This document shows positions 1 to 64,000 of a DNA stretch of 64,000 nt, in pieces (within the stretch, counting starts at the first letter, position 1; each line of letters starts with the position of its first letter). The stretch lies in the NCBI GenBank assembly GCA_037190965.1, contig JBBCKI010000031.1, forward strand, positions 1 to 64,000, written 5' to 3'. The DNA is from Chthoniobacteraceae bacterium. GTDB lineage: Bacteria > Verrucomicrobiota > Verrucomicrobiia > Chthoniobacterales > Chthoniobacteraceae. Under the pieces are notes generated by a model that was not told the origin of the DNA, made no database searches, and saw only the letters and a list, made by a program, of their open reading frames with translations. The position numbers and the translations under genes are program-made.

Positions 1-1
1 G

Positions 2-149
2 AGACTGTGTGAAAACTCCAAGTATGCTCGATTCTGAAAAACTCCGACGCTCATATTTGCCCTACACGGCCTGTTTCGAAGGAGGGCAATGATTTATCAT
101 TCCCAAAAATCGAGCATTTTACGACGAAATTAGAGTTTTCACACAGTCT
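2..149. mobile_element. MITE-like element with perfect 17-bp terminal inverted repeats
   Basis: AGACTGTGTGAAAACTC (2-18) and GAGTTTTCACACAGTCT (133-149) are exact reverse complements around a non-coding AT-richer core. Ends resemble IS1182-like termini from memory; no transposase present. Confidence 0.6.
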
Positions 150-236
150 GTGGAGTTTGGGAACGAGAGAACGAGGAAAAAGAGCGCTACCGCGCGATGG
201 GAAGACGCTTGCCACGCCCTCTCCCGCCACGCAAAC

Positions 237-599
237 CTACGCCGCGAAGCTCTCGCCGCAGGAACAATGCGCCACGGCGTTGGGGTTGGTGACTTTGAAG
301 CCACCTTTTTGCAAATCGTCGCTGTAGTCGAGCAGGGAGCCGCTGACGAAGAGCGCGCTCTTGGGATCGACGACAACGTTCACGTTCTGCGAAGAGACAA
401 GGATGTCGCGGTTGGCGGGGCCGTCCACGAGATCCATCTTGTATTGCAACCCGGAGCAACCGCCTCCGATGACGGCGACGCGGAGCGCGCCGTTGGGGCG
501 GCCCTGCCGCGTGAGCAACGAGGTGAGCTTGCGCGCGGCGTCTTCCGTCACGCGCACCAGCTTCTCGTTACCGATCTTGTATTTGATCTCAGGCTGCAT
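237..599 (-). CDS. HesB/IscA-family Fe-S cluster assembly accessory protein
   Basis: GGGCSGLQY and C-terminal CSCGESF motifs. Confidence 0.92.
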   Translation of the reverse strand: MQPEIKYKIGNEKLVRVTEDAARKLTSLLTRQGRPNGALRVAVIGGGCSGLQYKMDLVDGPANRDILVSSQNVNVVVDPKSALFVSGSLLDYSDDLQKGGFKVTNPNAVAHCSCGESFAA

Positions 600-610
600 C
601 TCTTGAGACT

Positions 611-1864
611 CTACCCCTCAAACGCCTTGGCGACCAGCGTGGCGTTGTGCCCGCCGAAACCGAAGGAGTTGTTCACGGCCACGCGCACCTTGTGCTCACG
701 GGCAGTGTGAGGAACGTAGTCGAGATCGCACTCGGGGTCCGGGCAGTCGAGGTTGATGGTCGGCGGGACGATCCCTTCGCGGATCGCCATGATGCACGCC
801 GCCATTTCCACGGCTCCGGCTGCTCCCAGGAGGTGCCCGGTCATTGACTTCGTGGAGGAAACGACGAGCCCGTTCTTGGCGCGGTCGCCAAAGACGGCTT
901 TGATCGCCTTCGTCTCGCAAATATCGCCCAGCCCGGTGGAGGTGCCGTGCGCGTTGACGTAATCGACCGATTCGGGAGCGATCCCCGCTTTTTCGAGCGC
1001 CATCTGCATACAACGGGCCGCGCCTTCGCCTTCGGGGAGCGGGGAGGTCATGTGGTAGGCGTCGGCGCTCAGGCCGTAGCCGGAAAGCTCCGCATAAATT
1101 CGTGCCCCACGGCGTTTGGCGTGCTCAAGCTCCTCAATGACGAGGACGCCCGCGCCTTCGCCCATGACGAAGCCGTCGCGATCCTTGTCGAAGGGCCGCG
1201 AAGCGCGCTCAGGCTCATCATTGCGGGTGCTCAGCGCCTTCATGGCGGCAAACCCGCCGATACCGATCGGAACGACGGTCGCTTCCGCACCGCCACAGAG
1301 AAAGACGTCTGCATCGCCATGCTGGATCATCCGCCATGCTTCGCCGATGGCATGACAAGCGGTGGCGCAGGCGGAAACGGTGGCAAAGTTCGGACCCGCC
1401 AGCCCGTATTCCATGGAAACGAGCCCGCTCGCCATGTTACTGATCATCATCGGGATCATGAACGGCGAAATGCGCCCCGGCCCCTTGTTGAACATGGTGT
1501 GCATCTGGTCGCTCAGCGTCTTAAGGCCGCCGATGCCGCTGCCAATCACCACGCCGAAACGGTTGCGATCCACGGCTTCCAGGTCAATCCCCGAGTCCGC
1601 AAACGCCATCTTGGCCGCCGCCATTCCGAACTGGGTGTAACGGTCGGTGCGCCGGACATCCTTCGGGTTATTGAAGAAAGGGGTCGGGTTGAAATCCTTC
1701 ACCTCGCCGGCGATATGGCAGTCGTGACCGGTCAGGTCGAAAGCCGTAATCCGGCCGACGCCGCTCTTGCCGCCTTTGATCGATTCCCAAAACGACGGCA
1801 GGTTGTTTCCGACGGGGGTGACGACCCCGATTCCGGTGATGACGACTTTACGGTCTGTGGGCAT
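611..1864 (-). CDS. fabF: Beta-ketoacyl-ACP synthase II
   Basis: VVITGIG, SACAT (catalytic Cys), NAHGTST, KSMTGHLLGAAG, NSFGFGG. Start placed at MPTDRK. Confidence 0.95.
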   Translation of the reverse strand: MPTDRKVVITGIGVVTPVGNNLPSFWESIKGGKSGVGRITAFDLTGHDCHIAGEVKDFNPTPFFNNPKDVRRTDRYTQFGMAAAKMAFADSGIDLEAVDRNRFGVVIGSGIGGLKTLSDQMHTMFNKGPGRISPFMIPMMISNMASGLVSMEYGLAGPNFATVSACATACHAIGEAWRMIQHGDADVFLCGGAEATVVPIGIGGFAAMKALSTRNDEPERASRPFDKDRDGFVMGEGAGVLVIEELEHAKRRGARIYAELSGYGLSADAYHMTSPLPEGEGAARCMQMALEKAGIAPESVDYVNAHGTSTGLGDICETKAIKAVFGDRAKNGLVVSSTKSMTGHLLGAAGAVEMAACIMAIREGIVPPTINLDCPDPECDLDYVPHTAREHKVRVAVNNSFGFGGHNATLVAKAFEG

Positions 1865-1941
1865 AAGCGGGTTATCCTTCACATGCCCCACGAAGGATGC
1901 AACCGAAATTCGCTTTCAACCGCATGGAAACCCTCCCAATT

Positions 1942-3342
1942 TCACCCCTCCAGCGAGGGCTTGGTCATCCGCGCGGGGCTTAGCGCGCGTTCCAACTCCT
2001 TCGCCGGCAGAATCTCCCGTTCATGGCAGATTTCACGGATCGTCTTTCCGGTCCGCTCGCTCTCCTTCGCGATTTCCGCCGCTCGATCGTAGCCGATGAT
2101 CGGCACCAGCGCCGTAACCATCGCCATGGAGTGCTCCACATAGGAGCTGCATTGCTCCGGGTTGGCCTCGATGCCATCCACGCACCGGAGACGGAACGCT
2201 TCGCAGGCGTTGGTGAGGAGCCGGATCGACTCCAACAGATTGTGCGCGAGCACCGGCATCATCGTGTTGAGCTCGAAATTGCCGTTGGCCCCGGCCCAGG
2301 TGATAGTCGTGTCGTTGCCGATCACCTGCGCGCACACCTGCATAAGCACTTCGCTCATCACCGGATTCACCTTCCCCGGCATGATGGAACTGCCCGGTTG
2401 CGTGGCAGGGAGCGAGATCTCGGCAATCCCGCAGCGCGGACCGCTGGCGAGCCACCGGATGTCGTTGGCGACCTTGAAAAGCGCGACGGCGATGGTCTTG
2501 AGCTGCCCGCTCGCCTGGACAAGCCCGTCTTTGGCCGATTGCGCCTCGAAGTGGTTCCGTGCCTCGCGAAAGGCGATGCCGGTCTGGTTCCAAAGGTGAT
2601 GCATCACCTTCGCGGGAAAATCGGGATGACTGTTGATGCCGGTGCCCACGGCGGTGCCCCCCAACGGAAGCTCCTCGATGGCGGCGATGGCGTTGCCCGC
2701 GCGGAGGCGCGAGAATTCCACCTGCCGGGCGTAGCCGCTGAATTCCTGCCCCAGCCGGATCGGCGTGGCGTCCATCAGGTGGGTACGCCCGATTTTGATG
2801 ATGTCCCAGAATTCGAGCGCCTTGCGCTCCAGCGAATCGTGCAACTGCTCCAGCGCGGGCATCAACCCATTGCGCAGCCCCTCGCCCACGGCGATGTGAA
2901 TGACCGTGGGGATGACGTCGTTGCTCGATTGCCCCATGTTCACGTGATCGTTGGGGTGAACGGGATCGCGCGAACCGATCGCCTTGCCCGCGAGTTGGGA
3001 GCAACGGTTGGCGAGCACCTCGTTGGCGTTCATGTTGGTGCTCGTCCCAGAGCCGGTCTGGAACACATCCACGGGGAAATGCTCGTCAAGCTTGCCCTCC
3101 ATCATCTCCTCGGCAGCCTGCGAGATGAATCCCGCGCGGCGTTCGTCAAGCAGTTCCAGTTCCAGGTTCGCCTCGGCGGCGGCCCATTTGACCAACCCGA
3201 GAGCGCGAATGAACTCCCGGCCAAACCGATACCCCGAGATGGGGAAATTCAAAACCGCCCTCTGGGTGGAGGCCCCATAAAGCGCATCGCCGGGGACCTC
3301 CATAGGACCCATCGAATCGCGCTCGATCCGTGTCTTGGTCAT
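1942..3342 (-). CDS. fumC: Class II fumarate hydratase
   Basis: RIERDSMG, QTGSGTSTNMN, GRTHLMDA and GSSIMPGKVNP signature. Confidence 0.95.
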   Translation of the reverse strand: MTKTRIERDSMGPMEVPGDALYGASTQRAVLNFPISGYRFGREFIRALGLVKWAAAEANLELELLDERRAGFISQAAEEMMEGKLDEHFPVDVFQTGSGTSTNMNANEVLANRCSQLAGKAIGSRDPVHPNDHVNMGQSSNDVIPTVIHIAVGEGLRNGLMPALEQLHDSLERKALEFWDIIKIGRTHLMDATPIRLGQEFSGYARQVEFSRLRAGNAIAAIEELPLGGTAVGTGINSHPDFPAKVMHHLWNQTGIAFREARNHFEAQSAKDGLVQASGQLKTIAVALFKVANDIRWLASGPRCGIAEISLPATQPGSSIMPGKVNPVMSEVLMQVCAQVIGNDTTITWAGANGNFELNTMMPVLAHNLLESIRLLTNACEAFRLRCVDGIEANPEQCSSYVEHSMAMVTALVPIIGYDRAAEIAKESERTGKTIREICHEREILPAKELERALSPARMTKPSLEG

Positions 3343-3418
3343 AGGCTTCTAGGCTTCAGGATTACCGTTTCAGATTGAACCGACTTTGGGTTGAAAGGAA
3401 AGCTGATTTTAGGTTGGA

Positions 3419-3512
3419 CCCGAAAACCGGGGTTGGAGCGGATAAGCTGGCGCAAGAGGCATCGCGGCCAGCAAATTGCGTCAGATCGCCGCGATCAACT
3501 TCGGTTCTCGGG
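3419..3512. repeat. Outer inverted-repeat element (family C), short core
   Basis: CCCGAAAACCGGGGTTGGAGCGG ... CCGCGATCAACTTCGGTTCTCGGG. Both arms recur at 59975-60334 and 36224-36456. Confidence 0.65.
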
Positions 3513-5450
3513 TTAAGGGTTCTTCAATAGTCGCAATGCATTGGCGATGACCAGGAGCGTGGCCCCGGTATCGGCGGCAATGGCCATCCAGAGGGTGGCG
3601 TACCCGGTAAGCGCAAGAAGGAGGAAGACCGCTTTGAGCGCAAGCGCGAAGACGATGTTGGCCCGGATGATCCGCATCGTGCGCCTTCCCAGCCGGACGG
3701 CTTCGGCGACTTTGCCGAGATCATCGTGCATCAACGCGATGTCGGCGGTTTCGAGCGCGGTATCCGTGCCCTTCCCCATGGCGATTCCCACGCTGGCCGC
3801 CGCGAGGGCAGGGGCGTCATTGACACCATCGCCGATCATCCCGACGACGCCATGCTCCGCCATGAGCGCCCTGACGCACTCGGTCTTCTTCTCCGGGAGG
3901 AGATCGCCGAAGGCATCGTCGATTCCCGCTTTCCGGGCAATGGCGCTGACGGTTCGCGAGTTATCCCCGCTCAACATGACGACCGGCCTGACCCCGAGGC
4001 GATGCAACTCGGCGAGAGCGGCAGGGGCATGCTCGCGGAGAGCATCGCTGATAGCGAGAATCCCGAGCACTTCGCCCCGGCAGTCGGCATGGGGCCGGTG
4101 ACCTACAACGACCACCGACTGCGCCTCCTCCTCGATCCCGGCGAGGTGCCGCTCGATTTCCGGCGAGCAGACCGCCATCTCGTGCGTGAACCGGTGATTG
4201 CCGACGAAGTAATGATGCCCGTCGATGACCGCCTCCGCCCCCTGTCCGCCGCTGGCCTGGTATTGCTCGCCGCGCGGGAAGGCGATCCCGCGCTCCCGGG
4301 CGTAGCTCACAACGGCTTGCGCGAGCGGGTGGGGGGAATGCACGTCAATCGCGGCGGCGATCCGCACGATCTCCTCCTCGCCGGAAGCACCGGCATTGGA
4401 ATTGATTTGGACCACGCGGGTGACCGCCGGTTTTCCCACGGTGATCGTCCCGGTCTTGTCGACCGCCAGCGCGTTGAGCTTCCCGATGGATTCGAGCGCC
4501 GCGCCTCCCTTGATCAGGACACCCCGCCGCGCCATCGCCGTAAGGCCCGAGACGATGGAGACAGGCGTGGCGATGACCAGCGCGCACGGGCAGGCGATCA
4601 CCAGAAGAACCAGCCCCCGGTAAAACCAGTCGGCCCAGACGGCGCTCCCTCCGCCAAGGAGGAGCGGGGGAATCACCGCGACCGTAACCGCCGCGATCAC
4701 CACCGCCGGGGTGTAATGATGGGCAAAGCGGTCGATGAACCGTTGCGTCGGGGCTTTGTGCGCCTGCGCTTCCTCGACAAGATGGACAATCCTGGCCAGC
4801 GTGGTGTCGTCGCTGGGGCGGGTGGTGCGGATTTCAAGCGATCCAGCGCCGTTGATCGTCCCGGCAAACACGGGATCCCCCGGCTTTTTATCCACGGGAA
4901 CCGACTCGCCCGTGATGGGGGCCTGATCCACGGTGGAATGCCCGGCGGCGATCACGCCGTCGAGCGGAATTCGCGAACCGGACCGGATCGCGACGACGGA
5001 GCCGATGGCAACCGTGTTCACCGGGACTTCGCGAAAGTCGGCCTCCTCTTTCAGCAACGCCGTTTCCGGGGCAAGCTGCATCAACGCCCGGACAGCGTGA
5101 CGCGCCCGGTCGAGGCTGGCGGCCTCCAGCAGCTCGGAGAGGGCAAAGAGAAACGTCACGGCGGCTCCTTCGGCCCATTCGCCGATCACCAGCGCGCCAG
5201 CCACCGCGAAACTCATGAGGACGTTCATGTCGAACGCGCGGCGGCGCACGGCGCTCCAGGCCTTGGGGAAAACGATTGACCCGCCCGCCAAGATCGCGAC
5301 GGCAAAGGCAACGGCGGCGACGGGCTCCCGCGCGGTGTGCTCCAAGATCAGTCCGAGACCCGCAAAAAGGCCTGAGATTGCCACGGCCACCCGCATTCCC
5401 GTTTCCTGGCTCTCTTCGGAAGAACATCCGCATGCGGCTTCGTGTTTCAT
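3513..5450 (-). CDS. Heavy-metal translocating P1B-type ATPase (Zn/Cd-like)
   Basis: TGES, CPC, DKTGT, HP and GDGVNDAP motifs; short His/Cys N-terminus instead of an HMA domain. Confidence 0.92.
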   Translation of the reverse strand: MKHEAACGCSSEESQETGMRVAVAISGLFAGLGLILEHTAREPVAAVAFAVAILAGGSIVFPKAWSAVRRRAFDMNVLMSFAVAGALVIGEWAEGAAVTFLFALSELLEAASLDRARHAVRALMQLAPETALLKEEADFREVPVNTVAIGSVVAIRSGSRIPLDGVIAAGHSTVDQAPITGESVPVDKKPGDPVFAGTINGAGSLEIRTTRPSDDTTLARIVHLVEEAQAHKAPTQRFIDRFAHHYTPAVVIAAVTVAVIPPLLLGGGSAVWADWFYRGLVLLVIACPCALVIATPVSIVSGLTAMARRGVLIKGGAALESIGKLNALAVDKTGTITVGKPAVTRVVQINSNAGASGEEEIVRIAAAIDVHSPHPLAQAVVSYARERGIAFPRGEQYQASGGQGAEAVIDGHHYFVGNHRFTHEMAVCSPEIERHLAGIEEEAQSVVVVGHRPHADCRGEVLGILAISDALREHAPAALAELHRLGVRPVVMLSGDNSRTVSAIARKAGIDDAFGDLLPEKKTECVRALMAEHGVVGMIGDGVNDAPALAAASVGIAMGKGTDTALETADIALMHDDLGKVAEAVRLGRRTMRIIRANIVFALALKAVFLLLALTGYATLWMAIAADTGATLLVIANALRLLKNP

Positions 5451-5598
5451 ACTGTGGCTGGAGGAAGATTACCCTGTATCCCCGGCGGGATCAACCCGTG
5501 CGAGCGGCGCAGAAGAGGCCTGGCGCACGATTTTACGAAGGGAATCGCTGATTAAATGGAGCATGCCGAAAGCAGCGGTTCCCAAAAGGAGGAAGATT

Positions 5599-6087
5599 AT
5601 GGCTTTTTTACCCAATACGACCAGCCGCGTGACTCGGAGTACGGAGCGCCGAGTCAATGAACGGATTCAAAGCGCGGTGCAAAAGAACGTTGAGCGTTAC
5701 TGCGGCTCGGATTCGGAAACCATCTCCAAGCGGCTCGAAGAGCTCGATGCGGAGTGGGATGTGGAACGGGTGATCGAGACCGCCTCGGCATCTCATATCA
5801 TCCTCGGCCTCGTTCTCGGCTCGACGCTCGACCGCCGCTGGTTTGGGTGGTCGTTCTTCGTGGCGGGCTTTTTGCTGATCCACGCGCTCTTCGGCTGGTT
5901 CCCCGCGTTGCCGATGCTGCGACGCCTGGGCTTCCGCACCGAAGCGGAAATCGAAGAGGAACGCGACGCCCTCCGTATCATGCGCGGTGATTACAGGCCG
6001 ACCGACAACCCCCGCGAAGCGCTGGCGCAGGCCCGTCTGAGCCTCGGGCCGTCGCTGACCGGCTCAACCATCTCGGATACGAAATAG
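5599..6087 (+). CDS. DUF2892-like membrane protein
   Basis: AGGAGG RBS before ATG 5599; EWDVERV, two TM segments, RRLGFRTEAEI pattern. Confidence 0.7.
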   Translation: MAFLPNTTSRVTRSTERRVNERIQSAVQKNVERYCGSDSETISKRLEELDAEWDVERVIETASASHIILGLVLGSTLDRRWFGWSFFVAGFLLIHALFGWFPALPMLRRLGFRTEAEIEEERDALRIMRGDYRPTDNPREALAQARLSLGPSLTGSTISDTK

Positions 6088-6093
6088 CGAGGC

Positions 6094-6210
6094 TTGACGG
6101 CAGGCTCGCGCGGCTTATCTTGACGACAGCCACTCGTGCGGAGCGATGGCGGGTACCAAGCCCGTAGCTCCGGAACGCGTGGCTTTCGTGTTTTAAAGAC
6201 ACAGGAAGGC
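6094..6210 (+). promoter_or_regulatory. Putative sigma70-like promoter and structured 5' leader
   Basis: TTGACG-N16-TATCTT, then a 57-nt interrupted hairpin (6128-6184) and a small GTGTTTTAAAGACAC hairpin. Confidence 0.45.
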
Positions 6211-6245
6211 GCGCGGCAACCCTCGTTAAACCCGCAAACACCTTC

Positions 6246-7232
6246 ATGAAAAACGCCTCCTCGACTTCCGGCCCCGTATCCGCCTTCATCGACACCCACT
6301 ACCGGCACTTCAACGCTGCCGCGCTCAAGGATGCCGCCATCGGCTATCGCGCCCACCTCGAAAACGGGGGAGCCATGTTCCTGACGCTGGCGGGAGCGAT
6401 GAGCACGGCGGAACTGGGCGTTTCTCTGGCCGAGATGATTCGGCAGGGGAAGGTCGATGCCATTTGCTGTACCGGGGCGAACCTGGAGGAGGATGTGTTC
6501 AACCTCGTCGCGCACGAACACTACGAACGGCTCCCCAATTACCGCGATCTCACCCCGGAGGACGAGAAAGCTTTGCTCGACCGCCACCTCAACCGCGTGA
6601 CTGACACCTGCATCCCCGAGCACGAGGCGATGAGGCGGATCGAAAAGGCGGTGCTGGAGGAATGGATGGCCGCCGATGCCGCAGGCGAACGCCGTTTCCC
6701 GCATGAATTTCTCTACCGCATCCTGCTCAGCGGAAAACTGGAGCCCCAGATCGACCCTCGCGACAGTTGGCTTCTGGCAGCGGCGGAGCGCAACCTGCCG
6801 ATGTTTGTGCCGGGGTGGGAGGATTCCACGCTGGGGAACATGTACGCCGGGCACTGCATCGGCGGCACGATCAGGAATGTCCATACCGTGCGCACCGGCA
6901 TCGAGGCGATGATGGCGCTGGCTGGATGGTATCAGGAGGTCGCGCCGCAGCGCAGCGTCGGGTTCTTCCAGATCGGCGGCGGGATCGCGGGCGATTTCCC
7001 GATCTGCGTGGTGCCGATGCTCCATCAGGATTTACAGCGCACCGACGCACCGCTTTGGGGATACTTCTGCCAGATCAGCGATTCGACCACCAGCTACGGC
7101 TCCTACTCGGGCGCGGTGCCGAACGAGAAGATTACCTGGGGCAAGCTCGGGGTGGATACACCGAAGTTTGTCATCGAGTCGGACGCCTCGATTGTCGCGC
7201 CGCTCATTTTCGCGTATATCCTCGGACTCTAG
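6246..7232 (+). CDS. Deoxyhypusine synthase family protein
   Basis: TLAGAMSTAE, TGANLEED, QIGGGIAGD, GSYSGAVPNEKITWGK. Confidence 0.9.
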   Translation: MKNASSTSGPVSAFIDTHYRHFNAAALKDAAIGYRAHLENGGAMFLTLAGAMSTAELGVSLAEMIRQGKVDAICCTGANLEEDVFNLVAHEHYERLPNYRDLTPEDEKALLDRHLNRVTDTCIPEHEAMRRIEKAVLEEWMAADAAGERRFPHEFLYRILLSGKLEPQIDPRDSWLLAAAERNLPMFVPGWEDSTLGNMYAGHCIGGTIRNVHTVRTGIEAMMALAGWYQEVAPQRSVGFFQIGGGIAGDFPICVVPMLHQDLQRTDAPLWGYFCQISDSTTSYGSYSGAVPNEKITWGKLGVDTPKFVIESDASIVAPLIFAYILGL

Positions 7233-7241
7233 TTTAGAATT

Positions 7242-8231
7242 ATGTGGGAAAATCAACGTGTTCTGGTCACCGGCGGGGCGGGCTTTATCGGCAGCGCTCT
7301 GGTTTGGGAACTCAACCGGCGGGGGTGCGAGGAGATCGTCATCGCCGATCTGCTGGGGACTTCCGCAAAATGGCGCAATCTCGTGCCGCTCCGGTTTGCG
7401 GACTATCTTGAAGCCGACGATCTCCGCCCACGGCTGCAATCCGGCGCGTTGGGGAAATTCGACGCAATCTTCCATCTTGGCGCCTGTTCCGCGACGACCG
7501 AACAGGACGCCTCTTACCTGATCCGCAACAACTTCGAGTTCACCAAGGACCTCGCCACCCACGCGCTCGCGAGCGAAGCGCGGTTTGTCTACGCCTCCTC
7601 CGCCGCCACCTATGGCGACGGGGCCCAGGGGATGAGCGACCGGGAGGAAATCGACGCTCTGCGCCCTCTCAACATGTATGGCTACAGCAAGCATCTCTTC
7701 GATCTCCACGCGCGCCGGCAGGGATGGCTGGGAACAATCGCGGGGCTGAAATATTTCAACGTCTTCGGCCCCAATGAAGACCACAAGGACGAGATGCGGA
7801 GCGTGGTGCACAAGAGCTTCGCGCAGGTTCGCGACGAAGGGGTGATCCGCCTCTTCAAGAGCCACCGCCCCGATTATCACGATGGAGAGCAGAAGCGTGA
7901 TTTTCTCTACGTCAAAGACGCGGTGAAGATGACGCTCGCCGTGGCGGAACGCCGCGACGCCAGCGGCTCCGGCCTTTTCAACATCGGCTCAGGAAAGGCG
8001 CATTCATGGAACCAACTTGCCACGGCCGTTTTCAAGGCGCTCGAGCGGCAACCGTGCATCGAATACATCGAGATGCCTGAGGTCCTGCGAGAGAAATACC
8101 AGTATTACACCTGCGCCGATATCGGGAAGCTGCGGGAAGCCGGGTACGCCGAAGCGCTCACGCCGCTGGAAGAGGCCGTCAGGGATTACGTGCTCAACTA
8201 CCTCATTCCCGACGGTCGTTTGGGGAACTAG
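7242..8231 (+). CDS. rfaD: ADP-L-glycero-D-manno-heptose 6-epimerase
   Basis: TGGAGFIGS, HLGACSATTE, ASSAATYG, PLNMYGYSK, YFNVFGPNEDHK. Confidence 0.92.
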   Translation: MWENQRVLVTGGAGFIGSALVWELNRRGCEEIVIADLLGTSAKWRNLVPLRFADYLEADDLRPRLQSGALGKFDAIFHLGACSATTEQDASYLIRNNFEFTKDLATHALASEARFVYASSAATYGDGAQGMSDREEIDALRPLNMYGYSKHLFDLHARRQGWLGTIAGLKYFNVFGPNEDHKDEMRSVVHKSFAQVRDEGVIRLFKSHRPDYHDGEQKRDFLYVKDAVKMTLAVAERRDASGSGLFNIGSGKAHSWNQLATAVFKALERQPCIEYIEMPEVLREKYQYYTCADIGKLREAGYAEALTPLEEAVRDYVLNYLIPDGRLGN

Positions 8232-8304
8232 TCCAACACCGTTCACGGCCGAAGGCCCATGCTTTTGCATGTTAGAGCGGATGAGCCGACGCAGGAGCGC
8301 GCAA

Positions 8305-8468
8305 GGTAGCCCGCTCGCGCCGCGAGCGCGGGATTGATGAAGAGCCGCGTTTTGCGTCCGTCCCCGTAGGACCGGCTATCGGTATTGGATTGGGAAGCGG
8401 CCCTCATGAAGCCACGAAGCCGATACCCGCGCTCGACGGCGCGAGCGGGCTACCGGTGCTGCCGCACC
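8305..8468. repeat. GTAG-type REP doublet (REPIN-like, family A)
   Basis: GGTAGCCCGCTCGCGCCGCGAGCGCGGG ... CCCGCGCTCGACGGCGCGAGCGGGCTACC plus GGTGCTGCCGCACC hairpin, between convergent genes. Confidence 0.8.
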
Positions 8469-8483
8469 GCCTGCTTCTTCGGG

Positions 8484-9554
8484 TTAATACCCCGCCACCT
8501 GCAACCCGCGCATGCATAGCCAGCCAAGCAGGCCGCTAACGGGCAGGGTGAGCACCCAAGCCCACATGATCCGATGGACGATGCCCCATTTCACCGCGCT
8601 CAACCGCTTGGTCGCACCCACCCCCATGATCGAGGTGGTGATGACGTGCGTGGTGGAAACCGGGATACCCATGTGGCTCGCGCCCTGGATAATGATGGCC
8701 GCCGTCGTCTCTGCCGCGAAGCCATGAACCGGCTGGAGGCGCACCATCTTATGCCCCATGGTGCGAATGATGCGCCAGCCGCCCGCCGCCGTGCCCGCCG
8801 CCATGGTGACCGCGCAGATGACGACGACCCAGGGAGCGACGACAAAGTTGGGGGTATGCAGGAAGTGAAGAGGACCGTCCTTCAGATGCTCGAACGCGCC
8901 CGCCTGCGTCCCCGTAAAGAGCGCGAGGGCGATGATCCCCATGGTTTTCTGGGCGTCGTTGGTCCCGTGGCTCAGGCCCATCCAGGCGGCGCTGACGAGT
9001 TGCAACTTGCCGAACACGCGCTGGATGATGAAAGGGCGCACCCTCGTCAGGCAGGCGGTCAGAATCAGCATCAACAGCGCCCCCAGCAGAAGCCCGAGAA
9101 GCGGGGAGGTGACCATCGGGATGACGATCTTGTGCCAGAGTCCTTCGTAGGTGTGTTTGACGGGGTCGAACACCGACCATTTAAGCACTCCCCAGTCACC
9201 TCGAGCGGAGGCAAGCGCCGCGCCGCAGAGGCCGCCGATAAGGGCATGGCTGGAGCTGGAGGGGAGGCCGAGCCACCACGTCACGAGATTCCAGATAATG
9301 GCCCCCAACAGCGCGGCCAGCACCGTGGCCATGGTGACCTCGTGCTGATCGACGATCCCCTTGCCGATGGTGGTGGCGACCGCCGTCCCGAGAAATGCCC
9401 CCAAAAGGTTGAAAAAAGCCGCTAGCATGATCGCCTGCCGGGGCGTCAGCACCTTGGTGGAGACGACCGTGGCAATCGCGTTGGCGGCATCATGGAACCC
9501 GTTGATGTACTCGAAGGCGAGCGCCATCAACAACACGAGCAGAAACAGCGTCAT
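8484..9554 (-). CDS. PiT-family inorganic phosphate transporter
   Basis: NGFHDAANAIAT, PSSSSHALIGG, HGTNDAQKTMG, PVSTTH. Confidence 0.92.
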   Translation of the reverse strand: MTLFLLVLLMALAFEYINGFHDAANAIATVVSTKVLTPRQAIMLAAFFNLLGAFLGTAVATTIGKGIVDQHEVTMATVLAALLGAIIWNLVTWWLGLPSSSSHALIGGLCGAALASARGDWGVLKWSVFDPVKHTYEGLWHKIVIPMVTSPLLGLLLGALLMLILTACLTRVRPFIIQRVFGKLQLVSAAWMGLSHGTNDAQKTMGIIALALFTGTQAGAFEHLKDGPLHFLHTPNFVVAPWVVVICAVTMAAGTAAGGWRIIRTMGHKMVRLQPVHGFAAETTAAIIIQGASHMGIPVSTTHVITTSIMGVGATKRLSAVKWGIVHRIMWAWVLTLPVSGLLGWLCMRGLQVAGY

Positions 9555-10192
9555 GAGTACTTGAGCACCACCTGGAAAACGACGTTGCCCGCGTCGCGGC
9601 ACCGGTCGATCGCTTTTTCGAGCAGTTCGTAAATGTCCTTATGGAAAATGGCGTCCTTGGCCTCCGCCGTGCCCTGGAAGAGCTCCCGCAGCAAAGCGAT
9701 CAAAAACTTGTCAGCATCGCCCTCAATCGACTGAAGGAGCGCGTAGTCGTCCTGAATCTCCTCGACATGAGGGTTTTTCCGCAACGCTTTGACCATGTTG
9801 ACCACGGTACCGATGGCCTGCTCCAGCATCGCGACCTGCTTGGCGACGCTCTCCGCGTGGTTGCTCAAAGGGCAGATCATGAGGCGTTCGCCGATCTTTT
9901 CCACCGTCTTGGGGAGCCGCGAAAGGGAGCTGGAGAGGGCTTCGATATCCTCGCGTTCCAGCGGCGTGATAAAGGTTTTGCACAGCTCGGTGGTGATCTC
10001 CTGGCTAATCCGCTTATGCTTGCGGCGGCTGTGGGCGATCTGCTCGATGGCATCCTGAAACGCCCGCTCATCGCTGAGTTTCGGCAGCACCTGGCCGAGA
10101 ATTGCCGCGCTGTGGCGGGCCTCTTCGGCGCTGGCCTCCAGCAAGTTATAGAACTTGTCATCGCGGCCCAAAAGCCGCTTGAGTGCTTTCAT
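9551..10192 (-). CDS. DUF47 / PhoU-like phosphate transport accessory protein
   Basis: TFITPLEREDI, EGDAD, LEKAIDRC motifs; overlaps the pit start. Confidence 0.88.
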   Translation of the reverse strand: MKALKRLLGRDDKFYNLLEASAEEARHSAAILGQVLPKLSDERAFQDAIEQIAHSRRKHKRISQEITTELCKTFITPLEREDIEALSSSLSRLPKTVEKIGERLMICPLSNHAESVAKQVAMLEQAIGTVVNMVKALRKNPHVEEIQDDYALLQSIEGDADKFLIALLRELFQGTAEAKDAIFHKDIYELLEKAIDRCRDAGNVVFQVVLKYS

Positions 10193-10330
10193 ATTCCTCG
10201 TGCTTACGGGGCAGCCGGGCTCGTGTAAAGCACGGGTTGAAGGCGATTTAGCTCTTTTTTTCGCCTACAGAGAGAGGGCGGCCCGCATGGGAATTTTGAG
10301 TGCACCCAAAAGCCGCCACACGAATTCGCT

Positions 10331-11176
10331 ATGATGGGGGGGTGGAAACGTGGATGGCTCCGGCTGAGGGATTTTGTTGGGCGCTTTATCGGGCGCGGAA
10401 CGGCTTGCGCTTGTCCGACCCGGTCTCATGCGGCGTGCGTCGGGTTGATCGTGGTGGCGGGATGCTTTACGCTGATCATCGCGCCGGATGATCCGTCCGA
10501 GCCCATTTCCCTGCCTGAGGACCGTCCCACCATCGTCATCGATGCCGGACACGGCGGCAACGATGACGGGGCGAAAAGCAAAGGCGTCATTGAAAAAGTG
10601 GTGACCCTCGACCTCGCCGAACGGCTGGAAACGGCCCTGCGAAGGCGCGGTTTCCCGACTGTGCAGACCCGGATCGATGACCGTTATGTCGCCCTTGAGG
10701 AGCGGGTGGCCACGGCCAACCGGCAGGAGGGAGCGACACTCTTCGTCAGCCTCCATTTCAACCAGGCCGGGGGCAAAGGCATCAACGGGATCGAAACATT
10801 TTACGCCACCAACAAGAAGCTGCGGCCCATTCAACCGAAGGGGTGGAAGTGGATCGGCTTTTTCAACCCTCCCGAATCGCCCGACTGCGGCGAATACCTG
10901 GCCGCCGATGTCCAGAGCGCAGTCGTCGCGAAGACCGGGGCGCGCAATCGGGGGATTCGCGCCCGCAATCTCTACGTCATCCGGCGCACTCGCGGCCCGG
11001 CGATCCTGATTGAAGGCGGCTTCATGAGCAACACCATGGAAGGGTATCTCCTCGGGAGCCCCGATTACATGAACCGACTTGCGGAGGGAATCACCGATGG
11101 CATCGAGGCATGGTGGCGGATGCAACCCCGCAAGCTTTCTCTGCCGCTCGCGGAGGGCGCGAAACCGGCAAATTGA
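10331..11176 (+). CDS. N-acetylmuramoyl-L-alanine amidase (Amidase_3)
   Basis: IVIDAGHGG, EK, FVSLHFN, AILIEGGFMSN; N-terminal TM segment. Confidence 0.88.
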   Translation: MMGGWKRGWLRLRDFVGRFIGRGTACACPTRSHAACVGLIVVAGCFTLIIAPDDPSEPISLPEDRPTIVIDAGHGGNDDGAKSKGVIEKVVTLDLAERLETALRRRGFPTVQTRIDDRYVALEERVATANRQEGATLFVSLHFNQAGGKGINGIETFYATNKKLRPIQPKGWKWIGFFNPPESPDCGEYLAADVQSAVVAKTGARNRGIRARNLYVIRRTRGPAILIEGGFMSNTMEGYLLGSPDYMNRLAEGITDGIEAWWRMQPRKLSLPLAEGAKPAN

Positions 11177-11287
11177 CATCAGCCTAAAAACAGGCAGCAA
11201 ATGGCGTCAGATCGCCCCGATCCATTGCCGTTTTCAGGCTCAGTGGCGGACCGACCATCCCTGTGCTATGGGTGACTCAGATCTTTT

Positions 11288-12076
11288 ATGAGAAAATTGC
11301 TCTTCGCTCCTGTCATCGCGGTGATTTCCCTGACAACATCCCCCCTTTGGGCCGCCGACGCCAAAGTCCGTTCGGCCCAGGAAGCGCTGACGGCTCTCGG
11401 TTTTTACATCGGCGCGGCCGACGGGGAACTGAACCCCGAGACCAAAGGAGCGCTCCGGCGCTTCCAGATTTATAAAGGGTTGAGCGCATCAGGCACCCTC
11501 GACGCCGCAACTCAAACCGCACTCGAGGAGGGAAATGACGCCTCCGCCTCCGCTCCGGAACCGGCCCGGCCACCGGGCCCGACGCAATCCGTGCAGGAGA
11601 GCGATCAGGAATTTCTCGAAAGGGAAAAACCGGTTGCACCACCGGTTGCCCCTCCAGCCCCGGCTCCAGAGCGCAGCCTCTCGGCAGAAGACGCGACGAT
11701 TTTCAAGGAATGGTATCGCGACACGCCTTACCAAAATGCCCCGCCCGTTGTGCAACGGGAGACATTGCAAAAAGCCCAAATGCTCCTGAAGCAACGCCGG
11801 CTCTATGATGGCGAGGGCTCCGCCGACGGTCTGCCCGGGCCGGAGACGGAGGAAGCTCTTTTCCGCTATCAGTCCTCGCGGGGCCTGCGCCTCACGGGCC
11901 GCCTTGACTTCGATACGTTGGCCTCACTGCGCCTTCTTCCCGGCAGGGGCCCGGTCTCCCCGGGTTCGCCATCCAATCCAGGGCCGAGACCCACCAAAAA
12001 GCAGCATGAGGAACGCCCGGACGCCCCTGCGATCCCCCGTGGTCCGGGAGCCGTGCGAGGCATCCCGCTTGACTAG
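11288..12076 (+). CDS. Secreted protein with two peptidoglycan-binding domains
   Basis: Signal peptide; two QxxL..G.Y.G.ADG..GPET..AL.R[FY]Q...GL...G.LD repeats. Confidence 0.8.
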   Translation: MRKLLFAPVIAVISLTTSPLWAADAKVRSAQEALTALGFYIGAADGELNPETKGALRRFQIYKGLSASGTLDAATQTALEEGNDASASAPEPARPPGPTQSVQESDQEFLEREKPVAPPVAPPAPAPERSLSAEDATIFKEWYRDTPYQNAPPVVQRETLQKAQMLLKQRRLYDGEGSADGLPGPETEEALFRYQSSRGLRLTGRLDFDTLASLRLLPGRGPVSPGSPSNPGPRPTKKQHEERPDAPAIPRGPGAVRGIPLD

Positions 12077-12142
12077 TCACAACAAAAGTCAAGCTCTTTG
12101 CTTGCGCACGGTGGCAAGGTTTGCTTTGCTCTCCCCTCTTCT

Positions 12143-13291
12143 ATGTCCACCGTTTCATCGCCCTGGTCCCGCAAAAACCCGTTTCCCGCGCCTCTGCTGG
12201 TCAACCGCAAGCTGACCGGGGCGGCCTCCGAAAAAGACACTCGCCACTACGAGATCTCCCTCGCGGGGTCCGGCCTCTCTTACGAAGTCGGCGATTCGCT
12301 GGGCATTTTCCCCTCCAACCCTCCCGAACTCGTGGAGGAAATCATCACCGCCCTTCACGCCACGGGCGATGAATCCGTTCCGGGAGCCGACGGCAATCCG
12401 AAGCCGCTGCGCGAAGCGCTCCTCAAGGACTACGCCATCAAGGAAGTTTCCAAACAATTCCTCGCCGCCCTGGTGGAAAAGGCGGGCGACGCCGCTCCGC
12501 TCATCCGCGAATTGCAGGATCCCGAGCGCAAGGGCGACCTGGAGGAATACCTCTGGGGGATGGAATATATCGACTTTCTGCTCGATCACCCCTCGGTCAG
12601 CTTCGCTCCCGAGGAATTCGTCAAGCTGCTCCGCAAGCTGATCCCGCGCCTCTACTCCATCGCCTCGAGCATCAAGGCGAATCCCGAGCAGGTGCACCTC
12701 ACCGTGGCCACCGTCCGTTATGAGAGCCATGGCCGCCAGCGCAAGGGCGTTGCCTCGACTTATCTCGCCGAACGCATCGAGGAAGGCGGCACGATTCCCG
12801 TTTTCTTCCATGTGGCCAAAGGGTTCCGCCTGCCGGAAGACGGCTCAACGCCGATCATCATGGTTGGACCGGGCACCGGAGTGGCGCCGTTCCGTGCCTA
12901 TCTTCAGGACCGCAAGGCCACCGGCGCGACCGGCAAGAACTGGCTCTTCTTTGGTGAACAGCGTGAGAAGGAAGACTTCCTCTATCGCGAAGAGTTCGAA
13001 GCGCTGGTGCAGGAAGGGGTTCTCACCCGTTTCAGCACCGCCTTTTCCCGCGATCAGGAAAAGAAAGTCTACGTGCAGCACCGCATGCTGGAGAACGGCG
13101 CGGAGATCTGGGCATGGCTGAGCGAAGGCGCACATTTCTTCGTCTGCGGCGACGCCGCCCGCATGGCCAAAGACGTGGATGCCGCCCTGCACCAGATCGT
13201 CGAGACCCACGGCTGCAAAACCGCCGCGGAAGCCGCCGAGTACATCGAGGGGCTTAAGAAAGAGAAGCGTTACAAGCGCGACGTTTATTAA
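12143..13291 (+). CDS. Sulfite reductase flavoprotein-like FAD/NADPH oxidoreductase (no flavodoxin domain)
   Basis: PRLYSIASS, GVAS, MVGPGTGVAPFR, FSRDQ, CGDA and C-terminal RYKRDVY. Confidence 0.85.
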   Translation: MSTVSSPWSRKNPFPAPLLVNRKLTGAASEKDTRHYEISLAGSGLSYEVGDSLGIFPSNPPELVEEIITALHATGDESVPGADGNPKPLREALLKDYAIKEVSKQFLAALVEKAGDAAPLIRELQDPERKGDLEEYLWGMEYIDFLLDHPSVSFAPEEFVKLLRKLIPRLYSIASSIKANPEQVHLTVATVRYESHGRQRKGVASTYLAERIEEGGTIPVFFHVAKGFRLPEDGSTPIIMVGPGTGVAPFRAYLQDRKATGATGKNWLFFGEQREKEDFLYREEFEALVQEGVLTRFSTAFSRDQEKKVYVQHRMLENGAEIWAWLSEGAHFFVCGDAARMAKDVDAALHQIVETHGCKTAAEAAEYIEGLKKEKRYKRDVY

Positions 13292-13351
13292 GGGCGGAGA
13301 GAAGCGCGCTGCGTCGGTAGCGCGCCTCCTCGTGGGACGGAAAAGAAACAT

Positions 13352-13511
13352 GGTGCTGCCGCACCGGTAGAACGCTCGCGCCGCCGAGCGCGGGGTTCGG
13401 CCCTCGTGGCTTCACGAGGGATTCATCCCAACACCAACAGCCCGTCCTGCGGGGATTGACGCCAAACGCGGATCTTCACCGATCCCGCGCTCTCGGCGAG
13501 AGCGGTCTACC
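13352..13511. repeat. REPIN-like family A copy, reverse orientation
   Basis: GGTGCTGCCGCACC-GGTAGAACGCTCGCGCCGCCGAGCGCGGGG ... CCCGCGCTCTCGGCGAGAGCGGTCTACC. Confidence 0.8.
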
Positions 13512-13610
13512 ATTTCCAGCGGCGTGGCGGGAACTTGCGCATGGCTGCCGCGTTCAACCTGAATTCCGAAGTTGCTCGCGGCGATCCAACATCGGAATTC
13601 AGGTTCAATT

Positions 13611-14789
13611 TCAGCTTTCGGCTTTAATCAAACGCCCCAGAATCCCGATTGCCTGTTCCAGTTCAGCCTCGCTGGCCTTGGCGCAATTGATTCGCATGAA
13701 ATTCTGCGATCCGTCCGCAGGCATCGCGGCGAAGAATACCTGGCCCGAGGCGAAGACGACTCCCTGCGCGCGCGCTTTGTCGCGAAGACCCGCCATGTCA
13801 ACCTCCGGCGGCAACTCCGCCCAAAGCATGTAACCGCCCTTGGGAGAATCCACCCGTGTCCCGGCCGGAAAGTGACGACCGATGGCATCAAGGACCAGTT
13901 CCCGCCGGCCCTGATTGCGTTTTCTCAACCAGTCGAGGTGTGGATCGAGCGATCCACGGGCGATGAAATTCCGCAGGATCACCTCGGTCACGACCGCGCT
14001 GTGCAAGTCCTGCTGGCACTTCTTCGAGGCGAAAGCGTCATGCAGGGCAGTCCCCGGCACGGCATAGCCCACGCGCAGCCCCGGCGCGACGGTCTTTGAA
14101 AAACTGCTGACCAGCGAAACGGTCGAACCGTCATCATAAGCCAGGCACGGCTTGGGCGCGCCGCCGTCCACCAGTTCGGCGTAGAGATCGTCCTCGATGA
14201 GGCGAACGCCCGTCTCGCGGCATAGCTCCACAAGCCGCTCCCGTTCCTTCTGCGGGAGCGTGGTTCCCGAGGGATTCGAGAGCGACGTGCAGACCACGAA
14301 ACACTTCGGTTTCCAGCGGGTCAGCAACTCCTCGGCGGCATCGAGATCGATCCCGTCGGCCCCGACGACAGGGATCGGCAACACCCGCGCCTGCGCCTCG
14401 GCGATCAATTCCAGCAAGCCGTAATAGGCGGGCGCTTCGCACGCCACGATGTCACCCGGCTTCACCAGCACCGTCAGCATTCCCTGCAGCGCCTGCGTGC
14501 AACCGGTCACCGTCACCAGTTCGTCGCCCTTGAGCGAGGGAACCCCGCGCGCCCGCAACCGCTCCGCGAGTTGCTCGCGCAAGACGCGATCTCCCTCGGG
14601 GTGATGATAGGCAAACATCGCGGCTCCATCCGACGCGAAAGCCGCCTCGGAGGCCTCATGCAGCGCCTCCAGCGGCAGCGCTTCGAGCCCCGGTACCCCA
14701 GCGGCGAGGTTAATGAGGCCTGGCTGGTCGGCCTGTCGCATGAAATCGATCAATCGGGCGGGGGCTTTGAATGAAAACGGCGCTTGCAT
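13611..14789 (-). CDS. PLP-dependent aminotransferase (MocR/Aro8-like, no HTH)
   Basis: INLAAGVP, NPSG, IEDDLY, SFSKTVAPGLRVGY. Start placed at MQAPFSF. Confidence 0.88.
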   Translation of the reverse strand: MQAPFSFKAPARLIDFMRQADQPGLINLAAGVPGLEALPLEALHEASEAAFASDGAAMFAYHHPEGDRVLREQLAERLRARGVPSLKGDELVTVTGCTQALQGMLTVLVKPGDIVACEAPAYYGLLELIAEAQARVLPIPVVGADGIDLDAAEELLTRWKPKCFVVCTSLSNPSGTTLPQKERERLVELCRETGVRLIEDDLYAELVDGGAPKPCLAYDDGSTVSLVSSFSKTVAPGLRVGYAVPGTALHDAFASKKCQQDLHSAVVTEVILRNFIARGSLDPHLDWLRKRNQGRRELVLDAIGRHFPAGTRVDSPKGGYMLWAELPPEVDMAGLRDKARAQGVVFASGQVFFAAMPADGSQNFMRINCAKASEAELEQAIGILGRLIKAES

Positions 14790-14874
14790 CCTCTTCAGGT
14801 AACCCGCTTCTGCATGAATGAAAACAGACTTTTCTCGTAGCGCGAATCCTCCCCAATCCGTTACCGTGCCGCGC

Positions 14875-15762
14875 ATGCAACTTCTCGACTGTGATCTTCC
14901 CGGAATTCGCAAAGTGCGCAGCGGCAAGGTCCGTGAAATTTTCGACCTTGGCGACAGCCTGCTTTTCGTGGCGACAGACCGGATCTCCGCGTTCGATTGC
15001 ATCCTCCCCAACGCCATCCCCCACAAAGGCGAAGTCCTTTCGCAGCTCTCCACCTTCTGGTTCCGCCGGTTCGATTTCGTACGCAACCATGTCATCACGA
15101 CCGAGTTCGACGAATTTCCCGCCGTGCTCCAGCCGTTCCGCGAACAGCTCGCCGGGCGCTCCATGATCGTCAAAAAAGCGCAGCCACTCCCCGTGGAGTG
15201 CGTAGCGCGCGGTTATCTGGCCGGGTCGGGCTGGAAGGAATACCAGGAGAGCGGCACGATTTGCGGACAGGCACTCCCGCCAGGGCTGCGACAGGCCGAA
15301 CGACTTCCCGAGACCCTCTTTACCCCCTCCACCAAGGCCGAGAGCGGGCATGACATGAACATCCCGTGGGAGGAATGCGTCAAGCTCGTGGGCGAACGCG
15401 TCGCGCAGACCATCCGCGACTACACGATCCGCCTCTACGAAGCTGGCCGCGCCTATGCCGCCGAGCGCGGCATCATCGTCGCCGACACGAAGTTTGAATT
15501 CGGCCTGCTCGACGGCGAGGTCATCCTCATCGACGAATGCCTGACGCCCGATTCCTCCCGCTTCTGGCCCGCCATCGGCTACGCCGTCGGCAACAGCCCC
15601 CCCAGCTTCGACAAGCAGTTCGTCCGCGATTACCTCGAAACACTCGATTGGGATAAAACCCCGCCCGCGCCCGAACTGCCCGAAGAGATCGTCAGCCGCA
15701 CGAGCGAGAAATACCAGGAAGCCTTCGAACGGCTCACGGGCGCCCCGCTGCGGAGCTTCTAA
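14875..15762 (+). CDS. purC: SAICAR synthase
   Basis: SGKVREIF, TDRISAFD, ECVARGYLAGSGW, ADTKFEFG, TPDSSRFW. Confidence 0.95.
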   Translation: MQLLDCDLPGIRKVRSGKVREIFDLGDSLLFVATDRISAFDCILPNAIPHKGEVLSQLSTFWFRRFDFVRNHVITTEFDEFPAVLQPFREQLAGRSMIVKKAQPLPVECVARGYLAGSGWKEYQESGTICGQALPPGLRQAERLPETLFTPSTKAESGHDMNIPWEECVKLVGERVAQTIRDYTIRLYEAGRAYAAERGIIVADTKFEFGLLDGEVILIDECLTPDSSRFWPAIGYAVGNSPPSFDKQFVRDYLETLDWDKTPPAPELPEEIVSRTSEKYQEAFERLTGAPLRSF

Positions 15763-15797
15763 ACTAAAAAAAGCGAAAGCCTTTGCGGGGAGGGAAC

Positions 15798-17045
15798 TCA
15801 CTCTCCCCGCAGGTAACTTTGCCAGATTTTCGCGACCGTCTCGTCCGGCAGCCAGGTGGCAAAACGCTTCTTCCCCTTGAACTGGGTCGCGGCGGCCACT
15901 TCCAGTGATTCCGTGTCTCCCAGCCAGCCGGCCTGCCGACTGAGTTTCTTGGGTTTCCCCTTCTCCTTGTCGAATGGCCCGCTTTCCGGCAGCCTCAAAC
16001 GCACTGCCGCAGAGAGGAAGGCAGCAGACAACTCCTGCGTCTTCCCGACCCCATGGCCTTCCTTGGGATGAAGCGCCATCGTCCATAAGGCGTTTTGAGC
16101 GAGTCCTTTTTCGTAATTCTCGGTCGCCCCTTTCACCCAGTCGGGCTTGTCCTGCCCGCCCACCAGCACGAGAAGCGGCACCGCTTCCTTGCCCGGAGCC
16201 ATGCGCCCCGGGCCGCCCGGCGAACGCGTCAATACGGCACCCACTACCCGCTCGGGATGATTCGCCGAGTAATTGTGCGAGACGTTCCCTCCCGCGGAAT
16301 GCCCCCAGAAGCACAGCGGCGGATTCTTGAGATCGACCTTGTTGTCCTCCAGCACCGCGTTGACTGCCTTGTTGATGAGGTTGGAAATCGCCCCATCGGG
16401 ATCGTGCTGGTAGGTGTACGGCTCGTCGGCGGGGTTTTTGAGAAAACACCCCAGCAAACCGAATTTGTTAGCGGTGGCCCACGCCTGCCATTCGCGGTTG
16501 CGGGCCATGCCCCGCCCGTCGCCGCCGCGCCCCGGCACCAATACCAGGACCCCACGCACCTTCACCTCCGAAGGCGCCCACCAGACGAACTTGGCTAATT
16601 CCAACCCAACGCTTTTAGGCAGCGTTCCCGCGTCCCACTCAGAAGTGATCCCCTCGCCGGGAGGCTTCGCAACAGTCGCAGGCGCTGTTGTAGGCAGGGG
16701 CACTTCCACATTGGAAGCCGGAGCCGCCTCGGAAGGCAACGAGTCGGGAGATGGATGGGGAGCCGCCAGTTCGTCGGCCAGTTTTAGCGGCCATTGCGGG
16801 TCGGCGAAAAAGGAGGGATCGCTTTTGCGACGTTCATTGTAAGCCTCCAGGAACCGCTTGTTAAACGCCGAGTCTTTGTTTCCCAGCTCCGGATACTTCC
16901 GAACCGCCTGGACCTGGGATTCCTGAACCGTCATTTGAGCCCCGGCGATGAGCGGCATGCATATCAACGCGGCAAAAAGGCCGACACGCAATCGACCGCA
17001 AAAGGCCGAGGTCGATGCAACAAGAGAGAGCAGCCGTGCGATCAC
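15798..17045 (-). CDS. Secreted alpha/beta-hydrolase-fold protein
   Basis: Signal-like N-terminus, GHSAGG nucleophile elbow, GGQD and EGH candidates for the catalytic Asp and His. Start uncertain. Confidence 0.7.
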   Translation of the reverse strand: MIARLLSLVASTSAFCGRLRVGLFAALICMPLIAGAQMTVQESQVQAVRKYPELGNKDSAFNKRFLEAYNERRKSDPSFFADPQWPLKLADELAAPHPSPDSLPSEAAPASNVEVPLPTTAPATVAKPPGEGITSEWDAGTLPKSVGLELAKFVWWAPSEVKVRGVLVLVPGRGGDGRGMARNREWQAWATANKFGLLGCFLKNPADEPYTYQHDPDGAISNLINKAVNAVLEDNKVDLKNPPLCFWGHSAGGNVSHNYSANHPERVVGAVLTRSPGGPGRMAPGKEAVPLLVLVGGQDKPDWVKGATENYEKGLAQNALWTMALHPKEGHGVGKTQELSAAFLSAAVRLRLPESGPFDKEKGKPKKLSRQAGWLGDTESLEVAAATQFKGKKRFATWLPDETVAKIWQSYLRGE

Positions 17046-17088
17046 GGTCGCTTTGTCTCTCTTTTGTCCGCCGACGACAAGCCTGAAA

Positions 17089-17550
17089 CTACTTCGCCCA
17101 GGGGCCGAAGTACGGGAGCACTTCCCCGGGCGGGGTCTTGACGAGATCGGCGTGGATGTCGCGCACTATCCGTTCGACCAAAGCGGGCTCGACTCCTTCG
17201 AGGATGGCGTCATGGATCTCCGCGTTGGCGGCGAAGTACCACTGCTCCGTCCGCTCACGCTCAAGAATTATCCCGATTTCCTTGGCCACCAGCCGCGTCA
17301 GGCGACGTTCGTTTTCCGCGAGCGTCGGAAGCGCCTCGTAAGTGGATTGCTGAGTCGTCAAAGGCGGCCCGGAGCCTTTCGCCATCGGAAAACGCCCCGA
17401 CTGGTCAGTGACCTTTTCCGAGAAACGCCCATGCGCCTCGGTGAAATTCATGTCTTCCACCAGTTCCAGCTTCGGCCCCCGGGTTGGGGTTTCAACCACC
17501 CGATAAGCCTTCAGCCGCCCCAGATTCGCGAGAATGATGATCGTGTCCAT
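17089..17550 (-). CDS. Host-attachment-family (baeRF12/AtsE-like) protein
   Basis: IIILANLGRLKAY ... TDQSGRF ... DLVK pattern typical of the family. Confidence 0.7.
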   Translation of the reverse strand: MDTIIILANLGRLKAYRVVETPTRGPKLELVEDMNFTEAHGRFSEKVTDQSGRFPMAKGSGPPLTTQQSTYEALPTLAENERRLTRLVAKEIGIILERERTEQWYFAANAEIHDAILEGVEPALVERIVRDIHADLVKTPPGEVLPYFGPWAK

Positions 17551-17598
17551 CCGACAAGAAAGGTTCGGGGACCGGCCCTTTCCTGCGTCCTTCCGCCC

Positions 17599-18336
17599 CT
17601 ACCGCTCCCTGCCGAAAAGCGAACCCCAGCTCCATTCGCCTTCCTGCTTCTGTTGCTGGACCTTCAGCCGTCCCAGAAGCGATTGCAGCGTCAGAAACAC
17701 GCGATGCCACTGGCTTTCGACGGAGGCGATGCTGTTTTCGTGATCGGCAAGATACCGGATCGAAGGCGCGCCGTTGATGAGCGCCATGACTTCATCCTTG
17801 CGCGGCCCTCCCTGCTCGACCGCCGCGAGGATCACCTCCAGCCCCTGCGTGATCAGGCTCTTGATTTCAAGAAACTGCGCCTCTTCCTCCTGCGAGAAGT
17901 TCTTCTGACGGGCAAGGTTCACGTAATGATTAAACTGCTTCCAGCACTCGATGTATGTTTCGAGATAGAGAATGAAATCGTCGAGAGTCGGGTTGCTCAT
18001 GGCGGGTAAGGAGATGGCGGTTCTGGCGGTGCTGGAACTGAGGCCGCCCGGGTTCAGAAAAACGAGGGCGCCCCCGCGCAGTTCGATCGCCAGAATCTTG
18101 ATTTCGCGGTAGTGCGTCTCCAGCGTCGTCAGCGGGGCGTGGATCTTTCGCGCGGCGGCAAAGGCGTGCAGGGCGGTTTTTCCAATCTGCTCGACCGCCT
18201 CCCGCGACACCGAGCCCGGCAAGGTGCTGGCGACGATCATCCCCGCACGATTCACCACGACGGCACCGGAAGGCGGTCCGCCGATCCCGGGGACCGGCGC
18301 TCCACCCGATTTGGAAAAAAGATTCAAGAGACCCAT
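17599..18336 (-). CDS. Hypothetical protein with roadblock-like N-terminus and helical C-terminal domain
   Basis: GAVVVNRAGMIVASTLP resembles a roadblock beta-hairpin; possible internal start MSNPTLDD at 18000. Confidence 0.65.
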   Translation of the reverse strand: MGLLNLFSKSGGAPVPGIGGPPSGAVVVNRAGMIVASTLPGSVSREAVEQIGKTALHAFAAARKIHAPLTTLETHYREIKILAIELRGGALVFLNPGGLSSSTARTAISLPAMSNPTLDDFILYLETYIECWKQFNHYVNLARQKNFSQEEEAQFLEIKSLITQGLEVILAAVEQGGPRKDEVMALINGAPSIRYLADHENSIASVESQWHRVFLTLQSLLGRLKVQQQKQEGEWSWGSLFGRER

Positions 18337-19394
18337 TGCGTCAGCACTTTATGGAATGCGCTCCGGACTTGCTCGGGCTCCAGAGCGGGATCAAACCCGG
18401 CCACCAACGTTTTACGCCCTCCAGTCTCCCGGGAGGCTACGGCAAGATGCCGTTGAGGGCCATACCCCGCAATTTGCAACGGGCCCGTGACCCCGAGCGT
18501 TGATCCCAGCGCGCGGTATTCCTGAAGCATCCGCTGTGCCCAGCCTGCCACGCCCTCGGGATCCTGACAGGCCCACTGTTCCGGGCGGCCGGACCCCTCC
18601 TGAACGAGGAGAAATTCCAGCCCCTTGTCCCGATCAATCGCGGCGAGCTTGGGAGGCGGTTCGGCCGCCTGTGCCTGGGCTTCTGCCGCCATCGCTTTGG
18701 CCTCGTCGATGGCCTGGGCGGTATCCAAAAGGAGACCTTGGGTGGAGGTGAAAATCGTCCGGGTGCGCGCAGAGTCGGGCGCAAGCAGGTCGAAACTGCC
18801 CACTTTCCAGGAAAGAATCTCCTTGAAGGCCTTCTCCGCCTTCGAGGTCGCCGTCGCCGCGTCAATGATCTCGCCGTTCCTGAACCAGATGTAGCCTACG
18901 GAACGTTCGCTGGTGATTTTCACCACGGCGGAACTCTGCGTCAGGCATTCGAGCTGGATAATATCGACCAGCGCCTTGTGCTCCACCACCCCCCGGAAGC
19001 CGGTCTGGCGCGCGTCGCGCTCCAGAAGCGACTCGACGCATTCCAGGAAGAGCTGCCGCTCCCGTTGTGACTTCGGTTTCTCAATAAAGAGATCGATCCC
19101 GATCTCGTAGGCGCGCGAACGCGTCTGGTCGTCGCTCAGACCGGTCATCACCACGATCCGCAATAACGGAAGACGCTTGCGGACGATGGAGAGCACCTGA
19201 AAGCCGTCCATCTGGGGCATTCGCAGGTCGGTGAGCAGCACCGCAAAAGGCTCGCTCTCCAGAAGCGAAAGCGCCCGGGAGCCAGAATTGACCGTCAGGA
19301 TATCCGGCTGGCTCGGCAGGGCTGAAAACATCTGCCGGCACACGTCCAGAAAGTCCTGGTCGTCGTCGAGAATCAAGATTTTGGGTCGCGACAT
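18324..19394 (-). CDS. Response regulator with DUF4388 (PATAN-like) domain
   Basis: ILILDDD, TDLRMPQMDG receiver; GFRG...LVDIIQLEC...GYIWFRNGEIIDA...AFKEILSW..GSF. Confidence 0.88.
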   Translation of the reverse strand: MSRPKILILDDDQDFLDVCRQMFSALPSQPDILTVNSGSRALSLLESEPFAVLLTDLRMPQMDGFQVLSIVRKRLPLLRIVVMTGLSDDQTRSRAYEIGIDLFIEKPKSQRERQLFLECVESLLERDARQTGFRGVVEHKALVDIIQLECLTQSSAVVKITSERSVGYIWFRNGEIIDAATATSKAEKAFKEILSWKVGSFDLLAPDSARTRTIFTSTQGLLLDTAQAIDEAKAMAAEAQAQAAEPPPKLAAIDRDKGLEFLLVQEGSGRPEQWACQDPEGVAGWAQRMLQEYRALGSTLGVTGPLQIAGYGPQRHLAVASRETGGRKTLVAGFDPALEPEQVRSAFHKVLTQWVS

Positions 19395-19603
19395 CCTCTA
19401 ATTTTTGCCCGTGTTTCCGCCGGATTCAACTTAAATACCTTATCTATATTGATAGTAAAAATTCTCGAATTCGCTATATTTTCCGTGAAGGGAAAGGGAA
19501 AGGAGACGGGTCGGCAACAAATTATAGCCCAGCAGCGGCCCCTCGCGATTTCTCGCAATCCCCTGTGGCTTGAAAGCTGCATCGGGCTATATGTAAGCCA
19601 ACG

Positions 19604-21472
19604 ATGTTTGGATTCCTTAAAAACCTGATCGGTGAACGGGGAGAAACCCCCACGATTACGCCGGAGCCGCCCACGCCTCCTGCCGCCCCTCCCGTTTCCA
19701 CGGGAACTCCGGCGGTAGCTTCGCCTGCCGCTCCTGTGCCCTCACCACCAGCTCCTTCCCCGAACAAGAGCCGGATGGAGCGGGTTCTGCTCCCGCTGAA
19801 AACCATCACCGACCGTTTTCCGCCGCCGCTCCGCGCCGTGCTTGCGGAGGCTCCCGCCGCTTCGGTTTCCATCGCGATCCCGGTAGAGGATATTCTCAAG
19901 CGTCTGGCGCGGGGACGGGTCGAGATTTCCGTGCGAGAACTCCGGAGTGTCGCCCCGGCCAATACCTTCGTCTCGGATACCTCCCGCGACGAGGAGTGCG
20001 TAGAATTGCCGTTGCAGGAGCTTCTTTCCAAACTCGATCCCACCCTTCTCAAGCCCGCCTCGCAGCGGCGGATCGAAGTCCCCGAAAACATCACCAGCCC
20101 TTTCAATCGGCAAGCGTCGCCTTCAAACACGGCGGCCACGCCCTCGACCCCCGCGCCTCAAAAAGAAGCCCCTGCGGAAGAAAACCCGAAAGACAAACTC
20201 AAGAAGTCGGGCCTCGTCGAAGCCTCTTCGGAGCTTCAGGCGCTACTGGCAGGGATCAAGAAAGATTCTTCCGCCGCCCCGGTCCCTGTCGCCTCGCCCA
20301 AGCTCCAGCCCATTCCCGCTCAGGAACCGGCAAAAGCCCCGGCTGCCGACGCCAAGCCAGTCAAGCCGATCAATCTGCTCGCGCCAAAACCGCAGGCGGC
20401 CCAACCGGTGCCCCAGAAGCGGCAGCCGATTATTGACGCCCCCGGCATCAAGCTGCGGGAAGCTCCCCCACAATCACCGCAACGGCCAGCCGCGCCTAAA
20501 GCCTCCGCTACCCCACCTGCGCTGCAAGGAAACATCACGCTTCCCCTCGCTAAAATCAGCGTGGGCTGGCCTGAAACGATCCTCGAAGAAACCGCAGCCT
20601 ATCCACCCGATGCCCGCGTCGAGTTTCCCGCCGCCGAACTTGCGGCGGCGCTAAGGCAGGGGAAAGTCACGGTGCCATGGCAACGGCTCCGCGCGATGAT
20701 TGTCCCGCAGGTTCCCAAGGCATCCGGCGACTCTCTCTACGACGAGGCGCTTCTGGAACTCCCGCTGCCTGTCGTCGCCCCAATCTTCATGGCGGCCTCT
20801 AACCCCCAGGGGGCGCAACAACGCATTAAGGTGGACGAGAGCATGCCCGCGCTCTTTTCCGCAGTCCGCCCCGAGGCCAAGACCGCTCCTCAACCCACGC
20901 CCAAGGCCGAGCCAAAGCCCGAGCCAACGCCTCAACCGGCACCCGCCGCTCCTGCACCAAAGCCCGCGCCACCGACCCAGCCTGAAGCAGCCAAACCGGA
21001 ACTCAAGGCCGAGCCCGCCCCCGTCTCCAAGCCCGCCGAGCCCACGGAAGCCGCAAAACCGCCCGCCGTCCCCGCCGCTCCTACAGTCCCTGCCGCCCAA
21101 CCGGGCGCGCTTGGGCTGGACGACCGGATTCCCTCGGAACTCGTGGCCCGCGCCTGCGCCCTCAACGGGGTGGCCGGATCGGTCGTCGCGCTTTCGGACG
21201 GGTTGCTGGTGGCGGCCACGGTGCCGCCCGAATTCAAGGCGGAGACCATCGCCGCCTTCCTCCCGCAGGTCTTCTCCCGATTGGAGCAGGCTGCAGGCAC
21301 CATGCAGATCGGCGAGTTGCAGACCCTCATGTTCACGGCGGGCAACCGCCCCTGGCAGATCTGGAGAGCGGGGTCGCTCTTCTTCGCCGCCGTGGGCCGC
21401 CCCAACGAACTGCTCCCCGGAGCGCAACTGAAGATCATCGCCGCCCAGCTCGCGCGGCAAATCAAGCTATAA
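19604..21472 (+). CDS. Pro/Ala-rich protein with a duplicated unknown domain and C-terminal roadblock/LC7 domain
   Basis: C-terminal LNGVAGSVVALSDGLLVAATVP roadblock pattern; two internal repeats of about 95 aa. Confidence 0.8.
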   Translation: MFGFLKNLIGERGETPTITPEPPTPPAAPPVSTGTPAVASPAAPVPSPPAPSPNKSRMERVLLPLKTITDRFPPPLRAVLAEAPAASVSIAIPVEDILKRLARGRVEISVRELRSVAPANTFVSDTSRDEECVELPLQELLSKLDPTLLKPASQRRIEVPENITSPFNRQASPSNTAATPSTPAPQKEAPAEENPKDKLKKSGLVEASSELQALLAGIKKDSSAAPVPVASPKLQPIPAQEPAKAPAADAKPVKPINLLAPKPQAAQPVPQKRQPIIDAPGIKLREAPPQSPQRPAAPKASATPPALQGNITLPLAKISVGWPETILEETAAYPPDARVEFPAAELAAALRQGKVTVPWQRLRAMIVPQVPKASGDSLYDEALLELPLPVVAPIFMAASNPQGAQQRIKVDESMPALFSAVRPEAKTAPQPTPKAEPKPEPTPQPAPAAPAPKPAPPTQPEAAKPELKAEPAPVSKPAEPTEAAKPPAVPAAPTVPAAQPGALGLDDRIPSELVARACALNGVAGSVVALSDGLLVAATVPPEFKAETIAAFLPQVFSRLEQAAGTMQIGELQTLMFTAGNRPWQIWRAGSLFFAAVGRPNELLPGAQLKIIAAQLARQIKL

Positions 21473-21476
21473 GACT

Positions 21477-22091
21477 ATGGCGCTCATCAATCAGGCCACC
21501 AAGGAGCTTCACATCAAGATCGTCTACTATGGCCCCGCAAAGTCGGGCAAGACGACGAACCTGGAGCAAATCCACGCCAACATCCAAACCGCCCAGCCGG
21601 AGAAGAAAGGGAAACTGGTGTCGCTCTCCACGAGCGCGGACCGGACGCTCTTCTTCGACTTCTTCCCGCTGGAGGCAACCATGGTCAAAGGCTTTACCAC
21701 GAAGTTCCAGCTCTTCACCGTTCCCGGACAGGTCATCTACAATACGACTCGCCAACTCGTCCTGCGTGGCGTGGACGGCATCGTCTTTGTCGCCGATTCG
21801 CAGTACGACAAGATGCAGGAAAACGTGGAGAGCTTCCAGAATATGGAGGAGAACCTCAAGTCGCTCAACCTGAGCCTCGCGGACATCCCCTACGTCATCC
21901 AATACAACAAACGCGATCTCGACAATCCCGCGCCGATCGAGTTTCTTGAGTTCCTGCTCAACAATAAAGACGTGCAGGTTCCTTCCTTCGAAGCCTCGGC
22001 GACGAAAGTAGAGGGGGTTTTCGAAACACTCAACGCCATCACCCGGCTGCTGCTCCAGAAATTCATCAAGCAGGAAACCCACTCCGTCTGA
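21477..22091 (+). CDS. mglA: MglA-family small GTPase
   Basis: KIVYYGPAKSGKTTNL, DRTLFFDF, TVPGQV, LRGVDGIVFVADSQ, QYNKRDL match Myxococcus-type MglA. Confidence 0.92.
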   Translation: MALINQATKELHIKIVYYGPAKSGKTTNLEQIHANIQTAQPEKKGKLVSLSTSADRTLFFDFFPLEATMVKGFTTKFQLFTVPGQVIYNTTRQLVLRGVDGIVFVADSQYDKMQENVESFQNMEENLKSLNLSLADIPYVIQYNKRDLDNPAPIEFLEFLLNNKDVQVPSFEASATKVEGVFETLNAITRLLLQKFIKQETHSV

Positions 22092-22120
22092 CCCTCTTTC
22101 CCCCATCTCTCCCCGCACCC

Positions 22121-22603
22121 ATGATCCCTCAGCTCAACGAAGACGATCTGGCGGTTTTCGACGCGGTACTCCGCGATCTGGTCAAAAAAAGCGAAGCCAG
22201 CGTAGCGCTTATCGTCGAGCGCGCGGGCTATCTCATTCACCAATACGGCGAATTGCCCGGGTTTGAACCCACGCAGGTCGCCACGCTAGCCTCCAACGCG
22301 TTTGCCGCCACCGAATTCATGGCGAACCTTATCCGCGAGCACGATTTCTCGGGGATGTACCAACAGGGGAGCACCATCAGCACGCTCACCCTGAACCTCG
22401 GGCCTTCGTGCCTGCTCTTTGTCGCCTTCGACTCACAGTTGAGCGCGGGCGCGGTCAAATATTTCGCCAGCGAAGCGGTGGCTCCGCTGGTCCAGCAACT
22501 CGAATGCGCGGCGGCGCGCGCTCCCGAGAGTCTCTTCGACCCGGCCGACCTCAACCTTGAGGATGTGAGGCCGCTTTTCCGGCGGGATGCCGCCGGATCG
22601 TAA
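22121..22603 (+). CDS. mglB: MglB-like roadblock/LC7 protein
   Basis: ALIVERAGYLIHQYG, ATLASNAFAAT, FSGMYQQG, GAVKYF; adjacent to mglA. Confidence 0.85.
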   Translation: MIPQLNEDDLAVFDAVLRDLVKKSEASVALIVERAGYLIHQYGELPGFEPTQVATLASNAFAATEFMANLIREHDFSGMYQQGSTISTLTLNLGPSCLLFVAFDSQLSAGAVKYFASEAVAPLVQQLECAAARAPESLFDPADLNLEDVRPLFRRDAAGS

Positions 22604-22642
22604 AGAGGCTCGGCAGAATGGGCGAGTGACGGAATAGCGCAA

Positions 22643-22801
22643 GGTAGTCCGCTCTCGCCGAGAGCGCGGGGTCGATGAAGAGTCGCGCTTGACGTTCATC
22701 CCCGCAGGACGGGCTGCTGGTACGGGATGCGGCCATCATGAAGCCACGGGAGCCGATACCCGCGCTCGACGGCGCGAGCGGGCTACCGGTGCTGCCGCAC
22801 C
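22643..22801. repeat. REPIN-like family A copy
   Basis: GGTAGTCCGCTCTCGCCGAGAGCGCGGG ... CCCGCGCTCGACGGCGCGAGCGGGCTACC-GGTGCTGCCGCACC, between convergent genes. Confidence 0.82.
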
Positions 22802-22840
22802 GACACCCCTGGATTCCTCTGAAAATAAGCGAAGAACCCT

Positions 22841-23926
22841 CTACTGCAACTCGGGCGGAAGCTTGCCCACGATGGTCTTAATCTTGTCGGCCTCGTCCCG
22901 CTTGCACACCAGGATGGCGTCGCCGGTCTGCACCACGATGAGATCCTCCACTCCCACCAACGCCACGCGCACCTTGGGATCGGCAAAGACAATATTGTTG
23001 GCCGAGTCGAGCGCCTCCACCGTGCCGCTTACCGAATTCCCCGCTTCATCCTTCCGCCAATAGTTCGAGGCGGCGATCCAGCTTCCAACATCGTTCCAAT
23101 CGAACGCGGATTCCACCTCCAACACCCGCTGCGCCTTCTCCATGACGGCGTAATCGACGGATACCTTGGGCAGCGCGGGGAACTTCGTCTCCACCAACGC
23201 GTTCACGTCCTCCTGGCTCGCGCTGGCGCAAAGCTCACCGACAAACGCCGCCAACTCGGGCACATGCCGCTCAAGCTCTCCGACAACGGCCGGGATCGTC
23301 CAGACGAACATCCCCGCGTTCCAGCGGAAGTTCCCCTCCTTTAGAAAGCTCTCCGCCAGTTCCGCGCTCGGCTTCTCCCGGAAACGTTTCACCTCGAAAA
23401 CTCCCGGGGCTCCCGCCTCCGATTCGCTGACCGAAACCGGGCACCCCTGCTCGATGTACCCAAACGACGGACACGCCCAGGTGGGATTGATGCCGACCGT
23501 CACCGGGCAACAACCCTGTTGCGCGGCAGCGGCAGCGACCCTCAACGTCTTCTGAAATCCGGCGACGTCTGAAATCAGTTGATCCGCCGGGAGCACGATC
23601 ATCGTCGCCTTCGGATCGCGGCGGGCGATCCAGCCTGCACCGAGGGCGATTGCCGCCGCCGTGTCACGCTTGGCGGGTTCGGCCACGATGTTCTCCGCGG
23701 GAAGTCCCGTGGCCAGCGCGCGCACCGCCGCTTCCTGGTCGCGGTTGGTCAGAATCAGGATCCTTTCCGGTGGCAGCAGCCCCGCCAGCCTGGAGAGCGT
23801 CGCTTCCAGCAGAGTCTCTTCGGAGAAAAGGGAAAGGAGTTGTTTCGGTTTCGCCCGGCGGCTCAATGGCCAAAAACGTTCGCCACTTCCACCCGCCAAC
23901 ACCATTGCGTAAAGATTCGAAAGCAT
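22841..23926 (-). CDS. manC: Mannose-1-phosphate guanylyltransferase
   Basis: LAGGSGERFWPLSR, PKQ, EPAKRDTA, FREKP, SVDYAVMEK, WNDVGSW. Confidence 0.9.
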   Translation of the reverse strand: MLSNLYAMVLAGGSGERFWPLSRRAKPKQLLSLFSEETLLEATLSRLAGLLPPERILILTNRDQEAAVRALATGLPAENIVAEPAKRDTAAAIALGAGWIARRDPKATMIVLPADQLISDVAGFQKTLRVAAAAAQQGCCPVTVGINPTWACPSFGYIEQGCPVSVSESEAGAPGVFEVKRFREKPSAELAESFLKEGNFRWNAGMFVWTIPAVVGELERHVPELAAFVGELCASASQEDVNALVETKFPALPKVSVDYAVMEKAQRVLEVESAFDWNDVGSWIAASNYWRKDEAGNSVSGTVEALDSANNIVFADPKVRVALVGVEDLIVVQTGDAILVCKRDEADKIKTIVGKLPPELQ

Positions 23927-23993
23927 CGACCGCGCAATCTGGCTTGCAACTTGGCAAGGTCAAACAAATAGTGAAGTTCAACGTTACCGCATC

Positions 23994-24284
23994 ATGTCCA
24001 AGCCTCTCTTCAAATCCGAAGTGCCCGTCCAAAGTCTCGTCACGATCACGCAGACGGCCGTCAGTTGCGGCATCGGGCTCTTGCTGGCCAGCAAGCTCCA
24101 GCGCAACGCCCAACGGAACACCGCCTGGGCGATGCTTTCGGTGGGAGCGCTCTCCACGCTGCCGCTGGTCTACGAACTGATTTCCCGCCGTCTCTCCGGT
24201 CCGAAAACCGAACGCGGAATGCGCAGGAGGCTTGAATCGATTCGCGAAGACTCCGGCTTTGCGGACGACGCGGAGATCATCTGA
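23994..24284 (+). CDS. Small hypothetical membrane protein
   Basis: 96-aa ORF with two hydrophobic segments filling the intergenic gap. Confidence 0.6.
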   Translation: MSKPLFKSEVPVQSLVTITQTAVSCGIGLLLASKLQRNAQRNTAWAMLSVGALSTLPLVYELISRRLSGPKTERGMRRRLESIREDSGFADDAEII

Positions 24285-24418
24285 TTTTTCGCCGGGGGGC
24301 ACCGTTTTCGAAGAAGGCACCCCAATACTCTGGCTTGACCTCGTGAAGAGCGCCGGATTCAATGCGCTCTTCAATTTCATCCCGTTTTACCCCATCTTAC
24401 CCCTCAAAGGAGGCGCTA

Positions 24419-24880
24419 TTGGACATTAAAGACATCAAAATGCTCATCGATCTGATGAGGAAGAACGACCTCTCCGTCTTCAAAATGGAGCAGGAAGGAT
24501 TCAAAATTACTCTGAAACGCGGGCAGGAGCCGATCATCACCGCGCTCGCCCCGGCCGCTGCAACTGCCGCTCCCGCCATCGCCGCACCGGTTGCCGCTTC
24601 GGCTCCCACCGCCGCCGCCAGCGCACCCGCCGCCCCGGCAGAAACTTTCCGGGAGATCGTCTCTCCCATGGTCGGCACCTTCTACGCCTCGCCTTCACCC
24701 GATTCGCCCGCCTACATCCAGGTCGGGCAGACCGTCACGCCCGATACCGTCGTCTGCATTGTCGAGGCGATGAAGGTCATGAACGAGATCAAAGCCGAAA
24801 TCAGCGGCACGATTACCGAAATCTGCGCGGAAAACGGCAAGCCAGTCCAGTTCGGCCAGGCCCTCTTCAAAGTGAAGTAG
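24419..24880 (+). CDS. accB: Acetyl-CoA carboxylase biotin carboxyl carrier protein
   Basis: [26 protein letters not shown] before TTG start. Confidence 0.95.
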
Positions 24881-24889
24881 ATTTTGCCG

Positions 24890-26257
24890 ATGTTTGACAA
24901 AATCCTGATCGCCAACCGGGGCGAAATCGCCCTGCGGGTCATCCGCGCCTGCAAGGAACTCGGCATCCGCACGGTGGCGGTCTACTCCGAGGCCGACGTC
25001 GATTCCATGCACGTCCAGCTTGCCGACGAGGCAATCTGCATCGGGCCCGCGCCCAGCGCGCAAAGTTATCTCAAGATCGACCGCATCATCTCCGCCGCGG
25101 AGATTGCCGATGTGGACGCCATCCATCCCGGCTACGGATTTCTCTCGGAGAACGCTCATTTCTCGGAAATCTGCGGGAGCTGCAACATCAAGTTCGTCGG
25201 CCCGCCCTCCAGCGCCATCCGCTCCATGGGCGACAAGAACATCGCCCGCGAAACCGCCCGCAAGGCCGGTGTCCCCGTGACCCCGGGGAGCGACGGCTGC
25301 GTCGATACCGAGGAGGAAGCGCTACGCGTCGCCCGCAAGGTCGGCTACCCCGTCATGATCAAGGCCGTTGCCGGTGGCGGCGGCAAGGGGATGCGCCCCG
25401 CGCATAACGACATCAGCCTGGTACAAGGCTTTCACGCCGCGCGCATGGAGGCCGAGAAGGCCTTCGGCAACCCCGGCGTTTATCTTGAAAAGCTGATCGA
25501 GAACCCGCGTCACATCGAGTTCCAGATCATGGCCGACATGCACGGCAACGTGGTTCACGTCGGCGAGCGCGATTGCTCCATCCAGCGGCGCAACCAGAAG
25601 ATCGTCGAGGAATGCCCTTCACCGGTCATGACCGACGAACTCCGCAAGAAAATGGGCGAAGCCTCCGTCCGTCTCGCGGAATCGGTCGGCTACGTCGGCG
25701 CGGGCACCATGGAGTACCTCGTGGATGACAAGGGGAACTTCTATTTCATGGAGATGAACACCCGCATCCAAGTGGAGCACACCATCACGGAGGAAGCCTA
25801 CGGGTGCGATCTCGTGAAGGAGCAGATCCGGATCGCGGCGGGCGAAGAACTCACCTCCTACGTCCGCGACGCGAAGCTTCGCTACCACGCAATCCAGTGC
25901 CGCATCAACGCGGAGGATCCCTTCAACAAATTCCAGCCCAGCCCGGGCAAGATCGACCTCTATTACCAGCCGGGTGGCCGGGGAGTCCGGGTCGATACCC
26001 ACGCTTACGCGGGCTACACCGTCCCACCGCACTACGATTCGATGATCTCCAAGCTGATCGCCATCGGAACCACCCGTTCCAACGCGATCGCCCGCATGAC
26101 GCGCGGCCTCGGCGATTACCTGATCACCGGCATCAAGACGACCATCCCGTTCCAGCAGGAAATCATGCGCAACCCGGACTTCATCCGGGGCGAGTACAAC
26201 ACCGGATTTGTGGAAAAAGCCATGACCTCGGGCACGGCGTTCTTCAACCGGAGCTAA
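24890..26257 (+). CDS. accC: Biotin carboxylase
   Basis: [48 protein letters not shown]. Confidence 0.95.
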
Positions 26258-26333
26258 GACAGCGCCGCAAACCTTTCAGCAGCCCCCATTGCCTCGCGCG
26301 GTGGGGGCTGTTGCGTGACAAGACTCAGCGCTA

Positions 26334-26443
26334 CGGCGTCGCGGAGCTCCGCCCTCCGCATGGAGCGCCCGATTCCACGGCACATCTCCCGTCCTGCGCG
26401 CGCTTGCCGCGCGGTTGTCGGCGGGAGGAGTTCCACGACGCCG
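26334..26443. repeat. GGAG-type palindromic doublet (family B)
   Basis: CGGCGTCGCGGAGCTCCGCCCTCC ... GGGAGGAGTTCCACGACGCCG; homologous to 37728 and 47408. Confidence 0.75.
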
Positions 26444-26537
26444 CAACGGCCAAAGGCCCACTCTTTTGCCTCCTCTACTCAGCTTCCGCTTGGATCAACG
26501 GCAGCCGTAGCGCGCTCTATCCTCTTTTATTTAATAG

Positions 26538-27128
26538 TCAGTCTATCCCTACAAACCGATAATAGGCGCGACCGTGATTTCGATCGTAGGCAATATATTC
26601 CGTTTCATTGTAGAATCCTTTCCTTGAGGGCTTGAATTTACCAAGACGAGCGTCTCTCAAAAAGTAAACCCAGTCAGGCGCTAGCTTGTAAGCCCACCAG
26701 GATGGGCAATTGTCTTCCTTCTCGGGAATGACCTCTTGCATTTCCGCCATTGATTTCTCAATCAACCCTGCCGGGACCAAGCGCCGGACATCTTCCTCCG
26801 ATGTTTCAAAGGTCAGAAAAATGCTCCCGGTGTCTGCAAACCAATAAACACTGCTCTTGAGTCCCTTAACGGCAGGAGCAGGAGCTTGTCCAAAAGCGCT
26901 TTTGTAAACGCTCTTGGGATTCATCGAGTCGACGATGCCATAGCCGATCACCCCCACCAGTAAAATACCGCAAACCACCATCAAAACCGCCGGCACTCCC
27001 GCACCCCATTTCAACCACCCCCACCCTTTCTTCCAACCATACATTGCCAAGAGCACCAGGATCCCCCAGATAAATCCCACGAAGGCGAGCGCAAACAGCC
27101 AGAAAAGAATCACAAATGCCGGGCCCAT
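26538..27128 (-). CDS. Hypothetical membrane protein (lower GC)
   Basis: Two N-terminal TM segments and a soluble C-terminal domain; visibly AT-richer than its neighbours. Confidence 0.7.
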   Translation of the reverse strand: MGPAFVILFWLFALAFVGFIWGILVLLAMYGWKKGWGWLKWGAGVPAVLMVVCGILLVGVIGYGIVDSMNPKSVYKSAFGQAPAPAVKGLKSSVYWFADTGSIFLTFETSEEDVRRLVPAGLIEKSMAEMQEVIPEKEDNCPSWWAYKLAPDWVYFLRDARLGKFKPSRKGFYNETEYIAYDRNHGRAYYRFVGID

Positions 27129-27244
27129 CGGAGCCAGGGTAGCCGAGCAAAGTTGAAATAATCAACCAGCAAAGATCAGCGGCCACGCCCGACGCTCTTG
27201 GCGCCGATCATCAGTCCATGCGGTTTCTTCAAACGCCAAAAAGA

Positions 27245-28990
27245 TCACTGCCGCAGCAACGGCAGCCTCAGCGCGCTCTCATCCGGGGCGCTGATCGTGA
27301 AGACGCCCGATTCCCCCTCGATCGCTCCCAGGCAACCGCCTCCGGGCGCTGCCGGGCCGAGGATCAGCCGATGCGACTTGCCTTCGGCGGTCTTGAAAGA
27401 AACGACACCTGTTTTTTCCCCGGGGAGCTCGCCCCCCTTCCTTCGCATGGCAGTAAGGCCCGCGAGGGTGTTCGCCATGCTCTCGGCATTGACGGCATCG
27501 ACGGTGCCTGCTGCCCCCTCCGGCAGCTTCCAAGCCCCGCCTTCACGAACCAAAGCCACCGTCCCGGACCCCAACGAAACAATCTCACCGGCCTTATAGC
27601 CAAAGAGCGCCAGCGAACGCCATTCGGCAGAGTAGGGACTCAGGACGTCGAGAATGGATTTGTCCATCGCGACCACATACGGCTCGTTCTCGGCGCGCGC
27701 GTACACCTGTTCTCCCTCCACGAGGCCGAAGGCCGCCGTCACAATCGGCTGCTCACCCGCGACCGCCTCGGCGGTATTCTCGGACGAGTACGAGGAGAAC
27801 GTTACCTTGAGCTGCGGCTCGGCGAGCCCATACTTTGGCAGGTCCGAGGCGACATCGGCGACAAACTTGCCGATCTCCTGCGTTTGCAGCGCCTCCAGGA
27901 GAGCCTGCACCTTTGCTCCGTTGACCGGGGCCGTGGCGTCACCGTCGCGGAGGATCCAGTCCTCCTGCTGCCGCTGGAGGATCACCTTGGGTTTTCCGGC
28001 GGGAGCCAGCGTGATGCGGTCGACAATATCAAGCTCCACGCGAACCAGCCGCCGGTCCCGGAAGTCATTCGGCTGGAGCCCAAGAATCCGCTCCACACGC
28101 GGCGGCAGCAGACAAACCGAATTGCGGGCGGGCAACCGGGCATAAATATTCCCCGTCTTTTCGTCCCGCGCGCCCAACTCCAGCGTCACCGGCTGCTCCC
28201 GGCTCGTGGCGCGAAGCGTCACCACCGCGCGCGGCTCGCTCAGGCCGTAACGGTTCAGGTTTGCCCCCTGGTCGGGCGCGAAAGAAAGAATCTCGGTGTT
28301 GAGCAGGCTCCCGATCAGATCGGTCACGGCGGTCTCTCCAGCGCGCGCCTTCAGCGGTTGGCTCAAAACCCATTGCCCCGCCTGCTTCGCCAGTTCAATC
28401 TGCCCCGCCGGAATCTTCAGCGAGACATGATCCACATGCGCCCCTTCCACGTCGGTCAACCGATGATCGCGAAACGCGTCGGCAGGCCGGGCGATCAGGC
28501 TCCGAAGTTCGCTGCTCACAATATGAACGTTGTTTGAGCCCTCCAGCCGGAGATACATCTTCCCTTCAACCGCCGTCTCCTTGCCAAACAAAAACTCCGG
28601 CGGCGCGTTGCGGCCAAGGAGCTTGAGCTTCAGGTTCGGCTTGGCCACCCCAAAATTTTTGAGCTGCTTCTTCTCCAGCTCTTTTCCCGGAAACGAAGCC
28701 TCCTTGCGGAGCACCCCGCAACGGCCCAGGATCTCGGCCACCGCCGCCGCGTCGGCCCGGTCTTTGACGGGCGACTCCAGATCCCAGCGGCCTCCCCGCT
28801 TGCGAAGCTCGACCCCGGCCTCGCCTCCCGTGATGACGATGCCATCGATGCCGTCCTGGTCGAACAACGCCACGTACTCCTCCCGCAACGCCGCTTCGCG
28901 GGTGCTCGGGCGGCGCATCTCGTAAATGACGATGAACGCAAAAAGCCCGACGGTAACGGCGGTGAGAAGAAATGTCGTTTTCGTCTTCAT
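27245..28990 (-). CDS. DUF4340 domain protein
   Basis: N-terminal TM; three repeats of the W.L..P.K.RA ... L..YGL..P pattern; last gene of the Gld-like ABC operon. Confidence 0.82.
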   Translation of the reverse strand: MKTKTTFLLTAVTVGLFAFIVIYEMRRPSTREAALREEYVALFDQDGIDGIVITGGEAGVELRKRGGRWDLESPVKDRADAAAVAEILGRCGVLRKEASFPGKELEKKQLKNFGVAKPNLKLKLLGRNAPPEFLFGKETAVEGKMYLRLEGSNNVHIVSSELRSLIARPADAFRDHRLTDVEGAHVDHVSLKIPAGQIELAKQAGQWVLSQPLKARAGETAVTDLIGSLLNTEILSFAPDQGANLNRYGLSEPRAVVTLRATSREQPVTLELGARDEKTGNIYARLPARNSVCLLPPRVERILGLQPNDFRDRRLVRVELDIVDRITLAPAGKPKVILQRQQEDWILRDGDATAPVNGAKVQALLEALQTQEIGKFVADVASDLPKYGLAEPQLKVTFSSYSSENTAEAVAGEQPIVTAAFGLVEGEQVYARAENEPYVVAMDKSILDVLSPYSAEWRSLALFGYKAGEIVSLGSGTVALVREGGAWKLPEGAAGTVDAVNAESMANTLAGLTAMRRKGGELPGEKTGVVSFKTAEGKSHRLILGPAAPGGGCLGAIEGESGVFTISAPDESALRLPLLRQ

Positions 28991-29013
28991 GACGGAGATC
29001 TTGTTAAACCGCT

Positions 29014-30471
29014 CTAACGCCTGCGTTTAAACCAAGCAATCAACCCCAGAAGCGCGGCCCCGCCGGGGATCGCCCCCATCGTGACCATCGCCAGGGAATT
29101 CATTTGGGAATCGGAAAGGCTCAACGAAAAATTGCGGACCGTCTTCGGCGCGATCCCGATCAGCGAATCGCGGTCGAGCAGCCAGTTAACGCCGCTCAAG
29201 ACAAAATCGAGATCGGCGGTCGTCAATGCCTGGTTGCTTATAAACGCCGAGTTGCCGACCACAATCATGCGGGAAGAATCCACCTGTACCCGCTCGTCGC
29301 TCAACGCGCCCTTCTCCACCGAGGCGGCGACCAGCGGCGAAGCGGTGTCCTCCGTGGCGTTGAAGTAGATGCCGCCGCCACCGCTGATGTCGTAGCGGGC
29401 CTCCGCCCAGAACCCTTTGGAAGCGACGATCAACGGCGTCACCCGGATGTTCTCTTCCTTCACCCGGTCGCCCTCCAGCGTGAGCGACTGCGTCACCCCC
29501 ATGAAGGCGGCGCTCACGTTCTGAAGCCGCTTGGTGATGGGAGAGCCCGGGTTGAAATCCCCGGTGATCTCCCTGAGCACTCCGGTCACATCCCCCAGCG
29601 GCACCGTCTTTAGCACCCGGTCGTCATTGACCACAACGCCGTGCCGATGCAAGAACGCCGCGAGGTTCGGCGTCGGCGAGGCGGGGTCAAGCAACACGAA
29701 AACCCGTCCCTGCTTGTTCCAGTACGCCGCCAGCATCCCAAGTTCGCGCTCCGAGAAATCGTACTTCGGACCGACAATAAAGAGCATCCGGGCATCTGCG
29801 GGAATGCCGTCCACATCGGTCAGCTTGAGCGGCGCGACGACGACGTTCTGCCGCTCGATGAAGGTCTTTAATCCGGAAAGGTCTTCGGAGTTGAACGCCA
29901 CCTCCCCATGCCCGCTGATGGCGTAAATTTTATTTGCCCCTTGCGCGGTCACTTCGATCAACGCGCTCGTCAGCGCCTGCTCTCCGGTGAACGCCTTCAA
30001 ACGTGGCTTCTCCAGCGGGTTGAAGGAGATATCGAACTCCGCCATCTCCGTCGCGTTCACCAGTTTGTCGCGACCATCGTAGGAGACAATGACAACGTTC
30101 TCCTGGTCGCCCAGTTTGTACTGAGAGGCCAGCTCCCGCGCCCGGGTCAGGTTCAGGTAGGGGTTGACGACCTCCACTCGCACTTTTTTCTTCGATACCC
30201 CGGCGTATTCGCGGGCCAGCCCGCCGACGTCATTCGCGATGGGCGAGTTGCCCGCGAAGAAGACCGTCATTTCAACCGGCTTCTTCAAATCGCCGATCAC
30301 GCGTTTGGTCTGTTCGCTGAGCGAGTATTTATGGTCCCGCGAAAAATCCCAGCGCCGGTAATGGTTGAACGCGAAGTAGTTCACCATCATGACGATCAGA
30401 AAGACCAGCGCGATCTGGACGACCACATTCGCGCCAATCCGGGAGCGGTTGATGGAAGAGGGGTTGGACAT
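29014..30471 (-). CDS. GldG-family ABC auxiliary protein
   Basis: RWDFSRDHKYSLSEQT, GEQALTSAL, GHGE, C-terminal TM. Start placed at MSNPSS. Confidence 0.85.
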   Translation of the reverse strand: MSNPSSINRSRIGANVVVQIALVFLIVMMVNYFAFNHYRRWDFSRDHKYSLSEQTKRVIGDLKKPVEMTVFFAGNSPIANDVGGLAREYAGVSKKKVRVEVVNPYLNLTRARELASQYKLGDQENVVIVSYDGRDKLVNATEMAEFDISFNPLEKPRLKAFTGEQALTSALIEVTAQGANKIYAISGHGEVAFNSEDLSGLKTFIERQNVVVAPLKLTDVDGIPADARMLFIVGPKYDFSERELGMLAAYWNKQGRVFVLLDPASPTPNLAAFLHRHGVVVNDDRVLKTVPLGDVTGVLREITGDFNPGSPITKRLQNVSAAFMGVTQSLTLEGDRVKEENIRVTPLIVASKGFWAEARYDISGGGGIYFNATEDTASPLVAASVEKGALSDERVQVDSSRMIVVGNSAFISNQALTTADLDFVLSGVNWLLDRDSLIGIAPKTVRNFSLSLSDSQMNSLAMVTMGAIPGGAALLGLIAWFKRRR

Positions 30472-30491
30472 GGCGGAAAAGGGGATGGGTA

Positions 30492-31247
30492 TTACGCCTT
30501 CCAGCGGCGGAACTGAAAAATCTGGTGAGTCAGCGTGAGAATCAGCGCGGTGGCCGACAGATAGAAGACCACCCGCCGCGAATCGATGATCCCCTTGGAA
30601 AACTCGCTCATGTGCTCCAACGTGGAGAAATAGCTCACGATGTCGCGAAGGATCGGCGAAACATTGGGCGAGAAGAAAGTCAGGAGCCCGGCAAAGAAGT
30701 AGAGCGTGAGCAAGCAGAAACAGATTACCGCCGCCACAATCTGGTCCTGCGTCACCACGGAGGCGAGGCAGCCGATGGAGAGGAAAAACATTCCCACCAG
30801 CATCAGGATGAGAAAGCTCCCCCAGAAAGCGCCCGTCGCGTTGGCCGCGTCGACCTTGGCGATCCGCTCGAAGGCGACGAAGTAGAGGAAGTTCGGCAGC
30901 CAGATCACCGCATAGAACACCAGTGCCCCGCCGAACTTGGAGAGCACCACCTGCCAATCACGCACCGGGGCGGTCATCAGCGTTTCGATGGTTCCCATCT
31001 TAAATTCTTCGGCGAAGACCCGCATGGTGATCGGAGGAAAAATCAAAATGAATCCGATCCAGAACGGCACCGAGTTGAAAAATCCTTCCACCACCGTCAC
31101 TTCCGTCGGCCCGCGAGAGAGCAGCGCGACATCCATGTAAAAGGCGAACCCGGTCAGCAGCAGGAAGAAACAGAGCACCACGTAAGCCGTGGGCGAGTAG
31201 AAGTAGGCCCGGACTTCGCGGGCGAGAAGAGTGAGGAATTTCGACAT
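30492..31247 (-). CDS. ABC-2 permease (GldF-like)
   Basis: REVRAYFYSPTAY, TMRVFAEEFKMGTIETLMTAPV. Confidence 0.88.
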   Translation of the reverse strand: MSKFLTLLAREVRAYFYSPTAYVVLCFFLLLTGFAFYMDVALLSRGPTEVTVVEGFFNSVPFWIGFILIFPPITMRVFAEEFKMGTIETLMTAPVRDWQVVLSKFGGALVFYAVIWLPNFLYFVAFERIAKVDAANATGAFWGSFLILMLVGMFFLSIGCLASVVTQDQIVAAVICFCLLTLYFFAGLLTFFSPNVSPILRDIVSYFSTLEHMSEFSKGIIDSRRVVFYLSATALILTLTHQIFQFRRWKA

Positions 31248-31263
31248 CGGGGTAGGGAAGGGG

Positions 31264-32220
31264 TTAAAGATCGTCGCCGTGGGTCAGTTCCACAAACACA
31301 TCTTCCAGGGTGGCCCGGCGGCGGGAAAGCTCGCGCACGGTCCAGCGCCGGTCGTTGGCCAGCCGCCAGATCTCCTCGCGAGGGTCGCGCCCCGCGTCGG
31401 TCCGCAGGGTGAAGTGGGTCCACCCCTCTTCCGGGCCCTCGTGCTCCTCCTGCTCCAGGCAAACCTCTTTGATTCCAGGCAGCCCCGCCAGCAGAACACG
31501 TCCGTCATCGTTGGGGGCCACTTTCGCCTCCAGGCGGATGCCGCCCGCCGCGCGCATCGCATTCACGAGGTTTTCCGGGGTATCCGCCGCCTCGATATGC
31601 CCCCGGTTGATGATGACCACCCGGTTGCACGTCATCTCGACTTCGGGAAGAATGTGGGTGGAAAGCAGAATCGTGTGATGCTTGCCGAGGTTGCGGATCA
31701 GCTCCCGCACCTGGCGGATCTGGTTGGGGTCGAGCCCGGCGGTCGGCTCGTCGAGAATCAGCAGGTCGGGCGAATTAAGCAGCGCGTCGGCCAGCCCCAC
31801 CCGTTGCCGATACCCCTTGGAGAGCCGCCCGATCACCCGGCCCTCTACCTCGCGCAGGGAGCAGAGCTCCGTCACGTCGCCCACCCGCTCGCGGCGACGA
31901 CGGCCCGTCAACTCCTTGAGCGAGGCGCGGTAGTTCAGGTACTCCGACACCCGCATGTCCTTATAGAGGGGGACGTTCTCCGGCATGAAACCGAGATGCC
32001 GACGCACATCGAGCGACTGCGTGAACACGTCAAACCCGGCCACCGTGGCCCGACCCGAGGTCGCGGGCATGCTCGTGGCCAGAATGCGCATCGTCGTCGA
32101 TTTCCCCGCGCCGTTGGGCCCAAGAAAACCGACGATCTCTCCCTTGCCGACTTCGAAAGACAAATTCTCGATGGCGGTAAAGCCCGCGTACCGTTTGGTC
32201 AGGTTTTCAACTTTAATCAT
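31264..32220 (-). CDS. ABC transporter ATP-binding protein (GldA-like)
   Basis: GPNGAGKST, LSKGYRQRVGLA, ILDEPT, STHILPEV. Confidence 0.92.
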   Translation of the reverse strand: MIKVENLTKRYAGFTAIENLSFEVGKGEIVGFLGPNGAGKSTTMRILATSMPATSGRATVAGFDVFTQSLDVRRHLGFMPENVPLYKDMRVSEYLNYRASLKELTGRRRRERVGDVTELCSLREVEGRVIGRLSKGYRQRVGLADALLNSPDLLILDEPTAGLDPNQIRQVRELIRNLGKHHTILLSTHILPEVEMTCNRVVIINRGHIEAADTPENLVNAMRAAGGIRLEAKVAPNDDGRVLLAGLPGIKEVCLEQEEHEGPEEGWTHFTLRTDAGRDPREEIWRLANDRRWTVRELSRRRATLEDVFVELTHGDDL

Positions 32221-32579
32221 GGGGAGGGGTCCCGGCCCAAAGCCGGAGGCACATGGATAAACCGGAACCGGCCTCCTTGCACCGACTTTTTTTTGGGGGA
32301 GAGGGATGGAGAAACCGGCCGGTGCTGGCTAAACATGGGGCCAAGCGTTTCTCTTCACCCTCCCGTCGCCGAAGCGAGATGCCCGCCCCCTGCCTCCCTT
32401 GAATACAGGAATTGACGTTTTTCGCAAATTTGAGGACCATCGAGTTGTTCGACGAAGTTAAATCTTTCTTCCCACGACAGTTTTACACCCATCACGCCGT
32501 CAACACCAAGTAGGCCACGCCAAACAAACCGCTGCAGATAACCCGCTTCGCGGCACCCGCGCCGAATCGTCCACTAACA

Positions 32580-32978
32580 ATGAAGATACTGATGGCTGTC
32601 ACTCTGATCATGTTAGGAACGGTTTGGCTATTCTATGCTACGCTGATGCCGAACACGGCGGAGACACGCGCCCTAAGCGACGCGATGCAAATTGAACACG
32701 ACCTGTATGCCTGGGCGGCTGAAAAGGTCTCGGCAGGGAAACTCGAAGAGAGCGATCTTCAGGAGATATTTATCGACAATTACCTCCTTCGCCTTGGCGG
32801 AGAAAACCGGAGTCGAAACTTCCACGAAATGATCAAAAACATTGCCCACTCAAGTCCTCTACCAACCTGGCCGGGTGTCGTTTCGATCATCGTCGGAGTC
32901 GTCGGCGCGGTTTCGTCGATGATAAGGTCGCAAACAAACAGAGCAAAGTCCTGCATCCAACCGCGTTCCGCGCGATAG
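32580..32978 (+). CDS. Hypothetical membrane protein (cassette-like)
   Basis: TM segments at both ends; C-terminus reads into an attC-like site. Confidence 0.6.
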   Translation: MKILMAVTLIMLGTVWLFYATLMPNTAETRALSDAMQIEHDLYAWAAEKVSAGKLEESDLQEIFIDNYLLRLGGENRSRNFHEMIKNIAHSSPLPTWPGVVSIIVGVVGAVSSMIRSQTNRAKSCIQPRSAR

Positions 32979-33003
32979 CCGAGCTCGAGTATAACCAGCC
33001 GCC

Positions 33004-33546
33004 ATGACTCAACGGATCATCAAAAATTCAATTTTCACAGGAGTCCCATTCGGTCTTTTTATGGGGCTCTTCTACGCGTGGAGACAGGGTTCCACGAGCG
33101 GACTGTCAATCGGCCTTGCGGGTGGAGTATTTTTTGGGGTCGCAATGGCCATCTTCGCAGAAAATCAGCGAAGAAAAATGGAATGCAAAGACCATTCCTT
33201 TGAGGGTGAAAAGATTCTCCTTCAGGGACCCGCCAATCATTTCCAAAATGGTGAAGGCAAGGGAGGCTGGCTAATCTTGACCGAAAGGAGACTAATGTTC
33301 CGGTCTCATGGTAAGAATCTACAGAACCAACCAGTTGATGTCATGGTCGCAGACATTGCCAGCGCCGTTCCAACGCTCACCATGGGTTTCATTCCAAATG
33401 GCCTTAGCATAGAGAAAAGGAATGGGGTTAAAGCGAGGTTTGCAGTTTCGAAGAGAAAAGAATGGGCCGAACGCATCGAACAGTTAATTTCCCCCGAACA
33501 AGGCGATGCAGGCACCCCTCCCTTCGGGCCGAATCTTGATCACTAG
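33004..33546 (+). CDS. Membrane protein with GRAM/PH-like domain
   Basis: Two TM segments, then ANHF..GEGKGGWLILTERRLMFRSH; C-terminus reads into an attC-like site. Confidence 0.7.
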   Translation: MTQRIIKNSIFTGVPFGLFMGLFYAWRQGSTSGLSIGLAGGVFFGVAMAIFAENQRRKMECKDHSFEGEKILLQGPANHFQNGEGKGGWLILTERRLMFRSHGKNLQNQPVDVMVADIASAVPTLTMGFIPNGLSIEKRNGVKARFAVSKRKEWAERIEQLISPEQGDAGTPPFGPNLDH

Positions 33547-33576
33547 TCGTCAGGCGATTCCTCTCCAACAAAAAAG

Positions 33577-34014
33577 ATGCCATCTGATCCCACATCTCTG
33601 TCAGAGGCATTGAAGGATATCGACCCGAAGAAATTCCCTCACGGACTCGAACAATACAAACGGTTCGGCCCGAAGACGGTGCGCGCGATTCTTGCCGTTC
33701 GTGATCTCGTGATGCATTCTCCCGAGCTCAGCGAGACTCAATTTAGAATTGGGATCACGACTGATCCAAAGACTCAAGAGGCAAAGGATCGCCAAGCAGG
33801 CTGTGTGAAGTTCGAGATTATCTTTGAATCCGTTGATTGCGATGAGGGCCGAAGCGTAGAGGCCGACGTCCGATTGAATTTTTTATGGCACTTTCCCGGC
33901 CGCTGCCTGAACAAGGGCGATTACAGGGGCGAAAATTTGATAACTGGATTAACCGCGTTTGTCTATTTGGCCTGCTTTCCTGCAGGGTCCTTTACCATCC
34001 TCAAAAGCACCTGA
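33577..34014 (+). CDS. Hypothetical protein, weak GIY-YIG-like motif
   Basis: FRIGITTDP ... SVEA ... CLN pattern. Confidence 0.55.
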   Translation: MPSDPTSLSEALKDIDPKKFPHGLEQYKRFGPKTVRAILAVRDLVMHSPELSETQFRIGITTDPKTQEAKDRQAGCVKFEIIFESVDCDEGRSVEADVRLNFLWHFPGRCLNKGDYRGENLITGLTAFVYLACFPAGSFTILKST

Positions 34015-34032
34015 CAATGCGAGGCATCCATT

Positions 34033-34317
34033 ATGAAATCCGAAGTACTATTCATGGGGCTCCTTCCAACAATCATTGCTCTAATCGCGGTTATTGTTTC
34101 TTTGGTTATTTCGTTCAAAATCCGTCGCGCCTCCCACTTTCTGTTAAGTTGCATGGTTGGCGTCGGAGTCGCCTGGTCGCTCATGATTCTATATCGGATT
34201 TTCATCTTGGGAGCGTGGCCTACCTGCCTACCGCATTTGGTGATCGGAGTCGTTTTCATCATCGTAATTCTGCAAAGCATACTCTATGGACGCCAAAAGT
34301 CCTATTCGCTCGAATGA
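34033..34317 (+). CDS. Small hypothetical membrane protein (3 TM)
   Basis: 94-aa hydrophobic ORF co-oriented with the array. Confidence 0.55.
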   Translation: MKSEVLFMGLLPTIIALIAVIVSLVISFKIRRASHFLLSCMVGVGVAWSLMILYRIFILGAWPTCLPHLVIGVVFIIVILQSILYGRQKSYSLE

Positions 34318-34521
34318 ACACCACTTTGTAAATCATTTCACATGATCACCCAAAGGCTGATAAGACATGCAGCCATGGTCCCATTTCTATTGCCGAATTC
34401 GCCGCTCTCGACCGCTCGACCTTCACGCCGCTAGATGAGATTTGTCCGTCCAAAACCGAATGAATATAGCGCCTGTCCCGAGTAACGAAGGCCGATCACG
34501 GACCAATCAGACGATGCCTCT

Positions 34522-34866
34522 ATGCGAGCGCTCGCTTACATTCTCATTGCCTCCGGCCTCTTTTGCCTAGCCGATGCGGCATACGACGAGTATCGCGGCG
34601 TCGCGGATGCGTTGTCTCCAGGACGTGCGTGTCAGCGCCACGTCATCGCTCGTGCAGACGACCCCAAACAGTTCCGCAACCTTATGGCGTATCAGTGGCT
34701 TCGCGGGCCGATCGTTCTTTTCGGCGGTTTCATCATTCTTGGCCTCTGCCTCCGCGCTGATCGCCTTGATCCGTTCTCACCCAATTTCGCCGGATCCGAC
34801 GCACTCGATGCCTTGAACCACACTCTCGCTGAAGAAGAAAAGAGGCGCCACAGCTCACTGGAATGA
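34522..34866 (+). CDS. Hypothetical membrane protein
   Basis: 114-aa ORF with two hydrophobic segments. Confidence 0.55.
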   Translation: MRALAYILIASGLFCLADAAYDEYRGVADALSPGRACQRHVIARADDPKQFRNLMAYQWLRGPIVLFGGFIILGLCLRADRLDPFSPNFAGSDALDALNHTLAEEEKRRHSSLE

Positions 34867-34963
34867 CAATACTCTCAACATCCGGTCATGTGCTGCACCT
34901 CCGCTCGGCATCGACAATAGGAATCCGGTGAACCCGCTCCTCTAGAGCTCCCGAACCATTAGC

Positions 34964-36058
34964 TCAAGGGGTTCCCGGCGCCGTCATCAGCTTGTCAACC
35001 TGGCTGAATAGCCCGTCCACAGCAGGCTTTACCTGATCGCCAACAATAGGCAAAGTGAGCACGGGCTGAGCGGCCGCATGAAGGTTAGCCACCAGCGGAC
35101 GAAAGTGATCCAGGGCGGCTTTCTGGACTGGCTGGGGAAGTGCGGCCAACCCGGAGCGAACTCCGCCCAACTTCGCGGTAATGTCCCGCAGCTTCGGCAC
35201 AGCTGCGCCGGCGCTGGCCTCGTCGGTAATGGACCCAATGGTCGCAGTCGCGTCTCTAAGAAGGGACGATCCCTCGTTAATAACTTTCGCGCCGTCCCGC
35301 TCAGCAGGGGCCTCTTGTACCTGGCTTTCTCCTACCAGCGGAGGGGTCTCGGCAGTCCTTCTGAACATCCTGGGTAGGAAATAGAGAATCAAAGCCGCTA
35401 TCACTAGAGGAATTATCCATCTCAAGGCCGACATCCCTGGAGCCACGGGTTCCCGGGGAGATACACCTGACTCAGGGAGTCTACCCACCGGCGGGGTGGC
35501 GCGTGAAGGGCCTCCGAGCACGCTGCCGAGGCCGGGCACTGCCGAGGAAAGCATGCTGCCAAGCCCCGCCGGCATGGCAGCGGCAATGTTTTCCTTCTGC
35601 CCGGCGAGCATATTGGTGATGCCTGCGGCATCCAGCCCCTTCGAGTGCTTCCCGATGACGCCCAATACGACAGGCGCGAGCATCCCCAACAATTTTCCGA
35701 TGACGCCTTCGCCCACTCCGGTAAACCGCGCAAGCACGCTGCCAATCTGGCTCACGACCGACCCTCCGAGAATCGAACTGAGGGCGTTGGAGCCCTGTGC
35801 GGCAGCGGTAGCCCCGCCGCCCGAAAACAGGCCGGAAATGTTGTCGGTGACTCCAGGGTCTTGTTGCGACAGAACGTTGGCGAGGTTGGCTCCGCCTCCC
35901 GGTTTGGAGACAGCGCCAACCAGACCGGCAAGCAGACTCGGCACGGCGGCGCTAACGGCTTTACCCGCCTGGTCCTGACCGATTCCGAGGGTTGAGCCTA
36001 TCTTGCCTAGAGTGTCACCGCTGGATAACAGATTGAGAATCGTTTGTACGAGGTTCAT
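34964..36058 (-). CDS. DUF937-family protein
   Basis: MNLVQTILNLLS, AVSAAVPSLLAGL, LLGMLAPVVLG, then a TM segment and C-terminal helical domain. Confidence 0.8.
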   Translation of the reverse strand: MNLVQTILNLLSSGDTLGKIGSTLGIGQDQAGKAVSAAVPSLLAGLVGAVSKPGGGANLANVLSQQDPGVTDNISGLFSGGGATAAAQGSNALSSILGGSVVSQIGSVLARFTGVGEGVIGKLLGMLAPVVLGVIGKHSKGLDAAGITNMLAGQKENIAAAMPAGLGSMLSSAVPGLGSVLGGPSRATPPVGRLPESGVSPREPVAPGMSALRWIIPLVIAALILYFLPRMFRRTAETPPLVGESQVQEAPAERDGAKVINEGSSLLRDATATIGSITDEASAGAAVPKLRDITAKLGGVRSGLAALPQPVQKAALDHFRPLVANLHAAAQPVLTLPIVGDQVKPAVDGLFSQVDKLMTAPGTP

Positions 36059-36223
36059 AACGTGGCGATTTAGTGTTCCTGCATGATGCGCCGGGCGGAT
36101 ATTTCCCTTCTTAATGATTCGGCTGGAAAGCCGAAGTTGGACGGGGGCGGCGGGGGCCCACTCTGTCGCGACAACACGAACCCCCTCCTTACCAACATCG
36201 AACTCCCTGGCCAAACCTCAATT

Positions 36224-36456
36224 CCGACGTTGGAGCAGGTGGATTTGCACGCAGGACACACGGGTGGATGGCAACCCGCTCTCGCCGAGAGTGCGGGACC
36301 GATAACGAGCCGCATTTGACGCCCATCTCTGCGGGACGGGCTGCCTGTGCCGGGATGCAACCCTGATGAAGCCACGGAAGCCGAACCCCGCGCTCGACGG
36401 CGCGAGCGGGCTACCGGTGCTGCCGCACCATGCCGCGATCAACGTCGGAGGTCGGG
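36224..36456. repeat. Composite repeat: family C arms enclosing a family A REPIN (36270-36429)
   Basis: CCGACGTTGGAGCAGG ... [REPIN] ... CCGCGATCAACGTCGG. Confidence 0.72.
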
Positions 36457-36870
36457 TGAAACGGAATCTGAAGTCGACGCAAGTTGACGACGCGACCGAT
36501 ACCTCGAAAGCAGGAATACCAGAACCGCTCCGGTCAATGCTCCGCAAAAGTCCGCCAGCCAATCGCCAAAATCCGCACCGCTTCGTCCAGGCGTGAAAAG
36601 CTGATGGATCTCGTCGCCCCATCCAAACAAGGCCAGGGAAAGAACGCTAGCGAACAGGACTTTCCCCCACGCCCAGGGCATGGTTCCACGAACCGCCATC
36701 GTCAGAAGAATCGATCCTGGAAAAAACAATGAATAGTGAACCACCTTATCAAATCCCTTGAAGAAATGAGGAGCCGACGCCAACTTGCTTGCGCTTAAAG
36801 AGGACAGAAAACAGACGAATATTACCCAGGAGAAAAATCCGCCCCACAAAGCAATCGTTGTTCGCGTCAT
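36439..36870 (-). CDS. VanZ-family protein
   Basis: DKVVHYSLF, DEIHQLFTPGRS, DWLADFCG. Confidence 0.85.
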   Translation of the reverse strand: MTRTTIALWGGFFSWVIFVCFLSSLSASKLASAPHFFKGFDKVVHYSLFFPGSILLTMAVRGTMPWAWGKVLFASVLSLALFGWGDEIHQLFTPGRSGADFGDWLADFCGALTGAVLVFLLSRYRSRRQLASTSDSVSPDLRR

Positions 36871-37130
36871 CGGATAGAACTGAGGCATTCTACAGGCCAT
36901 GGGGATCCAATATAAAGCTAAAGCGGCAGCATCATCGGAGGGACTCTTTTAGTCAACTCAGATGTCGACTTCGATCGCGAGGCCGGTGATTCCCCCCCTC
37001 CTTGGCGACCCAGTAAAGCAGCAGATAGCCGTTCCCTATCGTCTAAACTATTTTATGATCGACGATTTGAAGACCGGGCCACTAAAACGACAAAGAACCA
37101 TCAACTGCCGTTTCTACATTTAATAATACC

Positions 37131-37643
37131 ATGGGCTCTATCGGATTACGGATCTTTTCATCCATCTTTATCCTCATCGGAGGCGCTGTTTTGTTTTTCG
37201 GAGTCAAGTCACTGGTGACGGCAAAGGCGAGCGAAACCTGGCCAACGGTTCAGGGCAAGGTGGTTTCATCCTCTGTTGACTCGAAACAGGGCGATAAGGG
37301 GGGCACCACTTACCATGCCGAGGTTCTGTATGAGTATACCGTCGCGGGTCAACTCCAGTCATCCAATAATATCGCCTTCGGCAGTTATGGATCGAGCGAT
37401 CCATCGCGCGCGAGGGGAACCGTCAACAAGTATCCGGCGGGCTCGGCGGTGACGGTTCATTACTCGCCGACCAACCCGGGAAAAAGCGTTCTTGAAGCAG
37501 GAATTAGCGGAAAGACCTTTTTCCTGCCTGCTTTTGGAACCGTTTTCTTTAGCGTGGGTTTGTGGGTGTTCATCTACATGCCGGGCATCATTGCGCGACA
37601 GCGTGCTGCAAGCAACGGCCAGAATCCAAGTTTTACTAACTAG
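37131..37643 (+). CDS. DUF3592 domain protein
   Basis: TM, WPTVQGKV, YEYTVAG, VTVHYSPTNPGKSVL, TM. Confidence 0.85.
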   Translation: MGSIGLRIFSSIFILIGGAVLFFGVKSLVTAKASETWPTVQGKVVSSSVDSKQGDKGGTTYHAEVLYEYTVAGQLQSSNNIAFGSYGSSDPSRARGTVNKYPAGSAVTVHYSPTNPGKSVLEAGISGKTFFLPAFGTVFFSVGLWVFIYMPGIIARQRAASNGQNPSFTN

Positions 37644-37727
37644 TGTAGTAAAAGATCAGTTCGTCCCAGGAAACGCCCACAGGCACGAGTTGTCGAGAAG
37701 AAGAAATTGAGGGCCTTTGGGCATCAA

Positions 37728-37809
37728 CGGCGTCGTGGAGCTCCGCCCTCCGTCAGAAGAGATGCGCGACGGAAATCCTCCCGGCGGAGGGCGGAGCTCC
37801 GCGACGCCG
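37728..37809. repeat. Family B palindromic doublet
   Basis: CGGCGTCGTGGAGCTCCGCCCTCCG ... CGGAGGGCGGAGCTCCGCGACGCCG, between convergent genes. Confidence 0.8.
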
Positions 37810-37907
37810 CACCCGTTGCGGCCGAAGGCTTACTCTCTTTCCTCTATTGATGACCCTCGATTTATCGATGAACTAAGCTTTCACCACAGTAGCCAAACTC
37901 CCGAAGC

Positions 37908-39065
37908 TTAACTTTTCGGCACCAGCGACACGATCTCAATCCTCTGCAGAATCACTCCCCGGCGGCGCTGGGCGATCCCCACGCTCATATCGACGCGGGC
38001 GTCCTTTTTTGCCTGAACGAGCAGTTTCTCGGCATCGGCAACGCTTCGAATGGCATAGTTGCCGATCTGGAAGATGACAACGCCGCGGCGCAGGCCGCTC
38101 TCTTCGGCCACGCTGCCCGGCTCCACGTCGGAAACGAGCACGCCGCTCCCCGGCTCGACGCCGAAGGCTTCGCTCAGGTCCGGCGTAAGATCCTGCAAGG
38201 AAAGCCCGAACCGCTTCCGGGCCGCCGAACCAGCGAGGGTTCCCGCCTCGGGATTGAGGGCAGCCTTGCGGAACTCCTCCACTTTTTGCGCCACCACGGG
38301 GGCAGGGATGGCAAAGCCGATTCCCTGCACCGGCACCCCCCTGTCTCCATAGGCCATCTTTGCCGAGGCAACGCCGACGAGCTTGCCGGAGAGATCGATG
38401 AGGGGCCCTCCGCTGTTGCCCGGGTTAATTGCGGCATCGGTTTGCAGCAGGTTCTTCAACTCAATCTCCGCGATGGCCAGGTTCCGGTTGGCCGCGCTCA
38501 GAATCCCACGCGCCACCGAGTGGCCGTACCCCATCGGGTTGCCCACCACCAGCACCGTCTGCCCGAGCAGATTGGCCGAAACGTTCTTGAGCGAGATGAA
38601 CGGGAGCGGCTTCTCACTCTCGATCTTCAAGAGCGCAAGGTCGGCCTCCGAATCCCCCGTGACATACTTCGCGTCGTAAGTCTTTCCGTCGGAGGTCGTC
38701 ACCGAGATTTTAAGGTCTTCGGCCCGCTCCACGACGTGCTCGTTTGTCACGATGTAACCTGCCGGATCGACGATGAAGCCCGACCCGAGGCTTTGCACTT
38801 TCTGCCGAAGCTCGCGCGGCCTCGCCCTCGCACCGCCGAAGAACTGGTTAAAGATGTCATCGTAAGGGTCCCGGTAAGTCCGGCGAATCACCCTCTCGGT
38901 GTTGATATTGACGACTGCCGGAAGCGCCTTTCCCACGGCGATCACTGCCGGTTCGGTCGCAGGATCCTGGGTATCGCCGGCGGCGGCGCGGGCCGGGAAA
39001 GGTGCCGTGCCTATAAAGACGGCTGCCAAAAGCGATGGAAGTGCGAAAAGGAATCGTGATTTCAC
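37908..39065 (-). CDS. HtrA/DegQ-like serine protease with one PDZ domain
   Basis: SLGSGFIV, TNEHVV, DLALLKI, QTDAAINPGNSGGPL. GTG start inferred at the signal peptide. Confidence 0.9.
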   Translation of the reverse strand: MKSRFLFALPSLLAAVFIGTAPFPARAAAGDTQDPATEPAVIAVGKALPAVVNINTERVIRRTYRDPYDDIFNQFFGGARARPRELRQKVQSLGSGFIVDPAGYIVTNEHVVERAEDLKISVTTSDGKTYDAKYVTGDSEADLALLKIESEKPLPFISLKNVSANLLGQTVLVVGNPMGYGHSVARGILSAANRNLAIAEIELKNLLQTDAAINPGNSGGPLIDLSGKLVGVASAKMAYGDRGVPVQGIGFAIPAPVVAQKVEEFRKAALNPEAGTLAGSAARKRFGLSLQDLTPDLSEAFGVEPGSGVLVSDVEPGSVAEESGLRRGVVIFQIGNYAIRSVADAEKLLVQAKKDARVDMSVGIAQRRRGVILQRIEIVSLVPKS

Positions 39066-39203
39066 GCTGGATTCCGACAAAAAAGCTGGAAGGTTGCTCA
39101 AAATTTTCCGTTCCAAGTCCATTATTAGCAAAATTTGTGATCCGCTCATTTTTTCATTGGTCCTGCAAAAAACCGGCCTTACATTGCGGGCTGCCAAAGT
39201 GCC

Positions 39204-41969
39204 ATGAGAACTTCGCTGGTTAACGCCTTTAACGCCGGTTTGTTGGACGAAAATTACGAACTCTGGAAGCGCGACCCCTCGTCGGTCGACGCTGCCTGGT
39301 CCGCTTTCTTCGAAGGATTTGAACTCGGGTTTGTCCAATCCAAAAACGGCGCTCCCCCCAAAGCCGGCGTCGCCGCCGAGCCCACCCTCACAGACGGGGA
39401 GCTCCCCCTGCAAACCCGTGTGGAAGGGCTTGTCTATGCCTACCGCACCCTGGGCCATACGATCGCGATGATCGACCCGCTCAACCCCCAGCGCCCGGAG
39501 CAGCCGCTCCTGAGCCTGCGGGAGCTTGGCTTCAGCGAAAAGGACCTCGACCTCGTCGTCTCCTCCAAGTTTTTCAAGGGCGGAGAGAAAATGTCCCTCC
39601 GGGAGATGATCGCCTCCCTTCAGGCGATCTATGCCGACACGATCGGCGTGGAGTTCATGCATATCCAGAACCCGTATGTGCGGAACTGGATTCGCGAGCG
39701 CATCGAATCGCGCCCGCCCGCCAGCGCCCTGCCGGTGGAAGAACAGAAGGCGGTCCTCCTCGAGCTTTTGGAAGCCGAAGCGTTTGAGCGCTTTCTGCAC
39801 ACCAAGTATGTCGGCCAGAAACGCTTCTCGCTGGAAGGCGGCGAGTCGCTGATGGTCATCCTCGATACCCTTTTCGAGCAGTCGCCGCAGAAAGGCGTCA
39901 AAGAGATCGTCATGGGCATGGCCCACCGGGGCCGTCTCACGACGCTCGCCAACTTCCTCAACAAGTCGCTGAAGGTCATCTTCACGGAGTTCTCCGAGAA
40001 CTACGTCCCCAATCTCGTCGGAGGTGACGGCGACGTGAAGTACCACCTCGGATACCACACCAAGCGCACCACGCGCGGGGGTGAAGAGGTCGAAATCCGT
40101 CTTGCCGCCAACCCGAGCCACCTGGAAGCGGTCAACCCGATCGTCGAAGGGACGGCCCGCGCCCGCCAGCGGATCTGGGAAGACACCGAAGAACGCTCCA
40201 AGGTGCTCCCCGTACTGGTCCACGGCGACGCCGCCTTCGCAGGTCAGGGAATGGTGGCCGAGGTTTTGAACCTCTCCCAGCTTTCCGGCTACAAGGTCGG
40301 CGGCACGGTGCACATCATCGTCAACAACCAGATCGGCTTCACCACCCTGCCCGCCGACGCGCGTTCTTCCCAGTACGCGACCGACGTGGCCAAGATGATC
40401 GAAGCGCCGATCTTCCACGTCAACGGCGACGACCCGATCGCCGTCCGTTACGTTGCCGAACTGGCCTTCTCCTTCCGCCAGCAGTTCAAGCGCGACGTCG
40501 TCATCGACATGTACTGCTACCGGCGGCACGGGCACAACGAGACTGAAGAGCCCGCGTTCACCCAGCCGAATCTCTACGCCAACATCGCCAAGCATCCTTC
40601 GGTGGGTAAAATCTTCACCCAGCGCCTCGTCGATTCCGGCGTGCTGACTGCCGAAGAAGCCGCCGCCCTCGATGACGAGTACGAGCGCAAGCTCGAAACG
40701 ACGCTGGAAGAAGTGCGCCAGGCGGAGAAGCAGCCGCAGGAGAAAGACGCCACGAAGTTCAGCGAATCGACGGCGGTTTTCCAGCCTCCCTACTCGCATG
40801 AAACGGTCGATACGACCGTCCCCAAGGCCACGCTCGACCAGATCGTGCGGGTTCTCACCAACGTCCCCGAAGGGTTCAACGTTCTCCCGAAGGTCAAGCG
40901 CACGGTGCTCGACCGCCGCGCCAACGCCCACGCCAACAACGGCCCTTACGACTGGTCGTTCGCGGAGGCGCTCGCCTTCGGATCGCTCCTGCTCGAAGGC
41001 ACCCCTGTCCGGCTCTCCGGTCAGGACAGCCGACGCGGCACGTTCACCCAGCGCCAGTCGGTCATCTACGACGCGCAGACTCGCGAACGTTACATCCCGC
41101 TGCAAAAGCTCTCCGATTCGCAGGCCCGCTTCTGCGTCTACAACTCGTTCCTCTCTGAGGCGGCAGTGCTTGGGTTCGACTACGGATACTCGCTGCACTA
41201 CCCCTCCATGCTCTGCATGTGGGAAGCGCAGTTCGGCGATTTCGCCAACGGCGCGCAGGTGATCATCGACCAGTTCATCAGCTCGGCGGAGTCCAAGTGG
41301 CAGCGCCCCAGCGGCATCGTCCTCCTCCTGCCTCACGGCTACGAAGGGCAGGGGCCGGAACACTCCAGCGCCCGCCTGGAACGCTTCCTCCAGCTCTGCG
41401 CCGAAGACAATATCCAGGTCGGCAACCTCACCACTCCGGCCCAGTATTTCCACGCCCTGCGCCGCCAGATGAAGCGCGACTTCCGTAAACCGCTCATCCT
41501 GATGACCCCCAAGAGCCTGCTGCGCGCGGAATTCTGCACGTCGAAGCTGGAAGACTTCACGGAAGGCCGGTTCCACGAGATCCTGCCCGGGCCGGTTATC
41601 GGCAAAGCGGCCGAGGTCAAGCGCGTCATCTTCTGCTCCGGCAAGGTCTACTACGATCTGCTCGCCGCACAGACCGCCGGGAACCGGACCGACACGGCGA
41701 TCATCCGCATCGAGCAGCTTTATCCGCTCAACGAAGCGGCCATCAAAGAGGCGCTTGCCGGGTTCACCAAGGCGAAGAAATTCGTCTGGGCCCAGGAAGA
41801 GCCGCAGAACATGGGCTCCTGGAGCTTCATCGAACCTCGCCTGCGCGCCCTGCTCGGCACCGACATCGTTTACGCCGGACGCGGCGAGGGCGCGAGCCCG
41901 GCCGTCGGCGCGATGTCCATCCACAAGATCGAACAGAAGCAACTCGTCGATGACGCGTTCGCTCTGTAA
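39204..41969 (+). CDS. sucA: 2-oxoglutarate dehydrogenase E1
   Basis: [55 protein letters not shown]. Confidence 0.96.
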
Positions 41970-42013
41970 GTCAGGCCTCCTTTTTTACCCCACCTTTTAG
42001 CAAACCACCCCAC

Positions 42014-43141
42014 ATGAGCATCGAAGTCAAAATCCCCGCGGTTGGTGAATCGATCACCAGCGGCCTGATCTCCACCTGGCACAAGAAGGACGGAGAAACG
42101 GTCGCCGCCGGCGACGCCCTTCTCACGCTGGAAACCGACAAAGTCTCCACTGAGATCACCGCCGAACAAGCCGGGGTGCTCAAGATTCTCGTCCCCGAGG
42201 GCGAAGAGGTCAAAATCGGCACCGTTGTCGCCACGCTGGAAGAAAGCGGCGCTGCCGCTGCTCCGGCCCCTGCGGCCCCGGCCCCCACCACTCCCAAGGC
42301 AGAAGCCGCTCCGGCTCCTGTGGTGGAAACAAAGCCCGCTCCCGTCGCCGCTCCGGCGGCTCCCGCGCCTGTCGTCTCCAAGCCGGTCGAAACGGCCCCG
42401 GAAGCCCAGCCCTTGGCTCCGGTCGCTGCCGGTACGCCCGACAGCCGCACCACCCGCAAGAAGATGTCACCGCTGCGCCGCAAGATCGCCGCGCAACTCG
42501 TCATGGCCCAGCAGAACGCCGCCATGCTCACAACCTTCAATGAGTGCGACATGAGCGCGACGATGGATCTCCGCTCCCGGATGCAGGAGTCCTTCACCAA
42601 GGAATACGGAGTCAAACTCGGCTTCATGTCGTTCTTCATCAAGGCGACCGTCAAGGCGCTCAAGGCCGTCCCCGGTATTAATAGCCGCATTGACGGCGAC
42701 GACCTGATCACCAACCACTTCTACGACATCGGTGTCGCCGTCGGCACCGAGCGCGGGCTCATCGTCCCGGTCATCCGCGATGCCGATCAGAAGAACTTCG
42801 CCGAGATCGAAAAGGACATCATCGCCTACGCCGGGAAAGCCCGCGAAGGGAAGATCAAGGTGGAAGACCTGCAAGGCGGCGTTTTCACCATCTCCAACGG
42901 CGGCGTCTACGGCTCGCTCCTGAGCACCCCGATCCTTAATCCGCCACAAAGCGGTATCCTCGGTCTGCACAAGATCCAGGAACGCCCGATCGCGATCAAG
43001 GGGCAGGTGGTCATCCGCCCGATGATGAACCTCGCGCTCAGCTACGACCACCGCGTCGTGGACGGCAAAGAAGCGGTGACGTTCCTCATCAAGCTGAAGG
43101 AATGCATCGAAGACCCGATGCGCCTCCTGCTCGATCTGTAG
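42014..43141 (+). CDS. sucB: Dihydrolipoamide succinyltransferase E2
   Basis: Lipoyl [21 protein letters not shown]. Confidence 0.95.
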
Positions 43142-43191
43142 GAGTAATTTCTGTTTGCGGCGTGTCTAGGGACACGCATCACGAGGGATTT

Positions 43192-43292
43192 CAGCCCGGA
43201 GGGCTGGTGGAAATTAGCCGGGGGTGAAGCAAAGCGGAACCCCCGGAATCTCATCATAAAACCATCTCCACCCTGGAAGGGTGGTGGAAATC
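43192..43292. repeat. Intergenic multi-hairpin element
   Basis: CAGCCCGGAGGGCTG, CCGGGGG..CCCCCGG and CCACCCTGGAAGGGTGG hairpins with repeated GGTGGAAAT. Confidence 0.5.
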
Positions 43293-43396
43293 GTCGCTCG
43301 TGGTCTCTTCTCTCGCGATCCGCAACGACTTTTGCTCTGTAACTTAAGCATCCATTCCGCTTGGCTTTGGGAGCGCAGGCATGTATCACGCCTGCC

Positions 43397-45088
43397 ATGG
43401 CTATCCCCCGCGCGTTTCGATGGACCTCGACCCCGCTGATGCTGCTCGCAATGGCGGCATGTCAGAAGAACCCTTCCTCCAGTTCCACCTCATCCACCCC
43501 TTCCACCCCGCAACAGCAGGCTGCGTCCAAAAAGATAATTTCGGCGGAACCGACCAGCTTTGACGCCATCGCGCGGCATCTCGACCCAGGCGGCGGCTTC
43601 TATTTCTTCCTTTCCACCGAGAACTTCCTCAAAGCCGCCTCAACCAAACTGGCCCAATTGCAGCCGCTTCTCCTCGGCAGCATGCCATCCGAAAACCGGG
43701 CGAAGGCCACGGAAGCCTGGGATTACGCTAGCCGGATCGCCAGCCAGAGCGGGCTCAACGAAATCAGCGGCTTTGGAATCAGCTCCATCGCGGTGGAGCC
43801 CGGCTATTACCAGACGAAGTGGATGCTCCACCACTACGAAGGGAATGGGAACGGCGTTCTCTGGAAGCTCAATGGCAATGCTTCCGACGCCCTGGAGATT
43901 ATCTCCTATCTGCCCGAACGCACCGCCCTGGCGAGCAGCGGCGATTTTTCGCTCCAGCCGGTGTGGAACCTCCTCAACAAAGAAGCGGCAACGAAGCCCG
44001 AACTGCGCCAGGGGATCGACCTGTTCGCCCGGCAGCTTGAAGCCAACGCCGGCCTGAAGCTGGTCGACCTGATCGCTTCCGTCGGCCCCCGCTACGCCGT
44101 CGTCGTCACGCTGGACGAAAGCCGCCAGGCCACCCTCCCTTCCGCTCCCGGCAGAAAACCCCTCACCGTCCCCGAACCGGGGCTGGCCATCCTCATCCAG
44201 GTGAAAGACCCCGCGCTGCTGGGCCGCGTGGAGCAGGAGCTTGCCAAAATCCCGGGCATCGTGATCGCCGACGACGGCGACCTGAAGCTGAGGAGCATCC
44301 CCGTTCCGGTTCCCTTGCCCTTCCTGCGCCCCGCGGTGGCCTGGCAGAAAGACACCCTCGTCCTGAGCAGCAACGAAGCGTTGATCCGCGAGATGTTTGA
44401 AGTGAAAGCGGGCAAAAAGCCGGGCCTCGCCGCTTCCGAGAACTTCAAAAAACTGACCGCCGACCTGCCTGCGCCGGCCTGCCAGTTCCAGGTGATCGCC
44501 CCGATCTTCCAAAAAACGCTCCTGGATATCCAGATCGCTGCGGCACAACAACCCAACACCCCTCCCGAAGCCCAGCGGTTCCTGGAGTTTTTCGCCTCCT
44601 CGTCGGCGGCAAACTGGGCGTGCAGCGTCGTCCAAGACACCCCCGAAGGGTGGATTGGCTTTAGCCGCGGCGCAACCGGGCCGACCCAAATCGCCGGCAT
44701 CGGCTCGGTAGCTCCCGCCGCCATTCTGGCGGGCATCGCAACCCCGGCTTTCATCAGCGTGAGGGAAAGAGGCAAGCAAACAAAGAGCCTCTCCCGCGCC
44801 AAGCAGATTTACCTTGGCTGCAGACTGTATGCGGGCGATCACGACGGGAATTTCCCCGCCACTCTGGACGAACTGGTGCCTCAATACCTCCCCAACAAGA
44901 GCATCCTGACGGATCCGATGGCCCCCGATGCCGAGGGCGTCGGCTATCATTATTTTGGCGGCAAAGACACCGACGCGCCCAACAAGGTGCTGCTGGTCAG
45001 CAAGGCCGCCGGGAAGAATAATACGCGGGTCGTCATCACCTGCGACGGCGCGGGCAGAATCAAGCCAGCAACGGAGAATGGCTTGTAG
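43397..45088 (+). CDS. Putative lipoprotein with C-terminal pseudopilin-like module
   Basis: LAMAAC lipobox; C-terminal AILAGIATPAF..VRERG...QI.LG..LYA.DHDG.FP resembles the body of prepilin-type proteins. Confidence 0.72.
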   Translation: MAIPRAFRWTSTPLMLLAMAACQKNPSSSSTSSTPSTPQQQAASKKIISAEPTSFDAIARHLDPGGGFYFFLSTENFLKAASTKLAQLQPLLLGSMPSENRAKATEAWDYASRIASQSGLNEISGFGISSIAVEPGYYQTKWMLHHYEGNGNGVLWKLNGNASDALEIISYLPERTALASSGDFSLQPVWNLLNKEAATKPELRQGIDLFARQLEANAGLKLVDLIASVGPRYAVVVTLDESRQATLPSAPGRKPLTVPEPGLAILIQVKDPALLGRVEQELAKIPGIVIADDGDLKLRSIPVPVPLPFLRPAVAWQKDTLVLSSNEALIREMFEVKAGKKPGLAASENFKKLTADLPAPACQFQVIAPIFQKTLLDIQIAAAQQPNTPPEAQRFLEFFASSSAANWACSVVQDTPEGWIGFSRGATGPTQIAGIGSVAPAAILAGIATPAFISVRERGKQTKSLSRAKQIYLGCRLYAGDHDGNFPATLDELVPQYLPNKSILTDPMAPDAEGVGYHYFGGKDTDAPNKVLLVSKAAGKNNTRVVITCDGAGRIKPATENGL

Positions 45089-45173
45089 AGCGGTCTCGTC
45101 TTCCTGTGGGTAAGTTCGGGTTGGCGCCGCAATCGGACTGGCACCCGCCTTCAGTTGCGGTTACAGATAGCCA

Positions 45174-45605
45174 ATGACTCGAATCCTCGGCATTGACGTG
45201 GGTGAAGCGCGCATCGGTCTGGCCCTTTCGGACGATCTCGGGATGCTCGCGCACCCGCTGGAGACCATCCTCGTCAAAGAGGGGAAACCGCTGCAACGCG
45301 TGGCGGAGGTCGTTCGCCGGGAGAAGGTCGCCACGGTGGTGATCGGCCTACCGCGCAACATGAATGGCACTTACGGCCCGGCGGCGGAAAAGACGAGGGA
45401 GTTCGCCAAAAAACTCCAGGCGCTCGCCCCGTGCACCGTCAAGTTCTGGGATGAGCGGCTCACCACCGTCGCCGCGCAGAAGTCGCTCCACCAGGCAGGC
45501 AAAAACGTGAAACAAAGCCGGCAGGTGATCGACCAGGTCGCCGCGCAGTTGATCCTGCAAGGCTACCTCGACTCCCAGGCGTTGCTCGACCCGATGGCGG
45601 AATAA
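45174..45605 (+). CDS. ruvX: RuvX/YqgF family nuclease
   Basis: ILGIDVGEARIGLALSD, GLPRNMNG, WDERLTT, IDQVAAQLILQGYL. Confidence 0.93.
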   Translation: MTRILGIDVGEARIGLALSDDLGMLAHPLETILVKEGKPLQRVAEVVRREKVATVVIGLPRNMNGTYGPAAEKTREFAKKLQALAPCTVKFWDERLTTVAAQKSLHQAGKNVKQSRQVIDQVAAQLILQGYLDSQALLDPMAE

Positions 45606-45664
45606 CGGCCTTTCTCGTCAATCTCCAGAACGAACATTGGAGGCCTTACTCACGTCAGGGAGCC

Positions 45665-46289
45665 TCACTGAAGGTAGGGTGGTCCAGGGACTTCGCTCGG
45701 ACTCACGAAATTAGAGGCTTCACCGTCGTCCGGGAGCTTCACTGCAGACACCGGTGGTCCGGGGACTGGCGGTCTCACTAAAATCGCGTCCTGATCGACG
45801 GTGAACTGCACCCCCGCCAATTGGCCCACATAGCGCAGCGCGTCCCAGCTGGGGACATCGTTGAGACGGAGCGTCACCAGCGCGGAGCGATTGACGTCGG
45901 CTTGCAACACAAAGCTCAACTTCAACCCACCGTCCGACGCTTTAATGATCTGTTGGCGAAGGTATTCGAGGGCGGAATCGAGCGTCGCCTCCCGGATCTC
46001 CACCTGCGGCTTTCAGCTTTCTCAATTGCACTATCGTTTTAGCCGCCGGCGTAACTTCAGCCGCCGCGATCATTGCGAGATATTTCTGCGCCATGGCGCT
46101 CTTGGAATGCTCGTCGAGAAGCAACTCGAACTTCGCCCTCGCCGACTCGTAATCGCCGGCTAAATAATCGTTTTGAGCATCGCGGGCGAACGATTCTGGC
46201 CCCCGCGCGAAGAGGATCGGAATGGACGAGATGACAAACAGAACAGGCAGGAGACGCTTAGCCGCTGCGCTAATGAAATCTTTCATCAT
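45665..46289 (-). pseudogene. Frameshifted paralogue of the 47567-48142 gene
   Basis: Two ORFs in different frames (45942-46289 and 45665-46003) match the N- and C-halves, including identical EIREATLDSALEYLRQQ; small deletion near 46005. Confidence 0.8.
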
Positions 46290-46432
46290 AGAGAACTTGA
46301 AATTCTACCGCATCGACGCGGATATCCTATTTGATGCGCCTCCAGAGATCAAACCGGAAACCACCCTGCGGCACGAGCTTGGCAAGAGACCGTTTTGGAG
46401 TAGAGTGTTCCCCTGTTTTAACGACCCATCCG

Positions 46433-46572
46433 ATGACTCGAAAACCGTGCATTTCCGTCGCCATTCTGACCGGCTTCCTTAACGCCGGGAGAAAATCGCC
46501 ACGGTCGTCATCGACCTGCCGCCCAACATGAATGGCACGTACCGCCCGGCAGCGAAGAAGACCCGGGAATTT
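46433..46572 (+). pseudogene. Chimeric remnant: cobW-like 5' end fused to an internal ruvX fragment
   Basis: 46433-46488 resembles 51558-51613; 46483-46572 resembles 45315-45404; shared CGCCGG at the junction. Confidence 0.85.
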
Positions 46573-46595
46573 ACACTTCAGGGGCCATTGTCGGA

Positions 46596-47375
46596 ATGAC
46601 CCCTCCGTCTATCATATCGATCAAGCGGCTCAAGCTCACCCTTGCCTACGATGGACGCCCGTTCTGCGGGTGGCAGAGTCAGGCCGCGGGGGGGGCCATC
46701 CAGGACCATCTGGAAGCCGCCTTTGCCAAGCTCTGCGGATCGCGGGTTAACGTTCAGGGATCAGGCAGGACCGACGCCGGTGTCCATGCGTTGGCCCAGA
46801 TCGCCCACGCTGATGTCCCGAAAGATCGTTTTACGGTCGATCAATGGCGTAACGCGCTCAACGGACATCTGCCCCGGGAGATCCGCGTCATGCGTTGTCA
46901 ATGGGCCCGACCCGATTTTGAAGCCCGGTTCTCCGCCACTGGAAAAGTCTATCGTTACCGGATCTGGAACGGTTCCGTTTTCCCTCCCTCTGAAATTGGC
47001 CGGGCGTGGCACGTTTTCATGCCCATCGATATCGAAGTGCTGCGAGAATGCGCGCACGGCCTCATAGGCACCCATGATTTTGGCGGATTCGCCGCTAACC
47101 GGGGCGTCCCATCCGGCGACACGGTGCGGACCATTCGGCGGATCGACGTCACCGGGAGAACCGGCGGCGCAATCACGCTCACCTTCGAAGGTGACGGCTT
47201 TCTCTACAAAATGGTGCGGCTCCTTACCGGCTCCATGATGCGCTGCGCTCAAGGCAAAGCCTCACCGGATTGGCTCTTCAAATTTCTCGAAACGCCTGAA
47301 AAGACGGACCCCCGGCTCAAGACCAGCTTCGCGGCACCCGCCGAGGGGTTAACTCTCGTCCGGGTCCTTTACTAA
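46596..47375 (+). CDS. truA: tRNA pseudouridine(38-40) synthase
   Basis: AYDG..FCGWQ, GSGRTDAGVHA, GTHDF, GFLYKMVR, APAEGL. Confidence 0.94.
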   Translation: MTPPSIISIKRLKLTLAYDGRPFCGWQSQAAGGAIQDHLEAAFAKLCGSRVNVQGSGRTDAGVHALAQIAHADVPKDRFTVDQWRNALNGHLPREIRVMRCQWARPDFEARFSATGKVYRYRIWNGSVFPPSEIGRAWHVFMPIDIEVLRECAHGLIGTHDFGGFAANRGVPSGDTVRTIRRIDVTGRTGGAITLTFEGDGFLYKMVRLLTGSMMRCAQGKASPDWLFKFLETPEKTDPRLKTSFAAPAEGLTLVRVLY

Positions 47376-47407
47376 TCTGAGGGCGAGGAACGAGCCTGCG
47401 GCTGAGG

Positions 47408-47522
47408 CGGCGCCGCGGAGCTCCGCCCTCCGACGACCGCGCGACAAGCGCGCGCGGGAAGGATGCACCAAGAAAAAATGGCGCGGTAGCGCCCTCTGGG
47501 AGGGCGGAACTCCGCGACGCCG
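47408..47522. repeat. Family B palindromic doublet
   Basis: CGGCGCCGCGGAGCTCCGCCCTCC ... GGAGGGCGGAACTCCGCGACGCCG, between convergent genes. Confidence 0.8.
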
Positions 47523-47566
47523 GTAACGCCGAAGGCGCCTGCCTTTGCCTTTCTCTTCACTCCTCC

Positions 47567-48142
47567 CTAGGGAGTCTCCGCCGCGCGGACTTCCACCGGC
47601 GCCGCCGCAGGGACACTCGCCGCCTTGGGCCTGACGGAGATGGCATATTGATCAATGGAAAACTGCACCGCCGCCAGTTCGCCCACGTAGCGAAGTGCCT
47701 CCGTGAACGGGATATTGCTCAGGCGCAACGTGACCGGTGCGGCGCTGTTGACGCCCGGCTGCAGCACGAAACTTGGCTTCAGCTTGTCCCCCGACGCCTT
47801 TGCCGCCTGCTGCCTAAGATATTCGAGGGCGGAATCAAGCGTCGCCTCCCGGATTTCCACCTGCGGCAGGATCAGCTTCTTCAACTGCGCTTCCGTCTTG
47901 GCTCCCGGCCCAGCCTGAGACTCGGCCGCCGCGATCATTTTGAGATAGTTCTTCGCCACGACATTTTTCGGGTCGGCAGCGAGGACCAGCTCGAATTTCG
48001 TCTTTGCCGACGAGTAGTTGCCCGCCGCGTATTCGCGCTGGGCTTCGGTGATCAGCGATGCCTGCGCCCGTGCGGGGGTGGCGGGGAGCGTCATTGCGGC
48101 CAGGAGGAGGGAGAACAGGGAGCGTTTGATGAGCAGGTTCAT
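47567..48142 (-). CDS. Secreted protein with TPR-like and STN/secretin-N-like domains
   Basis: Signal peptide; AGNYSSAKTKFELVLAADPKN (TPR-like); ILPQVEIREATL ... VTLRLSNIPFTEALRYV (STN-like). Confidence 0.75.
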   Translation of the reverse strand: MNLLIKRSLFSLLLAAMTLPATPARAQASLITEAQREYAAGNYSSAKTKFELVLAADPKNVVAKNYLKMIAAAESQAGPGAKTEAQLKKLILPQVEIREATLDSALEYLRQQAAKASGDKLKPSFVLQPGVNSAAPVTLRLSNIPFTEALRYVGELAAVQFSIDQYAISVRPKAASVPAAAPVEVRAAETP

Positions 48143-48232
48143 GAGGATTGAGGGGTTGAAATCGTCCGCTTCAGCAAGGCCCATGTTAGACGATCTTCCC
48201 GGCGAAATCAATCTTTGAACGCCGGGCAGCGA

Positions 48233-48640
48233 TCAACTGCCGCAGCTTGACGGGCGTTTTCTTTCATTCCAAATTTTACCGCAATCACTGCATTTGTATC
48301 TGTTCTTGGCGAACAGGAATGGAAAATTAAGAAGCAGCAGTGACAAAAAGGAAATACGCCTTGGCAATTCGTCTATTCCTGTATTGGCAGAGTCGCAGAA
48401 AGGACATTGAACGGCTACAGCCTCTTCCAGGGCAACACTCTCTTGCTCCAATAATTCCTTGGCTTTAGGAATATCCTCCTCTGCAATCTGAACTCGCACT
48501 CCGCCAATCGCATTGGAATACAACCAATCCATTTGCACAAGATTCTCATCTTGAACAAATGCGGGAATCCCACCTGCTTCCAGCCGCATACGGAGCAAAT
48601 GAGCCTCTTCGGGTTTACTGAATGTAGCGATGGTAATCAC
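48233..48640 (-). CDS. DUF2007-like putative signal-transducing protein with zinc ribbon
   Basis: ATFSKPEEAHLLRMRLEAGGIPAFVQDE, AIGGVRVQI, CPFC...CSDC; GTG start inferred. Confidence 0.8.
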   Translation of the reverse strand: MITIATFSKPEEAHLLRMRLEAGGIPAFVQDENLVQMDWLYSNAIGGVRVQIAEEDIPKAKELLEQESVALEEAVAVQCPFCDSANTGIDELPRRISFLSLLLLNFPFLFAKNRYKCSDCGKIWNERKRPSSCGS

Positions 48641-48648
48641 AATTTCGC

Positions 48649-48918
48649 CTAATGTCCAAGGTGAGTCACGGAGTGCCGGGGAATTGTCCCACCGCTTTGC
48701 CCCCATCGCGGAAAACGACCAAATAAAATTCCGCAAATAAGAATAAGTCGGAACGCCTCCCAAAACGCAATCGGCCGAACACCAAATATCTGAGGAATGG
48801 TCATGTTCCAAAGCCATCGCAGGAGAGCCGGGGCGAGAAAAAAGAAAATTACGGCAATGAGCGCAATCGCAGCCAGATCAGGCCCGGCAGGATTAAATTT
48901 GTAAACACCGGCAAGCAT
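48649..48918 (-). CDS. Small hypothetical membrane protein
   Basis: LWNMTIPQIFGVRPIAFWEAFRLILICGILFG; tail reads through an attC-like site. Confidence 0.6.
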   Translation of the reverse strand: MLAGVYKFNPAGPDLAAIALIAVIFFFLAPALLRWLWNMTIPQIFGVRPIAFWEAFRLILICGILFGRFPRWGQSGGTIPRHSVTHLGH

Positions 48919-48945
48919 ATTCGAAAATGTGGGATGTTGTTGGAG

Positions 48946-49455
48946 TTATTGGATGACTTGTATCTGCTGTAAGAGTTTTGAGTCCTTTCCTGATGAACTC
49001 ACCCATAAAATCGTAAAACCAGTCGTAAATAAAAGCCAGGTGATTGCAAAGGCGATAGTCAGAAATGTTGAACGATCGAATCCTGCCGCTAACACCGATT
49101 TGTTTGGATCGGCAGGATCATATTTGACAAAAACGGCGTTGGCATTAATAAGCTTATCATGAATAGCTTTATGCTCTTCTCGTGTGCTGCTGCCACCATA
49201 ACCATATGCGATGCGATCCCCAGAATAGCTGACGCCTTCTACTGAATAGTCATACAGCACCTTGACCTTCCAAGTTGTTCCATCGCCGTCGGAATTTTCT
49301 TCGATCTTACATTTACTGATGTTCGCCGGCACTTGGGGCCATGAGAGCGACCTTCTTCCTTGATAATATGAAAACCCGCCGTAGCCGAGCAACCCAAAGC
49401 CGACAGCAAAAAAGAGGCCAATGAAGAGAGCAAAGAGGATCATGCCGTTTTTCAT
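48946..49455 (-). CDS. DUF3592 domain protein
   Basis: TM, SWPQVPA, YDYSVEG, VKYDPADPNKSVL, TM. Confidence 0.85.
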   Translation of the reverse strand: MKNGMILFALFIGLFFAVGFGLLGYGGFSYYQGRRSLSWPQVPANISKCKIEENSDGDGTTWKVKVLYDYSVEGVSYSGDRIAYGYGGSSTREEHKAIHDKLINANAVFVKYDPADPNKSVLAAGFDRSTFLTIAFAITWLLFTTGFTILWVSSSGKDSKLLQQIQVIQ

Positions 49456-49529
49456 TATTTGTCCTAATGATCAAGACTGAGGCACGGCGCGAAGCGGAGC
49501 TGCCTCCACCGCCTTGTTTGACTTGTTTC

Positions 49530-50126
49530 TCATATGAAAGAATGGCGCGATTCATCCAAGATGGGAGACATCTCCGCCTCTTGGAGTCGCTGTTCAAGGG
49601 CTTGGGATCCTTGCTCGCGTGCAAACTCGCGTTCGGATTCAGTAATCGGAATCATCCAAAGGAAGTCGACACGGTCACCATTTAGATCAAAACCACGGAA
49701 TCCGTCTGATTCAAAGTAAGGAGGAAGAAAGAAGTAAGATGTCAGTAAAGATGGCTTCGCGGTCATCGGCATTCCGTTGGGAACGGTGTGCCACCAGTGC
49801 AGGAAAGTCTTATCCTCAAATGGCATCTCAGCCAAACCCTTCAGCACGGAGAACATCCACCCCTGCGGTTCCGGCACATACATCAAAATCTCCGCTCTTG
49901 AAGACATATGCTTATCACAATCCTGAGGTTGAAGCTGTCGCTCGTTACTCATCCCACTGGTGATGAGAGTCCAGTATGGACGATCAACCGTCGGCTCGAA
50001 TTGGTAAATGTCGATGTGAACAGGCTTGATGTCGGTGGAGTGCATTACATCCTGGGTCATCGGCCCGAAAAATTTCTGATAGTGGCGCTCTCTTGCTTCG
50101 AGAAAGCCGTTTGGATGGGTGAGCAT
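49530..50126 (-). CDS. Suppressor-of-fused (SUFU) domain protein
   Basis: HIDIYQFEP, WTLITSGMS, HTVPNG, VDFLWMIPITESE. Confidence 0.85.
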   Translation of the reverse strand: MLTHPNGFLEARERHYQKFFGPMTQDVMHSTDIKPVHIDIYQFEPTVDRPYWTLITSGMSNERQLQPQDCDKHMSSRAEILMYVPEPQGWMFSVLKGLAEMPFEDKTFLHWWHTVPNGMPMTAKPSLLTSYFFLPPYFESDGFRGFDLNGDRVDFLWMIPITESEREFAREQGSQALEQRLQEAEMSPILDESRHSFI

Positions 50127-50369
50127 GGTTTTCTGTTGATCGATTTAGCTCAGCCGCCGCGCGAGCGCGGTTGGCTGCAGCGCTTGGTTAGGTGTTGCGG
50201 TTGCTTGGAGGAATCGCACGAATAGATATCACGACGGCAAAAGCAAGAAGATTTAAGATACCGCAGTTCCCTGCTCGCGCGCTAGCGTCAAGGGAATGGA
50301 AAGAAAGCAAGACGGCATAAGGCACGATCAATCCTCGCCTGCCACACGGCCCGCTGGGGGCCACGATGG

Positions 50370-51122
50370 CTACGAAAGCGCGATGGCCGGGTTCGCTGCG
50401 GCACCCTGGTTAGGTGGCAAATACTCACAGCCAAACTTGGTATTCTTCATGGAAGCACAACCAGCGATATTCAAAAGCAAAGAACCACACAGCACTATGA
50501 ACAGCCAAGAGAACACAACACGCCGTTTGGCTCGTAAGCTCAAAGTCGTCAACGCAACATAGTAACTCCACCCCACAAAAGCTGCGAAGTATATGTTTGC
50601 GGAACTATTTGGGACAACAGGGGCAAGAAGCATGAAGAACGGAAATCCTGCGGGACTAAAAACCGGCGGCAGCAGAATGCCCGCCCAACTGAATTGCCAA
50701 TCTTCTACAAAGGCCATTGCGATAATCGCCGCAATCCAAGCCACTACGCAAAGCGAGCCTTTCAGCTGCAACGAAATCTGTGATGATTGCTCCATGCGTA
50801 CGATGATTGGCAGTGGCCCGAAATCTATTCCGCGCTCTCGGTATGCTTCGTTCCAGTTGTAAATCGGCTCAGTCGCCCAATCAAAACGATCTCCATTATT
50901 TCCGACCGCCTCGGTTGGGCAGCACTTGACACCTCCTTCTTCTAGAAGCTTAGCCTCTTCTTCATTTTCCGGCTGCTTAAAAACATATGATGTTCCAGTC
51001 CGGTCATCGCGTTTGACATTATTGGGCGCAGTCTCGCGGCACAAATCGCAATCAGTGCATTGACTGTCGATGTAGTAACGACCCGGGATATTCAACGGGT
51101 ATCTTTCGTAGAAATTGGCCAT
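50370..51122 (-). CDS. 4Fe-4S single-cluster ferredoxin fused to a membrane domain
   Basis: YYIDSQCTDCDLCRETAPNN ... CPTEAVG, then 3-4 TM segments; tail PPNQGAAANPAIALS is encoded by an attC-like site. Confidence 0.72.
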   Translation of the reverse strand: MANFYERYPLNIPGRYYIDSQCTDCDLCRETAPNNVKRDDRTGTSYVFKQPENEEEAKLLEEGGVKCCPTEAVGNNGDRFDWATEPIYNWNEAYRERGIDFGPLPIIVRMEQSSQISLQLKGSLCVVAWIAAIIAMAFVEDWQFSWAGILLPPVFSPAGFPFFMLLAPVVPNSSANIYFAAFVGWSYYVALTTLSLRAKRRVVFSWLFIVLCGSLLLNIAGCASMKNTKFGCEYLPPNQGAAANPAIALS

Positions 51123-51267
51123 GGCGTTTTTGGTTTCCGCCTAACATTATGTAGATTGAGAAATATCTATTTAAATTCTGTAAAACCAGAAAAAAGTGGA
51201 TCGAAATGCCATAGGGGTGCATGACGGGAAAGTTACGATAAGAAAAAACAGGGTGCGAGAGAGCAGC

Positions 51268-51425
51268 GGTGACAGGCTCGCGCCGCCGGGCCCGAGGTTC
51301 GCCTCCCATCGTTCCCCCGTGGCTTTATGAGGGCCGCATCCCGGCAAACGCGGTCCGTCCTGCGGGGATGAACGCCAAACGCGTCTCGAAAACCTATTCC
51401 GCGCTCTCGGCGAGAGCGGTCTACC
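51268..51425. repeat. Family A REPIN-like copy with degenerate left arm
   Basis: Ends CCGCGCTCTCGGCGAGAGCGGTCTACC; core CCGTCCTGCGGGGAT shared with the 13352 copy. Confidence 0.72.
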
Positions 51426-51557
51426 TTGTATCGTCCTCCAAATCGGTCACTTTCCCGTCATGACCGTGGCTTGGCATCGTGCAGAGACTTTTTGGAAGAC
51501 TTGGCAACGCGCACGTTTGAGCTAAAGTGACCGACTCTTTTTCACCCGATCCATCCG

Positions 51558-52514
51558 ATGACCCAAAAACCGCGCATTCCCGTCACCATCCTCACCGGCT
51601 TCCTGGGCGCCGGTAAAACCACGCTGCTCAACTACATCCTCAAGCAGCAGCACGGCTACAAATTCGCCGTTATCGTCAACGAAATCGGCGAGATCGGCAT
51701 CGACGGGCAATTGGTGGAGAACGCCAAGGAAGAGATCGTGCAAATGAACAACGGCTGCGTCTGCTGCACCGTGCGCAAGGATCTCGTCAAGAGCGTCCAG
51801 ACCCTCATCAAACGCGGCGGATTCGACTACCTCCTCATTGAGACGACCGGCATCGCCGATCCCGGCCCCGTCGCCCAGACCTTCCTCAATATCCCCCAGT
51901 TGCAACAGTACGTGCAGCTCGACTCGATCATCACCGTCGTTGACGCGGAGCAGATCGAAAAACAGATGGCAGACGTGGAGACCGCCCGCGAACAGATCGC
52001 GATGGCCGATTTTGTTCTCCTCAACAAGACCGACCTGGTGGACGAGCCTCGGCTGCAATGCCTGGAAACGAAGATCGCCAACCTCAACCCGCACGCGCAG
52101 ACCTTCCGGACCAACCAGTCGGAGGTGAACCTGAAGGAAGTACTCGATATGGCGGCGTTCGACGTCGACCGGAAGCTGGCCGTTGACCCGAAGTTCCTCG
52201 ACGAACTCAATACCCGGCATCACCATGACATCCAATCGTGCTCGTACACCTTCGATCAACCTTTCAGCATCGAACGTTTCGAGGCGTTCGTCGGAGAGTT
52301 GAGCGACAAAGCGAAGATCTTTCGCTCGAAGGGGTTCGTCTCGCTGGCCGGGAACCCGCGCCGCGCGCTGTTCCACGGCGTCAACAACCGCTTCACGATC
52401 TTCTGGGATCGCCTCTGGGAGAAGAACGAAACGCGCACCAGCCAGTTCGTCTTTATCGGCAAGGGGCTCGACGCCGAGGCGATCCGCGCCGGTCTGGCGA
52501 AGTGTCTGGCATAG
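51558..52514 (+). CDS. COG0523/CobW-family G3E metallochaperone GTPase
   Basis: [32 protein letters not shown] and CobW_C region. Confidence 0.92.
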
Positions 52515-52531
52515 CGGGCCTCTCGGTCAGC

Positions 52532-54787
52532 CTAGGTTCGGCCCAGCCGCTCCCGCAGAGCGGCGGGATCGAGCGGCTTGAGCATGAAATCATGGAATCC
52601 GGCCTGCGCCGCCCGGGCGCGATCGGCCTCCTGCCCATAGCCGGTGATGGCAATCAGTTCCAATTTCCCAAGCCCCGGATCGGAGGAAAGCGCCCCGGCC
52701 AAAGCGTAGCCATCCATTCCGGGCAACCCCAGGTCGATCAGCGCCACGTCGGGCTTAAACCCGGACCCCTTGCCGAGGGCCTCGCGGCCGTTGGCGGCCA
52801 CCTCCACCTGGTGTCCCCATCGAATCAGGAGGCGGCGGAGCGTTCCGGCAAGGTCAGGATTGTCCTCCACGATCAGGATACGGCGCGAACGGCCGGGATC
52901 GACCACAGCGGTCGCCACGCTCGTTTCCGCCACGTTGGAAGCGGGGGCCTTTGCGAGGGGGATGCGTACAAAAAACTCCGAGCCCTTTCCGGGGCCGTCG
53001 CTCCGGACTCCCACCGTGCCTCCGTGCATCCCGACCAACTGCCGCACGAGCGCGAGCCCAAGGCCCAGGCCCCCCCGGGTCATCGTCAACGATTCCTCCG
53101 ACTGTACGAACGGCTCGAAAATCCGCTCCTGCATTTCGGGGACAATCCCGATCCCGTGGTCGCGGACTTCCAGCAACGCCTCTTTGCCTTCCCGCCGGAG
53201 TGAAAGAGAGATCGGTTTGCCCGGTCCCGTGTATTTTACGGCGTTATTGAGCAGATTCCCGACGATCTGCTCGATCCGAACAGGATCAGCGTCCACCCAG
53301 AGCCGTTCCGTGGGAAAATCTGCCGCAAAAGCCCGGTCCGCGAGCAGGGCACGGGCTGTCCTGATGGCAGCGCGAACGGAGTCCGCCAGGTCGAGCCGCG
53401 TTTTATGCAGCGTGATCTTGCCCCTCGTGACCCGCGAAACGTCGAGCAGGTCCTCCACCAGCCGCGCCATGTGCCGCACCTGACGCTCGATCACCTCCAC
53501 GGCGTCGCCCGGGTCCGGTGTGCGAAGCAGTTCCACGGCATTGAGAATGGGCGCCAGCGGATTACGCAACTCATGCGCCAGCATGGCCAGGAAATGATCT
53601 TTAATGCGATTGACCCGGCTCAGTTCGGCCTCGTGCTTTCGCAAACGCTCGTCGAGTCCCTTGCGACGGAGGGCGGCGCCCAGTTGCAGGATCACCTCTT
53701 CGACAAAAGCGACAAGCTCGGGCAGCTCCGCGCCCGGCTCTTCGATCAAAAACTCCAGCACTGCCGCCGCCCTGCCATCGACCAGCACGGGGAAAACCGC
53801 CGCCGTCTTGAAGCCGAGTTCCGCCGCCGCCTCAAGCCCATGCAGGGCAGCCTCGGAAGCGACATCGGCCACGAGAACCGGGCGTGCCTCCTGCCAGACC
53901 CGCACGCGTAACGGCCCGCCGTGTTTGAACCGGTCCTGTGATGTCGAAGCCCGGGCTTTGAGAGATTCGAAGCCGCTTCGTGACGCGTGCCACGCTTTGC
54001 AGCTTTCCGGGGATTTTCGCTCTTCATCGCGTGTCCACGCCGCGCCGAGCGTCCATCCGGTCGCCTCGCAGATCTGTTCGAGAGCCGCCTGCAATGCCTG
54101 GGCCACATCGGGAGCCTCGGCGATTGCCCCGGAGATGCGGCACCTCAGGAGTTGCTGCATCTCTGCCCGTTTTTGTTCCAGAAGCGCCTCTGCCAATCTC
54201 CTTGAGGATTGTTGCAGGTTCGCACGGGCCATCGCCTCCAAACCCAGGGTAAAAAGAAGCTTCTTCTGCGCCGCATTGAGCCCCGGCCGGGGCCGGGTAT
54301 CGATGACACAAAGCGTTCCGAGCGCATGTCCCGCAGAGTTGGTCAGAGGCGTCCCGGCATAAAAGCGGATATGGGGCGACTCTCTCACCAGGGGATTGTT
54401 GGCGAACCGAACATCCTCAAGCGCATCCGGGACCACCATCCCGTCCGGATAGAGAATCGTATGGGCGCAGAAAGCGTGTTCTCTGGGAAACTCGGTAAAA
54501 GTCACCCCCACACGCGATTTGAACCATTGTCGATCCTTGTCGACCAGGGAGATCATCGCCATCGGGGTTTGAAACAGGTAACTGGCCAGAGCGGTGATTT
54601 CATCGAATTCCGACTCGGACCCTCCGTTCATCCACCCCGAGGCGTCGAGCGCCCGGAGGCGCTCCTCCTCATTGGGAGGGCAGGGACATTGCCAAGGAGG
54701 GGCATTCACATAAGGACCGCCAGAGGGTGGGTCAGACGGCGATTTTACTTTGTGGATCTTCTTCATGGAGGACGATTTTTGGGGCAT
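52532..54787 (-). CDS. Hybrid histidine kinase (GAF-GAF-HisKA-HATPase-REC)
   Basis: FCAHTI/IRFYAG GAF, LAHELRNPL, NLLNNAVKY, GLGLGL, DLGLPGMDG. Confidence 0.92.
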   Translation of the reverse strand: MPQKSSSMKKIHKVKSPSDPPSGGPYVNAPPWQCPCPPNEEERLRALDASGWMNGGSESEFDEITALASYLFQTPMAMISLVDKDRQWFKSRVGVTFTEFPREHAFCAHTILYPDGMVVPDALEDVRFANNPLVRESPHIRFYAGTPLTNSAGHALGTLCVIDTRPRPGLNAAQKKLLFTLGLEAMARANLQQSSRRLAEALLEQKRAEMQQLLRCRISGAIAEAPDVAQALQAALEQICEATGWTLGAAWTRDEERKSPESCKAWHASRSGFESLKARASTSQDRFKHGGPLRVRVWQEARPVLVADVASEAALHGLEAAAELGFKTAAVFPVLVDGRAAAVLEFLIEEPGAELPELVAFVEEVILQLGAALRRKGLDERLRKHEAELSRVNRIKDHFLAMLAHELRNPLAPILNAVELLRTPDPGDAVEVIERQVRHMARLVEDLLDVSRVTRGKITLHKTRLDLADSVRAAIRTARALLADRAFAADFPTERLWVDADPVRIEQIVGNLLNNAVKYTGPGKPISLSLRREGKEALLEVRDHGIGIVPEMQERIFEPFVQSEESLTMTRGGLGLGLALVRQLVGMHGGTVGVRSDGPGKGSEFFVRIPLAKAPASNVAETSVATAVVDPGRSRRILIVEDNPDLAGTLRRLLIRWGHQVEVAANGREALGKGSGFKPDVALIDLGLPGMDGYALAGALSSDPGLGKLELIAITGYGQEADRARAAQAGFHDFMLKPLDPAALRERLGRT

Positions 54788-54933
54788 GGAAGTAAAGCAG
54801 CGTTGCGCCTACCTAATCGCGCTGCAAACAGAGCGCGCGGGCAGGAGCTTGCCCCCCCGGATGTCCCGGTTGAACCGGCGGTAGTCCTCCCTTACAGCGG
54901 TTTCAGCCGGCTCGCCTTGCCCTTTTTTGCCCT

Positions 54934-56448
54934 ATGGAAAACCTGACTGCGATTGGCTGGGCAGTCCCCTATCTGCTGGTAGTCGGCGTGCTTGCCCTCT
55001 ACGGGTTCCACCGCTTTTGCATCGTCTACCTCTATTTCAAATACCGGCATCAAACGCCCCGTGCTTTGCAGGAATTCGCCGAACTGCCCAGAATTACCGT
55101 CCAACTCCCCATCTACAACGAACTCTACGTGGCCGAACGGCTTCTGAAAGCCGTTGCGAAACTCGACTATCCCAAGGAAAAAATTCAAATCCAGGTACTC
55201 GATGACTCCACGGATGAAACACGCGATCTCTCCCGCAACGGTATCGAAAAGTTGCGAGAACAGGGCTTCGACGCGGAGCTGATCCACCGGGAGAATCGTG
55301 TCGGATTCAAAGCGGGCGCGCTCCAGCACGGCCTTACCACCTGCAAGGGAGAGTTCATTCTCATTCTCGACGCCGATTTTGTACCGCCCCGCGATCTCCT
55401 GCACCAAACGGTTCATTTCTTCACCGACCCCGGGGTCGGCATGATCCAGAGCCGCTGGGGACATCTCAATCGCGACTACTCCCTGCTAACCCGGCTACAG
55501 GCTCTGTTCATGGACGGCCACCTCATCCTCGAACAAACCGCACGCAGCCGGAGCGGCCGCTTTTTCAACTTCAATGGCACCGCGGGGCTCTGGCGGAAAA
55601 GCTGCATTGTCGATGCCGGAGGATGGCAACACGACACCCTCACCGAGGATTTCGATTTGAGCTATCGCGCTCAGCTTGCAGGGTGGAAGTTCGTTTTCCT
55701 CAAAGATGTCGTCACTCCGGCGGAGCTGCCGGTTGAGATGAACGGATTCCGCAGCCAGCAGCACCGGTGGACAAAGGGTTCCATCCAGACCTGCAAAAAA
55801 CTCCTGGGCACAATCTGGAGAAGCCCCTTGCCCCTGCTCGTCAAACTGGAGGCGACGGTTCACCTCACCTCCAACTTCGCCTATCTTCTCCTCGTCTTTC
55901 TCTGCCTACTATTGCAGCAGGCCTCCACCAGTTCCAACGCGCTCTGGTCAGGGCCATGGCGCATGGTTCTCTTTGATATCCCGGTATTTGTGCTCGCCAC
56001 CGTGTCGGCGGCAGTCTTCTACGCCTGCGCCCGGAGGGAGACTTCTCCCCGCACCTGGATCAAGGATCTGCTCTGCCTTCCTCTCCTGCTCGCGCTCGGC
56101 ATTGGCATGTCGGTCAATAATGCCCGGGCAGTGATGGAAGCTCTCTTCAATCACCAGAGCGAATTTTCCCGCACCCCGAAATATGGGATCGAAGAACACA
56201 CTCCCCGGCGTGACCGCGCGCGCTACCGGCCCCTTCGCAGTCTGCTGCCGCTGGTGGAGAGTGCCTTTGCCCTCTACTTCGCCCTGTTCTTCATCGCGGC
56301 CGCCGCAGAGGGAAACTGGTTCGCGGTCCCGTTTCTCGGCCTGTTCTTCGCAGGTTTCGCCTACGTCGCATTCTCCTCGGTGATCCCCTCGTTTCCGCCC
56401 GCCGAATCACCGGAGGAAGCCGCAACCCATAGAGCGCCAGCGGTTTAA
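54934..56448 (+). CDS. GT2 cellulose-synthase-like glycosyltransferase
   Basis: QLPIYNE, DDSTD, KAG, DAD, TED, QQHRW. Confidence 0.9.
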   Translation: MENLTAIGWAVPYLLVVGVLALYGFHRFCIVYLYFKYRHQTPRALQEFAELPRITVQLPIYNELYVAERLLKAVAKLDYPKEKIQIQVLDDSTDETRDLSRNGIEKLREQGFDAELIHRENRVGFKAGALQHGLTTCKGEFILILDADFVPPRDLLHQTVHFFTDPGVGMIQSRWGHLNRDYSLLTRLQALFMDGHLILEQTARSRSGRFFNFNGTAGLWRKSCIVDAGGWQHDTLTEDFDLSYRAQLAGWKFVFLKDVVTPAELPVEMNGFRSQQHRWTKGSIQTCKKLLGTIWRSPLPLLVKLEATVHLTSNFAYLLLVFLCLLLQQASTSSNALWSGPWRMVLFDIPVFVLATVSAAVFYACARRETSPRTWIKDLLCLPLLLALGIGMSVNNARAVMEALFNHQSEFSRTPKYGIEEHTPRRDRARYRPLRSLLPLVESAFALYFALFFIAAAAEGNWFAVPFLGLFFAGFAYVAFSSVIPSFPPAESPEEAATHRAPAV

Positions 56449-56511
56449 AAAGTGAGCTGATCGCATTATCGGGGAAACCCGGCATGCCGGTTGCTCCATT
56501 TGGGCTTCGCG

Positions 56512-57150
56512 ATGCGCGCGAAGTTCCTCCCCCTCCTGTTCCTTCTCATGGCCGCCTGCCGTTCCGGGGCGACGCCCATTCCCATGCCGGTCATCCTTGT
56601 CAGCGTGCCGGAGCAGAAGCTCGTTCTTCTACAGAATGGCCGCCGGGTGGCCGCCTATCCCATCTCAACTTCCCGCTACGGCCTCGGCGACCGCTTCAAT
56701 AGCTACGCCACCCCTGCAGGAAGGATGGAAGTGGCCCAGAAGATCGGCGAAGGCGCTCCGCTTGGAGCAGTCTTCAAATCCCGCAGACGCACCGGCGAAG
56801 TGCTCACCCCAAATGCCCCGGGGCGCGACCCGATTGTGACCCGCATTCTCTGGCTGCGGGGTCTCGATCCTCAGAATCGCAACGCGTTTGCCCGCAAAAT
56901 CTACATCCATGGCACCCCGCAGGAAAAATTGATCGGCCGACCGGCCAGCTACGGCTGCATCCGGATGCGTTCGCGCGACGTGGCGGAACTTTTCAGCCGC
57001 GTCGGCGTGGGAGCCCGGGTGGAAATCGCCAACACACCGGTACGCAAGGCGATCTCCACTCTGGCAGCGGCGGAAAAGGAGAGCCAGAGAGCTGCCCGTC
57101 TGAAAACACTGGCGACGGCGGATGCCCGCCAGTCTCGGAATTCGGGTTAA
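56512..57150 (+). CDS. L,D-transpeptidase (YkuD) lipoprotein
   Basis: LMAAC lipobox; IYIHGTP..ASYGCIRM. Confidence 0.9.
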   Translation: MRAKFLPLLFLLMAACRSGATPIPMPVILVSVPEQKLVLLQNGRRVAAYPISTSRYGLGDRFNSYATPAGRMEVAQKIGEGAPLGAVFKSRRRTGEVLTPNAPGRDPIVTRILWLRGLDPQNRNAFARKIYIHGTPQEKLIGRPASYGCIRMRSRDVAELFSRVGVGARVEIANTPVRKAISTLAAAEKESQRAARLKTLATADARQSRNSG

Positions 57151-57152
57151 AT

Positions 57153-57188
57153 GGTAGCCCGCTCGCGCCGTCGAGCGCGGGTATCGGC
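57153..57188. repeat. Single family A REP unit
   Basis: GGTAGCCCGCTCGCGCCGTCGAGCGCGGGTATCGGC, the reverse complement of the family A right arm. Confidence 0.78.
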
Positions 57189-57531
57189 AGCGGCGGTAAT
57201 ACGCAGCACCCTATCCCGAGGTCGCTATATCAGTTTTCCTTCGGGATGACTGGCAACTCCGCACCGAAGTTTCTGACCCGACCGACTCGTCCATAATGAG
57301 ATCACCCGTTTCCCTGACGGCATCAGGTATCAAGCACCCCCCCACCTCCGCCAAAAAAATCAATGGGTTAGTGGTGGGCGCAGTGTTAGTCTCCTCCGCA
57401 TAGGAGATAACGGGCTGCTCTAGCTCTCTGCCGTGACAGAGAGTGAAGGAACAACGAAAAAGAGCCTATGACTCTATCGGTTCCATCGGCGGGAAAATTA
57501 TCCGCTCAGCCGAAAAAATTAGCTGAGATCA

Positions 57532-58176
57532 TCAACGCCTGCGTCGATCAAGGGTGCTTTCTTTTTCTATCCACATCCATGCTCGTGAGGCTTCAGGTGT
57601 CAGCGTGTATGCCATTGTGTAAACCTGAATTGAGCGTCCGTTGAATTCATAAACATCTCCAGTCGGCACTGCGACGATCTTAAACCGTTGATCCGGCAGA
57701 ATGCTTTTTTCATTCGGATGATCCCTTAAAAGGATAACTCCTTCCGCTGTAGCTTCAGGAACAACATCGGCATAGTGGAGGCGGCCATTTCTTGCCTCCA
57801 TCAACGGCCCATATGGTTTTTCTTCCAACTGCATTGCAAGCTTGGCAAGCCTGGCGGTGTCCGCAGCGCCCGCATTTGCAGGCAGATGCGACGCCAGCAT
57901 CTGCGACTGCGCTGAAATGGTCTCATTCTTGCACTCTACAATTAGACCATCTGCTGATCTGGTGGATACACTGCCTCTGATGACGACCAAATCAGGAATC
58001 GCTACGGGAGGAGGGGACGACGCGACAAACGGACGTGGAACTGAAGAGATCGGTGCAGCGGGTATTTCGAGGGGCGTGGGACTCTCGGCAATGGGGGGCT
58101 TGGGAGGCTCAACAATCTGAGTTGAAAATACGAGATAGATACCTAAACCAAGCAGAATAACGACTATGATTTTCAT
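57532..58176 (-). CDS. Hypothetical protein with N-terminal anchor (lower GC)
   Basis: MKIIVVILLGLG, Pro-rich linker, beta-rich C-terminus. Confidence 0.65.
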   Translation of the reverse strand: MKIIVVILLGLGIYLVFSTQIVEPPKPPIAESPTPLEIPAAPISSVPRPFVASSPPPVAIPDLVVIRGSVSTRSADGLIVECKNETISAQSQMLASHLPANAGAADTARLAKLAMQLEEKPYGPLMEARNGRLHYADVVPEATAEGVILLRDHPNEKSILPDQRFKIVAVPTGDVYEFNGRSIQVYTMAYTLTPEASRAWMWIEKESTLDRRRR

Positions 58177-58634
58177 TTGAGTCCCTTCCAAATTTTCTAG
58201 TTATCCCTGCCTTAATGAGACGGTTCCATTTGTCCTGCTGTAACAATGCACAGTGCAAATGCCAGTAAGAAACGGTGATGAATTCGAGTCAAGACAAGAC
58301 TTATGCCCGCTTTGAGACGGTCAAGGCCGCCGCTGTTCATCTTCATTGCCACCCAAATGCAATCAGGCTGGCTGCAGTCGCGGGCCAATGCCCACGAATG
58401 CCCGACGCACTAAAACCTTCCTGAAATGACTACTCGAAACCCTCAAACCTTCGGAATTTCGGGGAAATCACCCCGAAATCTTCTCCAATCACCTCAGCGC
58501 CTCGAAAACCTTCGTAAGTCGTTGGTGTTCAGTGCAATTCAGAATTTTTCGGCCGGATTCAGGAATTCCTAAACCTCCTCCGGCAAGGGGCACTTGCCAT
58601 TCCACCGTCCCTCCGCGATCAACGTCGGGTCGGG

Positions 58635-59294
58635 CTAAAAAAACGTCGCTATGCCGATCATACCGCCTGCGGCGTTCACTCCGACGTTGCGCTCGGCGCT
58701 GTCCGCGTTGGAGATGTGCTCAAAATTGGCGGTGACTACAACCGCCCAGCGCGGGTTGATGAAATAGCGCAGGCCGATATCGCCCACGAGAGTGAACTCA
58801 AATCCGCTGCCGATAAGGCGTTGCGACTGGTCGCGGTGGATATTGTTGCCCAGCCCCCCTGCTCCAATTTGGAAGAACGGCACCCACCTTGCCCCGGGCT
58901 GCACAAAGTTATACCTGAGAAGAAGCCGCCCTCCCGCCATCCAGGAGCCAGGGCCTTTGGTGACCTCCGCGCCAAAAGCGTTGATCAAGAACTCGAAATT
59001 TCCCCGATACCAGCTCTCGCCGCGAGGGGTGTTCAGCATCCAGCCGAGTCGAATATCCTGTCGCGCGTAGTTGAGAGTTTCCCGGTGGGAACCGGTGACG
59101 GGCGAAACGAGATAACCTGCCGTGATGTCGAACTCGCGCGTTCCCCTGCGGAAGGGAGAGAATTCGGCGACCGGCTCGACGAGGGTTTCCACGCGCACTG
59201 TCCCGGCGTTGCCGGAAACCGCGCCCAAGGTAAGTGCCAATCCCAACATCGAAATGACACCGGCTTTATAGCGATTAAGAGGATGGTAACACAT
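58635..59294 (-). CDS. Acyloxyacyl hydrolase / PagL-like outer-membrane beta-barrel
   Basis: LRYNFVQP, PFFQIGAG, FEHISNA, NVGVN, C-terminal Phe. Confidence 0.82.
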   Translation of the reverse strand: MCYHPLNRYKAGVISMLGLALTLGAVSGNAGTVRVETLVEPVAEFSPFRRGTREFDITAGYLVSPVTGSHRETLNYARQDIRLGWMLNTPRGESWYRGNFEFLINAFGAEVTKGPGSWMAGGRLLLRYNFVQPGARWVPFFQIGAGGLGNNIHRDQSQRLIGSGFEFTLVGDIGLRYFINPRWAVVVTANFEHISNADSAERNVGVNAAGGMIGIATFF

Positions 59295-59434
59295 AGGAGA
59301 GTCTTGAGCAGGATTCGCACCCCAAGGGAAAAGCAGTCGTATCTTTTCCGTGTTCTCCGCAACGCCCGGCAGGGGGCGGCCCCGGCTTGCATGCGCGGGC
59401 GTTTCCGGTCTACCCTTGCGACACTTTTCCGGTG

Positions 59435-59971
59435 ATGACCAAATCCGAACTTCGCAAAGCCATTCGCTTTCGCCTCGATGCGCTCCCTCCGGAAACGCGC
59501 GACGAAAAATCCGCCGCCATTTGCCGGGAGATCGCCGGTTGCGAGGAATGGAAAGCGGCGCGCACCATCGCTTTTTTCTCTCCGCTCTCTTCGGAACCAA
59601 ACGTCGACCTTCTCTGGGCGGTGCTCGAAACGCGGGCTGTCTGCTACCCGCGCGTGAACGGTGAAAATCTGGTTTTTCTCAGAGTGCCCGATCGCGCCGC
59701 GTTGCTGGAATCACGCTGGAACCTGCTGGAACCGCCGCATCGCGAGGATTCCATCGTGCCCTTCAACGAGATCGACCTGCTGCTGGTCCCCGGGTTGGCG
59801 TTCACGCCCGGCTGCCACCGGATGGGACGGGGAAAAGGATACTACGATCGTCTCCTCGCCGATCCCGCACTCCGCGCCACCGCGCTCGGCGTCTGCTTTG
59901 CCGAACAGGTTGTTCCTCATCTCCCGACGGAAGAACACGACCGGCCTGTCGCACGAGTTGTTTCTGCGTAG
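59435..59971 (+). CDS. 5-formyltetrahydrofolate cyclo-ligase
   Basis: KSELRK, LVPGLAF, RMGRGKGYYDR, EEHD. Confidence 0.92.
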   Translation: MTKSELRKAIRFRLDALPPETRDEKSAAICREIAGCEEWKAARTIAFFSPLSSEPNVDLLWAVLETRAVCYPRVNGENLVFLRVPDRAALLESRWNLLEPPHREDSIVPFNEIDLLLVPGLAFTPGCHRMGRGKGYYDRLLADPALRATALGVCFAEQVVPHLPTEEHDRPVARVVSA

Positions 59972-59974
59972 CGA

Positions 59975-60334
59975 TTATCCCGAACTCCGATGTTGGAGCG
60001 GATGAGCTGGCGCAAGAGGTTGAGTCGCGATAACTTGAGGAAGGGCGAAGCCTTTATAGCGTTTCTCGAAAATAATTTCCGAAAGGTAATGGGAGCGCCG
60101 TGGCTTCTGGAGCAAGGAGCAGAGCGCAGTGGCTGGGGCCGCAGTGCCCCTGCCCCTGCCCCTGCCCCTGCCCCTGCCCAAGCTCAGCGACGCCGCGCCA
60201 GAGGCCGCGCCGCCCCAGTGCCGCCGGAAAGGATTTTTGAGAGGCGCTTTAGATACGGTGAGCCTCTGACGAAAGGCACTCGCGGCCAACAAATTGCGTC
60301 AGATCACCGCGAGCAACGTCGGGGTTCGGGATTA
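59975..60334. repeat. Family C element with about 255-bp insert containing a (TGCCCC)n tract
   Basis: TTATCCCGAACTCCGATGTTGGAGCGG ... CCGCGAGCAACGTCGGGGTTCGGGATTA arms; hexamer tract at about 60145-60179. Confidence 0.72.
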
Positions 60335-60655
60335 GCGCAGGTAGGGAGCGCACCGGATCTTCAGGAGCGCAATCAAGGCAGGATCCATATAGTCGTAGTT
60401 GTCGGGAATATTCAGGACGACAATCCTCTTGCCTTTGAGATGTTCGCCGTAAAGGCGGGTCAATCGGTCACGATGGGCCCTTTCCATCACCAGAATCAAG
60501 TCCGCCCACTCCAGTTGCTCCGGGCTCAACGGCACCTCGGCGTCATGATTCAAACCCGCCGAATCGACTTCAATGCCCGGGATATCCGCGAAAATCGTTT
60601 CGGCGGTAGGGCTCCGAAGTTTGTTCTGCGAGCAAAGAAAGAGCAGATTTTTCAT
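60332..60655 (-). CDS. Low-molecular-weight protein tyrosine phosphatase-like protein
   Basis: LFLCSQNKLRSPTAE (CX5R), SAG, WADLILVME, LNIPDNY. Confidence 0.85.
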   Translation of the reverse strand: MKNLLFLCSQNKLRSPTAETIFADIPGIEVDSAGLNHDAEVPLSPEQLEWADLILVMERAHRDRLTRLYGEHLKGKRIVVLNIPDNYDYMDPALIALLKIRCAPYLR

Positions 60656-60663
60656 TACACGCT

Positions 60664-62853
60664 CTACCTTTTCCTCCCTCGCCTGCGCCATGCCTCGCTT
60701 CGCGCGCTCGCCTGCGAGCCGGTATGCAACCTCAGAAGACATAGCGAACGATCGACAAGCTCCACTTCGTCGCCCGCCGTGAGAAGCTGACCGACGGCGG
60801 CGAACCCCTCATCGAGCTGGGTGTCTAGCACCAGCGCCCATTGCACGTCCTCTTTCCCGGGGAGAACAAATTTGACCGGTTCATAATGCGCGTTGAGCAT
60901 CAAGAGAAAGGTGTCGTCGCGGATCGGCTCCCCGCTTTCGTCGCGCACATCCATGGTGTCGCCGCTCAGGAGCATCGCCAGGCAGCGGACGAAACTGAAA
61001 TTCCACTCTTCGTCAGTCATCTCCCGGCCATTAGGCGCAAACCACATGATGTCTTTGACATCCGAACCCCGGATCTTGCGCCCCTGGAAAAACTTGGGTC
61101 GCCGGAAGATCGGGTGCGCGTGGCGGAGGGCGATGAGCCTCGAGGTAAACTCCAGGAGCTGTTCGCCCTCCTCGTCGCGCTGCCAGGAAAGCCAGCTCAC
61201 CTCGTTGTCCTGACAGTAGGCATTATTGTTTCCATACTGCGTGCGGCCACACTCGTCGCCCGCCGTCAACATCGGCACACCCTGGCTCAAAAACAGCGTT
61301 GCCAGAAAGTTCCGCCGCTGACGGGCACGCAGCCGGTTGATGGCGGGGTCATCCGTCGGCCCTTCCACGCCGCAGTTCCACGAACCGTTGGCGTTTTCGC
61401 CGTCGCGGTTATCCTCGCCGTTCGCAAGGTTATGCTTGGTATTATAGCTAACCAGATCGGCCAGCGTAAACCCGTCGTGCGAGGTGATGAAATTGATGCT
61501 CGCGTAAGGCCGTTTTCCGGTGGACTGGTAGAGATCCGGGCTGCCCGCGAGGCGATAGGCTATCTCCCGCGCGTGCCCTTCGTCGCCCTTCCAATACCGG
61601 CGCACGGCGTCGCGATACTTCCCGTTCCACTCCGCCCAGAGCACCGGAAAATTTCCCACCTGATAGCCGCCTTCGCCCACGTCCCACGGCTCCGCGATCA
61701 ACTTCACGCGGGAGAGGATCGGGTCCTGATGAATAATGTCGAAGAACGCGGAAAGCTTGCTGACGGCATGCGACTCCCGCGCGAGGGTGGAGGCGAGATC
61801 GAACCGGAACCCATCCACGTGCATCTCCGTCACCCAATAGCGGAGCGAGTCCATGATGAGCTGGAGCACGCGGGGATGCATGACATTGAGCGTATTTCCG
61901 CACCCGGTGTAATCCATGTAATACCGGGGCGATTCTGAAATCAGCCGGTAATACGCAAGATTATCGATCCCCCGGAAGCAGAGCGTCGGCCCCAGGTGAT
62001 TTCCTTCCGCCGTATGGTTGTAGACCACATCCAGGATCACCTCGATCCCGGCGGCATGAAGATTCTTCACCATCGTCTTGAATTCGTTGACCTGCTGCCC
62101 GATCACGCCCGATGCGGAATACTTCGCCTCCGGCGCGAAATAACCGATAGTGTTGTAGCCCCAGTAGTTCGTGAGCCCGCGATCCACGAGAAACTTGTCA
62201 TCGACATGCTGATGGACCGGCAGCAGTTCCAGCGTGGTGATACCTAGTTCTTTGAAATACTCGATGGCGAAAGGGCTCCCCAACGCGGCATAGGTGCCGC
62301 GGATCTTCTCGGGCAGCGCCTCGCAAAGCTTGGAGAATCCTTTGACGTGGACTTCGTAAATGACCGACTCGTGCAACGGCTTGCGCGGAGGCTTGTCATT
62401 GCCCCAATCGAACGCGGTATCCACCACCACCGACTTCGGCACGCCCCACCCGTCGTCGCGATAATCGCGGGAGAGATCGGCCTGAGGTGCGCGGAGACTA
62501 TAGCCAAGCATCTCGTCGCTCCAGCGGATCTGCCCCGCGAGCGCCTTCGCGTAGGGATCGATGAGCAGCTTGGAGGAGTTGAAGCGCTGCCCGCGCGCCG
62601 GATCGTATGGCCCATAGACGCGGTAGCCGTAGAGCTGCCCGGGGCGGATGCCGGGGAGAAATACGTGCCAGACCTGGTCGGTCTGCTCCGTCATCCGAAC
62701 GCGCACCTGCTCGTGCGGCGAATCGACGCTTTCGAAGAGGCAGAGATCGACCCCCGTGGCATGCTCCGAGTAAAGGGCAAAGTTCACCCCGTCGCCGCGC
62801 CATGTGGCGCCGAGCGGATACGGTTCACCGAGCCAGACTTTCACGGGGGTCAT
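60664..62853 (-). CDS. glgX: Glycogen debranching enzyme
   Basis: PYPLGATW, NYWGY, DVVYNHTAEG, DGFRFDLA, AEPWD, HDGFTL, NNAYCQDNE. Confidence 0.95.
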   Translation of the reverse strand: MTPVKVWLGEPYPLGATWRGDGVNFALYSEHATGVDLCLFESVDSPHEQVRVRMTEQTDQVWHVFLPGIRPGQLYGYRVYGPYDPARGQRFNSSKLLIDPYAKALAGQIRWSDEMLGYSLRAPQADLSRDYRDDGWGVPKSVVVDTAFDWGNDKPPRKPLHESVIYEVHVKGFSKLCEALPEKIRGTYAALGSPFAIEYFKELGITTLELLPVHQHVDDKFLVDRGLTNYWGYNTIGYFAPEAKYSASGVIGQQVNEFKTMVKNLHAAGIEVILDVVYNHTAEGNHLGPTLCFRGIDNLAYYRLISESPRYYMDYTGCGNTLNVMHPRVLQLIMDSLRYWVTEMHVDGFRFDLASTLARESHAVSKLSAFFDIIHQDPILSRVKLIAEPWDVGEGGYQVGNFPVLWAEWNGKYRDAVRRYWKGDEGHAREIAYRLAGSPDLYQSTGKRPYASINFITSHDGFTLADLVSYNTKHNLANGEDNRDGENANGSWNCGVEGPTDDPAINRLRARQRRNFLATLFLSQGVPMLTAGDECGRTQYGNNNAYCQDNEVSWLSWQRDEEGEQLLEFTSRLIALRHAHPIFRRPKFFQGRKIRGSDVKDIMWFAPNGREMTDEEWNFSFVRCLAMLLSGDTMDVRDESGEPIRDDTFLLMLNAHYEPVKFVLPGKEDVQWALVLDTQLDEGFAAVGQLLTAGDEVELVDRSLCLLRLHTGSQASARSEAWRRRGRKR

Positions 62854-62869
62854 CGCGAAAGCTCGGGGG

Positions 62870-63262
62870 TTATGCCGTCAACACCTGAAGCGCCTTCTTG
62901 GTATTACTGGGGCGCAGGATGAGGAGCCCCTTTTTGGAACCCGGGCTGGTGGCCAGATAGGCGTATTCGATATTCACCTTGGCCTTGCTCAGCCTCTCGG
63001 CGATGAGCGAGAGACTCCCCGGCTTGTTGCTGTTCTCGATCATCAACACCTCGTTCTCCACCACCAGCACGCCCCGTTCTTCGAAAAGGCTGACCGCCTT
63101 CTGCGTATTGCTGACCACCATCCGGACCACCGCGTGATCCGCGCTGTCAGAGATGGTCAAGCCGTAGATATTGATGCCGGCCTTGCCCAGGGCTTCACAC
63201 ACCTCCGCGAGGGTGCCGGGTTTGTTGGCGAGAAAGACGGAAAGCTGGGTAACGAGATCCAT
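62870..63262 (-). CDS. ACT domain protein
   Basis: QLSVFLANKPGTL and NKPGSL...VNIEYAY tandem ACT repeats. Confidence 0.88.
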   Translation of the reverse strand: MDLVTQLSVFLANKPGTLAEVCEALGKAGINIYGLTISDSADHAVVRMVVSNTQKAVSLFEERGVLVVENEVLMIENSNKPGSLSLIAERLSKAKVNIEYAYLATSPGSKKGLLILRPSNTKKALQVLTA

Positions 63263-63349
63263 GGCTGGAATTGTGCGCCGGGATGAGGGAATGCTCAACC
63301 TGATTTCCAATCGGATCGCCCCGGACCCTGCCGCAGAAAGAAAATTGTT

Positions 63350-63425
63350 TCGCGCCAAGATCGCCAAGGCCGCCAAAGCCCATAAGGGAATTCCAAACCT
63401 TGGCGAACTTTGCGTGCTTGGCGCG
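63350..63425. repeat. Imperfect CGCCAAG / CTTGGCG inverted tandem repeat
   Basis: CGCCAAGATCGCCAAGGCCGCCAAAG ... CTTGGCGAACTTTGCGTGCTTGGCG. Confidence 0.55.
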
Positions 63426-63431
63426 AACCCT

Positions 63432-64000
63432 TTACACCAGGCTCCCAAGCCGGACCAATCGCAACGCCGGTTCCCCGGCTTCGCGCGAGCGGGCGAGATC
63501 GACCTCGAACTCCGCCACCCAGTCGTTGGCTTCGTCAGGATCGACCAGCATCTGCTGCACGCGCCATTGCTTCCGATCTTCGGAGGGCGTCATATAAGTA
63601 TGCCGCCGGTTGCGCGCCTCGGGGTCGAGGCGAATTCTGCCGTGCCCGGCAAGATATTCCTCCGTCGCCTGCCGCAGCCGTTCGACGGTCCATGGTTCCT
63701 CTTCAGAAGCGGGCTCCAGCCCCGTGAGCGCCAACTCGTAGTCGGCGTTGGCCAGCGCGCGCAGAAAGGTGAAGAGACGATTACGGATCGCGGCGGTGAA
63801 CGCCTTGGCGTCGCGGGTGATGTCGCGGGCGGCCTCTTCCGCGCCGGGCGGACGAACTTCATCGGTCTCGCCGGGGCGATAGTTCGGGTCGCGCATCTTC
63901 TCCCACTCGTCGAGAAGACTGGAATCGACCTGCCGGATCATTGTGGCGAGGTAAACCTCCATTTCGCGGATCGTCTCGTTTTTGGCCGGATCGGGAACCG
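63432..64000 (-). CDS. C-terminal part of a DUF3516-containing DEAD/DEAH helicase (runs off window)
   Basis: RQVDSSLLDEWE, W.V.Q.L.DP...DW..EFEVDL pattern. Confidence 0.78.
   Translation of the reverse strand, partial: VPDPAKNETIREMEVYLATMIRQVDSSLLDEWEKMRDPNYRPGETDEVRPPGAEEAARDITRDAKAFTAAIRNRLFTFLRALANADYELALTGLEPASEEEPWTVERLRQATEEYLAGHGRIRLDPEARNRRHTYMTPSEDRKQWRVQQMLVDPDEANDWVAEFEVDLARSREAGEPALRLVRLGSLV

Follow-up and report, generated by a model that had tools for sequence, protein, structure and literature searches.

Positions 17,599 to 22,603 of a 64,000-nucleotide stretch from a Chthoniobacteraceae bacterium, here called the window, carry genes for a GTPase of the MglA type, its MglB partner and three further proteins. 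Which switch do these genes encode, and what does it control? The initial annotation had proposed a self-contained, phosphorylation-gated polarity or localisation switch in a probable verrucomicrobium, with up to four roadblock modules and no kinase in the locus. The genes encode a Myxococcus-like MglA/MglB switch in a Chthoniobacteraceae-type bacterium, probably linked to a pilus. A literature search, with most subscription papers beyond its reach, found no published description of the module.

The five-gene locus and its MglA/MglB pair

All five ORFs were genuine, and the claimed layout of two divergent operons was reproduced at the coordinates given below. The intergenic gap between them (19395..19603, no strand), which presumably holds the promoters, was indeed AT-rich, with 46% GC compared to about 60% in the surroundings. 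Within this gap, no sigma-70 consensus site was present, and the scan for promoters and terminators remained at chance level (1 vs. 1.0 and 7 vs. 6.3). The nearest named relatives were Chthoniobacteraceae, in support of a verrucomicrobial origin. A cultured carrier of the locus is Chthoniobacter flavus Ellin428 (L170).

The gene mglA (21477..22091, + strand) encodes a group-1 Ras-like GTPase of 204 aa, with MglA of Thermus and Myxococcus as best PDB matches (E ~1e-59). The motifs G1, DRTLFFDF, TVPGQ and NKRD were intact, as previously read. Following the motif definitions of Wuichet and Sogaard-Andersen 2014 (PMC4316618), group-1 membership was indicated by the G1 P-loop, an Arg finger beside the G2 Thr, TVPGQ in G3, NKxD in G4, a length within 150–240 aa and an mglB homologue at most four genes away, here adjoining mglA. 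MglA groups 2–5, including the conservon and the group-5 PATAN cassettes, were discarded, since they need GTPGQ in G3 and no Arg finger, whereas TVPGQ and Arg56 are found here. Judged by its active-site sequence, this MglA is a complete group-1 enzyme.

The next gene, mglB (22121..22603, + strand), encodes a roadblock GAP homologue of 160 aa with a C-terminal extension, assigned through Pfam, NCBIfam and PDB alignment. Its Robl_LC7 match exceeded the Pfam cut-off (E 1.6e-6), and PDB MglB chains were its best matches. The MglB equivalog NF052242, the sole NCBIfam family matching it, scored 50.2 bits (E 2.9e-13) and did not reach the curated cut-off of 200 bits. A sequence alignment matched MglB to the Myxococcus Ct-helix up to residue 153, and the end motif was retained. 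The mglB-like gene encodes a typical MglB partner.

A synteny survey showed that the leftward genes are conserved together with mglA in relatives. All five genes were retained in 51 of the 54 related loci having enough flanking DNA, and the divergent arrangement was preserved across two orders (51/54 loci, and 12/15 loci in the other order). Within the window's family, the leftward 245-aa protein occurred in 13 genomes, and these were identical to the set of 13 whose MglA reached at least 69% identity. Both results argue against the view that MglA, MglB and the scaffold cooperate alone and that the leftward operon works independently, with only the promoter gap in common. This view would fit the lack of a match to the 245-aa protein in many MglA-bearing families (0/24 in f6, 0/23 in f14), the stand-alone homologues of its helical half that sit beside hisS/aspS and not with mglA, and the few genomes in which the operons lie apart (L103, L138, L173, L174); it is regarded as highly improbable.

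In the MglA tree, the window's protein clustered with the six-gene module of another order in a clade of its own (SH-aLRT 99). This ruled out a relocated pilB-linked operon of its own order. The six-gene-type order was missed by the phylum-wide sample (2/251 hits) and caught by the class sample (73/301).

Three partner proteins and their roadblock domains

The three other partner proteins of the locus are uncharacterised, and their roadblocks are backed either by profile matches or by a modelled fold. The first, a scaffold of 622 aa (19604..21472, + strand), was delimited by alignment, composition and a Robl_LC7 match. It opens with a short hydrophobic stretch, contains twice a so far undescribed domain of about 110 aa, has linkers rich in Pro and Ala, and ends in a roadblock. 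Copy 1 (aa 58–170; 19775..20113, + strand; AlphaFold and profile search) was modelled as an alpha/beta domain (pLDDT 81, pTM 0.62), and 1967 protein clusters matched it at E ≤ 0.001. Copy 2 (aa 310–420; 20531..20863, + strand; alignment with copy 1 and profiles) was 24% identical to copy 1 in a 117-row alignment. The kinship of the copies is profile-based, with relatives giving profile matches to both, and their direct BLAST comparison was not significant (E 0.65). Foldseek returned no structural match to the repeat domain at E ≤ 0.001, the best VIA match among 48,161 chains reached Z 2.4, the PDB sequence search was empty, and all Atlas matches were below 0.9. As modelled, the domain is without a structural match, which at this pTM does not by itself prove a new fold. 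The initial annotation had overlooked this twice-present folded domain, and also that the 245-aa protein is helical in its second half. A self-devised amphipathic pattern for the N-terminus was dropped, as it fitted only 39 of 150 repeat-domain proteins.

The claim that the scaffold ends in a roadblock domain (aa 506–622; 21119..21469, + strand) was borne out by Pfam and a homologue scan: its own match to Robl_LC7 (E 0.003) lay below the Pfam cut-off, which was reached by 3 of the 11 distant scaffold homologues scanned. Its PDB sequence matches were weak and comprised Asgard roadblocks only (E 0.27–0.7).

The second partner, a response regulator of 356 aa (18324..19394, − strand; Pfam and hhalign), shares 13 bases with the next gene. 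Its proposed composition of REC, DUF4388 and a possible degenerate roadblock held for the REC domain (aa 6–111, Pfam E 1.2e-20) and for PATAN/DUF4388 (aa 137–233, PF14332 E 6.8e-15, above cut-off), while the third region (about aa 250–356) is probably a roadblock. The receiver phosphorylation residues D10, D11, D56 and K106 were conserved in 13/13 sequences, as was T/S84 (13/13). Comparison of the C-terminus with the scaffold roadblock by hhalign gave 82% over 98 columns, and non-roadblock controls gave at most 2%; hhalign was uneven, since the known pair of MglB and scaffold roadblock gave only 3.7%. Robl_LC7 was the commonest Pfam match among homologues (7/71, best E 0.0025, all under cut-off). 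No chain named MglC was among the PDB sequence matches of the scaffold or regulator roadblocks.

The third partner, a protein of 245 aa (17599..18336, − strand), was resolved by AlphaFold and Foldseek as a fusion of a truncated roadblock (aa 24–96) and a helical bundle (aa 114–236). The AlphaFold model (pLDDT 87, pTM 0.81) shows the sheet and central helix of the roadblock, with the first and last helix missing. The N-terminus had no Pfam match; its best Foldseek matches were dynein and Asgard roadblocks (E 8.5e-4 and 1e-3), in support of the roadblock-like N-terminus noted before, and LAMTOR chains occurred among the matches of the protein. Up to four roadblock modules are thus supported for the locus, the fourth, in the regulator, as probable. 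A complex predicted from MglA, the regulator C-terminal domain, GTP and the 245-aa partner scored 0.84, and the controls scored 0.00 with the partner replaced and 0.82 with MglA replaced, so that this prediction carries no weight either way.

The helical bundle matched generic bundles only (Z up to 12.1), and a relationship to RomX was dropped, as no match supported it. The roadblock and helical halves were split into separate genes in 8/80 loci and in 15/15 loci of another order, and in 2/2 genomes of family f63 the helical domain occurred without an MglA match. Start-codon context suggests that an internal start at Met113 probably yields a second, nested in-frame product, a helical protein of 133 aa (17599..18000, − strand). 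Met113 was invariant in 116/116 aligned homologues. In 68 fused genes, the base preceding it was C in 64 and G in none, compared to G before 813 of 1986 other internal ATGs, and the preceding Ala codon was GCC in 44/45 cases, compared to 76/170. The last 11 residues of the 245-aa protein had a low hydrophobic moment (0.16), which, like the f63 genomes, counts against the mechanism proposed below.

Linkage to TPR-MshEN and pilB

Gene order in relatives points to one particular motor of pilus assembly as the target of the switch. In 40 of the 56 order genomes having both genes, TPR-MshEN precedes mglA by 3.5–5.6 kb, with both genes on one strand. This count excludes the window's family and family f7, the latter because it gave no TPR-MshEN match, and includes the unpublished genome G182 among the 40. 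In the other 16, the two genes are on different contigs, and in nine of these mglA starts less than 2 kb from the contig start. The gap was filled by pilB and the scaffold gene in 5/5 loci read (L047, L048, L050, L051, L053), and this spacing was seen again in 3/3 genomes of family f69. In L075, from outside the class, one same-strand run comprises REC-PATAN, PATAN, TPR-MshEN, pilB, scaffold, mglA and mglB, while in L079 pilB is directly 3' of mglB.

Among 201 order genomes, MglA (96), TPR-MshEN (76) and DUF4388 (95) were found in the same families, and all three were absent from f2, f4, f8, f9, f10, f12, f13 and f16; these co-occurrence counts come from related genomes, i.e., from non-independent samples. 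PilT was present in 187/201 order genomes including MglA-less families, and pili in the order therefore do not need MglA. Being near-universal, PilT was discarded as an uninformative co-occurrence marker.

Against a pilus output, no pilus gene lies within the window's locus. The window's genome retains a TPR-MshEN and pilB pair on another contig (C4:102962-105773), along with further pilB, pilC, four pilT/U genes as well as a pilM-like operon; no flagellin match was found in this genome. No kinase was present among the flanking genes scanned, as had been claimed. The term self-contained did not hold: TPR-MshEN with PilB, which is the likely output, is encoded elsewhere in the genome, and so is the kinase. 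Since the window's MglA groups with the six-gene type of the other order and does not descend directly from the pilB-linked copy, the pilB link is carried over from the sister clade.

The locus could also be a general localisation or signalling switch with an output other than the pilus motor (e.g., cell shape or division, secretion, or some other polar structure), and the pilB link would then belong to the sister type only. The five/six-gene type is almost never beside pilus genes, with a pilB-like match within 8 kb in only 1/80 closest loci and a pilus-gene neighbour in 1/15 loci of the other order, and its MglA forms the separate clade described above. Moreover, f7 has MglA in 23/24 genomes, TPR-MshEN in 0/24 and only weak PilT matches, and retains scaffold and mglA without TPR-MshEN or mglB. 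Four genomes of the window's family hold TPR-MshEN without an MglA match, which also counts against a pilus-motor output. PMC4316618 describes most MglA groups as having no tie to pili. Against this, all carriers tested keep TPR-MshEN (31/31 six-gene genomes of the other order, 13/13 in the window's family). The pilB-linked mglA is degenerate or missing in the window's family (L054, L057, L058, L085, L093 and the window's own genome), a decay expected if the five-gene module took over its job. Such a general switch is possible, if unlikely.

A pilus-like machine for DNA uptake, adhesion or secretion, with gated activity and no front-rear polarity, would agree with the helix-hairpin-helix domain of the L075 scaffold (HHH_3, E 1.5e-16) and with the five PilB/GspE-type ATPases in the window's genome. 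It would also agree with the lack of a Frz-like link in this genome, whose chemosensory cluster on contig C67 we take to be Wsp-like from its gene order. Against it, a Pfam scan of the window's own scaffold gave no HhH match, and a Chthoniobacteraceae genome paper predicted twitching from pilus genes, without experiment (PMC11596606). This alternative appears improbable.

Proposed mechanism and comparison with known systems

In the reading given some preference here, control of a pilus motor, the five genes together act as a small-GTPase switch which times, and probably also places at the pole, the PilB encoded behind the TPR-MshEN gene. The sequences show a complete group-1 MglA site, a coupled roadblock MglB and three further genes that travel with them. 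By analogy to Myxococcus, MglB dimers would stimulate GTP hydrolysis. The scaffold may position MglA, with its roadblock binding MglA and its repeat domains binding downstream partners, and the TPR-MshEN protein may relay MglA-GTP to PilB in an SgmX-like role. The REC-PATAN-roadblock protein would be phosphorylated by an unlinked kinase, act on PilB via PATAN and dock through its roadblock onto the roadblock-helical protein, with the latter as its possible membrane anchor. A verrucomicrobial MglA/MglB switch as initially annotated is supported, and we infer that it is phosphorylation-gated and concerns polarity. In a more comprehensive reading, which as a whole is doubtful, the four roadblocks would form a membrane-tethered Ragulator-like platform linking receiver phosphorylation, the MglA cycle and a dedicated PilB through PATAN, the TPR-MshEN adaptor and a new-fold scaffold domain; the tether gene would have two nested-start products, and the package would have come into this family out of a different order, displacing the pilB-linked mglA already there.

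The Myxococcus xanthus polarity module comprises MglA, MglB, MglC, RomR/RomX and RomY, with output to PilB via SgmX, FrzS and SopA. There, PilB is localised through the TPR protein SgmX, which is recruited by MglA-GTP, and direct SgmX-PilB contact was not detected (PMC11580455). The run TPR-MshEN, pilB, scaffold, mglA and mglB of Verrucomicrobiota names candidate links between MglA-GTP and PilB, which can be tested with five or six soluble proteins. Shared with Myxococcus are an MglA of group 1 that has TVPGQ and an intrinsic Arg finger, a coupled MglB whose C-terminal extension aligns to the Ct-helix (PMC6785124), extra roadblock proteins, a receiver protein and, in relatives, a TPR protein beside PilB. 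Unlike in Myxococcus, the partners are gathered in one locus, the P-loop has Ala in 58/58 sequences instead of Gly, and the extra roadblocks are fused to scaffold, regulator and helical bundle, while MglC stands alone as an orphan with a single domain. The comparison with RomR failed as regards build: RomR consists of REC with Pro-rich and Glu-rich parts (PMC4719450), the receiver protein here of REC, PATAN and roadblock. Since the GTPase core is already well known, the finding extends a known system and opens no new class.

The survey PMC4316618 had recorded PATAN genes near group-1/5 mglA, along with systems in which mglB occurs twice per mglA, and had described an MglB-like C-terminus on five REC proteins; the sole verrucomicrobial entry found in the part of its supplement consulted was a group-5 pair in Methylacidiphilum. 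Its consulted text mentions neither the scaffold with its repeat domain nor the roadblock-helical protein, nor a linkage of TPR-MshEN to pilB. As in eukaryotic Ragulator/EGO, several roadblocks, some truncated, would be grouped around a small GTPase, and a membrane tether is possible (PMC5680233, PMC5696360), an analogy in which homology is limited to the roadblock fold.

Work on pilus control has so far followed MglA in myxobacteria and PATAN in cyanobacteria separately; the module unites the two and contributes a large unnamed domain family, that of the scaffold repeat. PATAN, i.e., DUF4388, binds the PilB1 N-terminal domain and PilC in cyanobacteria, and PatA-type regulators (PixE, PixG, LsiR) likewise combine PATAN and REC in a single protein (10.1101/2021.06.11.447907). 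In contrast to these regulators, in which PATAN is N-terminal, REC precedes PATAN here, an additional roadblock is present, and the gene lies in a GTPase locus and not in a chemosensory cluster.

Gene content and conservation of the locus

The five ORFs that the initial annotation had assigned to an MglA/MglB-type locus were all confirmed, each in single copy in the genome. Rightward lie the genes for a 622-aa scaffold (19604–21472, +), MglA (21477–22091, +) and MglB (22121–22603, +), and leftward those for a 356-aa protein (18324–19394, −) and a 245-aa roadblock-helical protein (17599–18336, −). The MglA motifs reported there match the group-1 signature (P-loop, Arg56 beside Thr57, TVPGQ and NKRD) in the excerpted text of PMC4316618. 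Thermus and Myxococcus MglA were the best PDB matches. In the P-loop (21531–21554), Pro is followed by Ala, whereas Myxococcus and Thermus MglA have Gly; Ala was found in 58/58 close homologues and in most verrucomicrobial MglA copies. This Gly is presumably equivalent to Ras Gly12 and affects hydrolysis. MglB passed the Pfam cut-off for Robl_LC7 and its alignment with Myxococcus MglB extends through the Ct-helix region. The 356-aa protein contains both REC and DUF4388 (Pfam), the latter being the PATAN domain (10.1101/2021.06.11.447907, excerpt).

As claimed, no kinase was found among the flanking genes scanned (alpha/beta hydrolase, Host_attach protein, purC, aminotransferase and mannose-1-phosphate guanylyltransferase). 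The Host_attach/baeRF12-like gene (17089–17550, −; PF10116, E 6.7e-13) lies just beyond the leftward operon; since BLAST gave no match to it in the 28 relatives' loci checked, it is placed outside the module.

Of 40 relatives, 27 gave an MglA match, marginal in one case. A GTDB species scan yielded 521 relatives of the 245-aa protein, of which the best 80 were retained; most of these are named Chthoniobacteraceae or Chthoniobacterales, and one is Chthoniobacter flavus Ellin428. All five genes occurred in 59 of these best 80 loci; among the 54 loci whose upstream DNA sufficed, the number was 51. The profile of the 245-aa protein matched 73 of 301 class genomes and, among 201 genomes of the order, only the window's family (13/24 genomes). 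These 13 are exactly the family's genomes with an MglA identity of at least 69%, and the gene lies within 6 kb of mglA in 10 of them. In another order, the roadblock and helical parts are encoded by two genes in all 15 loci read. The same divergent layout with mglA, leftward genes included, was seen in 12 of these 15; two end at a contig edge and one is unlinked. None of the 15 gave a PilT-like match adjacent to mglB. Independence of the leftward operon is considered highly improbable.

Elsewhere in the window, a DUF4340 gene adjoins an ABC_transp_aux/DUF7088 gene (27245–30957, −), a pairing that we take to be gliding-associated and GldG-like. Two low-GC stretches (33001–35000 and 48001–51000; 48–53% compared with about 61%) are possibly acquired DNA.

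Roadblock domains, scaffold and fused gene

Up to four roadblock modules had been predicted. Based on the Robl_LC7, fold and alignment results, three are well supported, and that at the C-terminus of the 356-aa REC protein is only probable. The scaffold C-terminus matched Robl_LC7 with E 0.003; the cut-off was reached by 3 of the 11 remote homologues of the scaffold scanned. The AlphaFold model of the 245-aa protein (pLDDT 87, pTM 0.81) bore out its roadblock fold: the core is devoid of flanking helices and leads into a helical bundle. Foldseek ranked dynein, Asgard and LAMTOR roadblocks highest, and the bundle returned generic structural matches only. The REC-protein C-terminus scored 82% against the scaffold roadblock over 98 columns, compared with at most 2% for non-roadblock controls and only 3.7% for a true roadblock pair; 7 of its 71 homologues matched Robl_LC7 weakly.

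In the scaffold, a domain of about 110 aa is present twice, set between Pro/Ala-rich linkers. When 1.84 billion representatives were searched with a profile of 117 copies, 1967 clusters matched, and single proteins contained as many as nine matching stretches; the C-terminal roadblock was also present in 134 of the best 150 matches. The domain was modeled as alpha/beta (pLDDT 81, pTM 0.62), and structure searches with this model gave no match. Linkage of the scaffold to mglA is at least as faithful as that of mglB: for 40 mglA matches that do not belong to the closest set, both genes were found within 3.5 kb in 26 cases, the scaffold only in 8, mglB only in 3 and neither in 3 (101, 9, 3 and 3 for all 116 matches, repeated genomes included). 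In the scaffold homologue of L075 (2188–4275), a locus from outside the class, a helix-hairpin-helix domain (HHH_3) is inserted between repeats and roadblock. In family f7 (L052, L090, L091 and L092), the scaffold gene and an intact mglA have no adjoining mglB; in G030, another mglA copy sits behind a DUF4388-FGE-sulfatase gene (L055).

Met113 of the 245-aa protein is invariant (116/116 homologues) and coincides with the beginning of the split helical gene. Of 72 fused genes, 68 could be parsed; this ATG follows a C in 64 of them and a G in none, compared with G before 813 of 1986 other internal ATGs of these genes; the preceding Ala codon was GCC in 44/45 cases compared with 76/170 elsewhere, although these counts are no formal test since the genes are related. 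True mglA starts have the same C-rich, G-poor context. The pattern suggests that the helical protein is still made on its own, probably from a second start. Stand-alone helical clusters of 130–136 aa exist in Verrucomicrobiota. More distant stand-alone homologues near hisS/aspS (L189–L193 and L074) have a hydrophobic C-terminal stretch that, by eye, looks like a membrane anchor; Pfam gave no family in the three scanned. The 245-aa protein may act as a membrane tether. Trp237, Leu240 and Phe241 are conserved in it, but its last 11 residues have a low hydrophobic moment (0.16, against 0.37–0.38 for N-termini; no control). Two ORFs (L180:6004–7206 and L188:5519–6727) each contain three tandem copies of the helical domain.

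Probable pilus link and proposed mechanism

In sister families, scaffold, mglA and mglB lie behind genes for a TPR-MshEN protein and an ATPase of the PilB type. Among the 201 order genomes, MglA (96), TPR-MshEN (76) and DUF4388 (95) share one set of families; eight other families have none of the three. Leaving out the window's family and f7, TPR-MshEN lies 3.5–5.6 kb from mglA on one strand in 40 of 56 genomes with both (the unpublished G182 included) and on separate contigs in 16; family f69 shows the same spacing (3/3). In L075, two PATAN genes precede the same run. The TPR-MshEN and pilB pair, uncharacterised and conserved across much of the phylum, is present in the window's genome (C4:102962–105773) with no scaffold or mglA behind. 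The N-terminus of this PilB, which we take to resemble the MshEN c-di-GMP motif, lacks the motif's Gly. The genome has a broad type IV pilus gene set and gave no flagellin match.

Against a pilus output stand the occurrence of PilT in 187/201 order genomes irrespective of MglA, f7 with MglA and no TPR-MshEN, four window-family genomes with TPR-MshEN and no MglA match, and the rarity of pilus genes near the five- or six-gene type of module. Therefore, the link is drawn to one PilB paralogue and is indirect for the locus in the window. A non-pilus output is regarded as rather unlikely, and a pilus serving something other than motility as quite unlikely.

In the excerpted literature, MglB is a GAP with a Ct-helix (PMC6785124), RomY enhances MglB (PMC9481161) and RomRX acts like an effector (PMC13408092). 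The TPR protein SgmX provides the route of MglA-GTP to PilB (PMC11580455), and PATAN binds PilB1 and PilC (10.1101/2021.06.11.447907). MglC partners with MglB and RomR, not with MglA (PMC4719450), so additional roadblocks need not contact MglA. While the parts, motifs and linkage of the module are direct observations, its function would be, more likely than not, that of an MglA switch for PilB acting via the scaffold, TPR-MshEN, REC-PATAN-roadblock and roadblock-helical proteins. The scaffold would position MglA and TPR-MshEN would relay to PilB, while an unlinked kinase would signal by phosphorylation through the REC-PATAN-roadblock protein, docked on the roadblock-helical protein. One candidate phosphate source is a chemosensory cluster of the same genome (C67:21695–32033; MCP-like, CheW, CheA-REC, CheB-like and hybrid kinase).

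The excerpted 2014 catalogue already contains the GTPase, the GAP, PATAN neighbours and REC-roadblock fusions (PMC4316618); the verrucomicrobial entries found are only the group-5 pair in Methylacidiphilum (PMC4316618; PMC4476040, excerpts). The literature search, covering the supplement of PMC4316618 except for one file, returned no description of the five-gene module.

History of MglA

Quick IQ-TREE trees were calculated with 60 MglA rows and with 30 rows after removal of long branches and near duplicates. The MglA of the window grouped with the six-gene type from the other order in one clade (SH-aLRT 99), separately from the pilB-linked copies in its own order. The AU test rejected own-order monophyly (p = 0.00045, no bootstrap; the group was picked in knowledge of the first tree). 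In the window's family, pilB-linked mglA is missing in L093 and the own genome, and in L054, L057, L058 and L085 it is long-branched with damaged G motifs and no mglB, possibly representing pseudo-GTPases or decaying genes. Although an ancient paralogy followed by differential loss could account for the pattern, it is read most simply as a transfer that replaced the resident mglA.
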